This document shows, one piece after another, positions 1-36,533 of a stretch of DNA of 36,533 nt. Below the pieces are notes generated by a model. That model had not been told where the DNA came from, searched no databases, and saw only the letters and a list, made by a program, of their open reading frames with translations. Source of the DNA: Patescibacteria group bacterium (lineage in GTDB: Bacteria > Patescibacteriota > Gracilibacteria > UBA1369). The stretch is from the NCBI GenBank assembly GCA_018825335.1, contig JAHJEW010000098.1:1-36533 (forward strand). The letters are read 5' to 3'. Both the position numbers and the translations under genes were made by a program. Within the stretch, counting starts at the first letter, position 1; the number at the start of each line of letters is the position of its first letter.

Positions 1-1542
1 GGCAGCCATCTGGCCGTTGATATAAAGGTGCCTATGGATACCCCCGTTTATGCCATAGCCAATGGTATTGTTGAAAAAGCTTCAATTCAAAGCAGCGGTT
101 TCGGTCATCATATTGTAATTCGACATGATAATGTTCCATCTCTTGAAAATCCGGCGGTCAAAACAACCTATTATTCTTCATATTCGCATCTGGATCAGGT
201 TTTGGTTACTGAAGGAAGCGTTGTTCTTAAAGGACAGCTTATTGCAAAAAGCGGAGCTACCGGTACGGCATCCACTCCGCATATTCATTTTCAGATAGAT
301 AACACGAAAGCTCCATGGCATCCGTACTGGCCTTTTACATTTCAGGAGGCTTATGATGCGGGACTGAATTTTAATTCCGCCGTAGATGCAGGTCTGGGAA
401 AGGAAAAAGCACTTGAAACAACCATCAATTCGATGCTTTATGTACAAAAATATTTAAACGGTACAACTTCAACAAATGATAATTCATCAAATGTAGCACC
501 GGCCGTTTCAACAACCAATAATAGTACGGATCTTCCTCCTGCGGTTGATACGACTGCGGCTTCATCCACTTCAACTGAAAATACCGCAGAAACCGACACG
601 AATACTGCGGATACAAACGTAGTTGCGGAGGAACACCTGTCGAAGCCCGCGGTAAAATTTGAAATAACCCATCCGGATATTTTTACGGTTGGAAACGCTG
701 AATCCATTTTGGCAAAGGCGATTGATGAAGATGGCAATGTTGTTAAAGATTACAAGCCGGCTGATTATCTTTTCGTAAAGGTGATTATGGGCGGCGCATC
801 GGTACCAAAAACGGTTGCTGCAAAGGATTTTGTAAACGGTACCGTTTCTTTTGATATTACGCCGACTTCTTCTACGGGACTGCAAATCGAGGTAAAGGAC
901 GCGAATAGTATTTCCGGCCAGTCACATTTGATGAAAAGTGTGATGTTCAATGATGTTGATACAAATGCATCGTATTATGACGCCGTAAGTTTCCTTAAGG
1001 AAAATGGTGTCATAACTGGTTATCCTGACGGATCTTTCAGGCCCGAAGCCGTGGTAAGCAGGGTTGAATCTTTGAAATTTATTTTAAGCGGAATAAATTC
1101 AGAGCTTATATCGGCCAAAAAATTACCTTTTCCCGATACTGCGGCCAAAGAGTGGTATTCGGATTATGTCGTAACCGCCTATAATCGTGCCATTGTGGGT
1201 GGATATCCGGACAATACATTTAAACCTGCAAATACCGTTAACCGCGCGGAATTCCTGAAGATGCTGCTTAACGCTATGGAAATAAATGTCGATAAGAGTG
1301 TTTCGAGGGATGTTTATTCGGATGTGCCGAGGGATGCGTGGTTTGCGCCATATGTTCAATATGCCAAGGACAAGAATCTGATTTCACATAGCGGCGGGTC
1401 GTTTAAACCAAATGAAGGCATGACAAGATCCGAAGTTGCCGACCTGATTTACAGAGTAATTGTTTTAAAGATTTCCGGCAGTCAAAAGTATTCCTCCGGT
1501 CTGAAGGTTTCCGGAAGTGAGGTTAGTGCGTACTTTAGCTGA
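1..1542 (+). CDS. M23 family metallopeptidase with Ser/Thr-rich linker, Ig-like region and three C-terminal SLH domains (5'-truncated by window)
   Basis: Frame 1 is open from base 1 (GSHLAVDIK = HxxxD). YSHL...GQLIAKSGATG.ASTPHIHF gives the HxH motif. Three repeats of F.DV..WY/GY.DG.F.P....R.E are SLH domains. Confidence 0.9.
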   Translation, partial: GSHLAVDIKVPMDTPVYAIANGIVEKASIQSSGFGHHIVIRHDNVPSLENPAVKTTYYSSYSHLDQVLVTEGSVVLKGQLIAKSGATGTASTPHIHFQIDNTKAPWHPYWPFTFQEAYDAGLNFNSAVDAGLGKEKALETTINSMLYVQKYLNGTTSTNDNSSNVAPAVSTTNNSTDLPPAVDTTAASSTSTENTAETDTNTADTNVVAEEHLSKPAVKFEITHPDIFTVGNAESILAKAIDEDGNVVKDYKPADYLFVKVIMGGASVPKTVAAKDFVNGTVSFDITPTSSTGLQIEVKDANSISGQSHLMKSVMFNDVDTNASYYDAVSFLKENGVITGYPDGSFRPEAVVSRVESLKFILSGINSELISAKKLPFPDTAAKEWYSDYVVTAYNRAIVGGYPDNTFKPANTVNRAEFLKMLLNAMEINVDKSVSRDVYSDVPRDAWFAPYVQYAKDKNLISHSGGSFKPNEGMTRSEVADLIYRVIVLKISGSQKYSSGLKVSGSEVSAYFS

Positions 1543-1599
1543 TTTTTGGTTTGATAACGTTGTCCGCAGAGCGAAAATACGCTAGAGTGGGCTTTGCGT

Positions 1600-1676
1600 G
1601 CGCCCGTAGCTCAGCTGGATAGAGCAGTGCCCTTCTAAGGCAAAGGTCGCAGGTTCAAATCCTGCCGGGCGTACCA
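1600..1676 (+). tRNA. tRNA-Arg(TCT)
   Basis: Acceptor stem GCGCCCG/CGGGCGT, D arm GCTC..GAGC, anticodon loop CTTCTAA, T loop GGTTCAAATCC, encoded CCA. Confidence 0.96.
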
Positions 1677-1682
1677 TTTTTC

Positions 1683-1711
1683 TTGACTTGATTTTTTGGG
1701 CCAGTTATGTT
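1683..1711 (+). promoter_or_regulatory. putative sigma70 promoter
   Basis: TTGACT-N17-TATGTT upstream of the ORF at 1740. Confidence 0.5.
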
Positions 1712-1739
1712 TTACTATGCTCTGTTTTAATAAAATCTT

Positions 1740-2318
1740 ATGCGTCTTAAAAATGATGAAGAAATAGTAAAGGTTTTTCATCACCATCTCACAGCCCGTT
1801 TAATAAGGGGATGTAAAATTGTTGTGGCAGGGCTTCCATTTTTTCTTGTCGCATGGTTTTTAAGAGACCTATTCACTCCCTCGCAGATGATGAATATTTA
1901 TGTTGTTGTTGGCCTGTTAACAGCTATCCCGCTTATTTATGATTCATTTTTCTATCATATGGATAGACTTATTATTACAAATAACAGAATTTTATTTATT
2001 GACTGGAACGGTGCTTTTACGAGAACTGAGCATGAGGCGGAACTTTCTGATATTCAGAATATTGTCACAAAGGAAATGGGTATTTTCTCCTTATTGAAAA
2101 TTTTTGATTATGGTGATTTTATAGTGGAAACAGCTTCGACTCATAAGTCTATATTTTTCCCCTGCGCTCCCGATCCGGAAGGCATAAAGCATTTTATCTA
2201 TCATCTCAATATAAAACCTAATAGAATAGGTGGTGAAAGTTCAAATATCCAAAATGATCAAACGGGAAAAACAGCGGAAGACGCCTCTTTTGTCGCAGAA
2301 GGACAGCAGCGACGATAA
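1740..2318 (+). CDS. membrane protein with two TM helices and a bacterial PH-like domain
   Basis: Two hydrophobic segments followed by [12 protein letters not shown]...E..L.DIQ.......G......DYG...VETA, a bPH-type pattern. Confidence 0.75.
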
Positions 2319-3276
2319 TGTCCAGTTTGAACAGACTTTAAGGCCCCATTTATTAAAGGATTATATCGGTCAGGAGGAGGTTAAGAAGAATCTTTGCATA
2401 TTTATCGATGCAACCAAAAAACGGGAGGAAAGTCTTGAACATATTTTAATTCACGGTCCCCCCGGCCTTGGGAAAACCACACTTGCCCATATCGTAGCCA
2501 GGGAGATGGGAGTTAACATTAAGGTTACTTCCGGGCCTGCTCTTGAGAAGCAGGGTGATATTGCTTCTATAATCACCAATCTGCGCGACAAAGATATTTT
2601 GTTTATTGATGAAATTCATCGGTTGAAGCCTGTTGTTGAGGAAGTTCTTTATTCCGCGATGGAGGATTATTGTCTTGATTTGATAATCGGCAAAGGACCG
2701 GCTGCAAGAACAATGCGGCTTAAATTGCCACGATTTACGCTTATAGGGGCGACAACAAAAATGAGCATGCTTTCATCACCGCTAAGGGACCGTTTCGGGT
2801 CTTTGATTCATCTTAATTTTTACGATGCCGATAGCATTCGGGAAATAATTGAGCGTTCAGCCAAGATCCTGGACTGTAAGATTGATGGGAATGCGGCGGC
2901 GGTTTTGGCCAAATGTTCGCGTCAAACTCCGCGCATCGCCAACCGTTTGCTCCGGAGGGTGCGTGATTTTGCCGATTACTACGGTAAAACGGTGATAGAC
3001 ACAGGGATTGTTGAAACGGCTCTTAAGGCGCTCGGGGTAGATGAGCTTGGTCTTGATAACGTTGACCGGGAAATATTAAATACAATTATTCTCAAGTTTA
3101 AAGGCGGTCCGGTCGGGCTGAATACTATCGCCGCTTCGATTTCCGAAGAAGAGAACACCGTGGAAGATATTTATGAACCTTTTCTGCTTAAACTGGGTTT
3201 TCTTGAACGTACGCCCCGCGGGAGACAAGTGACTTCCCGTGCTTATGAACATATGGGTCTTAAATGTAATTTTTAA
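2254..3276 (+). CDS. ruvB: Holliday junction branch migration helicase RuvB
   Basis: [52 protein letters not shown]...G..RTPRGR. ATG at 2254 preferred over the upstream start at 2230. Confidence 0.97.
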
Positions 3277-3288
3277 TCTTTTTTTGCG

Positions 3289-4611
3289 ATGAGAAAGACA
3301 TATTTAATTTTATCGACCGTTTTTTTAATCTTTTTATGTTTTTTTTCAATTTTCGGATGCGTATCCAATGAAAATGATAATGAGATAAAGGTTGATAATT
3401 ATCCTTTGGACAGAAGAATCGGTAGTATAGTTTCGTTGGGAACCGTCACGTCATCTTCCAGGGGAACGCATCTTTTGAAACTGGATGATGGCGATACAAT
3501 CCTGTTAAAAAGCACATCCATCGACCTGGATGATGAAAAATTCAAGGATAAGGTTGTTGAGGTTAAGGGAGTTTTGACCTACAACACGGGTGACAAGCCT
3601 GTTATGGAGGTTATGAACATTGATATAGTTGATAATCAGGTGGCGGAAACATCCAGCGCTCCCGTATGGAAAACCTGGTCCGGAGAACTTTTCCATATTA
3701 ATTACAGAGATGATTTTACACTTGAGCAAAGCGGAAGTAGCGTTATTTTTTCCAGGCCTGTCGTTAATGAAACCAATGTTGAATCTACCGATGATGGAGC
3801 AAAAATGAATGAAGAGAAGGATATTGTTTCAATTGCAGTTGAGAAAAAGAGTGACGGTGAATCTTTGGCGGATAAATTGGGTGTCAATACGGATGAATCT
3901 TCTCCGGGATTGAGCCTTGGCCTTGTAAAGAGCAAGATAGGCATACAAAATCTTGATGCTTATAAGAAAGGAGAACAAGGGGATTCCACCCTGGTTTACT
4001 ATACCGAGGACGATTCTTATATTTATACGATTTCTTTTGAGGCGGGAGATAAGGATAATCAGCTTGTAAGTGAAAATATTTTTTACGAAATGCTGGCATC
4101 TTTTGAATTGGGGCAGGGATTGAATAACGCTTTGGGAGAGGATTCAACAGAAGCGATTTCTTCGAGGACTCTTGATGTTCAAACTTATTCCGAAAGTGAC
4201 AGCCAATTGAATGATGAGAACTCTACAGATAGCGCTATTGAGATTATTGATACACAAGAGTCCGGGGATTTAATGCAATATGAAAGCGACACTTTTGGAT
4301 TTGTCGTTTCATACCCGAAAAATTGGTATTTTGAAGGGTCAGCCGGTAATGAGACAGGCATACAGAGGCATTATGAATTTGGTAAAGATCCTCTGGATGA
4401 AAGTCCGGCGGTTGTTGGATTGGATTTATTGAGTTCCGTACCGGTTTCCGGGACGAAGGTTTCATACGGTGGCCGCGAATTTACCAAAGTTGTCACAGGA
4501 TCCGTGGAGGAAATATATTTTAAAGGTGAAAACAGAGCTTATCGTTTCAGCGGGAACTTGGGAAATGAATCTTTGCTTATGCAAATGGCTTCAACTTTAA
4601 CGGAAAAGTAG
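3289..4611 (+). CDS. putative lipoprotein, acidic, possibly with PsbP-like domains
   Basis: Basic N-terminus, hydrophobic stretch and IFGC lipobox-like motif. YESDTFGFVVSYPKNW resembles the start of a PsbP-like fold. Confidence 0.55.
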   Translation: MRKTYLILSTVFLIFLCFFSIFGCVSNENDNEIKVDNYPLDRRIGSIVSLGTVTSSSRGTHLLKLDDGDTILLKSTSIDLDDEKFKDKVVEVKGVLTYNTGDKPVMEVMNIDIVDNQVAETSSAPVWKTWSGELFHINYRDDFTLEQSGSSVIFSRPVVNETNVESTDDGAKMNEEKDIVSIAVEKKSDGESLADKLGVNTDESSPGLSLGLVKSKIGIQNLDAYKKGEQGDSTLVYYTEDDSYIYTISFEAGDKDNQLVSENIFYEMLASFELGQGLNNALGEDSTEAISSRTLDVQTYSESDSQLNDENSTDSAIEIIDTQESGDLMQYESDTFGFVVSYPKNWYFEGSAGNETGIQRHYEFGKDPLDESPAVVGLDLLSSVPVSGTKVSYGGREFTKVVTGSVEEIYFKGENRAYRFSGNLGNESLLMQMASTLTEK

Positions 4612-4636
4612 TGTGTTTTTCATTTTTTTGTCTTTA

Positions 4637-4677
4637 TTGACAAGTCGCTATTGGCACTCTATTATTTTGAGTGCTAA
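4637..4677 (+). promoter_or_regulatory. CIRCE (HrcA operator) overlapping the clpC sigma70 promoter
   Basis: TTGGCACTC-N9-GAGTGCTAA at 4651-4677, one mismatch to the CIRCE consensus. TTGACA(4637)-N17-TATTAT(4660) places the -10 in the CIRCE spacer. Confidence 0.9.
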
Positions 4678-4806
4678 TTCGGAAGTTTTACCTCATTATT
4701 ATGCCATATAATAAAGATGGCACCCGTAAAGTCCAAATGAAGGTAACATTCTTCTTAAATCAGCTCCAATATGCTAAAATTCATAGAAACATAACAAAAA
4801 ACTTAA

Positions 4807-7437
4807 ATGTCAGATAATCGATTTGAAAAATTCACAAAGGAAGCAAAACAGGCTCTGGTCGTTGCGCAGGAAAAAGCACGTGACTCCAAGCTCAATTATG
4901 TAGGTACCGAGCATATTCTTATTGGTATTTTATCGCAGGCAAATTCTCTTGGCGCCGCAATTCTCATGAATTTCGGCGTATCCATGGAAAATGTTCATCT
5001 TGTATTAAAGACCGTGGGGCGGATGAGCACTGCTCCCGCGGGAGCCCAGAAAGGATGGGGCGGACTTAGCGGATTTGCAAAAAAAGTCATTGAGCAGGCC
5101 GTTTTGTCGGCTCATGAGTTCAACCATTCATATATTGGGACGGAGCATCTTCTTTATGCCCTTGTTGCACAGGAAAATACCGCTGCGACAGTAATTCTGG
5201 AAAATATGAAGGTAAACCCGTCCGATATTCGCGACCAGATTATTCAGGCTTTCGAAAAAAATAGAGAAACCGCAGCCAGACAGGTAAACAGCGATTCACA
5301 GATGGCTGGAATGAATCCGATTGAGTTCTTTTTAAGCGGACTTCACGGCGTGCTTGTTGGCAATATGCAAAACAACAAAGAGCAATTTAAGGATCCATCC
5401 AAACAGAAAACGGAGCAAAAAGGCGGCGGCGCGCCTCCAAAAACGCCCGCACTTGATTATTTTACTATTGATGTGACCGATCAATGCCGGAAGGGCAAAC
5501 TGGGACCAGTTATTGGAAGAAAAAAAGAGATTGAAAGAATTGTCAGTATTTTATGCAGAAAAACAAAGAACAATCCTGTGCTTATAGGAGAGCCGGGCGT
5601 AGGTAAGACCGCGGTCGTTGAAGGGCTCGCACATGCGATTGTTCTGGAGCAGGTTCCGGACATGATGCTTGATAAACGGATTTTGTCTCTTTCTATGACT
5701 TCGGTTGTTGCCGGAACCAAGTACAGAGGTGAGTTTGAGGAAAGAATCAAGCAGATTATTGATGAGGCGGCTTCCCAGCCGAATGTTATTCTGTTTATTG
5801 ACGAGCTGCACAGCGTAATCGGCGCCGGTAGCGCGGAAGGCAGTCTGGATGCCGCAAATATATTGAAACCGGCTCTTTCTCGCGGTCAGGTGCAGGTAAT
5901 CGGAGCAACTACAACCAATGAATACCGCAAACATATTGAAAGCGATACTGCTCTGGAAAGGCGTTTCCAGCCTGTAATTATCGGGGAGCCGAGTGAAAAA
6001 GAAACTCTGGAAATATTAAGAGGTCTGCGTGAAGGTTTTGAGGAACACCATAATCTCCTTATTTCGGAGGAGGCGATGGAGGTTTCCATAACTTTATCCA
6101 AACGTTATATACATGATCGTTTTTTACCGGATAAAGCAATCGATCTGCTGGATGAAGCCTGCTCGAACAGGCGTATTAAAAGCAAAGGGAACATTGATAA
6201 AGTGCGCAAACTGCAAAAAGAGTTGAGTAAAATCATCAAGAGAAAAGAAGAATCCGTTTCCAGCCAGGATTATGAACATGCCGCCGAGCTTCGCAATCGC
6301 GAGCTGGAGCTTTTAAAAGAAATAGAGGCTACCAAATTGGTGAAAATTCCAAGAGAGCAACGTGAAAATATCGGGCAGGATGATATTGCATACGTCGTTT
6401 CAACCGCTACGGGAATTCCCGTCACGAGGCTTGTTAAAGCGGATATTGCAAGATTAAAGAATCTTGGAACTTTACTTGAAAAACGTGTTGTCGGCCAGGA
6501 TGAAGCGATTAATGCCGTTGCAAAAGCCATTCAGCGATCCCGCGCCGGATTTGCGGATCATAAGCGTCCGATAGGTTCATTTATTTTTATGGGGCCGACC
6601 GGAGTTGGTAAAACCGAGCTGGTGCGTGCACTGGCGGAAGAAATTTATAACGATAAAGATGCATTGATCAAGATTGATATGAGTGAATTTATGGAAAGGC
6701 ACAATACTTCACGTTTAGTTGGAACCACAGCGGGTTATGTCGGTTATGATGACGGCGGACAATTGACCGAAACTGTAAGAAGGAAACCTTATTCCGTTGT
6801 TTTGTTCGATGAAATAGAAAAGGCTCATCCCGATGTGTTCAATCTGCTTCTTCAAATTCTTGAAGATGGTGAACTTACGGACAGCAAGGGACGAAGAATC
6901 GATTTTAAAAACACGATTATTGTTATGACTTCCAATATCGGAGCGAAGCGGATGACGGAAGGTGCCGCGCCTATCGGATTTAACATTGATTTGAAGGAAA
7001 TTGATAAGGCGGAGCAGGATTTTGAAAGGATACGGGACACCGTACTTGATGATCTTAAAAATCATTTCAGACCCGAATTTTTGAACAGAATCGATAAAGT
7101 GATTGTTTTCCATCCTCTAAAACACGAGCATATTAGGGAAATAGTCAAGATGCATATCGGCTATCTGCAGGATCGTCTCAAGAAGAAGAACATTACGATT
7201 CAACTTACACCCGGCGGCCTGGAAACTTTGGCAAAGCTTAGCTATGATCCTCATTTCGGGGCCAGACCGGTGCGCCGAAAAGTGCAGGAACTTGTGGAGG
7301 ATGAGCTGACGCAGAAATATCTTGATGGCACTTTCAAGGATAATGATACGATAAAAATCGTAAAAGACGGTGAAAGCATCAGACTGCAGAGGGTTGTTCC
7401 GAAAAAGAAAGCTGCCGGCAAGAGTGCTTCCAATTGA
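4807..7437 (+). CDS. clpC: ATP-dependent Clp protease ATP-binding subunit ClpC
   Basis: Two Clp-N repeats (GTEH), two AAA+ modules (GEPGVGKT; GPTGVGKT), short UVR-like middle region (QDYEHAAELR), IGF ClpP-binding loop. Confidence 0.93.
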   Translation: MSDNRFEKFTKEAKQALVVAQEKARDSKLNYVGTEHILIGILSQANSLGAAILMNFGVSMENVHLVLKTVGRMSTAPAGAQKGWGGLSGFAKKVIEQAVLSAHEFNHSYIGTEHLLYALVAQENTAATVILENMKVNPSDIRDQIIQAFEKNRETAARQVNSDSQMAGMNPIEFFLSGLHGVLVGNMQNNKEQFKDPSKQKTEQKGGGAPPKTPALDYFTIDVTDQCRKGKLGPVIGRKKEIERIVSILCRKTKNNPVLIGEPGVGKTAVVEGLAHAIVLEQVPDMMLDKRILSLSMTSVVAGTKYRGEFEERIKQIIDEAASQPNVILFIDELHSVIGAGSAEGSLDAANILKPALSRGQVQVIGATTTNEYRKHIESDTALERRFQPVIIGEPSEKETLEILRGLREGFEEHHNLLISEEAMEVSITLSKRYIHDRFLPDKAIDLLDEACSNRRIKSKGNIDKVRKLQKELSKIIKRKEESVSSQDYEHAAELRNRELELLKEIEATKLVKIPREQRENIGQDDIAYVVSTATGIPVTRLVKADIARLKNLGTLLEKRVVGQDEAINAVAKAIQRSRAGFADHKRPIGSFIFMGPTGVGKTELVRALAEEIYNDKDALIKIDMSEFMERHNTSRLVGTTAGYVGYDDGGQLTETVRRKPYSVVLFDEIEKAHPDVFNLLLQILEDGELTDSKGRRIDFKNTIIVMTSNIGAKRMTEGAAPIGFNIDLKEIDKAEQDFERIRDTVLDDLKNHFRPEFLNRIDKVIVFHPLKHEHIREIVKMHIGYLQDRLKKKNITIQLTPGGLETLAKLSYDPHFGARPVRRKVQELVEDELTQKYLDGTFKDNDTIKIVKDGESIRLQRVVPKKKAAGKSASN

Positions 7438-7462
7438 CAGAAGCTATTTTCGGCTTTAGTAT
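7434..7462 (+). promoter_or_regulatory. sigma70 promoter for rpsA
   Basis: TTGACA-N17-TAGTAT, overlapping the clpC stop codon. Confidence 0.7.
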
Positions 7463-7559
7463 GTGCGGGCTTTATGGCGGGGGTCTTAAATAAGACCCGG
7501 CAAGGTTGGCTCCCCTGTAAAGAAATATTATTTAAGAACTTTGCCGCGGCGGCTTTATT

Positions 7560-8852
7560 ATGACGACTGCAAGCGTACATCCAATGGACGCCCTTATCCT
7601 GAAAATGGGTGATTTTCATATGCCTGTGCCCGGAGAACTGGTTGAGGGTCAGGTGGTTGCTGTTTTTAAAAATAAAATTCTTCTGGATATCGGAGGCATG
7701 ACAACGGGCATGATTAGCGGCCGTGAAGCCAAGGATACCGAGGATACATTGAAAAACGTCAATATCGGCGACACTCTTTCAGCCTATGTAATTGAAGGCG
7801 AAAATGATGAAGGATATATTGTTTTGTCCTTAAGAAAGGCCAATCAGGAAAAAACGTGGAAGAAATTTATCGATGCCCATGAGAATTCCGAGGTAATCAA
7901 GGTAAAAGCGAATGAAGCGAATAAAGGCGGTCTATTGCTTGAAATCAACGGTATTAAAGGTTTTATCCCTGTTTCGCAGCTGGCACCAATGCATTATCCG
8001 CGCGTTAACGACGCGGATGCAAACCAGATTCTTGCAAGACTGCAAAAGCTGATCGGAATTGAATTCAGTGTGAAGATTATCAATATTGATAAGGAAAACG
8101 GTAAGCTGATTCTTTCCGAGCGCGCCGCCATGGAGGAACAGCGCAGGGATGCTCTTAAGCAGCTTAATGTCGGAGATACGGTCAAGGGTAGAATCAGCGG
8201 AATTGTTAAATTCGGTATATTTGTGGCTTTTGACGGGCTTGAGGGTCTTGTGCACATTTCCGAAATCGCATGGGGACATGTGAAAAATCCGGCCGATTAC
8301 GGAAAACTCGGGGATGAGGTGGAAGTGCAGGTTATAGGTGTGGACGGGGATAAAATTTCACTTTCAATGAAACGCCTCGTGCCGGATCCGTGGCTTGAGG
8401 CAGCCAAAATGTACAAGATCGGTTCGATTGTGGAGGGTGAAGTCAACCGCATGACGCCTTTTGGTGTGTTTGTTAAGCTTAATGATGAAATAAACGGTCT
8501 GATTCATGTTACTGAAATTTCGGAGGAACCCATTTCTGATCCATCACAGGCTTTGAAGTTGGGTGATGTTGTAAAAGCCAAGGTAATCGCCGTCGAACCG
8601 GATGAACACCGCGTAGGTCTTTCGATAAAAGCTTTGACGGAGAAGAAAAAGTCGGTAAAGAAAAAGAAGGTCGCAAGTGAGGAATCTTCAAAAGAAGAGG
8701 CTGTGGAGGCTAAGAGTGATGTGCCCCCGGAGACTGCGGGTGAAGTTGTAGAGGCGGCCGCCGCCGAAGAAAAGGAGAAAAAGGTTGTGAAGAAGAAGGC
8801 GGTTCGGAAAAAGGCTAAAGCTAAGGCTAAATCAGTAAAAACTGAAGAGTAG
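7560..8852 (+). CDS. rpsA: 30S ribosomal protein S1 (four S1 domains, Lys/Glu/Ala-rich tail)
   Basis: S1 repeats: KGFIPVSQL, FGIFV..G.EGLVHISEI, FGVFV......GLIHVTEI. Confidence 0.92.
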   Translation: MTTASVHPMDALILKMGDFHMPVPGELVEGQVVAVFKNKILLDIGGMTTGMISGREAKDTEDTLKNVNIGDTLSAYVIEGENDEGYIVLSLRKANQEKTWKKFIDAHENSEVIKVKANEANKGGLLLEINGIKGFIPVSQLAPMHYPRVNDADANQILARLQKLIGIEFSVKIINIDKENGKLILSERAAMEEQRRDALKQLNVGDTVKGRISGIVKFGIFVAFDGLEGLVHISEIAWGHVKNPADYGKLGDEVEVQVIGVDGDKISLSMKRLVPDPWLEAAKMYKIGSIVEGEVNRMTPFGVFVKLNDEINGLIHVTEISEEPISDPSQALKLGDVVKAKVIAVEPDEHRVGLSIKALTEKKKSVKKKKVASEESSKEEAVEAKSDVPPETAGEVVEAAAAEEKEKKVVKKKAVRKKAKAKAKSVKTEE

Positions 8853-8856
8853 TGGT

Positions 8857-11526
8857 TTATGTTGTTGATTGCGGTTCTTCCGTAGTTTGCGGCTGGACTT
8901 TTGCAATTCCCTCTTTAAGGAGGTTGCCGAATTCCGCGTAGTTTGTAAGGTGGACGCCGTAGTCGGTTTTACTTGTGCCTACAAGATCGGGGCGGAGTTT
9001 GCCGGGAGTATTTTGGTCCTGGAAGACCTGATGGGTTTGAATTACTTCGTCCGGGCCTTCCGGTGTACCGGCCTGTTTTTTGATCCAGTCATTAAGTGCT
9101 GTCCATTTTTGGATGAGTTCATTTTCAAAATCTTCCGCGCTTTTGAGATTACTGTGCTTTTCGGCCCACGTTGCGCCCCATTTCTTTGAATATGATGAGT
9201 AAGCGAGCGGAGGAAGAGTTGAAGCAATGACTTTCATGCCTGCGGCTTTTGCCATTTTGTAGATTTTGGTCAGGTTTTCCTGTGTTTTTTCAATGGATAA
9301 GGGGTTCTGAGGGTCGCGACCAAACAGGTCGTTGCTGCCGCCGATAATAACCAGTGTGGCGCCGCGACAATCGTGAGATTTGGTCATTTTTTCAAAGGTA
9401 TGAACCATGGTGGAGGTAAGCTGACCGACAGATGGCTCTTTTTTTTGCGCTTCGGTTGCGTTTGGTCCAAGTTCAGGGTGAACGTGGGTAACGTCCATTC
9501 CTTTAAGCTGCGGGACGAAACCGTGGGAAAGCGAGTCCCCTATTACGAAAACTTTGCCGGTAGGTTTGATTTCTATTTGCTCCTGCGGGGTTTCGGATGC
9601 GGGGGCGGGTTCCGGCGGTTGTGGCTGTGATTCGGATTGGTATGATGGTGCGTAGGAAGGCGCCGGGGCGTAGGAGGTTTGTTGAGCTGGCGCGGCGGAG
9701 GGGCCGTAGCTACCGGATGGAGCTTGTGGCGCAGCTTCTTCCGTTGGGGCAGCGGAGGGTCTGCCGGCTGCCGCTATTTCGGTAGGGGCGATGTATGGCC
9801 GCGGGCCGCTTTGCGGGTGTTTTCTCTGGTATTCGCTGATTTCTTCCCTGGCCCAGTCGGGCACTTGGTACCTGCACTCCGGCCCGCGGGCTTGAGCGCT
9901 GAAAAGCGCTTTTCTAATATCTGCATAATCCGGGTTTGAAAGAACCTCGCTTAATTTGACGGGATTGCCGTCAATTATTGTGTCACCAATAAGGTCCGTT
10001 CCCTGCGCATAATCGTACCAACCGGGTTCGTGGGCGTGATCCCCAACTCCCTGAACAAAATCCCCAGACTGCGCCTTTCTATTTAATGATTCTTGTGAAT
10101 CCCGGCCTGGAGACGCGTGTATTCCTCCTCCAAAAATTATTTTTGTTGGATTGGGCGTATCCGGCATAAAGACGGTTTTGCGATGTCCAATTGTAAAATC
10201 GTCCGGCTTGATTCCGTTTTCCTGTAGCCAATTGAAGTACATTTCGCTTTCGGCGCGCGCGTAGGGCGCGGACTGCATTGCAGTTCCGTCTACGATGGTT
10301 TTGTCGCCTTGCTTTATTTCAAATGGTAATGCTCCTCCGGGATAATTTGCAGCTTTATCCTGTATTCGCGTGCCGTACCAGAACGGGGCTTTTTTGACGT
10401 TTGGATCGTTGTACAGGTGTCCGTAAAACTCGGAAGTTGGTAGATTGCCACCAAGGATATCGGCTATAGTCTGTGACATTTCGCCGTCCATTGATACGAT
10501 TGTTTCGTCGCCCGGAACCCCGAATCGGACCATGCCGTATAGCGGAATTTTGACCTCTTTGCCATTTACGGTGGTTGTATAGATTTTCGGCTTCATGCTG
10601 TCCGGAGAAAATGCTCCGGCAAGAGCCTGGCTTAGTATTAACCTCCTTTTTTCTTCGGGTGTTTGGCATTGTCTAAGAGCTTCATTGAACTGTGAACCGG
10701 TCATTGCCAGATCCGGATTTCTGCTTGGCCAATTGAGGCCGTAATCAGGAGTTTCTCCCGTCTTCTCCAGGTCACTGATTACTTCTTCGATCTTCTTTGG
10801 CCCTCCAATCGTGGAAAGCGCAACGTTTTTTGTCAGGCTTGCGCCGGTAAGTTTTTCCGCGTGCTCGATGATTTTTTTAACTGTTTCCGGGTCGTCCAAT
10901 TCTTTGGAATGATCCGCGCCCGGCGTTTCGTTTTGCATTATTAGTACAACCGGCTCGCCGTTTTTGCGCATCTGCTCAACGTATTCCAGCATTTTGGCGT
11001 TTTCGGGGTTGCTATCATCGGATGCGCTGCCGGGGGCGCGTTTCAGGACGATTACTTTTGGCTGTTTTTTTTGACCTTTTTCGTCCAGATATTTTTTATC
11101 GGCAAGGTCGGGCATGTTGATCTGGACTTCACTTTTTAGGCCTTTACCCTCAAGTCCCGGAACAGCGTCGAGTTTGTAGAACTGGCATTTTTCACCTTTC
11201 TTTTCGAATTGCTGTTCGATTTTCTGTTCGTATTTGCTTAACTCCTGTTCTTTTTTTCTTTTTTCTTCGGCTTTGCGCTTTTCTTCCTCGATTCTTTTTT
11301 GTTCTTCGGCACGGCGTTTGGCGGCCTGCGCCTGGCGTTGTTTTTCGGCGGCCAGGTTTTCCGCGTCAATCGGGACACCTGTCTGCCCCGGTTTTTCTTT
11401 GTCTTCAGGCTTTTCCTTTGTTTCCGGCTTCTCGGCACCACCGAAGTCCGGGATTTTGCCGTAGTGACAAAAGCTTCCAGACAGCAGGAAATTCTTTCGG
11501 CTGAGTTTTGGACAAGATAATTTCAT
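8857..11526 (-). CDS. large multidomain protein: charged coiled coil, uncharacterised central domain, Pro/Ala/Ser linker, C-terminal SGNH/GDSL hydrolase
   Basis: 889-aa ORF. VFVIGDSLS (block I), IIGGSNDL (block III) and DYGVHL (block V-like) define the SGNH domain. Confidence 0.75.
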   Translation of the reverse strand: MKLSCPKLSRKNFLLSGSFCHYGKIPDFGGAEKPETKEKPEDKEKPGQTGVPIDAENLAAEKQRQAQAAKRRAEEQKRIEEEKRKAEEKRKKEQELSKYEQKIEQQFEKKGEKCQFYKLDAVPGLEGKGLKSEVQINMPDLADKKYLDEKGQKKQPKVIVLKRAPGSASDDSNPENAKMLEYVEQMRKNGEPVVLIMQNETPGADHSKELDDPETVKKIIEHAEKLTGASLTKNVALSTIGGPKKIEEVISDLEKTGETPDYGLNWPSRNPDLAMTGSQFNEALRQCQTPEEKRRLILSQALAGAFSPDSMKPKIYTTTVNGKEVKIPLYGMVRFGVPGDETIVSMDGEMSQTIADILGGNLPTSEFYGHLYNDPNVKKAPFWYGTRIQDKAANYPGGALPFEIKQGDKTIVDGTAMQSAPYARAESEMYFNWLQENGIKPDDFTIGHRKTVFMPDTPNPTKIIFGGGIHASPGRDSQESLNRKAQSGDFVQGVGDHAHEPGWYDYAQGTDLIGDTIIDGNPVKLSEVLSNPDYADIRKALFSAQARGPECRYQVPDWAREEISEYQRKHPQSGPRPYIAPTEIAAAGRPSAAPTEEAAPQAPSGSYGPSAAPAQQTSYAPAPSYAPSYQSESQPQPPEPAPASETPQEQIEIKPTGKVFVIGDSLSHGFVPQLKGMDVTHVHPELGPNATEAQKKEPSVGQLTSTMVHTFEKMTKSHDCRGATLVIIGGSNDLFGRDPQNPLSIEKTQENLTKIYKMAKAAGMKVIASTLPPLAYSSYSKKWGATWAEKHSNLKSAEDFENELIQKWTALNDWIKKQAGTPEGPDEVIQTHQVFQDQNTPGKLRPDLVGTSKTDYGVHLTNYAEFGNLLKEGIAKVQPQTTEEPQSTT

Positions 11527-11623
11527 ATTAATTTTTGGCGCAGTTAATCTAAATATTTTAGCATGAAATGGGCTTTTTTTGAAGTTGCATTGAATATCTT
11601 TCTAAAAATTGTAGAGTGGCTGT

Positions 11624-14524
11624 ATGAGCGAAATTCTGGAAAATCTTAATCCGGAGCAAAAGGAAGCCGTGTCGCAGACGGAGGGGCCGATGCTGATTGT
11701 TGCCGGAGCTGGAACCGGTAAAACCCGCGTAATTACGGCAAGGATTTTGCATCTTTTGATCGACAAAAAAGTGCCATCGTCCCAGATTCTGGCGCTTACA
11801 TTTACGGAAAAAGCCACCAACGAGATGCTTGAAAGGGTGGATCAGGGAATGCCGCTTTCTTACGAGGAAGTTACGATAAAGACTTTTCACGGGTTTTGCG
11901 ACATGATTTTGCGTGAAAAGGGTATGGAGATCGGGATCGATCCGGGTTTTAGGCTGCTAAATCAGGCGGATCAATGGCTTCTTATTAAGCGAAATCTTTT
12001 TGCTCTTGATCTGAATCATTATCGGCCGCTGGGCAATCCGGGCAAGTTCATTCATGTTCTTTTGAGCCATTTCAGCCGGCTTAAGGATGAGGATATTAAG
12101 CCCGATGATTATATTCGTTTTGCAGGTCAGATGCTTGATAAAGCCGGCGACGACGCAGAAAAAGAAAATGCCGGTAAAATGCTGGAGGTTGCCAATGCTT
12201 ACGCCGCTTATCAGAACCTGCTTATTGAGAGTAACGGGCTGGATTTTGGCGATTTGCAGTTCTATGCGCTCCGTCTTCTGGAAAAAAGGCCATCTGTTTT
12301 GCGGGAGCTTCGTGAACGTTACAAGTACATTCTTGTAGATGAATTTCAGGATACGAATTTTGCGCAGAATAAACTGGTTATGCTGCTTGCGAGGGAGCAT
12401 ACGAATATAACGGTTGTCGGTGATGACGATCAGTCTATCTATAAGTGGCGCGGCGCTTCTTTAAGCAATATTTTGACGTTTGAAAAAGAGTTTCCGCAGG
12501 CGAAACGTGTTGTTCTGACGCAGAATTACAGGTCGAATCAGGGCATTCTGGACAGCGCTTATCAATCCATACAAAACAATAATCCGGACAGGCTTGAGCA
12601 CAGGGCCTCAATTAGTAAGAGGCTGGTGTCCAGAGTTTTGAGTGAGGGGGCGGATGAGAATCCAGTTGAGGTAAGGCATTTTTCTGATTCGCAGGATGAG
12701 GTGAAATGTGTTTTGGACACGATTAGCGGGTTGGCCAAAGATGGCGTCGCGTACAGCGAAATGGCTATTCTTGTTCGAACCAACGCGCACGCGACGGCTT
12801 TTGTGGACGCGCTTAAAGACGCAGGGATTCCTTTTACGGTGCGTGATACGCAGGGCTTACTACGGTTTGAGGAAATTAAGGATCTTGTTGCGCTGCTGCG
12901 TTTTTTGGTGAGGCCACAGGATGATATTGCTTTTTTCAGGCTGCTCGGTCTGCCGATTTTCGGGATTCCCATGGCTACGGTTCTGCAAATTGTCAATGAG
13001 GCCAGAAATGCGCATTTTACGCCAATATTCTATTATTTGAGAGATCGAATCGTTAACGGGACGCAAAGCAGTTTGCCCGGTCTGGAAGAAACTTCCGGTC
13101 TTGAAAGCGTAATAAGGCTTTGTGACAATCTTCTGAATTTCAGCCGCGACCACGGCGCTTTTCGGGTTATTGGTGAATTCCTGGACGAATCGGGTTACGT
13201 TAAGGCTTTAACAGCGAATGACAGTTTTGAAAACGAGGAGAAGATTCAGCATATTGCACAGTTTTTGGAGCTGGCGCGGGATCTGGAGGCGGACGGTGGG
13301 GATAATTCATTGAGGGTTTTTCTGGATTATATTGATTCTTTACAGGAGGCTCTGGGAACGATCGCGGCGGCTACAACGCCGGAGAATGATGCGGTTTCGA
13401 TGCTGACCGTTCACTCCGCCAAGGGTCTGGAATTCGATTATGTTTTCGTCCCCTGCCTTGTGAAAGAGCGTTTTCCGAGCAGGCCAAAGCGCGATCCCAT
13501 TGAGATTCCGGCAGCTTTGCTTCCTGAAGATATTCCCGAAAAAGAGATGCATTTGCAGGAGGAGCGCAGGCTTTTTTATGTGGCCGCGACGAGAGCCAGG
13601 AAGCGCCTGTTTTTAAGCTATAGCGATTCTTACGAGGGAAACAAGAAATGGAAGATATCGCCTTTTTTGGCGGAGCTTGATGATTTGGCATGTGTCAGAT
13701 GGACGGATTCTCTTCGTGATGCAGTTTCCGGAGATTTGGAAAAGGATGATGCGATAAAGGATGAAAGAGCTTTTGATCGCTGCTCAATGATGCCGGATGT
13801 GAAGATTTATCAATTAAGCTACAGCAAACTGGACACTTTTAATACGTGTCCGCTGAAGTATAAATTCCGATATCATTATAAAATTCCATCCCCTTCCGCC
13901 CATGCGGCAAATTTCGGGTCGAGCGTGCACAATACCGTAAATAAATTTTACGAGGAGGTTATGGCGGGCGCTCCGCCCAATTCCGGGCGGCTGAAAGAGC
14001 TTTTTGAGTCTAACTGGATTGGCATCGGCTATGAAAGCAGAGGGCATGAACTTGCCAGGAAAAAACATGGAATCGAGGTCATGGAAAAGTTTTTCGAAAA
14101 AGAAAAACAGCACGGGTTTAAAGCGCCGGCCATGCTGGAAAAGCCTTTCCGGCTTAGAATCGGCGACGTGATTTTTATGGGGCGTATCGACCGCATAGAT
14201 AAGCTTCCCGATGGTACCTACGAGGTTATTGATTATAAAACCGGCAAAGCCAAATCGGCCAATGATGTTAAGAAGGATCTTCAGCTTTCGCTGTACGCGC
14301 TGGCGTGCAGCGATATTTTCAAGATTCCGGTTTCAGCGTTAAGTCTTTATTTTCTTGAAGATGCGGTGAAGGTTTCCACCACCAGGCCGGAAGAAAATTT
14401 TGATGCCATCAGGGAGGACATATTGCAAAAGGTTAAGTCGCTGCGCGAATCCGATCTGGCACCCACACCCGGTTTCCATTGCGGTTTCTGCGAGTTTGGC
14501 ATTCTCTGCCATCGTGCGATTTAG
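11624..14524 (+). CDS. UvrD/PcrA-family helicase fused to a C-terminal PD-(D/E)XK nuclease (AdnAB/AddA-like)
   Basis: AGAGTGKT, VDEFQD, VGDDDQSIY.WRGA, TVHSAKGLEF, EERRLFYVAATRA. C-terminal GRIDRID...IDYKTG with Cys pattern CP...CxxC...C. Confidence 0.9.
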   Translation: MSEILENLNPEQKEAVSQTEGPMLIVAGAGTGKTRVITARILHLLIDKKVPSSQILALTFTEKATNEMLERVDQGMPLSYEEVTIKTFHGFCDMILREKGMEIGIDPGFRLLNQADQWLLIKRNLFALDLNHYRPLGNPGKFIHVLLSHFSRLKDEDIKPDDYIRFAGQMLDKAGDDAEKENAGKMLEVANAYAAYQNLLIESNGLDFGDLQFYALRLLEKRPSVLRELRERYKYILVDEFQDTNFAQNKLVMLLAREHTNITVVGDDDQSIYKWRGASLSNILTFEKEFPQAKRVVLTQNYRSNQGILDSAYQSIQNNNPDRLEHRASISKRLVSRVLSEGADENPVEVRHFSDSQDEVKCVLDTISGLAKDGVAYSEMAILVRTNAHATAFVDALKDAGIPFTVRDTQGLLRFEEIKDLVALLRFLVRPQDDIAFFRLLGLPIFGIPMATVLQIVNEARNAHFTPIFYYLRDRIVNGTQSSLPGLEETSGLESVIRLCDNLLNFSRDHGAFRVIGEFLDESGYVKALTANDSFENEEKIQHIAQFLELARDLEADGGDNSLRVFLDYIDSLQEALGTIAAATTPENDAVSMLTVHSAKGLEFDYVFVPCLVKERFPSRPKRDPIEIPAALLPEDIPEKEMHLQEERRLFYVAATRARKRLFLSYSDSYEGNKKWKISPFLAELDDLACVRWTDSLRDAVSGDLEKDDAIKDERAFDRCSMMPDVKIYQLSYSKLDTFNTCPLKYKFRYHYKIPSPSAHAANFGSSVHNTVNKFYEEVMAGAPPNSGRLKELFESNWIGIGYESRGHELARKKHGIEVMEKFFEKEKQHGFKAPAMLEKPFRLRIGDVIFMGRIDRIDKLPDGTYEVIDYKTGKAKSANDVKKDLQLSLYALACSDIFKIPVSALSLYFLEDAVKVSTTRPEENFDAIREDILQKVKSLRESDLAPTPGFHCGFCEFGILCHRAI

Positions 14525-14526
14525 CA

Positions 14527-14555
14527 TTGACGGTGAGCATACGCTCACCTATACT
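14527..14555 (+). promoter_or_regulatory. sigma70 promoter for rmuC with a palindrome filling the spacer
   Basis: TTGACG-N17-TATACT; GGTGAGC-atac-GCTCACC at 14532-14549. Confidence 0.65.
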
Positions 14556-14584
14556 ACCTTCAAATAATATCTTAAAATTCAGGT

Positions 14585-15688
14585 ATGGATCTACTTCTTA
14601 CAATTCTCGGTTTTGCGCTTCTGGCTGCGATTTTCTATATGATTCATCTGATGCGCGCCGGCAGGACGCCAAAAGATGACACTTCCCAGAAGTTAATGCT
14701 GGATGTTGTCGAAAATCTTAGAAAATCTATTGTTGAAAACGATGCCAGAAGCCAAAAAAGCATACAGGAGAGGTTCGACTCCATTACGGAGTCAATGAAC
14801 AAGCAGCAGCACAGATCTTTCGAGACGATTCAGAAACAGTTCGGACAAAGCGCGAAAATTATTGAAGAAGTAACAAAAAAACTGACAAAGCTGGATGAGA
14901 CCAATAAGCAGGTTGTCGGGTTTGCTGAACAAATGAAAAGTCTGGAAAATATTTTAAAGAATCCAAAGCACAGGGGCATTTTGGGCGAGTATTTTCTTGA
15001 ATCGATGTTAAGCTCGATTTTGCCTCCCGGGATGTATCAGATGCAATATAAGTTTTTGAACGGTGAAATTGTTGACGCGGTGATTTTCCTTAAGGATCAG
15101 CTCATTCCCATTGATTCCAAGTTTTCCCTGGAAAAGTTTAACGCGATAATGCAGGAGACTGATGCTGAAAAGCGTGAACGGCTTGAAAAAGATTTTAGAA
15201 GTGATGTTAAGAAACGCATTGATGAGACGTCGAAATACGTGAGGCCGGAGGAAAAAACGATGGAATTTGCGTTTATGTACATTCCGGCGGAGGGTGTTTA
15301 TCACAATCTGCTCGGGAATACGGTTGGTGCCACGGTCAACTCGCAGAATTTGATAGAGTATGCTTTCGCGAAGAGGGTGATTATTGTTTCGCCTTCCTCT
15401 TTTGTGGCTTATTTGCAGACTGTTCTGCAGGGACTGAATCAGATGAAAATGGAGGAGGGATTTAAGGAAATACAAAAAAACGTGATTCAACTTGCCAATC
15501 ATTTGAAATCGCACCAGGAAAAATTGCAAAAAATGGGCGGCCATCTTGCAACCACGGTTTCAATGTACAACCAGTCGTTTAAGGAGTTTAAAAAGATCGA
15601 CAAAGATGTGTATCGAATTACCGATGGCCGCGCGGGCGGAGATGTTAAGGAAGTTTTGTCTTTGGATAAGCCAATGGAAGAGGCTTGA
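14585..15688 (+). CDS. rmuC: DNA recombination protein RmuC
   Basis: N-terminal TM helix and coiled coil; RG.LGE..LE, IPIDSKF, FAFMYIPAEGVY, VIIVSPSS. Confidence 0.92.
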   Translation: MDLLLTILGFALLAAIFYMIHLMRAGRTPKDDTSQKLMLDVVENLRKSIVENDARSQKSIQERFDSITESMNKQQHRSFETIQKQFGQSAKIIEEVTKKLTKLDETNKQVVGFAEQMKSLENILKNPKHRGILGEYFLESMLSSILPPGMYQMQYKFLNGEIVDAVIFLKDQLIPIDSKFSLEKFNAIMQETDAEKRERLEKDFRSDVKKRIDETSKYVRPEEKTMEFAFMYIPAEGVYHNLLGNTVGATVNSQNLIEYAFAKRVIIVSPSSFVAYLQTVLQGLNQMKMEEGFKEIQKNVIQLANHLKSHQEKLQKMGGHLATTVSMYNQSFKEFKKIDKDVYRITDGRAGGDVKEVLSLDKPMEEA

Positions 15689-15704
15689 TTTTCCTTCTTC
15701 TTTG

Positions 15705-15733
15705 TTGACTTTTGATATTTTTTTCCATAAACT
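15705..15733 (+). promoter_or_regulatory. sigma70 promoter for infB
   Basis: TTGACT-N17-TAAACT. Confidence 0.65.
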
Positions 15734-15770
15734 GCATACGCTTTTTTAGCGTATAATAGACAAATTCATC

Positions 15771-17882
15771 GTGCCCAGAAAATCGGTTCCTAAAAAAAAG
15801 ACCACGACCGCTATAAAAAGATCCACTGCCAAAAAAGTGGATTCTTCAGCCAGGAAATCGTCCACTAAGAAAGATAACGTAAAGAAGACGCCGCCAAAGA
15901 AGATTACTGTAAAGAAGGAGACCGTGAGTCCGGAAGCTCCAACCGATGCGGAACTTTTCGGGCAGTTGGATGAAAAACCGCAGGACAAAGCGCAGTATTA
16001 CGACGAGCTGATCTCCAAGGAAATGGAACGGGAAATTATTAAGAGTCAGCGCAAACAGACCGCAGGCAAAGACACCGGAAAGAAGAAAAAAGAGGTTGTG
16101 GCCGCAAAGGGACCTATCACCGACCGGACGGTTGAACTTCCGGAGGTAATCAGCGTAAAGGAGTTTTCGGAGAAGACCGGTATAGGGCCGGCAAAGGTGA
16201 TCGGGGAATTGATGAAGAATGGGATTCTGGCCAATATAAACCAACAGATCGATTTTGACACCGCGCATATTATTGCATCCGATCTTGGTGTTTCTGTAAA
16301 GAAGAAACAGATAGAGGCGTCCGCCGAAGATGTGTTTAAGGGCAATCTTCAGGCTCTTTTGAAGGAGGAGGATCCGGCCAATCTGCATGAAAGGCCGCCG
16401 ATTGTGGTTGTTATGGGGCATGTTGACCACGGGAAGACTTCCCTCCTTGATTATATCCGCGAATCCAGTGTTGTAGCCGGTGAGTCCGGTGGTATAACGC
16501 AGCATATCGGGGCTTATCAGGTTGAAAAAAATAACAGAAAAATAACTTTTTTAGATACACCGGGACATGAAGCTTTTACAGCCATGAGAGCGCGCGGCGC
16601 CAAAGTTACGGACATAGCAATTCTTGTGGTTGCCGCGGATGAAGGTGTTAAACCGCAGACAATAGAGGCGATTCAGCACGCGCAGGAGGCCGGCGTTCCG
16701 ATCATTGTTGCAATTAATAAGATTGATAAAGAAGGTGCCGACCCGGACAGGGTAAAGGGCGAGCTTGGTGAATACAACCTGATCCCGGAAGAGTGGGGCG
16801 GCAAAACGATTATGGTATCCGTTTCGGCTAAGAACGGTCAGGGGATGCAGCAGCTTCTGGATATGATTTTACTTGTGGCGGATATGGAGAATTTAAAAGC
16901 AAATCCGGGAAGGGCGGCGGTCGGGACTGTGATTGAAGCCCATTTGGACAAGAGTCTGGGACCGATAGCAACGGTGGTTGTGAACAGCGGCACTCTGCAC
17001 ATAATGGACAATATCGTGGTTGGTAGCACTTATGGCAGGGTAAAAGTAATGAAGGATTATACCGGTAAAAACATACGTAAAGCGGAGCCTTCGATGCCTG
17101 TTTTAATAGCCGGACTTGAGAGAGCGCCGCAAAGCGGTGATATTTTTCAGGTTGTGGCGGACGAAAAAATTGCGCGCACGCAGGCGCAAAGCGTACACAC
17201 GCTGCGGGAAGCCGAAATGCTGGCCCGGCGCGGCGTCGGTGAGATTATTTCCCAGATCAGTTCCGGCCAGTTAAAGCAGCTGAAGCTTGTTTTGAAGGCC
17301 GATGCAAAAGGGTCTTTGGAAGCCATCAAAGAGTCGATTGCAGACATAAAAAATGAGGATGTGGGCGTCAAGATAATTCTTTCCGGAGTAGGTAACATCA
17401 CCGAGTCCGATGTGATGATGGCAGCGGCCGCCGGTGGGATTGTGATGGGTTTTCACACGGTTGTTAATCCGCAGGTAAAACGCGTGGCCGAACGGGAAAA
17501 CGTGGAGGTTTTATCGTATACGATTATTTATAAATTGCTGGAAGATATACGTAAAATTTTAACGGGTATGCTTGAGCCGGAAGTTGTGGAGATTATTCTG
17601 GGCAGGGCCCAGGTCAAGCAGATTTTCCTGACAAAAAAGAAAGATATGATTGTTGGATGCAAAGTAATCTCCGGCCATATAGAGAAAGTAAAAGTGCGAA
17701 TTTTCCGCGATGATAAATTAATCGGTGAAGGAAAAATCAATTCACTTAAGAAGGTTGATGAGAGCGTTCATGAGGTTGCGGAATATCAGGATTGCGGAAT
17801 CATGTTTTCCGGAGATTTTCCGCTTGAGGAAGGCGATATTCTGGAGGCGTACAAAATGGAAAAACGTGTCCGCACTCTTTAA
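15771..17882 (+). CDS. infB: translation initiation factor IF-2
   Basis: [45 protein letters not shown] start and Lys-rich N-terminus. Confidence 0.97.
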
Positions 17883-17900
17883 ACTTTGGTACTAAATTTA

Positions 17901-18296
17901 ATGGAAAAAATTAAACGTATTAAACTTCCGACACACAAGGATGAGCGAGGCCAGCTTAGCGTGGTGGAGTTTGATAGTTACGTGGACTGGGTTCCAAAAC
18001 GGATTTATTACGTGACCGATGTAAAGATGGATCGAGGGGGGCATGCGGTGCGCGGTGAGAAGAAAATATATATTTGTGTACAGGGCGCAATCACCGCAAG
18101 GCTTCATGACGGCGTAAGATGGAATCAGTATATGCTTCATGGCCCGGATGACGCGCTGATTATGAACGAAATGTGCTGGAGAGAATTTTCGAATTTTTCG
18201 CAGGGCGCGGTATTGCTGGCGATTTCCAGCACGAACTATGACAAAGACAAGTATATATTTGACATGGATCAGTTTTTACGCGAGAGTAAGGGCTAA
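17901..18296 (+). CDS. FdtA/QdtA (WxcM-like) cupin, dTDP-sugar isomerase family
   Basis: D.RG.L.VVE, KRIYY, RGGHA, WRE..NFS.GAVLL...S..YD..YI. ATG at 17901 preferred. Confidence 0.8.
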   Translation: MEKIKRIKLPTHKDERGQLSVVEFDSYVDWVPKRIYYVTDVKMDRGGHAVRGEKKIYICVQGAITARLHDGVRWNQYMLHGPDDALIMNEMCWREFSNFSQGAVLLAISSTNYDKDKYIFDMDQFLRESKG

Positions 18297-18322
18297 AATG
18301 ATTATTTCACTTTGGTTTAGAT

Positions 18323-19390
18323 ATGCGGCAACATGCAAATTTAAAGAATGAAAATGGAAGGAAGGTGCTTGTAACAGGTGGTGCCGGATTTATCGGATCC
18401 AACTATGTGCATTATCATCATGAAAAATATCCGAACGACAGGATTTATGTTCTGGATAAGCTGACCTACGCTGGAAATTTGAACAACATTAAGAGTTTGC
18501 TTGACGTTAATGAGGTTGTTTTCGTGGAGGGCGATATTGCCGACCTGAAGTTTGTAAATGGCCTGTTTAAGCGGGAAATGTTTGACGTTGTCATAAACTT
18601 TGCGGCGGAGACGCACGTGGACAGGAGCATTATTGATCCGCATATTTTTGTGCAGACAAATGTGATCGGCACGCATAATCTTCTTCTCGCGTCGCGGGAT
18701 AATGCGGTAAAGAGGTATCATCAAATTTCAACCGACGAGGTGTACGGAGATCTGGGTAGCGGAAGCAAAGATTATTTCACGGAATCCACCCCCATCAATC
18801 CGAACTGCCCTTACGCCGCTTCCAAAGCGGGTGCGGACCTTCTTGTGATGTCTTATTTCGAGACTTACGGAATGCCGGTAACCATAAGCCGGTGCTCAAA
18901 TAATTACGGCCCGTACCAGTTTCCGGAAAAACTGATTCCGTTCTTTTTCAACCTGGCGCAGCAGGGTAGGCCGCTGCCGATTTACGGAGACGGGCAGAAT
19001 GTTCGCGACTGGCTATATGTGGTGGATCATTGCCGCGCGATAGATATGATTGTGCAGAGCGGTAAATACGGTGAGATTTATAACATCGGAGGGCATAATG
19101 AATTTACCAACTTGGAAATAACGAGATGCATTTTAAGATTTTTGGGGAAGAGTGAGGATTTGATAACTTTTGTGGAGGATAGAAGGGCGCACGACAGAAG
19201 GTATGCAATGGATCCGTCGAAGATTGAGCGCGAGCTTGGGTGGGCGCCGAGCGTGACTTTTGAAGAAGGGATAAAGAAAACTTTTGAATGGTACGGGCAA
19301 AACAGCGCATGGGTTTCAGATATTGTTGGGCGCCTGGAGATTCCGCAATTCAAGGTCTGGAGCAAAACGCCACAGGCCACAACAAGATAA
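18323..19390 (+). CDS. rfbB: dTDP-glucose 4,6-dehydratase
   Basis: VTGGAGFIGSN, DKLTYAGN, AAETHVDRSI, STDEVYG, YAASK, NNYGPYQFPEKLIP. Confidence 0.96.
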   Translation: MRQHANLKNENGRKVLVTGGAGFIGSNYVHYHHEKYPNDRIYVLDKLTYAGNLNNIKSLLDVNEVVFVEGDIADLKFVNGLFKREMFDVVINFAAETHVDRSIIDPHIFVQTNVIGTHNLLLASRDNAVKRYHQISTDEVYGDLGSGSKDYFTESTPINPNCPYAASKAGADLLVMSYFETYGMPVTISRCSNNYGPYQFPEKLIPFFFNLAQQGRPLPIYGDGQNVRDWLYVVDHCRAIDMIVQSGKYGEIYNIGGHNEFTNLEITRCILRFLGKSEDLITFVEDRRAHDRRYAMDPSKIERELGWAPSVTFEEGIKKTFEWYGQNSAWVSDIVGRLEIPQFKVWSKTPQATTR

Positions 19391-19401
19391 ACCAAACAAA
19401 T

Positions 19402-21126
19402 ATGAAATATTCAAAACTTTTCGGGAAGACAAGGCTTAAAGCGCCGCACGACGCCCAGTCGGTGAATGCCGGGCTTCTTTCGCAGGCCGGGTTTATAGAC
19501 AAGGTGGCCGCCGGCATTTACAGCTTTTTGCCTTTGGGGCTGCGGGTTTTACATAAGATCAACGCGATCATAAGGGACGAGATGGACAAGGCCGGCGGCC
19601 AGGAGATACTGATGCCGGCGCTGCACCCGCAGGAGCTTTGGGAAATCACCGGGCGCACCAGGACCATGGACGATGTTTTGTACAGAACCAGGGGCGCCGG
19701 CAACAAGGACTTTATTTTTGGGGCCAGCCACGAGGAGGCCGTTACTCCGCTTGCGGCAAAATTTGTGCAGTCGTATAAGGATCTCCCCTTCTCCGTTTAT
19801 CAGATTCAGACGAAGTTTCGCGATGAGCCGCGCGCAAAATCGGGGCTTTTGCGCGGGCGCGAGTTCGGGATGAAAGACATGTACAGCTTTCATCGTGACG
19901 AAAAGGATTTGGATGAATACTACGAAAAAATCAAGCGGACCTATCTGAACGTTTATGAACGCTGCGGCATGAAGGCTTACATTGTTGAAGCGAGTGGCGG
20001 AGCTTTCAGCGACAAATTTTCGCACGAATATTCAATCGTAACTCCGGCGGGCGAGGATAGTATCATCATCGATACAAAAACGGGACATGCACAGAATACG
20101 GAAATTGCCACGGGGAAGATTAAAAACCCATCCGACAATGAAGAAAGAGAACTGCCAATGAAGGAGGTGAAAATCGAAAGAGGGCTGACCGTGGAGGAGA
20201 ACGCGAAGGCTCACAAGGTGGAACCGTGGAGAATTTTGAAATCCGTTGTTTACAAAGTAGACGGCGCCCCGCCAGGGCGGGATCTGCGACGCGGCGAAGG
20301 TTTTTTGGGAGTTGCCATACGCGGGGATCTTTCTATTAACGAGCACAAACTGGAAAAATATCTTGGAAAACCGGTGAAGGCGGCGAGCGCGGAAGAATTA
20401 TCGGAGCTGAAGCTGGTGAGGGGATTTATTTCGCCCGTGGATCAGCCGAATTTAAGGTTTATTGCTGATCACAGCATTAAGAATGTTAAGAATTTTGTGA
20501 CCGGCGCGAACAGGTTGAACCATGATCTTGTGAATGTGAATGAGGGGCGTGATTTTATTATTGATGACTTTACGGATCTTGTTTTGCTGGATGAGAACGC
20601 GCTGGACGGCGGGGATGGACATAAAGTGGAAAAGGCCGTTGAGGCGGGGAATATTTTTAAACTGGGTACAAAGTATTCCACTGCTTTCGGGCTTATGTAT
20701 ACGGATGAGGAGGGCAAGCAACACCCGGTTGTCATGGGATGTTACGGGATTGGCAACACGCGGCTTGTGGGTACGATTGTTGAGGCCAGCCACGATGAAA
20801 ACGGCATTATCTGGCCAAAATCCGTGGCGCCTTATTTGGTGCATCTGGTTTCGCTCGGCAACGATGATAATGTTTTGGCGGGCGCGGAAAAGCTTTATGG
20901 AGAACTAAATGAAAAAGGCGTTGAGGTTCTTTATGATGATCGAAATGAAAGCGCGGGAAAGAAATTGAAGGACGCCGATCTTATTGGTATTCCGCTGCGG
21001 CTGGTTTTGAGCGCGCGAACTTTGAAGGAGGACGCAGTTGAGTGGAAGGTGCGCGGCGAAAAAGAGGTCCGCATGGTGGGACTCGGCGACATTGTGGATA
21101 AAGTGGCTGAATTTGCGAAGAGTTAA
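19402..21126 (+). CDS. proS: proline--tRNA ligase with editing (INS) domain
   Basis: KFRDEPR..GLLRGREF.MKD.YSF, GNIFKLGTKYS, MGCYGIG, DADLIGIP. Start set at ATG of MKYSKLFG. Confidence 0.95.
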   Translation: MKYSKLFGKTRLKAPHDAQSVNAGLLSQAGFIDKVAAGIYSFLPLGLRVLHKINAIIRDEMDKAGGQEILMPALHPQELWEITGRTRTMDDVLYRTRGAGNKDFIFGASHEEAVTPLAAKFVQSYKDLPFSVYQIQTKFRDEPRAKSGLLRGREFGMKDMYSFHRDEKDLDEYYEKIKRTYLNVYERCGMKAYIVEASGGAFSDKFSHEYSIVTPAGEDSIIIDTKTGHAQNTEIATGKIKNPSDNEERELPMKEVKIERGLTVEENAKAHKVEPWRILKSVVYKVDGAPPGRDLRRGEGFLGVAIRGDLSINEHKLEKYLGKPVKAASAEELSELKLVRGFISPVDQPNLRFIADHSIKNVKNFVTGANRLNHDLVNVNEGRDFIIDDFTDLVLLDENALDGGDGHKVEKAVEAGNIFKLGTKYSTAFGLMYTDEEGKQHPVVMGCYGIGNTRLVGTIVEASHDENGIIWPKSVAPYLVHLVSLGNDDNVLAGAEKLYGELNEKGVEVLYDDRNESAGKKLKDADLIGIPLRLVLSARTLKEDAVEWKVRGEKEVRMVGLGDIVDKVAEFAKS

Positions 21127-21184
21127 GTTTGTCGTGAGAATACGGGCGATGTGGTCAATTGGTATTTTCTTACTTTTTCAATAG

Positions 21185-22045
21185 ATGCGTGTACTTATTC
21201 TGGGCAAAAACGGCATGCTGGGACACGACATGGAAAAGGTTTTTGTTGATACCGATGTGATTGCGCTAAGTTTTCTGGATCTGGATATTACGGATAAGGA
21301 AGCGGTTTTTGAAAAACTTATGACCATTGCGCCGGATATTTTGATCAACTGTACGGGTTACACGGATGTGGATGGCGCGGAAAAGGACGAAGAGAAGGCC
21401 AATGAGGTTAACGGATACGGCGTCGGGGTTCTTGCGCGGGCCTGCCGTGAGATTGACGCGACGCTGGTGCACTTCAGCAGCGATTATGTTTTTCACGGCG
21501 ATAAAAAAAGAGGATATAACGAGGATGACAGCATTAATCCCATAAACGCCTACGGGCGCAGCAAGGCTCTGGGCGAACAGCTGATTTTGGACGAAATGGA
21601 GTCCATAGGCGCGGACACGCCCAAGGAGGGCAAGTTTTTTATTATCCGGACGTCCTGGCTTTACGGCCTGCACGGAAAGAATTTTGTCGAAACCATGCTG
21701 GAGCTGGGAAACCGCGAGGAGCCCCTTAGGGTCGTGGATGACCAGTTTGGTAAACCTACATATACCCTGGATTTGTGCGAACAGGTAAAATGGCTTGCCT
21801 TAAGCCATGAATACCCTTCAGGGATTTATCATGTCACAAACGAGGGCGCGACCACGTGGTTCCGGTTCGCGAAGAAGATTTTTGAGCTTTCAAAAGTGCG
21901 CGGCCGCGTGATACCATGCACAACCGATGAATTTAAACGGCCGGCGCGAAGGCCAAAGTTCTCGGCATTAACAAATAATATGCTGCCAAAACTTAGACCG
22001 TGGGAAGAAGCGCTGGCGGATTATCTTAGATCAAGAAAAACTTAA
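21185..22045 (+). CDS. rfbD: dTDP-4-dehydrorhamnose reductase
   Basis: G..GMLG, YTDVD.AE, SSDYVF.G, YGRSK, RTSWLYG, VVDDQ.G.PT. Confidence 0.93.
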   Translation: MRVLILGKNGMLGHDMEKVFVDTDVIALSFLDLDITDKEAVFEKLMTIAPDILINCTGYTDVDGAEKDEEKANEVNGYGVGVLARACREIDATLVHFSSDYVFHGDKKRGYNEDDSINPINAYGRSKALGEQLILDEMESIGADTPKEGKFFIIRTSWLYGLHGKNFVETMLELGNREEPLRVVDDQFGKPTYTLDLCEQVKWLALSHEYPSGIYHVTNEGATTWFRFAKKIFELSKVRGRVIPCTTDEFKRPARRPKFSALTNNMLPKLRPWEEALADYLRSRKT

Positions 22046-22054
22046 CGTTTTTTT

Positions 22055-22804
22055 ATGGATAAAAGTGCCGGAAAGGCCGCAGTAAAGGGTATTGTTCTGG
22101 CGGGAGGAAACGGGCGCAGACTGGAGCCGCTCACCAGCGTTACCAACAAGCATCTTCTGGCGGTTTATGACAAGCCGATGATTTATTATCCTCTTGGAAC
22201 GCTTTTGAATGCGGGGGTTAAAGATATTTTGATTATTACGGGGCGCGATCACGCCGGGAGGTTTCTGAAACTTCTGGGGTCCGGCGGTGATCTTGGGTGC
22301 CGTTTTTCTTTTGCTGTTCAGGACGAAGCCGGGGGGATCGCGCAGGCGCTGGCCCTTGCGGAAAATTTCGTCGGCAAAGACAACTGCGCCGTTATTTTGG
22401 GCGACAATATTTTCGAGGATGATTTTGGCGGTGTAATCGGGGATTTCCGGGATCGGAAGGGCGCGCGCATTTTCATTAAAGACGTACCGGATCCGCATCG
22501 TTTCGGGGTCGCGGAGCTGAATGGAGAGAAGGTTATCAATATTGAGGAAAAGCCATCGAATCCAAAAAGTTCATACGCGGTGACCGGTTTGTATCTTTAT
22601 GACAACGATGTTTTTAGTGTGATTAAGGATATAGAGCCATCCGGCAGAGGCGAAATGGAAATTACCGACGTCAATAATCATTATATTCAAAAAGGGCTTA
22701 TGCGGGCGCACTTTGTTAAGAGAGAATGGACGGACGCGGGGACGTTTGAGAGTTTGTATAACGCCAACAGGATTGCCAGAAATATTGAATTGGCGAAGTC
22801 ATGA
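22055..22804 (+). CDS. rfbA: glucose-1-phosphate thymidylyltransferase (short RfbA/SpsI-like form)
   Basis: GIVLAGG.G.RL.PLT...NKHLL.VYDKPMIYYP, LGDNIF, EEKP, SGRGEMEITD, WTDAGT. Confidence 0.82.
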   Translation: MDKSAGKAAVKGIVLAGGNGRRLEPLTSVTNKHLLAVYDKPMIYYPLGTLLNAGVKDILIITGRDHAGRFLKLLGSGGDLGCRFSFAVQDEAGGIAQALALAENFVGKDNCAVILGDNIFEDDFGGVIGDFRDRKGARIFIKDVPDPHRFGVAELNGEKVINIEEKPSNPKSSYAVTGLYLYDNDVFSVIKDIEPSGRGEMEITDVNNHYIQKGLMRAHFVKREWTDAGTFESLYNANRIARNIELAKS

Positions 22805-23805
22805 GTGAAGTTTATAACCCAGACGGCCGGATTCTTGTTGTGGGATCGCTCGCATACGACCATGTTATGCGGCACGCCGGCAGTTTTAAGGATGCGATTT
22901 TGCCGGGCAATTACAATGTTTCGCTGCCCGCCGCAGGTCGTCAGGTCTTTTTTGGCGGATGCGGCGGCAATATTGCTTATAGTTTGAGTCTGTTTGGCGA
23001 GCGGCCGGTTATTATTACGGCCGCCGGAAAGGATTTTGACGATTATGAAAAACGGCTTTCGTCGCTTGGCGTGGACATTTCTTTTGTGACGCGTTCGCGA
23101 CATCTGCCTACGGCCTCCGCCTTTATTGTGACCGACAAGAATGAAAATCAGGTTACGATTTTCGATCCGGGCGCCATGCACGGGGAGGATTGCGCGGTTT
23201 CAATCGGCGATGTTTTGTCGGCGAAACGCGACGCGTCGCAAGACGCGGAGCGCGGCGGGGTTTCCCGCGCTATTATTTCCCCCGACAAACCGTCGAACAT
23301 GCTTAAGTTCGCGCGGGAATGTCGCGAACACGGGATTCCGTATATTTTTGATCCCGCCCAGCAGATTGGCCTTTTTGAGGATGATGAGTTGCTTACCGCT
23401 ATTTCGGGTGCGGAAATTCTCATCGTTAACGAGTATGAAGCGGGGCTTCTGGAAAGTAAGCTGGGTCTTGTGCGCGCGAAGATTGCTACCATGGCGGGGA
23501 TTTATATAGAAACGCACGGGGCGCGCGGCGCGGCGGTGCAGGTTAATTTGGCTGGCAGGGCGTGCGAAATGCTTCACATTGCGGCCGTGGCGCCGACGCG
23601 GCTCATCGATCCGACCGGCTGCGGCGACGCTTTCCGCGCGGGTGTTCTTGTCGGCCTGCAAAGAGGCTTCGGCATTGAGAAAGCCTGCCGCGTCGGCGCG
23701 CTTTTGGCTACATATAGCCTTGAATGCGCAGGAACACAGTCCCACTCTTTTACATTGGCCCGATTCGCCGATCGCTTCAAAGAAAGTTTCGGAGAAAGTT
23801 TTTAG
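22801..23805 (+). CDS. PfkB-family carbohydrate kinase (adenosine kinase-like)
   Basis: GSLAYD, FGGCGGNIAY, FDPAQQ, VNEYE, DPTGCGDAFRAG. Confidence 0.88.
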   Translation: MSEVYNPDGRILVVGSLAYDHVMRHAGSFKDAILPGNYNVSLPAAGRQVFFGGCGGNIAYSLSLFGERPVIITAAGKDFDDYEKRLSSLGVDISFVTRSRHLPTASAFIVTDKNENQVTIFDPGAMHGEDCAVSIGDVLSAKRDASQDAERGGVSRAIISPDKPSNMLKFARECREHGIPYIFDPAQQIGLFEDDELLTAISGAEILIVNEYEAGLLESKLGLVRAKIATMAGIYIETHGARGAAVQVNLAGRACEMLHIAAVAPTRLIDPTGCGDAFRAGVLVGLQRGFGIEKACRVGALLATYSLECAGTQSHSFTLARFADRFKESFGESF

Positions 23806-23870
23806 GTTATAATTGTCCCACTTGCTATAATGCGTGGTGGATATTATCAAAAATTAACAAAAATATTTTT

Positions 23871-24386
23871 ATGGTTCGACAAAAAGTAAATAAACTTCTC
23901 ACCGCAATCGCGGCGCTTTGCTTTGTTGCAATGGGCGTGACGATTTACCTTACCTACATGCATTTTAAGCCGGAAGCGGCCGAATTCTGTAATTTCAGCG
24001 AAGCGTGGAACTGCGATGTCGTCAACAAAAGCGCCTGGTCGGTTGTTGATCTCGGCTTCGTACAGATTCCGGTTGCGATCCTGGGTTTTCTTACGTATTT
24101 AACCTTTTTTGTTGTGTCGATTCTGATCGTAAAAAAAGTGAACTGGCGTAAGATTTGGGGTAGGCTGAACGAAAAGCTGATTTTGAATTTGATGAAGTAT
24201 CTGAGCATAATCGGGTTTGTTTTTAGTCTTTATCTAAGCTATATAGAAGCTTTTGTGCTGCAGACGTTCTGCCTTTTCTGCGTGATTCAGCAGGTGATTA
24301 TTCTTGCGATCATGATTTTGTTTTTTGTGATTCTGGCCGCGATCAAATCGGACATGAATAAGACCCGCGCGTGCGAGTTTTGTTGA
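23871..24386 (+). CDS. vitamin K epoxide reductase (VKOR) family disulfide-formation membrane protein
   Basis: Loop Cys pair C......NC..V..S.WS, four TM helices, FCLFC redox motif. Start at ATG 23871 after TGcTATAAT. Confidence 0.88.
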   Translation: MVRQKVNKLLTAIAALCFVAMGVTIYLTYMHFKPEAAEFCNFSEAWNCDVVNKSAWSVVDLGFVQIPVAILGFLTYLTFFVVSILIVKKVNWRKIWGRLNEKLILNLMKYLSIIGFVFSLYLSYIEAFVLQTFCLFCVIQQVIILAIMILFFVILAAIKSDMNKTRACEFC

Positions 24387-24403
24387 TTTTATAATACGGT
24401 TTT

Positions 24404-25120
24404 ATGGACGGATTTTACGCGGATTTGCGGTTCCCGACTGTGGTGGTGACGGCGCTGGTCGATTCGATCAATCCTTGCGCGATCGGGGTTTTGATTCTGC
24501 TGATTTCCACGCTTCTGGCGCTATTTGAGAACAAGAAACGGCTTTTGTTCGTGGGCATTGTTTATGTGGCTGCTGTTTATATCACTTATTTACTTGCCGG
24601 ATTGGGTCTTCTTCTTTTCATTCAGCGGCTTTCCATTCATCTGGAGCAGTCTCTGGGGCTTCTTGTGGGGTGCCTGGTTATTTTTCTGGGTCTTATAGAA
24701 GTCAAGGACGCTTTCTGGCCCAATAAAAAAAAAGGGCCGATTTTGGGGATCAATCCCCGTTACGCGGAAAGAATTAAGGTGATGGCGCATAAGGCGACGG
24801 TTCCCGGTGTAATTGCTCTTGGAATGTTTGTGGCGGCGGTGGAGCTGCCATGCACGGGAGGTCCTTATCTGGCCATTACTACGATTTTGTCACGGAATTT
24901 CGATATGAAGACCTTTTTTTATTTGCTGCTGTATAATTTTATTTTTGTGCTGCCGCTGATTGTAATTGTCGGGCTGGCTTATCTGGGGACGAGCGTGGCG
25001 AGTCTAAAGAAGTGGAAAGAGATGAACAAAAAGTGGATGAGGTTTGGTGCCGGCCTTTTAATGATTGCGCTGGGGATTTTGCTGATGCTGTTGGCGGAGG
25101 ATGTGATCGCGCTGTATTAG
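24404..25120 (+). CDS. CcdA/DsbD-like transmembrane thiol-disulfide protein
   Basis: DSINPCA and VELPCTGGPY motifs; about six TM segments. Confidence 0.8.
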   Translation: MDGFYADLRFPTVVVTALVDSINPCAIGVLILLISTLLALFENKKRLLFVGIVYVAAVYITYLLAGLGLLLFIQRLSIHLEQSLGLLVGCLVIFLGLIEVKDAFWPNKKKGPILGINPRYAERIKVMAHKATVPGVIALGMFVAAVELPCTGGPYLAITTILSRNFDMKTFFYLLLYNFIFVLPLIVIVGLAYLGTSVASLKKWKEMNKKWMRFGAGLLMIALGILLMLLAEDVIALY

Positions 25121-25265
25121 GTTTTTTTTTGGTTGTTTTTTAGAAATATTTTAAGTGGAGATTAGATATTTTTCACAACAGTTTGGTAATATCTTGTCAC
25201 CAGAAAATTCTTGTCACCAAAAAAAAAGTAACATATATTTTGTAGCCCATAAAAAGGACAACAAC

Positions 25266-25625
25266 ATGATAAAAGATTTACAAAAACCCGCCACCAAGGG
25301 TGATTTAATGCTTACCAAAAAAGAACTGCGTAAGGAGATGAGTGATTTGAGTAAAGGGCTGCGCGGGGAGATGACCGACATGCGCGGGGAGATTGGAAAT
25401 ATTAAAGTGGACATTCTGGATATCAGGGGAGAGTTGCGGGATATTAGGGCTAATATGTATACAAAGGCGGACCACATGAAGTTTATGGAATGGATGGATG
25501 AGGCGATGACGGAATTGCGGGACACGCGGGATGAAAGGAGGCTATCGGAGTCGCATATGCTGCGCATGGATGACACGCTTGGCGATCATGAAAAGCGGAT
25601 TGTCAGGCTGGAGAAGGCGGCGTAG
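25266..25625 (+). CDS. small coiled-coil protein with heptad repeats
   Basis: PATKGDL followed by LRKEMSD/LRGEMTD/MRGEIGN heptads and HEKRIVRLE. ATG 25266 is preceded by AAGGA. Confidence 0.65.
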   Translation: MIKDLQKPATKGDLMLTKKELRKEMSDLSKGLRGEMTDMRGEIGNIKVDILDIRGELRDIRANMYTKADHMKFMEWMDEAMTELRDTRDERRLSESHMLRMDDTLGDHEKRIVRLEKAA

Positions 25626-25673
25626 GGGGCATGGCGAAAATAGGCATTTTGTTTGTGCCCGGATATTTTAAAA

Positions 25674-25699
25674 AGCGCACTTCGTTTTGCTGCGTGCGT
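25674..25699 (+). repeat. REP-like 26-bp hairpin repeat, copy 1
   Basis: AGCGCACTTCGTTTTGCTGCGTGCGT, 22/26 identical to the copy at 32221. Confidence 0.65.
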
Positions 25700-25739
25700 G
25701 GTTGAAAGAGGAAAAACTCACTTACGAATGGTGAGGGTG

Positions 25740-25772
25740 GCGGACCTGGTTCTTTGTGGGAACCAGGTCCGC
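25740..25772 (-). terminator. 13-bp GC hairpin downstream of the cassette 1 gene (no U-tract)
   Basis: GCGGACCTGGTTC-N7-GAACCAGGTCCGC. A second CCCCGG/CCGGGG hairpin lies near 25793-25814. Confidence 0.55.
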
Positions 25773-25828
25773 TCCTCGGTTGTGGCGCTCGACCCCCGGT
25801 TTTTAGGCCGGGGGGAGCGCAGGGGGGG

Positions 25829-26659
25829 TCAGTTGGTCCCGAGGGGGATCACGCTGACCGTTGCTGCGCCGCCGCCGAAGGCGACGGCGCAGCCCGACGC
25901 CGACCCGAAGTCGGCGTAGGTGGGGGCTCCGGCCGCCCCCGAGAAGGTGGCATGGCCGGTGTCCCAGGACACCGCGCCAACCACCGCACCGACGACCTTG
26001 ACGGTCTCGGCGCACTTTCCGGCGGCGAACACCACGGATGCGACCGTGGTGTTCGCCGTGGTGGACATCTTTAGGGTTTGGCACCCCCAAAGTCCACTGG
26101 TTGCCCCGTCGGCGTAGGCGTCGCTGACGGCGAGGTAGGCATTGGGATCGTTCGAGGCCGGGGGGCCGTTGAACGAGCACAGTTGGTAGTTGGTGACAGT
26201 GCCACCCGTGCTACCGCCGGTGCCGCCAGTGCCGGTGCTGCCCGTGTTGCAGGCGAACTGCGCCGTGGTGTGCTCGCACACCATCTCGCAGATGCCCGTC
26301 GAGGTCTCGAAGACCTCGCAACCGACGCCCGGGGCGCCCTGGGCGCCCGCGGCACCCGGCGGGAGCTTGATGCTCTCGCCGTTTTCGCATGCCACGACGA
26401 TGGTTCCATCGTCGAGCTGCGTTGCCGTGGACACCACACAGGTGCCCTTGGCGACGTCGGTGCTGGACAGGACGTCGCCGTCCTCGTCCCTGCACACGCG
26501 CATCGAATTGCCATTCTCGTCCTGCTCGTACGAGCAGGACGAGAAGTCGTCGCCGCAGCCCGCGAGGGCCGCAACGACGAGCAGGAGGGTGGTGATGAGG
26601 GCCGCCTTGGCGGCCCTCGCCTTTTTTGCCCCGCAGGGGGGGCGGGTGGCATTCGCCAT
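25829..26659 (-). CDS. GC-rich Cys-containing lipoprotein with short collagen-like and Gly/Thr-rich linkers
   Basis: AAGGAG-N9-ATG (MANATRPP), LAGC lipobox, PGAAGAQGAPG, GSTGTGGTGGSTGG. The first 99 codons of the listed ORF are probably leader. Confidence 0.78.
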   Translation of the reverse strand: MANATRPPCGAKKARAAKAALITTLLLVVAALAGCGDDFSSCSYEQDENGNSMRVCRDEDGDVLSSTDVAKGTCVVSTATQLDDGTIVVACENGESIKLPPGAAGAQGAPGVGCEVFETSTGICEMVCEHTTAQFACNTGSTGTGGTGGSTGGTVTNYQLCSFNGPPASNDPNAYLAVSDAYADGATSGLWGCQTLKMSTTANTTVASVVFAAGKCAETVKVVGAVVGAVSWDTGHATFSGAAGAPTYADFGSASGCAVAFGGGAATVSVIPLGTN

Positions 26660-26949
26660 TGTCTCAATCTCCTTCCCCTGGGAGGGGGAACACCGCGCAC
26701 TATGCGCAGTGGCGCCCCTCCGTTCGGGGCACGCAGCTACCAGGGATGATCGGGTCGGACGGCTGCTAGAGCGCGTCGGGTCCGGATCCGTGGCAGGTGT
26801 GTGCCCCGAGGAGGGAAAGGGTTTGGGAGTGTGGCTTATCGCCACAAAAAAGGGAAATTGTGTTTGCTTTCGCAAACTTCGCTGCCAGTTTTTATTAGCG
26901 TGCTGGCGCACGCGGGATCTCGCTTGCGCAAAATCTGTTCGTAAGTGAG

Positions 26950-26961
26950 TTTTCAAAGGTC
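26950..26961 (-). promoter_or_regulatory. boxA-like motif, cassette 1 leader
   Basis: GACCTTTGAAAA on the minus strand, directly after a CGCCC/GGGCG hairpin and overlapping the inverted-repeat arm. Confidence 0.55.
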
Positions 26962-27123
26962 AATGCGCCCGAAGGATTTGACTCCGAAAGGGCGACTTTT
27001 CTTATTTATCCACGTTTTGCTGCTCATAAAAAATGGTAAAGCTTTATGGGACGCGGCATAGGCCGTGGCCCGATAAAACCTTATTGATCCGTTTTTTTGA
27101 GCATGTGAGTAAACAAGGAGAGG

Positions 27124-27152
27124 AATGTATCATATTCCCCTATTTCTGTCAA
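27124..27152 (-). promoter_or_regulatory. sigma70 promoter driving cassette 1
   Basis: TTGACA-N17-TACATT with extended -10 TG. Confidence 0.72.
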
Positions 27153-27531
27153 GCCACATCATTGTTGGATGATGAGCCGGGCAGCTGCCTGTTTAAATGC
27201 GAGGCAGGCGGGAATATTACAATGATTTTTGAGGATAAGTCAAAATATTGTTTTAGGTTTGTCAAAAGGTTTTTGCAGGTAGGGATCGTTTGCCAAAATT
27301 TTTTGCATGGGAAAGGGCCGCTTCATGTTATGAAGCGGCCCATCGGCGCACCTTGTTGTCCCGAATTAACGGGGCGTTAAGGGCGCCATTCCCGATCTTT
27401 TTTGCTTTGGCTTACCTCCTTTCCGGCGGGCGAGGGAGCTTTCACTCCCCCGCCCCATGCTCACGGTTGCCGTCCGCGTGGTCTTTTTTCTCACAGCTGG
27501 CTGGGCTGTAAGTCACCCGGTAGCGGTAGTG

Positions 27532-30500
27532 CTACCAGGTGATACGGATGGCGTAGTACGTGCATCCGTTCAGTGAGACGGTGTACGTGGTGTTGACCAC
27601 GTTTACCGTCGCGGGGGTGTACCCGCTCCCCTGCACCTCGAGGGTGCTGCCGCCCCAGGTGGGGGGCAGGGAGTAGGGCGAGCACCGCCGCTCCACGGAC
27701 ACCGGTGCCACCGACGAGGTGAACACCAAGAGTCCGTTGTTCTCCCAGGCCATTGCCCGGTCGCCGGCGGCGTAGGTGCCGCTGACGTTTCCGGACGAGC
27801 AGTTCCAGTCATCGGAAGTGCTCGCCGCGGGGTCGATCGTCGTTCCTCCGGAGAAGAACTTGACCGACTTGTAGCAAGAGTCACCGATAATGGTGACGCC
27901 CGCCGGGCCCTGCGGCTGCTGTTGCAGCGCGCAGATGCCCCCGACGCAGGTCTCACCTACGAGGCATGCGTTGCCGCACGCTCCGCAGTTGGCCTCGTCG
28001 CTCGCGAGGTCGGCGCAGGCGCCCCCGCAATTGGTGTACCCTTGCGAGCACGCCGTTTTGCAGGCGCCCTGGTCGCAGACCAGGCCTTGCCCACAGACCG
28101 CGCAGGCGGGTCCGCAGGCCAATGGATCTTGCATGATGCTTTCGCACCATAGATCCAGGTCGCAGTCCAGCGTGCCTTGGGAGCACGACAGGACACACGA
28201 CCCGCCCGAGCAGACTTGGTCGTTGACGCATGCGTTGCCGCACGCGCCGCAGTTCTGCTCGTCGCTCGACAGGTAGACGCAACTGCCGGAGCAGTTGGTC
28301 TGGTTTAGACCGCACGTGCTCTTGCACGCGCCGTCCGTGCACACCTGCCCTTGCGGACAGATGGCGCAACCCGGACCGCAGGCGGTCGGGTCACTCAGGA
28401 TATGCTCGCAGACGAAGTCTGCATCGCAGTCCTGTTCGCCTTGCTTGCACGACACCACGCAGGTGCCGCCCGAGCAAAGCTGGTCTCCGATGCATGCGTT
28501 TCCGCATGCACCACAGTTGTCCTCGTCCGAGGACACGTAGACGCAACTGCCGGAGCAGTTGGTCTGGTTCGGACCGCACGTGCTCTTGCACGCGCCGTCC
28601 GTGCACACCTGCCCTTGCGGACAGATGGCGCAACCCGGACCGCAGGCGGTCGGGTCGCTTTGGATCTGCTCGCAGACATTGTCTGTGTCGCAGTCCATCA
28701 TCTGCTCCGGACACGAGAGCACGCAGCTCCCGCCGGAACAGATCTGGTCTCCGACGCATGCGTTGCCGCACGCGCCGCAGTTGTCCTCGTCGGAGGACAG
28801 GTAGACGCAACTGTTGGAACAGTTGGTCTGCCCTGTGGCGCACACTGACTTGCAGGCGCCACTCGAGCACACCTGCCCCTGCGGGCAGATGGCGCAACCC
28901 GGACCGCAGGCGGTCGGGTCGCTTTGGATCTGCTCGCAGACATTGTCTGTGTCGCAGTCCATCATCTGCTCCGGACACGAGAGCACGCAGCTCCCGCCGG
29001 AACAGACCTGATCTCCGACGCATACGTTGCCGCACGCGCCGCAGTTCAGGGGGTCGCTGCCCAAGTGTACGCATGCGAGTCCGCATACGCTTAGCCCTTG
29101 AGAGCAACCATAGGTGCAGGTGCCGTTGTCGCACACCTGCCCCGGTCCGCACACATTGCAGCCGAGGCCGCAATGTAGCGGATCCGACCAGATGTAGTCA
29201 CACACTTGGTCGTTGCCGCAGTCGAGCGTGCCGGTGCTGCAATGCAGCTGGCACGTCCCGCCGAGGCACTGCTGGTCGCCGACACATTGAGTGCCGCACG
29301 ACCCGCAATTGGCTTCGTCGGTCTTGAAGTCGACGCAGCCGCCATTGCACAGCGACATGCCTTGTGAGCAGTTCGCCACGCATTGGCTCTTCTGGCAGAC
29401 CTGTCCCTGCGCGCAAACGGCGCAGAGAGGTCCGCAGTGCGACGACGTCGAAGTGATGTCGTCGCACAGGTTGTCCGCGTCGCAATCGGCCTGCCCCGTG
29501 GGACAGGCGAGCGCGCAGACGCTGGCCAGACACTGCTGGTCGCCCGGGCATACCGTGCCGCAGGCTCCGCAGTTGGCCTCGTCGGAGATTGTGTTTACAC
29601 ACTGACCTCCGCACTCCGTCTGCCCTTGCGAACAGACGGTCTTGCAGGCACCGAGGTCGCAGACCTCATTGACTGCGCAGTCCGTACAGGACGGCCCGCA
29701 GAACGCTGGATCCTGCATGATGTCATCGCAGATCCAGTCGTTGTCGCAATCCTTGGTGCCTTGCGGGCAGAAGAGCCCGCAGATTCCAAGGCTGCACTCC
29801 TGCTGGCCCGTGCACGCGGTGGTGCAGGAGCCGCAGGCCACCTCGGACGACTGCGTGTTGACGCAGCCGTTGAGGTTGGCGCAGTACTGGAAACCGCTTA
29901 CGCAGTTATCCAGGCATGTGCCGTTTTGACACACCTGCGTGCCGGAGCATTGGGCGCACAGAGGCCCGCAATGCGACCCGGACGAGGTAGTGTCGATGCA
30001 CTGGCCGTTCTTGTTACAGTCGGCCGTGCCCTGCGCGCAGCTGACGGGCTCACAGAACCCGCCAACGCACGCCTCCGTGATAGCGCATTTGCTACCACAA
30101 CCTCCGCAGTTGAGCTTGTCGCTCATGACTGCGGCACAGAAGTCCTGGCCGCCGCTCTGGCAGACCATTTCTCCTTCTGCGCAGTCCAGCACGCAGGCGC
30201 TGAACGCGCACGTCTCCCCTCCGGCGCAGGCGTTTCCGCATGCGCCGCAGTGGAGGGGGTCAGTGGCGAGATCCGCGCATGCGTTGCCGCACGCCGTCTC
30301 GCCCGACTTACAGTTCGAGTAGCAGGTGCCTCCCGAGCAAAACTCATTGAGGCCGCATGCGTTTCCGCACTGGCCGCAATGAGCGGGACTGCTAAGGAGG
30401 TTTGCGCAACCTCCATTACAGTCCACTGTCCCCGAGGGACAGTTGTCCGCGCACTCGCCCGAGGCGCAGACCTGCCCATCCGCGCACGGATCACAGTCCG

Positions 30501-30807
30501 TGCCGCAGTGGGCGACATTGGACCAGATGTCTACGCAGGACTCTGATCCGTCGCACACGGCGGTGCCGAGGGCGCAGTTCGCGCCGCCCGATCCGCCGGT
30601 GCCGCCGGCAGCGTTTCCGCCACCGCCGGTCTGGGACCCGCCGTTTCCGGTGGAGCCCCCGGTGGCCGTTGAGCCACCACCACATGGGGGGCGACTGCCA
30701 TCGAGGCATGCAACCTCCCCGGGAGCGACCTCCGCCTGGGGGTCGCTCCAACATCCCGCCGTCAGCGCGAAAATCGCGCAGGCGGCGGCCACTTTTTGCC
30801 ATTTCAT
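27532..30807 (-). CDS. giant Cys-rich repeat lipoprotein (MXAN_6577-like/Stig1-like modules)
   Basis: AAAGGAG SD before MKWQK, TAGC lipobox, Gly-rich linker, 20 tandem 8-Cys modules (D..NCGACGNAC...C..G.C) and a unique C-terminal domain. Confidence 0.85.
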   Translation of the reverse strand: MKWQKVAAACAIFALTAGCWSDPQAEVAPGEVACLDGSRPPCGGGSTATGGSTGNGGSQTGGGGNAAGGTGGSGGANCALGTAVCDGSESCVDIWSNVAHCGTDCDPCADGQVCASGECADNCPSGTVDCNGGCANLLSSPAHCGQCGNACGLNEFCSGGTCYSNCKSGETACGNACADLATDPLHCGACGNACAGGETCAFSACVLDCAEGEMVCQSGGQDFCAAVMSDKLNCGGCGSKCAITEACVGGFCEPVSCAQGTADCNKNGQCIDTTSSGSHCGPLCAQCSGTQVCQNGTCLDNCVSGFQYCANLNGCVNTQSSEVACGSCTTACTGQQECSLGICGLFCPQGTKDCDNDWICDDIMQDPAFCGPSCTDCAVNEVCDLGACKTVCSQGQTECGGQCVNTISDEANCGACGTVCPGDQQCLASVCALACPTGQADCDADNLCDDITSTSSHCGPLCAVCAQGQVCQKSQCVANCSQGMSLCNGGCVDFKTDEANCGSCGTQCVGDQQCLGGTCQLHCSTGTLDCGNDQVCDYIWSDPLHCGLGCNVCGPGQVCDNGTCTYGCSQGLSVCGLACVHLGSDPLNCGACGNVCVGDQVCSGGSCVLSCPEQMMDCDTDNVCEQIQSDPTACGPGCAICPQGQVCSSGACKSVCATGQTNCSNSCVYLSSDEDNCGACGNACVGDQICSGGSCVLSCPEQMMDCDTDNVCEQIQSDPTACGPGCAICPQGQVCTDGACKSTCGPNQTNCSGSCVYVSSDEDNCGACGNACIGDQLCSGGTCVVSCKQGEQDCDADFVCEHILSDPTACGPGCAICPQGQVCTDGACKSTCGLNQTNCSGSCVYLSSDEQNCGACGNACVNDQVCSGGSCVLSCSQGTLDCDLDLWCESIMQDPLACGPACAVCGQGLVCDQGACKTACSQGYTNCGGACADLASDEANCGACGNACLVGETCVGGICALQQQPQGPAGVTIIGDSCYKSVKFFSGGTTIDPAASTSDDWNCSSGNVSGTYAAGDRAMAWENNGLLVFTSSVAPVSVERRCSPYSLPPTWGGSTLEVQGSGYTPATVNVVNTTYTVSLNGCTYYAIRITW
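27922..30576 (-). repeat. intragenic tandem repeat: 20 modules, mostly alternating 45+43 aa (264-bp period)
   Basis: Near-identical DNA blocks 264 bp apart, e.g. 28295 vs 28559 and 28680 vs 28944. Confidence 0.9.
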
Positions 30808-30881
30808 GGCATTCTCCTTTCGTTGTGGCACAGGGGGCGGCCCGGCGAAATCCGGATATCGCCCCCCTTAGCCGCCTGCAC

Positions 30882-31970
30882 TCAGATGCGCAAGCCCACC
30901 ATGATGGGCTTGAACTGGGGCTCGATGCCCCAACTCTTGTCCTGGCCGTCGTAGCCAGGCACCCTGTTATACGGCGTGGCGTTGACCACACCGCAAACCC
31001 CTCCCCCGATGGAGAGGTTCGGAGCCGGGTGGAACAGGACGTTCGCACACGGCTCGACCACGAACACGTAGTTCGTGGCCTGGTTCGCGAACTCGACCGT
31101 CTTGGTCGAGCTCTGAGAAAGGAACGTGTCCGGGTAGGACACGACCTCGAGACCGAGCTGGGCTCCGAGGTTTCCCTCGAGCCAGCTCAGGGGGGCCCAC
31201 GAAACGTAGGGTCCCGCGGTGAAGGAGAACTTCTCCTCCACCGAGTCTGCGTTTACTGGCTGGTTTCCGTCGAACGTCCACACGTTGGTGTGGACGTAGT
31301 TCATCGTCGCGCCCAGCTGGGCGAAGCGGTGAAGGCGGACGAGGATGTCCGCCCCGACTCCGACCGGCACGTTGGTCGCGTGCTGGTCGTTGAGCCCCAG
31401 AAGGGGGCTCATGAGGAACTGCGCCCGCTGCGACAGCGGGCTCCAGCCCTTGAGCTGGCGACCGTAGTCGTCCAGCTTCTTGTCGACGTCCTTGAGGACG
31501 TCGACCTTGGCTTCCGCGACCTCCTCGTGGGTCGCGATCTCCGCCGGAGGCGGAGGAGCCGGCAGGACCGTGAGGTCCCACGCGGCCACCAGCTCGTTCC
31601 CGTACCTGACAGTCAGGTTCGGAAACGTTCCGGCCTGCGCCGTCCAGGCGATGCCGAACTGGGCCACACCATGGAGGTGTGGCTCGTCGGTGTAGGACTT
31701 GCAGCCCAACACCTCCTCGCCCAGGCCCTGCGGCCTGATGAGGTTCTCCTCCGTCCAGGTGGAGCACTCCAACTGGGCGATGAAGAGCACGGAGAGGCGC
31801 TTCCCCTCCGTGGCCACGGCCTTGCGGCCGCTCCTAGAGTCAATCCCCTCCAAGGAGGGGACAAAGAAGGGCACGTCGGCCTTTGCCGACGCCGCAGGTT
31901 GACCTTTTGCCCATCCCGCGACCATCAAGGTCGCGGCGACGAGCGCCCAACTCGTGAAGCGTCGCATCAT
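30882..31970 (-). CDS. GC-rich secreted protein with a probable C-terminal outer-membrane beta-barrel
   Basis: Signal peptide (MMRRFTSWALVAATLMVAGWAKG), PAPPPPA linker, short helix, then alternating strands (VGVGADIL, AQLGATMNY, FSFTAGPYVSW, LSIGGGV) ending IMVGLRI. Purine-rich SD GAGGAAAGGA. Confidence 0.62.
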   Translation of the reverse strand: MMRRFTSWALVAATLMVAGWAKGQPAASAKADVPFFVPSLEGIDSRSGRKAVATEGKRLSVLFIAQLECSTWTEENLIRPQGLGEEVLGCKSYTDEPHLHGVAQFGIAWTAQAGTFPNLTVRYGNELVAAWDLTVLPAPPPPAEIATHEEVAEAKVDVLKDVDKKLDDYGRQLKGWSPLSQRAQFLMSPLLGLNDQHATNVPVGVGADILVRLHRFAQLGATMNYVHTNVWTFDGNQPVNADSVEEKFSFTAGPYVSWAPLSWLEGNLGAQLGLEVVSYPDTFLSQSSTKTVEFANQATNYVFVVEPCANVLFHPAPNLSIGGGVCGVVNATPYNRVPGYDGQDKSWGIEPQFKPIMVGLRI

Positions 31971-32157
31971 TGCTTAGCTTCCTTTCCTCTTGCTGGTCGC
32001 GGTTTCGGGCCCGGAGGGGCCATAACGCACCATGCGTTATAGTCCCCACCGCGCCGCGGGACTCACTCCATCTTTTTGTATCGGCCAATAAAAAAAATCG
32101 GCATACTCAAAAAAACGGGGCGAGTCCCACGGCAAAAAAAATATGATTCTAAAATAT

Positions 32158-32246
32158 AGCGCACTTTGCTCCGCTTCGTGCGTGGGGCGTTTTTCGCTTC
32201 TCTCACTTCGTTCGCTCCACAGCGCACTTCGCTCCGCTTCGTGCGT
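32158..32246 (+). repeat. two direct copies of the REP-like 26-bp hairpin repeat
   Basis: AGCGCACTTYGCTCCGCTTCGTGCGT at 32158-32183 and 32221-32246 (25/26 identical); stem GCAC/GTGC. Confidence 0.8.
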
Positions 32247-32257
32247 AGTAAGCCAAA

Positions 32258-32269
32258 TTGTTAAAGATC
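32258..32269 (-). promoter_or_regulatory. boxA-like motif, cassette 2 leader
   Basis: GATCTTTAACAA(TTT) on the minus strand, close to rrn boxA GCTCTTTAACAA. It lies within the inverted-repeat arm. Confidence 0.6.
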
Positions 32270-32403
32270 GCCAACTCCACCTTCTATCGCAGTGGCCGGT
32301 CGTCAAAGCATGCCTTTCCGCCCTCCGCTGGTGCGGATGGCTCCAAGTGCACTGATTTTGGCCCAATTTCCACTAGACAGGCAGGATTAAAGAATTGGAT
32401 GAG

Positions 32404-32432
32404 AGTTTAACTATATTGCGGACTTTTGTCAA
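32404..32432 (-). promoter_or_regulatory. sigma70 promoter driving cassette 2
   Basis: TTGACA-N17-TAAACT. Confidence 0.75.
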
Positions 32433-32575
32433 CCTTTTTACCGCTTTGCAGCGGTTTTGGAAAGATCGGCAAAAGCCGCAATCAGTAAACGTTAAATTTA
32501 ATGCTTCTTTTGGGCTTCCATTACAGGGCCGGCGGCGTAATAATGGCATCGGACATTATCACTAACAGCAAAGAA

Positions 32576-33706
32576 ATGAAAAAACGGCCGCGGATTGTTA
32601 TTTGCGGGAACTACGGAGCCACGAATCTTGGCGACGAAGCGATTCTGGACGGGATTCTTTCGCTGGTCAGAAGATCCATCCCAAACGCGGACATTACGGT
32701 TTTAGGCGCCAATCCGGCCGAGACGGCGGATCTTCACGGAGTAAAGAGCCTTTTTTTGCTTCCGGCGGGGGCGCGTTCGCTTTGGCGCGGGGTTTCGGGC
32801 GGCACTATTTGGCGCACTCTGGACGCAATTCGCAAGGCTGATTTGTTTATTCTTGGCGGCGGAGGGCTTTTTACGGATGAGAAGTTTATGGCTGTTTTGA
32901 TCTGGTCACTGCAGGCGCGGATCGCGCGGCTTTTTAAAGTGCCGATTTTCTGCCTGGGGCAGAGCGTAGGGCCTCTTCGGACTTTTTTCGGGCGGATGAT
33001 GACGGCGGGGGTTTTTAAACATTCTGCGGAAATTACCGTGCGCGATGAAGCTTCCCGGGATTTGCTTGTTCGTCTTGGGATCGATGACGCGCTTGTGCTG
33101 GCCGATCCGGCGTTTGTCCTTGCCGCGCCCGAGCCGCTGCCCGAGCGCACAGAGCCTTACGTGGTTTTGTCGGTGCGTCCGTGGAAAATTATGGGCGGCG
33201 AGAGCTTTCGGGATAAGCTTTTGTGTCAGGTTTTAGCGAAATTCGTTGATCGTCTCTGGATGGAGAATGGCCTAAAGACCATTATGGTGCCTTTTCAGGT
33301 CATGGTCGATAACGACGCGAACGAGCTGGAGCGCATTTATGATCTTCTGGAAGACAAAAAGGCCGCGGAGATTTTCTCCTACAGCAGCGATTACAAGAAG
33401 GTTATGGAGCTTATAGCGCGTTCAACGGCCGTGGTTGGGATGAGGCTTCACTCTCTCATTTTCGCGTCGATTTGCCACACGCCGTTTCTGGCGCTATCGT
33501 ACAGCGAAAAAGTGCGAAGTTTTTGCGCGCAGGTCGGCATGGAGGACTTTATTCTTGGTCTTGATGAAGTGGACCTTGCTGCGCTTATGGTCAGGTTTGA
33601 ACGAATTTTGTCTGAACGGGATGCGCTGGTTTTGCGGCTGGACAACAGGGTTTTGCATTTGCGGGCAATGGCGCTTGAGCATGAGGGGATTTTAGAGAAG
33701 TTTTAA
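32576..33706 (+). CDS. csaB: polysaccharide pyruvyl transferase (CsaB-like)
   Basis: GNYGATNLGDEAIL, GGGGLFTD, GQSVGP, VRDEAS, ADPAF, GMRLHSLI, LSYSEKV. Start uncertain (32501, 32543 or 32576). Confidence 0.8.
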   Translation: MKKRPRIVICGNYGATNLGDEAILDGILSLVRRSIPNADITVLGANPAETADLHGVKSLFLLPAGARSLWRGVSGGTIWRTLDAIRKADLFILGGGGLFTDEKFMAVLIWSLQARIARLFKVPIFCLGQSVGPLRTFFGRMMTAGVFKHSAEITVRDEASRDLLVRLGIDDALVLADPAFVLAAPEPLPERTEPYVVLSVRPWKIMGGESFRDKLLCQVLAKFVDRLWMENGLKTIMVPFQVMVDNDANELERIYDLLEDKKAAEIFSYSSDYKKVMELIARSTAVVGMRLHSLIFASICHTPFLALSYSEKVRSFCAQVGMEDFILGLDEVDLAALMVRFERILSERDALVLRLDNRVLHLRAMALEHEGILEKF

Positions 33707-33760
33707 TAGGTTTTTATTTTTTGATAATAATGTTCCGTTACAATGTCGGTACATTTTTGG

Positions 33761-33789
33761 TTGATTAATTTATTATATAAGTTTACTAT
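33761..33789 (+). promoter_or_regulatory. promoter of the TA operon
   Basis: TTGATT-N17-TACTAT. An imperfect palindrome AATGTtCCG..CGGtACATT at 33729-33755 may be an operator. Confidence 0.5.
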
Positions 33790-33794
33790 ACTAT

Positions 33795-34082
33795 ATGAAA
33801 GTATTACTAAGTAAACCTTCAATGGCTACAATTTCTTTTAAGGCCGACGATAGTTTTAAGAAAAAACTTGATGCTCTTGCGGAGAAAAAGGGCATTAATA
33901 CTTCCGCTTTTATCAAGCTGATTCTTACTAAAGAGGTCGGCTGTGAGCTTGCAGAGATGACTGAAAACGGGTTAACGGTTGCGGAGGAGCTGGAAATTTT
34001 GGACTCTGTGAAAAACGACAAGGTTCTTGGACCTTTCTCAAATACCAATGATCTATTGAATGCTTTGAAAGATTCAAAATGA
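33795..34082 (+). CDS. RHH-type antitoxin (RelB/DinJ-like)
   Basis: ATISFKAD..FKKKL..LA...GIN.S.FI ribbon-helix-helix pattern, GPFSNT.DL C-terminus, ATGA overlap with the toxin. Alternative start at 33822. Confidence 0.75.
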   Translation: MKVLLSKPSMATISFKADDSFKKKLDALAEKKGINTSAFIKLILTKEVGCELAEMTENGLTVAEELEILDSVKNDKVLGPFSNTNDLLNALKDSK

Positions 34083-34336
34083 GGATTTTTTTCACGTCGG
34101 GCTTTCAGAAAAAATTTATTAAGCTGCCACTGAATATTCAGGAGCAATTTGGCGTCAGAATTGATCTTTTTATAGAGGACTCATCGCATCCATCCCTAAA
34201 GGTTCATCCACTGAAGGGAAATCTGGCGGGACTAAGGGCTTTTTCGGTTAGCGGTGATTGTCGTGTAATTTATCGTTTATTGGATCGCGATAGTATTGAG
34301 CTAATAAGCATTGGCACACATAGTCAGATTTATTGA
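34079..34336 (+). CDS. RelE/YafQ-family mRNA interferase toxin
   Basis: F.K...KL, HPSLKVHPLKG, FSV.GD.RVIY, IGTHSQIY. Confidence 0.85.
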   Translation: MRIFFTSGFQKKFIKLPLNIQEQFGVRIDLFIEDSSHPSLKVHPLKGNLAGLRAFSVSGDCRVIYRLLDRDSIELISIGTHSQIY

Positions 34337-34570
34337 TAGGTTTTAATGGCCCGGGCCAAGTACACCAATGGTGGCAAGCCATAAAACGGTTGTCGTTCGG
34401 CGAATTTTCAGTTTTGATTTCGTTTGACTTTTGCGCCCTATTCTTGTAATGCTATCTATCCGTCACTATTGTGGCGACGATTTTTCGCGGGTCGAAGGGT
34501 CGTTGCCCGGTGGCAGCGATCTTTGATAGCCCGCATTTTGGGGCCGCCAAGGCGGCCCATTGGAGGTAGT

Positions 34571-35131
34571 ATGTTTCGTTTTTCCCATTTGTTTCGGGTC
34601 GCGTTGGCGACCCTTGCCCTGTGCCTTCTGGGCACAGGGTGCGCGGACGCCACGCCGGTCGCGAAGGCGCCGGCGGTCGCGCCGCCGACGCCCCCCGTGA
34701 AGACGGAGGGCAGGCCTGCATTACCACCCGCCCCCGCGGTCGTGCTGGCGCAGGTCAAGTCATCACCGGGCAACATGCCCGATGACATATACTCGGACAC
34801 GCTGATCCGGGTGGTGGCGTGGGCAGCTGTCGGCCCGCAGAACCTGCAGGTCGATGCGGTCACCGACCTGCCGTTGGGCGGCACAATCGTGCTGCTCAGC
34901 GAGGATCCGAACGTCGTCCTCACAACGGACGACGTCAAGCTGGCGGAGGGGCCGATGCGCCTCCGCCAGACCCAGAGCGGGGTTCAGGCGATCCTGAACC
35001 CCACCGAGGCGGAGCTGAAGAAGCTCCGCGGTGGCGAGCGGTTGCCGCTCGTCTTCCTTTTGGGAGACACCCTCTCCCCCATGGGGGAGAAGAAGTTCCC
35101 CCTCCACGTGGGGCTTGCGCGGCTGGACTGA
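34571..35131 (+). CDS. GC-rich lipoprotein with Pro/Ala-rich linker
   Basis: GGAGGT SD before ATG 34571, LLGTGC lipobox, APAVAPPTPP linker, third codon positions strongly G/C. Confidence 0.78.
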   Translation: MFRFSHLFRVALATLALCLLGTGCADATPVAKAPAVAPPTPPVKTEGRPALPPAPAVVLAQVKSSPGNMPDDIYSDTLIRVVAWAAVGPQNLQVDAVTDLPLGGTIVLLSEDPNVVLTTDDVKLAEGPMRLRQTQSGVQAILNPTEAELKKLRGGERLPLVFLLGDTLSPMGEKKFPLHVGLARLD

Positions 35132-35161
35132 GAAGTCCGGCCGCCGCCCCGCGACTGGAAA

Positions 35162-35189
35162 GGGGCGGCGTGCTTACGCACGCCGCCCC
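35162..35189 (+). terminator. 12-bp GC hairpin downstream of the cassette 3 gene (no U-tract)
   Basis: GGGGCGGCGTGC-ttac-GCACGCCGCCCC. Confidence 0.55.
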
Positions 35190-35229
35190 CATGATTGCGA
35201 TTCATCACACAAAAAAAATGCGGGCTATC

Positions 35230-35892
35230 TTATCCAAACATTTCCGTTTGTCTGCTTAAGCGTGCAACCGGCTCGTACGTCCTGCGGTGAATTTCGCATA
35301 TCCCGTGCTCTTTTATGCCTTTCTGGTGCCTTTTTGTGCCGTACCCCATATTTTCATCGAAACCATAAAGTGGGAATTTTTTTGCGTATTTTTTCATTAT
35401 TTTGTCTCTTTCTACTTTTGCAATTATTGACGCGCAGGCTACTATTTTTACTTTTTCATCGCCCTTAATTACGCTCACATACGGGATTGGCATGTTGAAT
35501 TTGTCGCGACCGTCAATTATGAGCAGGTCGGGGGGCCGACGGGATTTGTCTTTTTTCAATGCTTCAAGCGCACGGGTGAATGCGCGGTTTGTGGCTTTTA
35601 TCAGCCCCAATTCATCAATCTCTTCGTGCGTGGCCGATCCAACACCAAAAAATACCTTTGTTTTTAATTTTCTGTAAATTTCCTCGCGTTTTTCCGCCGT
35701 CAGAGCTTTCGAATTTTTCAGTCCTTTAATGCGCAGATCTTTTCCCCTGAAAACGACCACCGCGGCCACTACCGGCCCCGCCCAAGGACCGCGGCCAGCC
35801 TCGTCCATCCCGCAAAAGACACGGCTCCCACCGATGTCCGGCCGCTTTACAATCGCTTCCTCCAGCACCTTTTTTATCGACAAAAAAGCCAT
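35230..35892 (-). CDS. rnhB: ribonuclease HII
   Basis: GMDEAGRGPWAGPVVAA, IIDG, IKGD, ASIIAKVERD, GYGT..H, HRRTY. Confidence 0.96.
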   Translation of the reverse strand: MAFLSIKKVLEEAIVKRPDIGGSRVFCGMDEAGRGPWAGPVVAAVVVFRGKDLRIKGLKNSKALTAEKREEIYRKLKTKVFFGVGSATHEEIDELGLIKATNRAFTRALEALKKDKSRRPPDLLIIDGRDKFNMPIPYVSVIKGDEKVKIVACASIIAKVERDKIMKKYAKKFPLYGFDENMGYGTKRHQKGIKEHGICEIHRRTYEPVARLSRQTEMFG

Positions 35893-35953
35893 AGGTTCAT
35901 ACTATGGCTTTTTGAGGGTTGGTACTAGATTGATATGCGCTGAGGACTGTGTT

Positions 35954-36499
35954 CTACTCTTCTTTCGCCGGTTCTTCGGGGGCCTTTGCGGGAGCTTCTT
36001 CAGCGGCTGCGACGGGTGCTTCTTCCACAGTCGCACCGCCCGCCTCTGCGGTTACCACCTCTTCTGCTTCTGATCCGGCCTCCTCTACAGCTTCCTCTTC
36101 CTCGTGCATGCCTTTCTTTTTCCTATGTGTCTCATCTTTTTCTGTAAGTCCGAGTTTGGCGCTTAATCGCTTGGACATTCCCGACGCGCCTCTGATGAAA
36201 TTAAGCTTTGCCCTGCGAATGCCGAATGTTTTCTTAACTTCTATTTTTGCAATGAGCGGTGAATTGACGGGGAAAATCTTTTCCACAGCAATCCCCTGCA
36301 CCACCTTGCGCACAGTGAACGTTTTACTTGCCACGTGCCCGGAGTTCAATCCTACAACCATACCTTCAAAAACCTGGATTCTTTCTTTTTCCCCCTCCTT
36401 GATTTTCTGATGTACGCGCACCTGGTATCCCGGTCTTAAAACCGGCATTTTCTTGTTTATAAACTTTTTTTCGATTTCCTGAATCAGTAAATTAGACAT
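35954..36499 (-). CDS. rplS: 50S ribosomal protein L19 with acidic Glu/Ala tail
   Basis: PGYQVRVHQKIKEGEKERIQVFEG, TFTVRK, VEKIFP, RRAKLNF. Start set at ATG of MSNLL. Confidence 0.95.
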   Translation of the reverse strand: MSNLLIQEIEKKFINKKMPVLRPGYQVRVHQKIKEGEKERIQVFEGMVVGLNSGHVASKTFTVRKVVQGIAVEKIFPVNSPLIAKIEVKKTFGIRRAKLNFIRGASGMSKRLSAKLGLTEKDETHRKKKGMHEEEEAVEEAGSEAEEVVTAEAGGATVEEAPVAAAEEAPAKAPEEPAKEE

Positions 36500-36533
36500 G
36501 TTTTTTTTGATTAAAGCCAAGCCATATTATGGA

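What the first reader, a model, noticed from the sequence alone, without database searches (positions are those of the whole stretch)
25713..35229. Candidate new system: foreign-looking genes packaged as boxA plus 5'/3' closing-stem transcription cassettes
Seen: three separate GC-rich cassettes share one layout in transcript orientation. Each has an AT-rich promoter region, a small hairpin, a GAYCTTTRA motif, the 5' arm of an inverted repeat, SD-led exported-protein gene(s), GC hairpin(s), and the 3' arm. The arms are 26938-53/25713-28 (16 bp perfect), 32248-70/27393-415 (8+10 bp around a 5x5 loop) and 34525-39/35215-29 (15 bp perfect). The arm sequences differ between cassettes but always pair within a cassette and always overlap the boxA-like motif, which points to selection on RNA pairing rather than a protein-bound DNA end. 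Known: rRNA precursors use boxA (NusB/NusE) and leader-trailer helices cut by RNase III. Inference: these mRNAs are made and matured like stable RNAs, as discrete end-paired units. They may be stabilised, circularised or exported, possibly for translation in a GC-rich host.
Basis: partly seen in the sequence, partly recalled or inferred. Interest (0 to 1): 0.95.

Follow-up and report, generated by a model that had tools for sequence, protein, structure and literature searches.

The report
rRNA-style end-paired GC-rich gene units
A small-genome groundwater bacterium keeps several very GC-rich genes for secreted proteins in transcription units laid out like ribosomal RNA operons (a boxA signal, ends that pair, an unusually tightly folded message), which suggests a special way of making and protecting these mRNAs.

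Summary
All three inverted-repeat pairs sit at the stated coordinates (16 bp, 8+10 bp, 15 bp). Each 5' arm overlaps a boxA-like motif that resembles this genome's own rRNA boxA, which likewise overlaps the 16S leader-trailer helix. Two further units elsewhere in the genome (contigs C42, C118) have the same layout. In 4000 random genomic leader/trailer pairs none had a complementary run of 13 or more.

The "foreign cassette" reading does not hold. The locus (L19, RNase HII, unit 3, pyruvyl transferase, unit 2, unit 1, VKOR, PfkB) is syntenic in two other genera and one metagenome contig, and the proteins have almost no homologues anywhere. Arms differ between orthologous units but still pair, with compensatory and G-U changes.

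New here: the coding regions are extremely structured. Folding z is -8 to -14 here and -11 to -23 in the orthologue, against about 0 for native genes and for genes of GC-rich organisms. The structure is encoded at synonymous sites, and stems are conserved between orthologues.

Best reading (about 0.55): Nus/boxA-assisted transcription of hairpin-saturated mRNAs whose ends are clamped by a leader-trailer helix. No RNA data were available. Circularisation, export and translation in a host are unsupported.

The parts
27124..27152 (-). Unit 1 promoter-like site (TTGACA, 17 nt, TACATT, TG before the -10)
   Evidence: The same promoter sequence is seen upstream of the orthologous unit in metagenome locus L140.
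26949..26961 (-). Unit 1 boxA-like motif GACCTTTGAAAAC
   Evidence: It resembles the 23S-spacer boxA-like GCTCATTGAAAAC of this genome and the 23S-leader GATCATTGAAAAC of relative G024.
26938..26953 (-). Unit 1 5' arm of the leader-trailer helix (16 nt)
26660..26937 (-). Unit 1 long GC-rich 5' UTR
25829..26659 (-). Unit 1 ORF, 276 aa. Lipoprotein-like N-terminus (LAGC), Cys-rich. GC3 0.87. 9 perfect hairpins in the CDS.
25740..25772 (-). Unit 1 GC hairpin between the stop codon and the 3' arm
   Evidence: read by eye
25713..25728 (-). Unit 1 3' arm, followed on the transcript by TCCTCTTTC and a short-repeat hairpin with a T run
32404..32432 (-). Unit 2 promoter-like site (TTGACA, 17 nt, TAAACT)
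   Evidence: The promoter and leader are conserved in L140.
32248..32270 (-). Unit 2 5' arm (8 + 10 nt around a 5-nt loop), containing the boxA-like GATCTTTAA at 32261-32269
31971..32247 (-). Unit 2 5' UTR, with two copies of a short interspersed repeat and a terminator-like hairpin plus T run (32130->32115) on the sense strand
30882..31970 (-). Unit 2 first ORF, 362 aa, with a signal-peptide-like N-terminus. 15 perfect hairpins per 1089 nt.
27532..30831 (-). Unit 2 second ORF, about 1091-1099 aa. Lipoprotein-like N-terminus and 8 Stig1-type Cys-rich repeats.
27393..27415 (-). Unit 2 3' arm (10 + 8 nt). The 8-nt half pairs with the boxA core.
   Evidence: Both halves are kept in L140 although a hairpin is inserted between them there.
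27306..27332 (-). GC hairpin followed by TTTCCC about 60 nt after the unit 2 3' arm (candidate terminator)
   Evidence: by eye; it did not pass the T-run rule
34337..35235 (+). Whole of unit 3 (promoter region to 3' arm). This block is absent from the otherwise collinear metagenome locus L140.
34424..34452 (+). Unit 3 weak promoter-like TTGACT, 17 nt, TAATGC
   Evidence: by eye; it does not pass the scan
34461..34476 (+). Unit 3 leader hairpin (in the boxB-like position)
34518..34526 (+). Unit 3 boxA-like motif GATCTTTGA
34525..34539 (+). Unit 3 5' arm (15 nt)
34571..35131 (+). Unit 3 ORF, 186 aa. Lipoprotein-like (LGTGC). No homologue found.
35162..35189 (+). Unit 3 GC hairpin after the stop codon
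35215..35229 (+). Unit 3 3' arm, abutting the stop codon of the convergent RNase HII gene

Best explanation
The three GC-rich segments are resident, vertically inherited transcription units for secreted Cys-rich proteins and lipoproteins of a small-genome (1.15 Mb, candidate-phyla-radiation-like) bacterium. They are built on the plan of an rRNA operon.

What the sequence and comparisons show:
- Each unit has its own sigma-70-type promoter, then a leader with a small hairpin and a boxA-like element close to the genome's own rRNA boxA.
- The leader stretch that overlaps boxA is complementary to a stretch just after the last ORF (a leader-trailer helix).
- The trailer stretch is followed by a U/C-rich tract and often a terminator hairpin.
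- The RNA in between is saturated with short GC hairpins. These are written into synonymous sites and conserved between orthologues.

Inferred mechanism:
1. NusB/NusE-type factors load at boxA and make RNA polymerase resistant to the many pause- and terminator-like hairpins of this message.
2. When the trailer arm emerges it pairs with the leader arm. This clamps the two ends, either protecting them from exonucleases or creating a processing site.
3. Because the helix covers boxA, pairing may also release the Nus factors, so that transcription stops at the next terminator.
4. The product is a compact, long-lived mRNA.

On this reading the high GC content is part of the RNA design and not a sign of foreign origin.
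For: Arms and motif:
- Arms and motifs lie at the stated places.
- In 4000 random pairs, 0 reached a run of 13 or more.
- All 5 complete strong GC islands of the genome (units 1-3, C42, C118) have flanking arms. The 6th assessable 5' region (C79, at a contig edge) has a boxA-like GCTCTTTTACAAC.

Parallel with rRNA:
- In the genome's own 16S leader, GTTCTTTAAC overlaps a 27-bp leader-trailer helix in the same way. The 23S spacer carries GCTCATTGAAAAC.
- NusB and RNase III genes are adjacent on C5, and a SuhB-like gene is present.

Conservation of pairing without conservation of sequence:
- Eight helices anchored at GAAAAC in 7 genomes differ at positions 7, 8 and 10-16, and every one is perfectly paired.
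- Unit 1 against its L140 orthologue: an A-U pair becomes G-C.
- The unit 3 slot in G029 has a wholly different arm that still pairs, 11 + 6 bp.
- Unit 2 orthologues in G029 and L140 keep the pairing.
- G-U pairs that work only in the sense RNA: 1 in C118 and 2 in the G010 unit 2-like helix.

Resident, not mobile:
- Synteny in G029, G010 and L140.
- The indel of unit 3 includes 188 bp upstream of the 5' arm.

Hyper-structure:
- Folding z against dinucleotide shuffles is -11.1, -13.3 and -14.0 for three whole units, and -10.8, -10.7 and -8.3 for CDS windows. Three native genes gave +1.9 to -1.3, and three CDS windows from GC-rich organisms gave -0.8 to +0.5.
- Against synonymous-codon shuffles z is -7.6 to -9.1.
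- Windows with 4 or more perfect hairpins per 600 nt occur genome-wide only in these GC islands (6 of 6 regions).
- The L140 orthologues give z -23.3 and -10.7. Hairpins are kept in place in 11 of 15 and 5 of 9 cases. Third-position identity in stems is 0.84 against 0.63, and 0.62 against 0.54.
- The sense strand folds more stably than the antisense in 6 of 7 units.
- Terminator-like hairpins lie on the sense strand inside units 2 and 3.
Against: - No RNA data. No RNA run holds the region, so transcription of both arms on one molecule, the transcript ends and any processing are all inferred.
- Rho was not found with two models in a genome that is 96% complete. The classic anti-Rho role of boxA may therefore not apply.
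- The boxA-like motif is loose. C42 has GCTAATTTGA and the G029 unit 3-like leader has GATATTTGT. Both depart at positions that matter in E. coli (C4 and T6; passages of PMC5725501).
- GAYCTTTRA is not enriched genome-wide.
- Of 22 GAYCWTTGAAAAC instances examined with long flanks, only 5 had a leader-trailer helix by my criterion. The reversed-pattern control suggests that about half of such hits are chance (42 against 24).
- Four large Stig1 units in relatives (L032, L033, L034, L039) showed no clear boxA plus arm; their best runs were 7-11.
- Helices of 13-17 bp are short for RNase III (recalled, not tested).
- Hyper-structure is not universal. GC-rich units of genus g20 have z about 0.
- Unit 1 folds better in antisense.
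- Perfect stems could also arise from a DNA-level process.
Confidence: 0.55

Rival explanations
1. The inverted repeats are DNA sites for site-specific inversion. Each surface-protein gene would be flipped relative to its fixed promoter, giving phase variation of lipoproteins.
For: Perfect 15-16 bp inverted repeats flank the genes while the promoter lies outside them. The products are variable surface or secreted proteins, the usual cargo of phase variation. Contigs of the source run break at the unit 1 5' arm (26933-26962).
Against: No recombinase domain was found in any of the 29 window ORFs scanned against Pfam. In all 18 units with arms that I examined, in 7 genomes and one metagenome contig, the gene is in sense to the promoter and boxA. 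No strand-change joint was listed in 4 metagenome runs, although these were contigs, which drop rare variants. Mismatches inside helices are G-U in the sense RNA in 3 cases and A/C in 1. The 5' arm always overlaps a boxA-like motif, which inversion does not explain.
Confidence: 0.08
2. The units are horizontally acquired mobile cassettes. The arms would be terminal inverted repeats, or the two halves of a hairpin target into which GC-rich foreign DNA was inserted.
For: There is a sharp GC step (0.65 against 0.455) and GC3 of 0.80-0.87. Inverted repeats sit at the edges. Unit 3 is present in G000 but absent from the collinear L140.
Against: The order L19, RNase HII, [unit 3 slot], pyruvyl transferase, [unit 2], [unit 1], VKOR, PfkB is shared by G000, G029 and G010 (three genera) and by L140. 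Arms differ between units, so there is no shared terminal sequence apart from the boxA-like part. No transposase or integrase was found. The unit 3 indel starts 188 bp outside the 5' arm and includes the promoter. The proteins have no relatives in GC-rich taxa: P0003 none, P0001 one, P0004 four weak or partial hits. No viral hit.
Confidence: 0.05
3. The pairing is real but has nothing to do with Nus factors. The leader-trailer helix and internal hairpins only stabilise the mRNA or form a long-range terminator, and the TCTTTRA-like motif is merely the conserved base of the stem or the site of another protein.
For: Rho was not found. The motif is degenerate in some units (C42, G029 unit 3-like). 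The 3' arm is followed directly by a T/C-rich run in unit 1, C42, C118 and 7 units of relatives, like a terminator whose stem is long-range. Genome-wide the motif is not enriched.
Against: The motif matches the genome's and the family's rRNA boxA closely, including the GAAAAC extension, and sits in the same place relative to promoter, hairpin and helix as in the 16S leader. Canonical terminator hairpins lie 15-60 nt after the 3' arm in several units, so the helix itself need not terminate.
Confidence: 0.2
4. The dense perfect hairpins, and perhaps the GC richness, are by-products of a local mutational process in this DNA, for example template switching that perfects quasi-palindromes, with no function at the RNA level.
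For: Many stems are perfect rather than merely stable. Hairpins turn over between orthologues: 4 of 15 and 4 of 9 are not kept in place, while the orthologue has as many or more of its own (16 and 13). Unit 1 folds slightly better in antisense.
Against: Stem columns are more conserved than other columns, most clearly at third codon positions (70/83 against 176/278 in unit 2a; 34/55 against 111/204 in unit 1). This indicates purifying selection. The sense strand is favoured in 6 of 7 units, with more G-U pairs. A mutational process does not explain arms 0.7-4.9 kb apart or their link to boxA.
Confidence: 0.12

Closest known systems
rRNA operon leader (boxB-boxA-boxC, Nus antitermination complex) with a leader-trailer helix
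   Same: The order promoter, hairpin, boxA, 5' arm ... 3' arm is shared. boxA overlaps the 5' arm exactly as in this genome's 16S leader. NusB, a SuhB-like gene and RNase III are present. The enclosed RNA is highly structured.
   Different: The units enclose protein-coding ORFs with SD sequences, not rRNA. The helices are 13-23 bp against 27 bp or more for the 16S. Several units have loose boxA variants. In the survey of leader-trailer helices (PMC11404451; term search only) the terms 'protein-coding' and 'boxA' did not occur and 'mRNA' occurred only in the reference list.
boxA elements in mRNA leaders (suhB, rpsJ, ParE-like toxin genes; Baniulyte et al. 2017, PMC5725501, passages read)
   Same: A boxA-like element lies in the 5' UTR of a protein-coding gene, outside rRNA.
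   Different: There boxA lies within about 50 nt of the start codon and represses translation or affects Rho termination. No trailer complement is described in the passages I read. Here boxA lies 45-290 nt upstream, is paired to the 3' end, and Rho was not found.
Processive antitermination of long or foreign operons (lambda N/nut, RfaH/ops, LoaP). Recalled, plus search listings.
   Same: A leader signal would make RNA polymerase read through terminators across a defined unit.
   Different: No specialised NusG paralogue or N-like protein was looked for or found. The signal here resembles rRNA boxA, and the unit is closed by end pairing.
Large G+C-rich genes (lgr) of Protochlamydia amoebophila (PMC2216083; only the search listing and the start of the abstract seen)
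   Same: Genes much richer in GC than their genome, encoding repeat proteins.
   Different: I saw nothing there on boxA, end pairing or hyper-structured coding RNA, and I did not read the paper.
Large Cys-rich extracellular proteins of Peribacteria (candidate phyla radiation) (PMC4736985, passages read)
   Same: Small-genome groundwater bacteria that invest in large, signal-peptide-bearing, Cys-rich proteins weakly similar to Myxococcus Cys-rich repeats, with strain variation and one disulfide-bond enzyme. Here there are Stig1-type repeats and a VKOR gene near the locus.
   Different: That paper (passages read) does not mention GC-rich islands, boxA or flanking repeats. Its genomes are 58.5% GC overall. 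I could not establish the taxon of this window.

Membership tests
boxA / Nus-factor antitermination element | Sequence close to the organism's rRNA boxA | tested here: met
   Units: GACCTTTGAAAAC, GATCTTTAACAAT, GATCTTTGATAGC. rRNA: GTTCTTTAACATC (16S leader) and GCTCATTGAAAAC (23S spacer). A relative's 23S leader reads GATCATTGAAAAC. C42 (GCTAATTTGA) is a poorer match.
boxA / Nus-factor antitermination element | Lies in the transcribed leader, downstream of a promoter and next to a boxB-like hairpin | tested here: inconclusive
   Promoter-like sites lie upstream of units 1 and 2; for unit 3 only a weak one was seen by eye. Leader hairpins were seen. No transcript data.
boxA / Nus-factor antitermination element | NusB and partner factors encoded by the genome | tested here: met
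   NusB at C5:5017-5391. SuhB-like gene at C101. NusE, NusG and NusA were not searched.
boxA / Nus-factor antitermination element | NusB-NusE binds the RNA and modifies RNA polymerase | not testable with these tools
   Needs binding and transcription assays.
boxA / Nus-factor antitermination element | Counteracts Rho | tested here: not met
   Rho_RNA_bind (PF07497) and TIGR00767 found nothing in a genome that is 96% complete. Absence is not proven.
Leader-trailer helix / RNase III processing stem | Complementary segments flank the enclosed RNA, beyond chance | tested here: met
   Runs of 16, 15, 16, 13 and 10(+8), against a maximum of 12 in 4000 random pairs.
Leader-trailer helix / RNase III processing stem | Pairing kept through sequence change (covariation) | tested here: met
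   My own in-register comparison; no formal covariation statistic was run, because the MAFFT alignment broke the register.
Leader-trailer helix / RNase III processing stem | Encloses a stable RNA (rRNA) | tested here: not met
   It encloses ORFs with SD, signal peptides and a Pfam domain. Rfam finds no RNA family there.
Leader-trailer helix / RNase III processing stem | Helix long enough for RNase III (about two turns; recalled) | tested here: inconclusive
   13-17 bp perfect, or 23 bp with an internal loop (unit 2). An RNase III gene is present. Cleavage is untested.
Integron gene cassette | attC hairpin at the 3' end only, integrase and attI nearby, promoterless cassettes | tested here: not met
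   The repeats flank the gene 0.7-4.9 kb apart. Each unit has its own promoter region. No integrase domain was found in the window ORFs scanned.
Invertible DNA segment (inverton) | Both orientations occur; recombinase present | tested here: not met
   0 of 18 units are inverted. No strand-change joints (contigs only). No recombinase in the window. The rest of the genome was not searched for one.
IS / MITE / transposon | Terminal repeats shared by copies, transposase, target duplication, indel ending at the repeats | tested here: not met
   Arms differ between units. No transposase. The unit 3 indel starts 188 bp outside the 5' arm. The locus is syntenic over three genera.

The most novel reading that the evidence does not exclude
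These are a distinct class of "armoured" messenger RNAs. They would be made by the rRNA-type transcription machinery and saturated with GC hairpins written into synonymous sites. They would be closed by a leader-trailer helix whose 3' arm recaptures boxA, switching antitermination off at the end of the unit (self-limiting antitermination). The resulting compact, nuclease-resistant mRNA for surface proteins could persist through dormancy or even leave the cell.
Probability: 0.2. Interest if true: 0.9.

Novelty: new variant of a known kind. Interest (0 to 1): 0.8.

Why it matters
boxA/Nus complexes and leader-trailer helices are textbook features of rRNA synthesis. A few mRNAs are known to carry boxA. 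In five literature searches I found no description of protein-coding units framed by boxA plus a leader-trailer helix, nor of coding regions folded this far beyond their composition (z -8 to -23) with stems conserved at synonymous sites.

If the reading is right:
- A lineage of ultra-small, uncultured bacteria routes a class of surface-protein mRNAs through the stable-RNA pathway.
- Compositional "islands" can be an RNA-design feature and need not mark horizontal transfer. This matters for island-based HGT calls in metagenome-assembled genomes.
- It offers a natural system to test how Nus complexes help polymerase through structured RNA, and how ribosomes translate hairpin-saturated messages.

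Tried and rejected
- RNAduplex energies of leader against trailer (one search timed out) did not discriminate. Large interior loops give random segments similar energies (0-12 of 300 controls as good). I replaced this with the run-length test.
- Genome-wide motif enrichment: none.
- A genome-wide list of inverted repeats of 12 bp or more (578 pairs) and of 10 bp or more next to a boxA-like regex (95 against 91 for the reversed control) shows that short repeats are common by chance. Only the long ones stand out. One 16-bp hit on C7 lies inside an ordinary coding region and was dismissed.
- Homologue searches for donors: P0003 none; P0001 one at 68%; P0004 four. Viral contigs none. P0003 in 60 relatives none.
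"Candidate-phyla-radiation-like" rests on genome sizes of the kin and is not shown.
- Sequencing runs: no RNA holder listed. Laid contigs gave no inversion or empty-site joints.
- MAFFT alignment of 7 whole units put a 21-column gap inside the 5' arm, so I did not run the count of structure pairs on it. Covariation is reported from my in-register comparison only.
- Not used: structure prediction, fold search, complex prediction, atlas.
- Supplementary files of papers are closed. Supplementary Data 1 of PMC5725501 (its list of putative boxA genes) might hold comparable cases and was not seen.
- Papers. Passages read: PMC5725501 and PMC4736985. Term search only: PMC11404451. Listing and start of abstract only: PMC10250234 and PMC2216083.

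Full report
**What the window is**

The window is contig C107 of a 1.15-Mb, 134-contig genome with 45.5% GC, estimated 96% complete. All 60 closest kin sampled have genomes of 0.8-1.9 Mb. Outside the finding the window carries ordinary chromosomal genes: RuvB, ClpB-like, S1, AddA-like helicase-nuclease, RmuC, IF-2, ProRS, rhamnose-pathway enzymes, VKOR, RNase HII and L19. I could not name the organism.

**Observation check**

They are 16 bp perfect (25713-28 / 26938-53), 8+10 bp around a 5x5 loop (27393-415 / 32248-70) and 15 bp perfect (34525-39 / 35215-29). GAYCTTTRA lies at 26953-61(-), 32261-69(-) and 34518-26(+), overlapping each 5' arm in transcript sense.

The units are 60-67% GC. Their ORFs have GC3 of 0.80-0.87 with lower GC2, as in real genes, against 0.43-0.60 for the neighbours.

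The ORFs begin with signal-peptide or lipobox-like sequences, judged by eye. The 1099-aa one has eight Stig1-type Cys-rich repeats (E 5e-53).

In a control of 4000 random genomic leader/trailer pairs the longest complementary run was 12 (2 cases). The observed runs are 16, 15, 16 and 13, and 10 plus a second 8-bp half for unit 2. The motif on its own is not enriched in the genome (53 against 60 for the reversed control), so the signal is the combination and its position.

Contigs of an independent metagenome (run X3) bridge the GC-rich/ordinary junctions, so the islands are not assembly chimeras.

**The same layout elsewhere in this genome, and in its rRNA operon**

A scan for GC islands found 7 strong ones (GC 0.62 or more): the three here, C42, C118, and two cut by contig ends (C79, C125).

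- All 5 complete ones have flanking arms. C42 has 16 bp (AAAACTTGCATTGCCT) after GCTAATTTGAAAAC. C118 has 13 bp plus 3 bp across a G-U, containing GCTCTTTTGG.
- The C79 leader has GCTCTTTTACAAC.
- The genome's single rRNA operon has GTTCTTTAAC in the 16S leader, overlapping the 5' strand of a 27-bp leader-trailer helix. It has GCTCATTGAAAAC ahead of the 23S.
- The rRNA promoters and several unit promoters share TTGACT/TTGACA, 17 nt, TAnnnT.

NusB and RNase III genes lie side by side on C5, and a SuhB-like gene is present. Rho was not found with two models.

**Relatives**

Stig1-type genes occur in 10 of 35 other genomes of the same family and in 1 of the 65 genomes sampled from other families of the order. 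In 7 of the 8 loci fetched they sit in islands of 62-68% GC within 35-50% GC DNA; in G023 the island is about 55% and in G075 about 53%.

The pattern GAYCWTTGAAAAC has 42 hits in 36 family genomes, against 24 for the reversed control. One hit is a 23S leader.

With long flanks, 5 of 22 instances had a leader arm starting in GAAAAC and a perfect trailer complement of 12-17 bp, 0.7-1.8 kb downstream. These enclosed 51-66% GC and were followed by a T/C-rich run (G009, G030 twice, G034, G019). Fourteen of the 22 had no repeat of 11 bp or more, and 2 had repeats I judged local or chance. G029 and G010 add two more of 16 bp.

Put in register from GAAAAC, eight helices from seven genomes differ at positions 7, 8 and 10-16, and each is perfectly paired.

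In several of these units a canonical hairpin with a T run lies 15-40 nt after the 3' arm, so the arm lies inside the transcript.

Four large Stig1 units (G011, G026, G032, G017) showed no convincing boxA plus arm. The layout is therefore common but not universal.

**The units are residents, not imports**

tblastn of the window's genes against the fetched loci shows the same gene order in G029 and G010, which belong to other genera.

| Genome | Gene order |
|---|---|
| G029 | L19, RNase HII, a GC-rich lipoprotein unit, pyruvyl transferase, a two-gene Stig1 unit, a Cys-rich lipoprotein unit |
| G010 | pyruvyl transferase, unit 2-like, unit 1-like, VKOR, PfkB |

How the orthologous units compare:

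- The G029 unit 2 orthologue has nearly the same leader (GGCGATCTTTAACAATTTGGCC...). Its arm is changed and is compensated in the trailer (TTGGCCTATCTTC / GAAGATAGGCCAA).
- The G029 unit in the unit 3 slot has a completely different arm (TGTCATCCCGG-T-GGATAA) that pairs with its own trailer beside the RNase HII stop.
- The G010 unit 2-like helix is 13 bp with two mismatches, both G-U in the sense RNA.

A metagenome contig (L140; cas2a protein 68-72% identical) carries units 2 and 1 in the same order.

- Its unit 1 helix is 17 bp, with one A-U replaced by G-C relative to G000.
- Its unit 2 trailer keeps both halves of the helix although a hairpin has been inserted between them.
- L140 lacks unit 3. 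The RNase HII stop is joined to the ParE stop within about 20 nt, so window 34337-35235 is the indel. That block is the whole unit including 188 bp upstream of the 5' arm. The arms are therefore not the ends of the mobile or deleted segment.

The proteins have next to no relatives. P0003 has none in 5.8 billion clusters, P0001 has one, and P0004 has four in 1.84 billion representatives. There were no viral hits and none in 60 kin. No transposase, integrase or invertase domain was seen in the window.

Folding z-scores against dinucleotide shuffles:

| Sequence | z |
|---|---|
| Unit 3, C42, C118 (whole units, arm to arm) | -11.1, -13.3, -14.0 |
| Three native genes | +1.9, -0.7, -1.3 |
| CDS windows (700 nt) of unit 1, 2a, 2b | -10.8, -10.7, -8.3 |
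| CDS windows from Streptomyces, Polyangiaceae and a deltaproteobacterium (67-71% GC) | -0.8, -0.4, +0.5 |

- The minimum-energy folds are chains of short, often perfect GC hairpins (median pair span 19-24 nt, 69-76% of bases paired) closed by the leader-trailer helix.
- Perfect hairpins (stem of 7 or more, loop 3-8) number 10.8-13.8 per kb in units 1, 2a and 3. The genome average is 0.53 per kb, and GC-rich organisms gave 0.6-1.2 per kb.
- The only six regions of the genome with 4 or more per 600 nt are GC islands.
- Shuffling synonymous codons within each ORF loses the structure (z -7.6, -9.1, -8.3; native genes +0.7 and -3.0). So the structure is written into codon choice.
- The L140 orthologues are as dense (14-16 per kb; z -23.3 and -10.7). 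Hairpins stand at the same aligned place in 11 of 15 (2a) and 5 of 9 (unit 1) cases. Stem columns are more conserved than the rest, most clearly at third positions: 70/83 against 176/278, and 34/55 against 111/204. Among 117 stem pairs of 2a, 97 are unchanged, 4 changed on both sides and still pair, 2 changed on one side and still pair, and 14 are broken. For unit 1 the counts are 43, 4, 7, 28 and 1 gap, out of 83.
- The sense strand folds more stably than the antisense in 6 of 7 units (by 8-85 kcal/mol, with more G-U pairs). Unit 1 is the exception. Base skew could contribute to this asymmetry.
- The trait varies in relatives: z -3.6 (G029), -4.9 (G010), -6.7 (G011 Stig1), but about 0 in genus g20.

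**How it most likely works**

Shown:
- The architecture and its non-random nature.
- Conservation of pairing without conservation of sequence.
- The resident status of the units.
- The excess structure and its conservation.
- The presence of NusB, SuhB-like and RNase III genes.

Inferred:
- boxA recruits Nus factors, which help polymerase through a message full of pause- and terminator-like hairpins. Such hairpins on the sense strand are at 32130->32115, 31892->31873, 31143->31125 and 35033-35053. That scan as a whole is not above shuffles (17 against 12.4 +/- 3.0).
- The trailer arm pairs with the leader arm as it emerges. In rRNA synthesis the boxA-bound leader is thought to stay near the polymerase; that point is recalled from the literature, and I saw only the abstract listings.
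- The closed, hairpin-saturated RNA is long-lived.
- Because every helix covers part or all of boxA, pairing may evict the Nus factors and restore termination just downstream.

RNase III cleavage is possible but doubtful for 13-17 bp. On this view the GC richness serves RNA structure. That would explain why it persists across genera without any identifiable donor.

**Rivals**

I considered four: inversion sites, mobile or foreign cassettes, pairing without Nus involvement, and a purely mutational origin of the hairpins. They are set out with evidence in their own sections. None is excluded by experiment, because no RNA or long-read data were available.

**Comparison with what is known**

boxA in mRNA leaders is documented for suhB and others (PMC5725501, passages). 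Leader-trailer helices are described for rRNA in all phyla (PMC11404451; term search only). Cys-rich extracellular proteins are noted in Peribacteria (PMC4736985, passages). Five searches found no description of boxA plus leader-trailer helices around protein-coding units, nor of such hyper-structured GC-rich coding regions. The library is incomplete and supplements were closed.

**Verdict**

It is wrong about foreign origin, and it is unsupported on circularisation, export and translation in a host. I file the units as a new variant of boxA-type processive transcription units, with high interest because of the combination with end pairing and conserved hyper-structure.

Noticed in passing
window 25675-25700, 32160-32245; also G000 contigs C6, C105, C114, C118, C131: A short interspersed repeat (about 25 nt, ...ACGCACG.AGCG.AGCGAAGTGCGC) occurs about 8 times in the genome. 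Two copies lie in the unit 2 5' UTR and one just after the unit 1 3' arm. Two tandem copies follow the unit 1 orthologue in L140.
   Followed up: partly
window 26599-26616 and 34541-34558: The same 18-nt self-complementary hairpin (GGGCCGCCAAGGCGGCCC in transcript sense) occurs in unit 1 (inside the signal-peptide coding part) and in unit 3 (just before the SD). These are its only two copies in the genome.
   Followed up: partly
window 33795-34336: An RHH antitoxin and ParE/YafQ-like toxin pair lies between the pyruvyl transferase gene and unit 3. It is kept in L140, where its stop codon abuts the RNase HII stop.
   Followed up: partly
window 23724-24386: A VKOR-family gene (disulfide-bond formation) lies close to the cluster of Cys-rich secreted-protein units. 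The same neighbourhood is seen in G010.
   Followed up: no
G000 contig C5:5017-5882: nusB and the RNase III gene are adjacent. Rho was not detected in the genome with two models.
   Followed up: partly
G000 contig C6: about 2400-3360 against 8190-9040: A series of 13-27 bp inverted matches indicates a diverged inverted duplication of about 1 kb flanking about 5 kb of ordinary GC content.
   Followed up: no
L140 3530-3780 and 7836-7890: The orthologous unit 2 has two direct repeats of about 120 nt in its 5' UTR, which G000 lacks. It also has a GC hairpin inserted in the internal loop of the trailer arm.
   Followed up: no
L036 6100-6700 (G029): A further GC-rich ORF consists of many tandem copies of an 18-nt unit (GAAGGCGGATA.GCGGGA...) followed by Stig1-like Cys repeats, between the pyruvyl transferase gene and the unit 2 orthologue.
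   Followed up: no
window 8857-11526 (-): An 889-aa ORF with no Pfam match lies in a stretch with strongly negative AT skew (-0.2 to -0.5) and GC up to 0.58.
   Followed up: no
L071, L072, L075 (G027, G012, G021): GACCTTTGAAAAC sits after AT-rich promoter-like DNA and is followed by only moderately GC-richer sequence (43-48%). There is no trailer complement of 11 bp or more and no Rfam family. These could be boxA leaders of other kinds of unit.
   Followed up: partly

What the first reader, a model, noticed from the sequence alone, without database searches (positions are those of the whole stretch)
25829..35131. Cassette genes carry GC-rich, diderm-type coding and translation signals unlike the backbone
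Seen: all four cassette genes are visibly much richer in GC (roughly 65% vs about 45%, by eye). They have SD-like tracts (AAGGAG, AAAGGAG, GAGGAAAGGA, GGAGGT), whereas most backbone starts follow A/T-rich SD-less sequence (e.g. aaaacttaaATG, accaaacaaatATG). All four are predicted exported proteins; Gly/Thr linkers and CGACGNAC repeats recall Myxococcota lipoproteins. No integrase or transposase is present, and the promoters sit in AT-rich native-like DNA. Inference: either repeated gene capture from a myxobacterial host, or genes kept tuned for host ribosomes. Either way they may predict the host of this putative CPR organism.
Basis: partly seen in the sequence, partly recalled or inferred. 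Interest (0 to 1): 0.85.

Follow-up and report, generated by a model that had tools for sequence, protein, structure and literature searches.

The report
GC-rich, hairpin-packed surface-protein genes
A tiny-genome bacterium keeps a few secreted-protein genes that are far richer in G+C than the rest of its DNA, packed with hairpins and carrying ribosome-binding sites its other genes lack; related genera have them at the same places, so they are a maintained gene class, not fresh loot from a host.

Summary
Three islands (about 25.7-26.9, 27.4-32.1 and 34.5-35.2 kb) have 65-67% GC against 45.5% for the genome. Their four genes have GC3 of 0.80-0.87, against a genome mean of 0.48 (sd 0.08). All four have SD tracts and export signals, while the backbone is SD-depleted. 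It is not a chimera: contigs from the source run and from an independent groundwater run bridge the junctions at equal depth.

Recent capture from a myxobacterial host is not supported. GC-rich, SD-led counterparts sit at the same rnhB-CsaB locus in sister genera and in a second family. Genes 1, 3 and 4 have almost no homologues anywhere. Only gene 2 points to Myxococcota.

New findings:
- Small islands are bracketed by their own perfect 13-16 nt inverted repeats, as the 16S gene is.
- Every island is extremely hairpin-rich. Folding z is -9 to -18 against dinucleotide and synonymous-codon shuffles. Backbone and real GC-rich genomes give about 0 to -1.6.
- rpsU carries an extended SD in five of these genomes, as in SD-blind Bacteroidia.

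Best reading (about 0.45): native surface-protein genes kept as GC-rich, hyper-structured, SD-dependent mRNAs. The mechanism is untested because no RNA data were available.

The parts
25713..25728 (.). Left arm of the 16-nt perfect inverted repeat bracketing island 1 (AAAACTCACTTACGAA)
   Evidence: Score 16 against a maximum of 13 in 150 random backbone intervals.
25829..26659 (-). Gene 1: 276-aa Cys-containing lipoprotein (lipobox LAGC), SD AAGGAG 9 nt before the ATG, GC3 0.87
   Evidence: No Pfam or NCBIfam hit. Only 3 homologues at 46-60% identity. Folding z -12.2 (dinucleotide shuffles) and -14.9 (synonymous shuffles).
26938..26953 (.). Right arm of the island-1 inverted repeat
26860..26923 (.). 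Native short repeat inside the island-1 bracket, upstream of gene 1. Copies lie on contigs C35, C133, C92, C46 and C95.
   Evidence: Loose ends of other contigs cluster here in 3 runs.
27393..27415 (.). Left arm of the weak, imperfect repeat bracketing island 2/3 (23 nt, 78%). A second pair lies at 27089-27105 / 32102-32118 (17 nt, 94%).
   Evidence: Not above the null in the +-200 nt test, so treat it as doubtful.
27532..30807 (-). Gene 2: 1091-aa lipoprotein with 168 Cys, made of tandem 264-nt modules. MXAN_6577-like / Stig1 repeats. SD AAAGGAG, GC3 0.80.
   Evidence: (NF041328 E 6.9e-173; Stig1 E 4.4e-53). Folding z -16.4 and -10.1, -11.2 and -11.0.
30882..31970 (-). Gene 3: 362-aa secreted protein with a signal peptide, an N-terminal beta-sandwich and a C-terminal 8-stranded OmpA/OmpX/OmpW-like barrel. 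SD GAGGAAAGGAAG, GC3 0.87.
   Evidence: pLDDT 80.8; Foldseek E 1e-6, target TM 0.6-0.72. Folding z -18.0 and -16.1.
32248..32270 (.). Right arm of the imperfect island-2/3 repeat. Two native hairpin repeats (32158-32183, 32221-32246) lie just inside it, and a third copy lies at 25674-25699.
34525..34539 (.). Left arm of the 15-nt perfect inverted repeat bracketing island 4 (GATAGCCCGCATTTT), 31 nt before the ATG
   Evidence: The stem closes the whole island in both the MFE and the centroid fold.
34571..35131 (+). Gene 4: 186-aa lipoprotein (lipobox GTGC), SD GGAGGT, GC3 0.85. An orphan.
   Evidence: Positional counterparts in G012 and G015. Folding z -10.2 and -8.8.
35215..35229 (.). Right arm of the island-4 inverted repeat, abutting the rnhB stop codon
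23724..25120 (+). Context: a VKOR-family gene and a CcdA/SfLAP-like membrane protein (disulfide-bond machinery), just upstream of the Cys-rich exported genes
32501..33706 (+). Backbone gene CsaB (polysaccharide pyruvyl transferase). It is the conserved anchor of the locus in relatives.
33795..34336 (+). RHH antitoxin / YafQ-ParE-like toxin pair between CsaB and island 4. It is absent at this spot in G012.
35230..36520 (-). Backbone genes rnhB (35230-35892) and rplS (35954-36520). They are the conserved anchor of the locus.

Best explanation
The islands are native, vertically inherited genes for envelope and secreted proteins: three lipoproteins and an OmpX-like barrel in the window, and more on other contigs. 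This small-genome, CPR-like lineage keeps them as a separate expression class.

Their transcripts are selected to be G+C-rich and densely base-paired along their whole length. The small ones are closed by a long-range stem formed from flanking inverted repeats, as the 16S rRNA precursor is. They start translation through a Shine-Dalgarno site, although the rest of the genome avoids SD.

By analogy with Bacteroidia, where the anti-SD is hidden by bS21 and only bS21-free ribosomes read SD-led mRNAs, these genes would be read by a sub-population or state of ribosomes. Their hairpin-packed mRNAs would be long-lived and poorly accessible to SD-independent initiation and to AU-directed RNases.

Shown here: the composition, the SD contrast, the synteny, the inverted repeats, the hairpin excess and its bias to the sense strand, and the extended SD of rpsU.

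Inferred: that selection acts on the mRNA, that the end stems are processed by RNase III, and that bS21 controls translation. An old transfer from a diderm, Myxococcota-like donor may be the origin of at least gene 2, but it does not explain why the features persist.
For: 1. Real and in one genome. Logan contigs of the source run bridge all six island borders at depth 39-49, the same as the backbone. An independent 2024 groundwater run bridges three borders at depth about 5, the same as its backbone.

2. Old and vertical.
- Gene 3's family is found in 10 of 151 genomes of the order: 6 of 22 in the window's family (not counting the window's genome) and 3 of 13 in a second family. It lies within about 2-3 kb of rnhB in G026, G014 and G001 too.
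- In 10 of the 12 loci it has GC3 0.68-0.88. In the 7 loci that reach AT-rich backbone the GC falls to 0.25-0.45 within 250-500 nt, and 9 of the 10 have an SD-like tract. Two paralogues (G015b, G539b) have GC3 of about 0.5 and no SD.
- A GC-rich SD-led lipoprotein gene lies directly downstream of rnhB in G000, G012 and G015.
- Island proteins are 23-33% identical between genera, while their neighbours rnhB, rplS and CsaB are 52-68% identical. Their synonymous sites must therefore be saturated, yet GC3 stays near 0.8.

3. SD contrast.
- The backbone is SD-depleted, and so is G012 (19 of 256 starts against 12.8% of random 30-mers).
- The 16S rRNA has a canonical CCTCCT tail.
- rpsU has an extended SD (GAAAGGAGGTG-like) in 5 of 5 genomes checked. 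This matches the published Flavobacterium autoregulation (PMC9976891, abstract read).

4. Hairpin excess.
- Folding z is -9.8 to -18.0 for 9 island segments, against +1.4 to -0.9 for 4 backbone genes and -4.2 for 16S.
- Controls give -0.7 to -1.6 for 7 windows of Polyangiaceae and Streptomyces DNA of equal GC, and +0.5 for the Polyangiaceae homologue of gene 2.
- Synonymous-codon shuffles give z -8.8 to -16.1, against +0.1 to +0.5 for controls.
- 200-nt windows average z -4.1 to -6.4 in the islands and -0.2 in the backbone.
- In relatives, 13 of 13 GC-rich genes (orthologues and positional counterparts) have z <= -3.2. A low-GC paralogue gives 0.0.

5. RNA level. The sense strand folds better than the antisense, beyond paired shuffles, in 9 of 9 segments from 6 of 6 genes.

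6. End stems.
- Perfect 13-16 nt inverted repeats bracket 4 of the 5 testable islands of G000, and also the rnhB-side island of G012 (14 nt) and G015 (31 nt with 4 mismatches). Each has a different sequence, and each scores above all 150 random intervals.
- The 16S gene is bracketed by a 27-nt perfect repeat.
- An RNase III gene is present.
- Promoter-like sites lie outside the brackets, and no terminator-like site lies between the stop codon and the distal arm on the coding strand.

7. Native use is plausible. The genome has LspA and a VKOR plus CcdA-like pair next to the Cys-rich genes.
Against: - The base pairs themselves are not conserved. With the fold of G015's gene 3 laid on G539's (67% nt identity), only 25-26% of the changed pairs stay paired. 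That is below a permutation null of about 37%. Any selection would therefore be for structure in general, not for one fold.
- Many stems are perfect over 8-15 bp. This looks more like a DNA-templated process than stepwise RNA selection.
- No RNA run holds the locus. Transcripts, their ends, their half-lives and their translation are all unobserved.
- The island SDs (6-7 nt) are weaker than that of rpsU (about 11 nt).
- Gene 3 is an outer-membrane-type barrel, yet no Omp85/BamA was found in a 96% complete genome. This is odd for a purely native envelope protein.
- Gene 2 is closer to a Polyangiaceae gene than to its CPR counterparts.
- Inverted-repeat brackets are missing or not significant for island 2/3 and for the gene-3 orthologues.
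- Homology of the three rnhB-side lipoproteins is weak: BLASTP aligns only the lipobox region, and global identity is about 31%.
- Gene calls and shuffle numbers (8-20 per test) are rough.
Confidence: 0.45

Rival explanations
1. DNA-level process. The hairpins arise from, and serve, templated (quasi-palindrome or fold-back) mutation. This makes the genes fast-changing contingency loci for surface proteins. High GC stabilises the hairpins, and the flanking inverted repeats come from the same process. Alternatively the excess is a neutral by-product of GC-rich DNA living in a genome that does not suppress such events.
For: - Distinct perfect hairpins (stem >= 8, loop 3-8) number 7 in island 1, 5 in island 4, 11 in island 2/3 and 8 in C79, which is 2.4-11 per kb. 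The same count gives at most 2 in 25 kb of backbone and at most 9 in 16.5 kb of Polyangiaceae DNA.
- The stems share no consensus.
- The pairs turn over completely between congeneric genomes.
- Island proteins evolve about twice as fast as their neighbours.
- Both strands have extreme z.
Against: - The sense strand is favoured in 9 of 9 segments. A purely DNA-level symmetric process does not predict this.
- It does not explain the SD sites, or why GC3 stays near 0.8 against the AT-rich mutational background.
- No variant alleles were seen between two samples: only 2 base differences lay in the islands across the source run and X3.
Confidence: 0.2
2. One reading: recent, repeated capture of genes from a myxobacterial or other GC-rich host, not yet ameliorated.
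For: - The composition is foreign-looking, including the UTRs and the GC-rich hairpins after the stop codons.
- Gene 2 belongs to a family common in Myxococcota, and its best alignment is to a Polyangiaceae gene.
- Gene 3 has a diderm-type barrel fold.
Against: - Counterparts sit at the same locus in other genera and in a second family, at 23-33% protein identity, and are still GC-rich.
- Genes 1, 3 and 4 have 3, 1 and 0 non-self homologues among 5.8 billion proteins. Gene 3's family has only 20 members among 1.84 billion representatives.
- Gene 3 had 0 hits in 121 Myxococcota genomes.
- The best identity to Myxococcota is only about 38%.
- The hairpin excess is absent from real GC-rich genomes.
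- The window has no mobility genes, flanking direct repeats or island-adjacent tRNA.
Confidence: 0.04
3. Old transfer from a diderm donor into the ancestor of the order, with the odd features being slow-decaying leftovers of no present function.
For: - The Myxococcota-type family and the outer-membrane-type barrel.
- The shared locus in many genera.
Against: - With protein identity down to 23-33%, synonymous sites are saturated, yet GC3 is 0.68-0.88 in 10 genomes.
- The hairpin excess survives synonymous-codon shuffling and is not a donor trait.
- Two paralogues in the same loci did drift to backbone GC and lost the SD. This shows what decay looks like here.
Confidence: 0.08
4. Whole-gene invertible cassettes. 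The flanking inverted repeats are recombination sites that flip the gene relative to an outside promoter, giving phase variation of surface lipoproteins.
For: - Perfect 13-16 nt repeats sit exactly at the borders.
- Promoter-like sites lie outside them.
- The products are surface lipoproteins.
Against: - The repeats share no consensus.
- The genome has one tyrosine recombinase and no serine recombinase.
- 13-16 nt is short for RecA-mediated recombination (from general knowledge, not from a call).
- No strand-switch joints appeared in 4 runs, although these were contigs, which hide rare forms.
- Inversion explains neither the GC content nor the hairpins.
Confidence: 0.06
5. Assembly or binning chimera of a CPR contig with pieces of a GC-rich genome.
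For: Sharp GC steps in a 134-contig metagenome-derived assembly.
Against: - There are three alternations of GC-rich and backbone DNA.
- Independent k=31 contigs bridge every border at equal depth in the source run, and three borders in an unrelated 2024 run.
- The same architecture occurs in relatives.
Confidence: 0.01

Closest known systems
SD-blind ribosomes and rpsU autoregulation in Bacteroidia (Flavobacterium johnsoniae; PMC9976891, abstract read; PMC7797042 and PMC13000453, seen in the search listing only)
   Same: - A canonical anti-SD is present, yet SD is depleted genome-wide.
- rpsU carries an unusually long SD (5 of 5 genomes here).
- A handful of other genes have an SD.
   Different: - The phylum is different (CPR-like). 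That paper has no mention of Patescibacteria or 'candidate phyla'.
- Here the SD-led set consists of GC-rich, hairpin-dense genes for exported proteins.
- Sequestration of the anti-SD by bS21/bS18/bS6 is not shown for this lineage.
rRNA precursor processing stems (RNase III)
   Same: A long-range perfect inverted repeat brackets a GC-richer, structured unit. The 16S gene of this genome has a 27-nt one, and RNase III is encoded.
   Different: The bracketed units are protein-coding. The stems are shorter (13-16 nt). Cleavage has not been observed.
mRNA stabilisation by hairpins in abundant envelope-protein genes (ompA 5' UTR, S-layer gene leaders). Recalled from memory, not from a call.
   Same: Envelope proteins whose mRNAs carry protective stem-loops.
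   Different: In those cases one or two hairpins sit in the UTR. Here the excess runs through the entire coding sequence and survives synonymous shuffling, and it is coupled to a 20-point GC shift.
Horizontally acquired genomic islands
   Same: Atypical GC and codon use with sharp borders. One gene belongs to a family typical of another phylum.
   Different: There are no mobility genes, no island-adjacent tRNA and no flanking direct repeats. The islands are syntenic across genera and families, have no near-identical donors, and show a structure excess that GC-rich donors lack.
Genome-scale ordered RNA structure of RNA viruses and phages. Recalled from memory, not from a call.
   Same: Strongly negative folding z-scores across coding sequence, without conserved individual pairs.
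   Different: These are chromosomal bacterial genes, not RNA genomes.
Agrobacterium T-DNA.
   Same: Genes kept in a bacterium with expression signals unlike its own, bounded by short repeats.
   Different: T-DNA borders are direct repeats with a known transfer machine. Nothing here shows transfer.

Membership tests
Recently acquired genomic island (HGT) | Composition unlike the host genome | tested here: met
   GC 0.65-0.67 against 0.455. GC3 lies 3.8-4.7 sd above the genome mean.
Recently acquired genomic island (HGT) | Absent from close relatives at the same locus | tested here: not met
   GC-rich counterparts lie at the rnhB/CsaB locus in G012, G015, G539, G026, G014 and G001. No same-genus relative is held.
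Recently acquired genomic island (HGT) | Mobility genes, tRNA target or flanking direct repeats | tested here: not met
   No integrase or transposase in 29 ORFs. The only tRNA is at 1600-1676. The flanks carry inverted, not direct, repeats.
Recently acquired genomic island (HGT) | Close homologues in a donor lineage | tested here: not met
   Genes 1, 3 and 4 have 3, 1 and 0 non-self hits. Gene 3 had 0 hits in 121 Myxococcota genomes. Gene 2 is about 38% identical to a Polyangiaceae gene.
NF041328 MXAN_6577-like cysteine-rich protein (gene 2) | HMM score above the curated cut-off (100 bits) | tested here: met
   567.7 bits, E 6.9e-173, 10 stretches. Pfam Stig1 scores 178 bits.
8-stranded outer-membrane beta-barrel (OmpA-TM / OmpX / OmpW type; gene 3 C-terminal half) | Fold: 8 long antiparallel strands closing a barrel | tested here: met
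   AF2 model with pLDDT 80.8. Foldseek hits 1bxw, 1qj9, 3qra and 2f1v with E 1e-6 to 4e-4 and target TM 0.60-0.72. This is a predicted model, not a solved structure.
8-stranded outer-membrane beta-barrel (OmpA-TM / OmpX / OmpW type; gene 3 C-terminal half) | Host cell has an outer membrane and BAM (Omp85) to insert it | tested here: not met
   PF01103 was not found in the 96% complete genome, while it rang in 7 diderm control genomes.
8-stranded outer-membrane beta-barrel (OmpA-TM / OmpX / OmpW type; gene 3 C-terminal half) | C-terminal aromatic or hydrophobic beta-signal | tested here: inconclusive
   G000 ends in ...VGLRI. Of the 20 other family members listed, 13 end in F and 1 in W.
Bacterial lipoproteins (genes 1, 2, 4) | Signal peptide with a lipobox Cys, and a signal peptidase II in the genome | tested here: met
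   Lipoboxes LAGC, TAGC and GTGC. LspA PF01252 scores 103.6 bits on C95. Lgt was not searched.
Bacteroidia-type SD-blind translation with bS21 autoregulation | Canonical anti-SD present but SD depleted genome-wide | tested here: met
Bacteroidia-type SD-blind translation with bS21 autoregulation | rpsU carries an extended SD | tested here: met
   G000, G012, G014, G015 and G026: 5 of 5 in which rpsU was found. It was not found in G481.
Bacteroidia-type SD-blind translation with bS21 autoregulation | 3' tail of 16S sequestered by bS21/bS18/bS6; bS21-free ribosomes read SD mRNAs | not testable with these tools
   Needs ribosome structures or biochemistry.
RNase III-processed long-range stems (rRNA-like) | Complementary flanks that enclose the unit | tested here: met
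   4 of 5 testable G000 islands, plus G012 and G015, score above 150 of 150 null intervals. The stem is present in the MFE and centroid folds.
RNase III-processed long-range stems (rRNA-like) | Both arms transcribed and cleaved | not testable with these tools
   No RNA holder was listed.
Invertible DNA switches (invertons) | Inverted repeats at both ends | tested here: met
Invertible DNA switches (invertons) | Dedicated invertase and a shared repeat consensus | tested here: not met
   One tyrosine recombinase and no serine recombinase in the genome. The repeat sequences are unrelated.
Invertible DNA switches (invertons) | Both orientations present in the population | tested here: inconclusive
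   No strand-switch joints in 4 runs, but only contigs were available.
Integron cassette | Neighbouring IntI integrase and an attC at the 3' end of each cassette | tested here: not met
   No integrase in the window. The repeats flank the genes rather than forming a compact 3' attC. No attC model was run.

The most novel reading that the evidence does not exclude
The islands may be expression units kept for use in a G+C-rich diderm host rather than in the symbiont itself. On this reading they are delivered as nuclease-resistant, end-closed, hairpin-packed RNA (or single-stranded DNA) and read by host ribosomes.

This would explain several things at once:
- an organism that avoids SD and lacks BAM conserves SD-led, GC-rich genes for lipoproteins and an outer-membrane barrel;
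- the whole unit, not just the codons, is GC-rich;
- one of the genes belongs to a family typical of Myxococcota.

The products would act as self-supplied receptors or anchors in the host envelope.
Probability: 0.07. Interest if true: 0.97.

Novelty: categorically new. Interest (0 to 1): 0.82.

Why it matters
If it holds, a whole order of ultra-small bacteria runs two kinds of genes side by side. The bulk is AT-rich and SD-less. A small conserved set of surface-protein genes is written in a different 'dialect': 20 points more GC, hairpins throughout the coding sequence, SD-led, and stem-closed at the ends.

Three consequences follow.
- It cautions against reading compositional islands in symbiont genomes as recent host-derived transfers, or as predictors of the host.
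- It extends the Bacteroidia-type SD-blind, rpsU-SD arrangement to a CPR-like lineage and points to a candidate regulon for specialised ribosomes.
- It offers the strongest case I know of where nucleic-acid structure shapes entire bacterial coding sequences. The genes concerned are a giant Cys-rich adhesin-like lipoprotein and an OmpX-like barrel in a cell without BAM, which are the likely tools of host attachment.

All of this can be tested with metatranscriptomes, structure probing and recoded genes.

Tried and rejected
- **Assembly chimera.** Rejected.
- **Insertion into terminator hairpins.** I considered that the split arms of a hairpin had become the flanking repeats, because two repeats look like A-tract + stem ... 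stem + T-tract. I set this aside. The rnhB-side island has such a bracket in three genera with unrelated sequences, a native short repeat lies inside the island-1 bracket, and no empty site could be examined because G000 has no same-genus relative.
- **A-specific retroelement (DGR-like) mutagenesis.** Rejected. The AT skew in the islands is near zero on the coding strand.
- **Codon periodicity as the cause of the fold excess.** Rejected by the controls from GC-rich genomes and by synonymous-codon shuffles.
- **Conserved RNA fold.** Tested and not found. The 41 'compensatory' pairs come from a method that chooses compatible pairs, and I do not count them.
- **Donor search in named genomes.** (gene 2) found no relative. 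One search (RNase HII) returned 49 loci, almost all from unrelated phyla (three were Patescibacteria/Saccharibacteria MAGs at 38-46% identity), and nothing close enough to name the family or show the locus. Its Polyangiaceae and Streptomyces loci served only as GC-rich controls and as a handle for Myxococcota.
- **Expression.** No RNA holder was listed, so nothing can be said about expression.
- **tRNA set.** The 33 tRNAs found include several C34 species but decide nothing.
- **Lys codons.** AAA:AAG is 9:42 in the island genes and 122:75 in four backbone genes. The idea that this gives resistance to the neighbouring YafQ-like toxin is only a thought.
- **Literature.** Searches found nothing on GC-rich structured genes in CPR. 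PMC9297842 (passages read) reports that uL30 is often missing in CPR and that the anti-SD motif is detected in only 48% of Parcubacteria. Supplementary files were not opened and may hold per-lineage data bearing on this.
- **Taxon.** I could not name the organism. 'CPR-like' rests on three results: a 1.15 Mb genome at 96% completeness, a phylum sample whose listed genomes are 0.7-1.4 Mb, and no L30 and no Omp85 found.
  - In one search my frames for C79 and the C42 plus-strand ORF were wrong, and those rows are dropped.
  - In one search the C118 query began one codon early.
  - The hairpin counts count nested loops more than once. The distinct counts come, and the control counts are upper bounds.
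  - Which ORF is real in the C42 island is undecided.
  - Of the 7 island genes of G000, 5 have N-terminal export signals (genes 1-4 and C118). I read the C79 product by eye as having a C-terminal membrane segment and did not check it further.

Full report
**What the window is.** The window is a whole contig (C107) of a 1.148 Mb assembly in 134 contigs. The assembly has 45.5% GC and is scored 96% complete with 0.7% contamination. Its backbone is housekeeping: RuvB, ClpB, S1, an AddA-like helicase-nuclease, RmuC, IF-2, ProRS, dTDP-sugar genes, an SLH/M23 protein, VKOR, CsaB, RNase HII and L19. The listed genomes of the same phylum sample are 0.7-1.4 Mb. L30 and Omp85/BamA were not found. This fits a CPR/Patescibacteria-like monoderm, but I could not name the taxon.

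- Three islands stand out at 65-67% GC: about 25.70-26.85, 27.40-32.05 and 34.54-35.20 kb. They hold 13 of the 21 500-nt windows with GC >= 0.60 in the whole genome.
- With the true starts, GC3 is 0.87, 0.80, 0.87 and 0.85. The mean of 969 naive ORFs is 0.483 +- 0.084.
- Only 5.5% of 944 naive starts have any SD 4-mer upstream. That is less than the 9.6% of random 30-mers.
- Genes 1, 2 and 4 have lipoboxes, and gene 3 has a type-I signal peptide.
- 'CGACGNAC' is a peptide motif, present 5 times in gene 2. It is not a DNA repeat.

**It is not a chimera.** Contigs built independently (k=31) from the probable source run bridge all six island borders. Their depth is 39-49, the same as the backbone. 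One 6,932-nt contig runs from inside gene 2 through gene 3, CsaB, the toxin-antitoxin pair and island 4 into rnhB. An unrelated 2024 groundwater run holds 69% of the words. It bridges three borders (27215-28125, 31878-32607, 33487-34640) at depth about 5, equal to its backbone. Two more runs hold pieces of both island and backbone at low depth.

**It is not recent capture.**
- G000 is alone in its genus. Its nearest relatives are other genera of one family.
- In G012 the order is gene-3 orthologue, CsaB, a GC-rich lipoprotein gene, rnhB, rplS. G015 has the mirror image, with extra Cys-rich lipoprotein genes.
- A profile of gene 3's family finds it in 10 of 151 genomes of the order. That is 6 of 22 in the same family (not counting G000) and 3 of 13 in a second family. 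It lies within about 2-3 kb of rnhB in G026, G014 and G001 as well.
- In 10 of the 12 loci the gene has GC3 0.68-0.88. In the 7 loci that reach AT-rich backbone the GC falls to 0.25-0.45 within 250-500 nt, and 9 of the 10 have an SD-like tract. Two paralogues (G015b, G539b) have backbone-like GC3 of about 0.5 and no SD.
- Island proteins are 23-33% identical between genera. The neighbouring rnhB, rplS and CsaB are 52-68% identical. At that distance synonymous sites are saturated, so a GC3 near 0.8 must be actively held.
- Genes 1, 3 and 4 have 3, 1 and 0 non-self hits among 5.8 billion proteins. A full HMM scan of 1.84 billion representatives finds only 20 members of gene 3's family. Gene 3 has no hit in 121 Myxococcota genomes.

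**What does point to Myxococcota.** Gene 2 is an NF041328 'MXAN_6577-like' protein (E 6.9e-173). That family rings in 74 of 121 sampled Myxococcota genomes, 20 of them above the cut-off. In the window's own phylum it rings in 6 of 301, with 3 above the cut-off. Gene 2 aligns at 37-39% identity over 440-505 aa to a Polyangiaceae gene. That is better than to the Cys-rich genes of its own relatives. An old transfer of this gene is plausible. It is no basis for naming a present-day host.

**What the proteins are.**
- Gene 3 folds, in a confident model (pLDDT 80.8 from a 21-sequence alignment), into a beta-sandwich plus an 8-stranded barrel. The barrel matches the OmpA transmembrane domain, OmpX, Ail and OmpW. 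This is a diderm-type fold in a genome with no detectable BAM.
- Gene 2 is a 1091-aa lipoprotein with 168 cysteines, built from 264-nt tandem modules.
- A VKOR gene and a CcdA-like gene lie just upstream, and LspA is encoded. The cell therefore has what it needs to process and oxidise such proteins itself.

**New finding 1: brackets.**
- Island 1 is flanked by a perfect 16-nt inverted repeat (25713-25728 / 26938-26953). Island 4 is flanked by a perfect 15-nt one (34525-34539 / 35215-35229).
- Two GC-rich islands on other contigs have their own: C42 with 16 nt, and C118 with 13 nt perfect or 18 nt with one mismatch.
- The rnhB-side island of G012 has a 14-nt one. That of G015 has a 31-nt one with four mismatches.
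- All six score above every one of 150 random backbone intervals, and the sequences are unrelated.
- Island 2/3 has only weak pairs. The gene-3 orthologues and several islands of G012 have none.
- The one obvious analogue in the genome is the 16S gene, bracketed by a 27-nt perfect repeat. RNase III is present.
- Promoter-like sites lie outside the brackets, and no terminator-like site lies between the stop codon and the far arm on the coding strand.
- In RNA folding, the island-4 stem closes the whole 700-nt unit in both the MFE and the centroid structure.

**New finding 2: hairpin excess.**
- Against dinucleotide shuffles, nine island segments fold with z from -9.8 to -18.0. Four backbone genes give +1.4 to -0.9, and 16S gives -4.2.
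- DNA of equal GC from a Polyangiaceae and a Streptomyces record gives -0.7 to -1.6. The Polyangiaceae homologue of gene 2 gives +0.5.
- Shuffling synonymous codons, which keeps the protein, codon usage and GC3, still leaves z from -8.8 to -16.1. Controls give +0.1 to +0.5.
- 200-nt windows average -4.1 to -6.4 inside the islands and -0.2 outside. The AT-rich spacer 26.8-27.4 kb is also structured.
- Distinct perfect hairpins (stem >= 8 bp, up to 15 bp) occur at 2.4-11 per kb in the islands. The backbone has at most 0.1 per kb and GC-rich genomes about 0.5 per kb. The stems share no consensus.
- In relatives, 13 of 13 GC-rich genes (orthologues and positional counterparts) have z <= -3.2, while a low-GC paralogue gives 0.0.
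- The sense strand folds better than the antisense, beyond paired shuffles, in 9 of 9 segments. This points to the transcript.
- Against a specific fold: between two congeneric orthologues only 25-26% of the changed pairs stay paired, below the permutation null. The property is conserved; the pairs are not.

**New finding 3: the translation setting.** The 16S rRNA ends in the canonical CCTCCT. rpsU carries an extended SD (GAAAGGAGGTG-like) in G000, G012, G014, G015 and G026. This is the arrangement described for Flavobacteria. There bS21 hides the anti-SD, and ribosomes lacking bS21 read SD-led mRNAs (PMC9976891, abstract read; that paper has no mention of Patescibacteria or 'candidate phyla').

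**Reading.** The simplest account of all this is a native, conserved class of envelope-protein genes. Their mRNAs are kept GC-rich, base-paired throughout and end-closed, and they depend on an SD in a cell that otherwise ignores SD.
- I put this at about 0.45.
- A DNA-level hairpin-templated mutation process gets about 0.2. It would act as a diversity engine for surface proteins, or be a neutral by-product. The perfect stems and their turnover speak for it, and the strand bias and SD sites speak against it.
- Leftover ancient transfer, invertible cassettes and recent capture each get under 0.1. Chimera gets about 0.01.
- The bold option is that these units are kept for expression in a GC-rich diderm host. 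It explains the BAM-less barrel and the SD, but nothing shows transfer. I put it at about 0.07.

**Limits.**
- Gene calls are naive.
- The shuffle sets are small (8-20 per test).
- Relatives are sampled, not exhaustive.
- There are no RNA data and no raw reads.
- Supplementary files were not read.

Noticed in passing
G000:C98:4440-4586 (minus); L114, L115, L116, L117: rpsU (bS21) carries an extended SD (GAAAGGAGGTG-like, or AAGGGGGTGA in G000) in 5 of 5 genomes of this SD-depleted order where it was found. This mirrors the Flavobacterium rpsU autoregulation.
   Followed up: partly
genome-wide starts: Upstream of naive starts, T peaks at -15 (0.41), A peaks at -11 (0.47), and G falls to 0.10-0.12. 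This suggests a non-SD initiation or promoter-proximal signal.
   Followed up: no
G000:C47:3821-3847 / 5588-5614: A 27-nt perfect inverted repeat brackets the 16S rRNA gene (3920-5495). It is presumably the processing stem.
   Followed up: partly
G000:C6:2741-3357 / 8191-8750: A cluster of inverted repeats (up to 27 nt perfect) frames a segment of about 5 kb. One arm resembles the short hairpin repeat seen at window positions 25674, 32158 and 32221.
   Followed up: no
window 25674-25699, 32158-32183, 32221-32246; 26860-26923; 34347-34390: Three families of short native repeats sit at the island edges, with copies on many other contigs. Contigs from other genomic contexts break off at two of these families, around 26852-26923 and 34345-34386.
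   Followed up: partly
window 35801-36000: A 200-nt window spanning the rplS-rnhB junction folds with z -10.1, although it is backbone DNA.
   Followed up: no
window 26800-27400, including ORF 27033-27380: The AT-rich spacer between islands 1 and 2/3 is also strongly structured (z -3.9 to -5.0) and holds two promoter-like sites on the minus strand. The 115-aa ORF has no family hit and may not be a gene.
   Followed up: partly
window 33795-34336: An RHH / YafQ-ParE-like toxin-antitoxin pair is inserted between CsaB and island 4 in G000 but not in G012. Island genes use AAG rather than AAA for Lys (42:9), while four backbone genes use 75:122.
   Followed up: partly
G000:C42:10039-10731; C118:1047-1823; C79:1-700: There are further GC-rich, hairpin-dense, SD-led islands on other contigs. 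C118 encodes a lipoprotein. C79 lies at a contig end and has the SD AAGGAGG. The coding strand of the C42 island is undecided.
   Followed up: partly
G000:C46:43746-43761, C79:734-746 and 1020-1032, C69:8367-8379: A palindromic motif (CCACCTT.AAGGTGG-like) recurs in the genome. It could be a protein-binding site or a REP-like element.
   Followed up: no
L014, L017, L020 (G167, G258): These loci in genomes of the same phylum or class (G167, G258) are 64-68% GC over their 3.1-3.4 kb. G167 also carries NF041328-type genes, and its DNA folds with z about -4.
   Followed up: no
window 36000-36100 (rplS 3' part): L19 has a long acidic Ala/Glu-rich C-terminal tail, as do its orthologues in G012 and G015.
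   Followed up: no

Follow-up and report, generated by a model that had tools for sequence, protein, structure and literature searches.

Gene cassettes and leaders in the window

The window, i.e. the whole 36,533-nucleotide stretch of DNA analysed here, belongs to a genome of 1.15 Mb (G000; relatives are labelled G### and contigs C##) and contains three unusually GC-rich gene cassettes for secreted proteins or lipoproteins. Cassette 1 holds a minus-strand gene (25829..26659; GC 0.69, GC3 0.87) for a predicted lipoprotein of 276 aa, for which a Pfam scan gave no match; weak homologues are present in G029, G027 and G012, all within GC-rich islands. Cassette 2, also on the minus strand, comprises a gene for a secreted orphan protein of 362 aa (30882..31970; GC 0.65, GC3 0.87) and, probably co-transcribed with it, a gene for a Cys-rich lipoprotein of 1092 aa with eight Stig1-like repeats (27532..30810; PF04885, E 4e-53). 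The plus-strand gene of cassette 3 (34571..35131, GC 0.67) encodes a predicted lipoprotein of 186 aa without a homologue in the 35 relatives, only the protein itself being found (1/36 family genomes). A search started from an alignment of four proteins detected homologues of the 362-aa protein in seven genomes, G000 included, out of the order's 205; at least six of these seven have one in a GC-rich island. Only two proteins matched it in a search of 5.8 billion proteins. Contigs of an independent study span positions 27215-28125, 31878-32607 and 33487-34640 with 0-1 differences; since they bridge these three stretches, the junctions are real in the assembly.

Cassettes 1 and 2 are preceded by predicted consensus sigma-70 promoters. 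The cassette 1 promoter (27124..27152, minus strand) consists of TTGACA, a 17-nt spacer and TACATT, with a TG before the -10 box (10/12 consensus matches), and transcription is predicted to start near 27117. The cassette 2 promoter (32404..32432, minus strand; TTGACA, 17-nt spacer, TAAACT) is divergent from a pyruvyl-transferase gene (32501-33706) and has its predicted start near 32397. The promoter region of cassette 1 is kept in the orthologous leaders, with the start-proximal CCTTGTTTACTCTCA common to those of G029, G027 and G012, and the -35, -10 and CATC start region of cassette 2 are invariant in four genomes. The promoter of cassette 3 is weak.

A preliminary description of this DNA placed a boxA-like 12-mer on the sense strand of each leader, and all three proved to be exact: GACCTTTGAAAA in cassette 1 (26950..26961, minus strand), GATCTTTAACAA in cassette 2 (32258..32269, minus strand) and GATCTTTGATAG in cassette 3 (34518..34529, plus strand). 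The sense-strand motifs of cassettes 1 and 2 follow the predicted promoters at a distance of about 130-155 nt and precede the ATG by about 300 nt, in untranslated leaders of about 430-460 nt. The third lies 53 nt before the ATG, and its end 42 nt before it.

Relation of the motifs to the rrn boxA elements of the family

The genome's own rrn (16S) boxA is GTTCTTTAACAT at C47:3817. Among the family's 16S loci, 18 of which were examined, 12 have a leader boxA of the form G[AT]TCTTTAACAT; the remaining six have no boxA within 200 nt or lack the 5' end of the 16S gene. A 23S-spacer boxA was identified in five genomes (GACCTTTGAAAA in G015 and G029, GTTCTTTAACAATTGGGCC in G019 and G033, GCTCATTGAAAA in G000). 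The comparison with the rrn leader that had been proposed turned out in favour of kinship: the genome's own GTTCTTTAACAT is related to the cassette motifs, and the 16S and 23S boxAs of relatives agree nearly letter for letter with those of cassettes 2 and 1, respectively. The cassette 1 element is of the 23S-spacer type, GACCTTTGAAAA showing 13/13 nt identity to the 23S-spacer boxA of G029 and the motif matching the genome's own 23S boxA at 9/12 positions. The cassette 2 element is of the 16S-leader type (11/12 to the relatives' 16S boxA GATCTTTAACAT, 10/12 to the genome's own), and its region matches the 23S boxA of G019 and G033 at 17/20 positions.

Both motifs stand out in alignments of orthologous leaders, with the proviso that related genomes sharing such leaders are not independent samples. 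In cassette 1, 11 of the 12 motif positions are invariant in four leaders, compared with 1/30 upstream and 9/30 downstream columns, and the conserved block runs on as CTCACTTACGA to about 26939. In cassette 2, 9/12 positions are invariant in five genomes of four genera, and only 4/30 and 1/30 columns of the flanks are so in the same five genomes. Both are predicted to be more accessible than their context (mean P(unpaired) 0.69 vs 0.52 in cassette 1 and 0.73 vs 0.44 in cassette 2). Judged by sequence, both rrn forms of boxA are conserved before compositionally aberrant protein-coding cassettes.

The motifs were scored with a matrix built only from the five distinct rrn boxA forms of the family, and 184 leaders served as controls. 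The score of the cassette 2 motif (17.1 bits) was reached by none of the controls and that of the cassette 1 motif (14.5 bits) by one. The cassette 3 motif (9.4 bits) was equalled or beaten by 23 of the 184 and is therefore no better than chance; its predicted mean P(unpaired) is 0.32 vs 0.47 for the context. The statement that all three leaders carry a boxA holds, by rrn match and conservation, for cassettes 1 and 2, but not for cassette 3, whose membership in the boxA class is unproven. In a search with the cassette 3 leader DNA an orthologous leader was not found; the only match was a dispersed repeat of 45-50 nt at 34347-34397.

Enrichment ahead of GC islands, as the preliminary description expected, was borne out. 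Counting both strands, the 1.15-Mb genome has 13 copies of the merged pattern GAYCTTTRAHAR, and only the three in the window are followed by DNA of GC >= 0.61. With the rrn-only matrix five of the seven GC-island leaders of G000 exceeded the 95th percentile of the controls (binomial P 6e-6, for islands defined post hoc, after the data had been seen). Among 153 genome sites of >= 12 bits, most of them inside genes, five lie at a boundary from low to high GC; about 0.7 would be expected, such boundaries making up 0.44% of the sampled positions, and the enrichment is about 7-fold. The relatives G026 and G010 supplied further boundary cases. Unrelated genes in GC islands on C118, C105 and C79 are preceded by the same boxA skeleton. 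The leader of the island on C42 is without a boxA-like site (3.8 bits), and no skeleton match was seen in the leaders of the more distant 362-aa homologues, those of G026 and G159. Across the 36 genomes the exact 16S-form pattern was found 97 times vs 70 for the reversed control, a modest excess, and a sample of 30 matches, one per genome, included seven rrn sites and none before a sharp GC island.

Could the motifs be chance matches or inert remnants, such as pieces of an rrn leader or spacer copied together with a promoter? The chance-level score of cassette 3, as good in 23/184 controls, and the number of genome sites of >= 12 bits (153, largely intragenic) would fit this explanation. It appears nevertheless very improbable: in cassettes 1 and 2 the motifs are islands of invariance in leaders that have diverged over 3-4 genera, the enrichment before GC islands is about 7-fold, and the rrn leaders show no similarity to the cassette leaders beyond the motif.

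Genes for NusA, NusB, NusG and S10 are present in the genome, and so is a SuhB-family gene, a call that rests only on the inositol-monophosphatase family. The identity of the cassette 1 and 2 motifs as putative boxA elements is well supported because the rrn boxAs match, nusB is present, as the preliminary description had asked to be checked, and the motif is enriched. None of the three observations which that description had named as contrary to it (an unrelated rrn boxA, absence of nusB, no enrichment) was made.

Two other readings of the motif were rejected. TTAACA, TTGACA and TTTACA occur inside motifs of the cassette 2 type, and the motif might be taken for a promoter -35 box; there is no -10 box at a consistent spacing of 16-18 nt in G000, G015, G029 and G012. 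A recombination junction was dismissed on the variable distance of the motif from the start codon (170-380 nt) and the conserved promoter upstream.

Hairpins and other conserved elements of the leaders

Each motif was also said to follow a hairpin, in the boxB-boxA order of rrn operons. The named stems exist: CGCCC (26994-26990) / GGGCG (26970-26966) in cassette 1, CCAC (32295-32292) / GTGG (32280-32277) in cassette 2 and TGCC (34504-34507) / GGCA (34512-34515) in cassette 3. They are, however, not conserved. In cassette 1 the stem is part of an imperfect hairpin (26966..26994, minus strand; inner GGA/TCC; MFE -12.3, z -1.0) that ends 4 nt before the motif and is not conserved in the orthologous leaders, where 1/30 upstream columns is invariant. 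The CCAC/GTGG stem is absent from the MFE fold of the 60 nt upstream of the cassette 2 motif (z +0.25). Directly 5' of the cassette 3 motif there is a strong hairpin (34461..34517, plus strand; MFE -27.6, z -3.0) of roughly 15 bp, far larger than the named stem of 4 bp; this hairpin may just as well serve as terminator of the RelE/ParE-like pair that precedes it. For the 60 nt 5' of the motifs, MFE z-scores relative to shuffles were between -1.0 and +0.6 in seven orthologous leaders of cassettes 1 and 2; among the nine leaders of relatives that were folded, the two from G026 gave -2.4 and -5.4. These z-scores, in cassettes and relatives, show that the upstream hairpin is not a conserved feature. 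The boxB-boxA order is not general in the cassette leaders, and a clear hairpin-then-boxA arrangement is seen in the 23S spacers of the family.

Further hairpins lie downstream of the motifs. Two are found towards the 3' end of the cassette 1 leader (26693..26732, minus strand; GCGCA..TGCGC and GCCCC..GGGGC), just 5' of the ribosome-binding site, with compensatory changes relative to G027 (ctGCGCatagtGCGCgg versus ctACACatagtGTGTag), and the hairpin ACGCAtggTGCGT in the cassette 2 leader resembles them. Downstream of its boxA the cassette 2 leader carries a terminator-like hairpin with the U-rich tail TATATTTT (32151..32183, minus strand; -8.2 kcal/mol) and a second, weak one (32130-32115, minus strand). 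Of 12 leaders only 4 contained hairpins of this kind, at six sites vs 2.47 +/- 1.5 in shuffles, and 3 of 100 shuffles reached six, which makes them weak and indirect evidence for read-through; that those of cassette 2 act as real terminators is suggestive only.

The conserved blocks might alternatively be recognised by another factor, either a protein (a leader-specific RNA-binding one, an RNase or a DNA-binding regulator) or a small RNA, their likeness to boxA being coincidental or convergent. The cassette 1 block is indeed longer than a boxA (GACCTTTGAAAWCTC..TA, with 9/30 downstream columns invariant), and the leaders hold other conserved, covarying hairpins. We regard this explanation as unlikely: the two cassettes agree almost letter for letter with two different boxA forms from the rrn operons of one family, the same skeleton stands before the unrelated GC-island genes on C118, C105 and C79, the motifs are not palindromic, and the reading as a -35 box fails (see above).

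Possible function in a lineage without Rho

Control by boxA and Nus factors is documented for rRNA, a few enterobacterial mRNAs and CRISPR arrays, and the usual explanation is that it counters Rho. For Rho the check suggested by the preliminary description was negative: the models Rho_RNA_bind and TIGR00767 had no match in G000, and Rho_RNA_bind matched 0/36 family genomes, three single-contig genomes included. The rationale given there, that antitermination would be needed for poorly translated transcripts, follows the logic of Rho polarity and was abandoned, Rho not having been found and the codon usage of the cassettes being only mildly atypical (codon-adaptation z -0.1 to -3.3; three of the eight cassette genes are in the lowest 1.5% of 990 genes). 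In addition, the genome has tRNAs whose C34 anticodons serve G-ending codons. In a lineage without Rho the anti-Rho role, which is the best documented one for boxA complexes, cannot apply, so the complex would act on pausing at hairpins, on intrinsic termination or on the co-transcriptional folding of RNA. Anti-pausing or intrinsic-terminator bypass is the more likely role; the rrn complex counteracts intrinsic termination as well (PMC13753749).

We estimate at roughly 60 per cent the probability that cassettes 1 and 2 carry true boxA elements of the lineage, candidate loading sites for NusB-S10 on the nascent RNA that would aid elongation. Cassette 2 would reuse the 16S-leader form G[AT]TCTTTAACA and cassette 1 the 23S-spacer form GACCTTTGAAAA. 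BoxA-bound NusB-S10 may then join NusG, NusA and the SuhB-family protein on RNA polymerase, giving a complex of the rrn type that would be resistant to pausing and termination. Such a complex could carry the polymerase past the structured leader, in cassette 2 one with terminator-like hairpins, and then across 0.8-4.4 kb of hairpin-prone, GC-rich template (genes of 65-69% GC).

By analogy with the enterobacterial suhB and ParE-toxin leaders, the motifs could be real NusB-S10 sites of repressive effect, at which translation initiation would be blocked; expression of the cassettes would then be inverse to the level of free Nus factors. Repression of mRNAs through boxA is documented, also for a ParE-like toxin gene (PMC5725501), and the cassette 3 motif, which ends 42 nt before the ATG, is within the documented range. 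We consider repression decidedly improbable here, as in suhB it takes place close to the start codon, with Rho completing it, whereas in cassettes 1 and 2 about 300 nt separate the site from the ATG, Rho was detected in 0/36 family genomes, and the only motif near a start, that of cassette 3, is the chance-level one.

Elongation-promoting boxA sites could be taken further: the GC-rich secreted or surface genes of Rho-less candidate-phyla bacteria might form a dedicated Nus/boxA regulon with rRNA-like transcription, in which both rrn boxA forms, the 16S and the 23S type, would serve again in long, structured leaders, and terminators there would be passed only by boxA-modified polymerase. This extension is tentative and on the whole somewhat doubtful. 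If true, it would couple cassette expression to free NusB/S10, i.e. to the state of ribosome synthesis, and would explain how compositionally alien genes are kept and expressed across genera.

Among known systems of processive antitermination, the lambda nut sites combine boxA and boxB with the N protein, and others use RfaH/ops, LoaP or the EAR RNA. These are like the cassettes in that a leader signal makes polymerase termination-resistant for long accessory or surface operons; the cassette element differs in being the housekeeping boxA itself. The CRISPR-array boxA likewise takes the rrn signal outside rRNA, to bring RNA polymerase to the end of a transcript that is long, structured and little translated or untranslated; the CRISPR transcripts are reportedly non-coding and the documented role there is said to be anti-Rho, whereas the cassettes are protein-coding. 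BoxA upstream of CRISPR arrays is mentioned in PMC13753749, which also describes binding of B. subtilis NusB to boxA of consensus AUGAUCUUUGAAA in rrn operons.

With the rrn systems of E. coli (NusB-S10, NusA, NusG, SuhB, S4) and B. subtilis the cassettes share a sense-strand site soon after a strong promoter; the cores of cassettes 1 and 2 are those of the family's own 16S and 23S boxAs, and all Nus genes are present. In contrast to rrn boxA, which precedes rRNA, the cassette motifs precede protein-coding genes with ribosome-binding sites, in a lineage without Rho, and at the cassettes neither a boxC-like partner nor a leader-trailer helix was found. In gamma-proteobacteria boxA elements regulate mRNAs (suhB, rpsJ, a ParE-like toxin), with the consensus GYTCTTTAANA; the search for them had covered the 50 nt next to the start codon, and at suhB repression works by a translation block plus Rho (PMC5725501). 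Both groups of sites lie in leaders of protein-coding genes, and with A instead of Y at position 2 the cassette 2 motif has a single mismatch to that consensus. The sites of cassettes 1 and 2 differ in being about 300 nt upstream, in a Rho-less host and before GC-rich accessory genes.

Among the papers listed in literature searches on boxA in Patescibacteria or the candidate phyla radiation, and on GC-rich islands in the latter, none was relevant, and no published account of such leaders was found. Genome contigs were scanned with GCGATCTTTNACAAN{2,3}GGC and metagenome contigs with GACCTTTGAAAWCTC, with filtering for GC context and flanks, and none of the matches listed was leader-like. The matches listed came from unrelated organisms. 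Should the sites bind NusB-S10, Nus complexes would have a Rho-independent task on mRNA (anti-pausing, bypass of intrinsic terminators or RNA folding), and there would be a handle on the expression of GC-rich surface genes in ultra-small bacteria of reduced genome. The motif would then also be a simple sequence marker for such cassettes.

Comparison of the cassette motifs with rrn boxA elements

In the preliminary description a boxA-like 12-mer preceded by a short stem was reported for the leader of each GC-rich cassette, and all three 12-mers (26961-26950 and 32269-32258 on the minus strand in cassettes 1 and 2, 34518-34529 on the plus strand in cassette 3) and all three stems were found exactly where they had been placed. 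In the genome (G000) there are 13 copies of the merged pattern GAYCTTTRAHAR, of which only the three located in the window have GC-rich DNA behind them.

The 16S rRNA gene of G000 (contig C47, position 3920) has a leader with the promoter TTGACT-17-TACAAT and with GTTCTTTAACAT ~83 nt past the predicted start. Within the family, 12 of the 18 16S loci examined carried G[AT]TCTTTAACAT in the leader (seven GAT, five GTT), followed by YCAGNNTGTARTAGA; the remaining six had no boxA inside 200 nt or lacked the 5' end of the 16S gene. In the 23S spacers, examined in five genomes, a second boxA was found ~90-140 nt upstream of the 23S gene, directly 3' of a GGGGTGTGTGC..CACACTCC hairpin and a U-run. 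It reads GACCTTTGAAAA in the relatives G015 and G029, GTTCTTTAACAATTGGGCC in G019 and G033, and GCTCATTGAAAA in G000. The strong hairpin with the 8-10-nt U-run directly before this boxA (C47:6560-6606 in G000, and the spacer loci L323, L325, L321 and L322) resembles an intrinsic terminator. The rrn boxA is given as AUGAUCUUUGAAA for B. subtilis, with NusB binding detected by NMR, and as UGCUCUUUAACA for E. coli (PMC13753749); the gamma-proteobacterial consensus is given as GYTCTTTAANA (PMC5725501).

The motifs of cassettes 1 and 2 proved to be related to the rrn elements of the family. The cassette 2 sequence GATCTTTAACAATTTGGC matches the family 16S form at 11 of 12 positions and the 23S form of G019 and G033 at 17 of 20, and the cassette 1 sequence GACCTTTGAAAAC shares a 13-nt identity with the 23S form of G029. 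We consider it fairly probable (roughly 0.6) that the two motifs are boxA elements, whose RNA would load NusB-S10, which in turn would convert RNA polymerase into the rrn-type processive form.

Conservation and folding of the leaders

Predicted consensus promoters on the cassette strand (minus) precede cassette 1 (27152-27124, transcription predicted to begin near 27117) and cassette 2 (32432-32404, near 32397). In the predicted transcripts the motifs lie at a depth of ~156 nt (cassette 1) and ~128 nt (cassette 2), ~300 nt upstream of the start codons. Leader alignments were anchored on the motif, and invariant columns were counted in the motif and in the 30 nt on either side. In the cassette 2-type leaders (G000, G029, G015, G012 and G010) 9 of 12 motif columns were invariant, as compared with 4 of 30 upstream and 1 of 30 downstream; in the cassette 1-type leaders (G000, G029, G027 and G012) the corresponding values were 11/12, 1/30 and 9/30. 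Promoter, start region and boxA block are common to the cassette 2 leaders, and little beyond. The cassette 1 leaders have in common a start-proximal CCTTGTTTACTCTCA and a 3' hairpin with compensatory changes (GCGC/GCGC versus ACAC/GTGT). Shortly ahead of the ribosome-binding site (26693-26712, 32026-32044), the leaders of cassettes 1 and 2 both have a short hairpin (RCGCA-YR-GTGCGY) with CCCCTCC behind it; the cassette 1 copy shows compensatory changes in G027, and the hairpin may serve to control translation.

For each motif the preceding 60 nt were folded and compared with shuffled sequences. This segment folded mildly better than shuffles in cassette 1 (z -1.0) and no better in cassette 2 (z +0.25). 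Cassette 3 has a strong upstream hairpin (-27.6 kcal/mol, z -3.0), which may just as well terminate transcription of the RelE/ParE-like pair upstream. Among nine leaders from relatives, the seven cassette 1/2 orthologues gave z values between -1.0 and +0.6, and two leaders of the relative G026 gave -2.4 and -5.4. With values near those of shuffles in the cassette 1/2 orthologues, the boxB-like hairpin proposed to precede boxA is not conserved in the cassette leaders, in contrast to the 23S spacers of the family, where hairpin and boxA follow each other. Folding predictions leave the motifs largely unpaired in cassettes 1 and 2.

GC-rich islands and boxA-like sites in front of them

The G000 assembly (1.15 Mb in 134 contigs, 96% complete) has a GC content of 45.5%. 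In the window, the entire 36.5-kb contig C107, three sharp blocks of 63-67% GC stand between flanks of 40-50%, and the products of their genes are predicted to be secreted or lipoproteins: a 276-aa protein in cassette 1 (25829-26659, minus), a 362-aa protein (30882-31970, minus) followed by a 1092-aa protein with eight Stig1-like Cys-rich repeats (27532-30810, minus) in cassette 2, and a 186-aa protein in cassette 3 (34571-35131, plus). The islands extend over 25600-26950, 27400-32100 and 34500-35150, and others were seen at C79:1-750, C118:1025-1850, C105:10550-11000 and C42:9825-10750; the G000 islands are sharp, have 63-69% GC in a 45% GC genome, and code for small secreted, membrane or orphan proteins. 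The block junctions are not produced by assembly error, since an independent study (run X3) yielded contigs that span them at 31878-32607, 33487-34640 and 27215-28125 with 0-1 differences. In minor contigs from the likely source sample the spacer that separates cassette 1 from cassette 2 (27080-27450) has diverged, and joints omit 153-763 nt inside the Cys-rich repeat gene (27990-28770), suggesting strain variation in repeat number.

Among 205 genomes of the order only seven had homologues of the 362-aa gene, as did 4 of 61 genomes in the relatives search (G000 counted in both), and a large protein search yielded only two proteins. In at least six of the seven genomes the homologue lies inside a GC-rich island amid low-GC DNA, and in four of these genomes it diverges from the same pyruvyl-transferase gene; the cassette 2 arrangement is therefore old and syntenic rather than recently imported. 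For the cassette 1 protein, weak homologues were found in G029, G027 and G012, also in GC-rich islands. Since homologues of island proteins in other genera are only 25-36% identical yet also GC-rich and in part syntenic, the high GC content is long maintained rather than freshly imported.

Only the five distinct rrn boxA forms went into the scoring matrix. Each GC-island gene was given the highest score found within its 450 upstream nt, and the controls were 184 leaders whose intergenic gaps measured 150 nt or more; whole-genome scoring was done in G000 alone. The scores were (with the number of controls scoring as high in parentheses): cassette 2, 17.1 bits (0/184); C118, 16.3 (1/184); cassette 1, 14.5 (1/184); C105, 13.2 (2/184); C79, 12.9 (2/184); cassette 3, 9.4 (23/184); and C42, 3.8 (166/184). 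The motif is thus enriched ahead of GC islands, with five of the seven leaders surpassing the control 95th percentile (binomial P 6e-6, Mann-Whitney P 9e-4, for seven islands picked after the data had been seen). Of 153 sites of at least 12 bits in G000, five lie at a boundary from low to high GC, a context found at 355 of 80,138 sampled positions (0.44%), where ~0.7 would be expected. A simpler count (at least 9 of 11 matches) gave five sites in 3150 nt of leader versus 1.34 expected from intergenic DNA. The same boundary pattern was seen in the cassette regions of relatives (89 kb fetched), which as related genomes are non-independent samples; further boundary cases are in G026 (GACCTTTGACAC, GCCCTTTGAAAG) and G010 (GACCATTGAAAA).

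Chance occurrence is a rival explanation for the cassette motifs, and for cassette 3 it is the likeliest one. The cassette 3 protein had no homologue among 35 relatives, and a DNA search found no orthologue of its leader. The exact 16S-type string occurs 97 times in 36 genomes versus 70 times for the reversed control, a modest excess. Among 30 exact matches sampled, one per genome, seven were rrn sites and none preceded a sharp GC island; the cassette sites are thus usually variants and not the strict 16S form. At C46:52410 (plus), GATCTTTGACAA stands 231 nt before the gene of a 1629-aa signal-peptide protein of normal GC (0.47), which may be a boxA-led gene outside GC islands.

Possible function in transcription

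The presence of nusB, which was to be checked, was established: G000 encodes NusB, NusG, NusA and S10, and also an inositol-monophosphatase (SuhB-family) gene. Rho was not found in G000 with two models, nor in any of 36 family genomes, three of them single-contig genomes 97-100% complete. Because Rho was not found, the benefit of a cassette boxA would lie in less hairpin pausing or intrinsic termination along the GC-rich genes and their long, structured leaders, an effect credited to the rrn complex in PMC13753749. Terminator-like hairpins with U-tails between boxA and ATG were present in 4 of 12 leaders, at six sites versus 2.47 ± 1.5 in shuffles, a count equalled in 3 of 100 shuffles; this is suggestive only. 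In the cassette 2 leader, terminator-like sites lie near 32158 and 32115. The premise that the cassette transcripts are poorly translated was weakly borne out: codon-adaptation z values were -0.1 to -3.3, and G-ending codons have tRNAs with C34 anticodons.

Outside rRNA, boxA is described for suhB and other mRNAs (PMC5725501) and for CRISPR arrays (PMC13753749). Alternatively to antitermination, the cassette motifs could act in a suhB-like repression or bind another factor. A limited literature search gave no published account of boxA before GC-rich protein-coding cassettes or in candidate-phyla bacteria.

A ~26-nt hairpin unit, GCGCACTTYGCTCCGCTTCGTGCGT, is present in three copies, two in the cassette 2 leader (32159-32185, 32222-32247) and one on the 3' side of cassette 1 (25675-25700); one copy has a U-rich tail behind it on the cassette 2 sense strand and scores terminator-like. 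A small antitoxin-like gene and a RelE/ParE-like toxin gene (33795-34336), as read from the translations, immediately precede the cassette 3 leader. A 45-50-nt dispersed repeat opening with the palindrome TGGCCCGGGCCA lies at 34347-34397; its six copies (the others at C27:1803, C64:4754, C120:7148, C28:352-402 on the minus strand, and C12:8180) are 82-93% identical, mostly lie right behind genes and are unconnected with GC islands. Contigs of several runs end beside this repeat, at 34345-34347.
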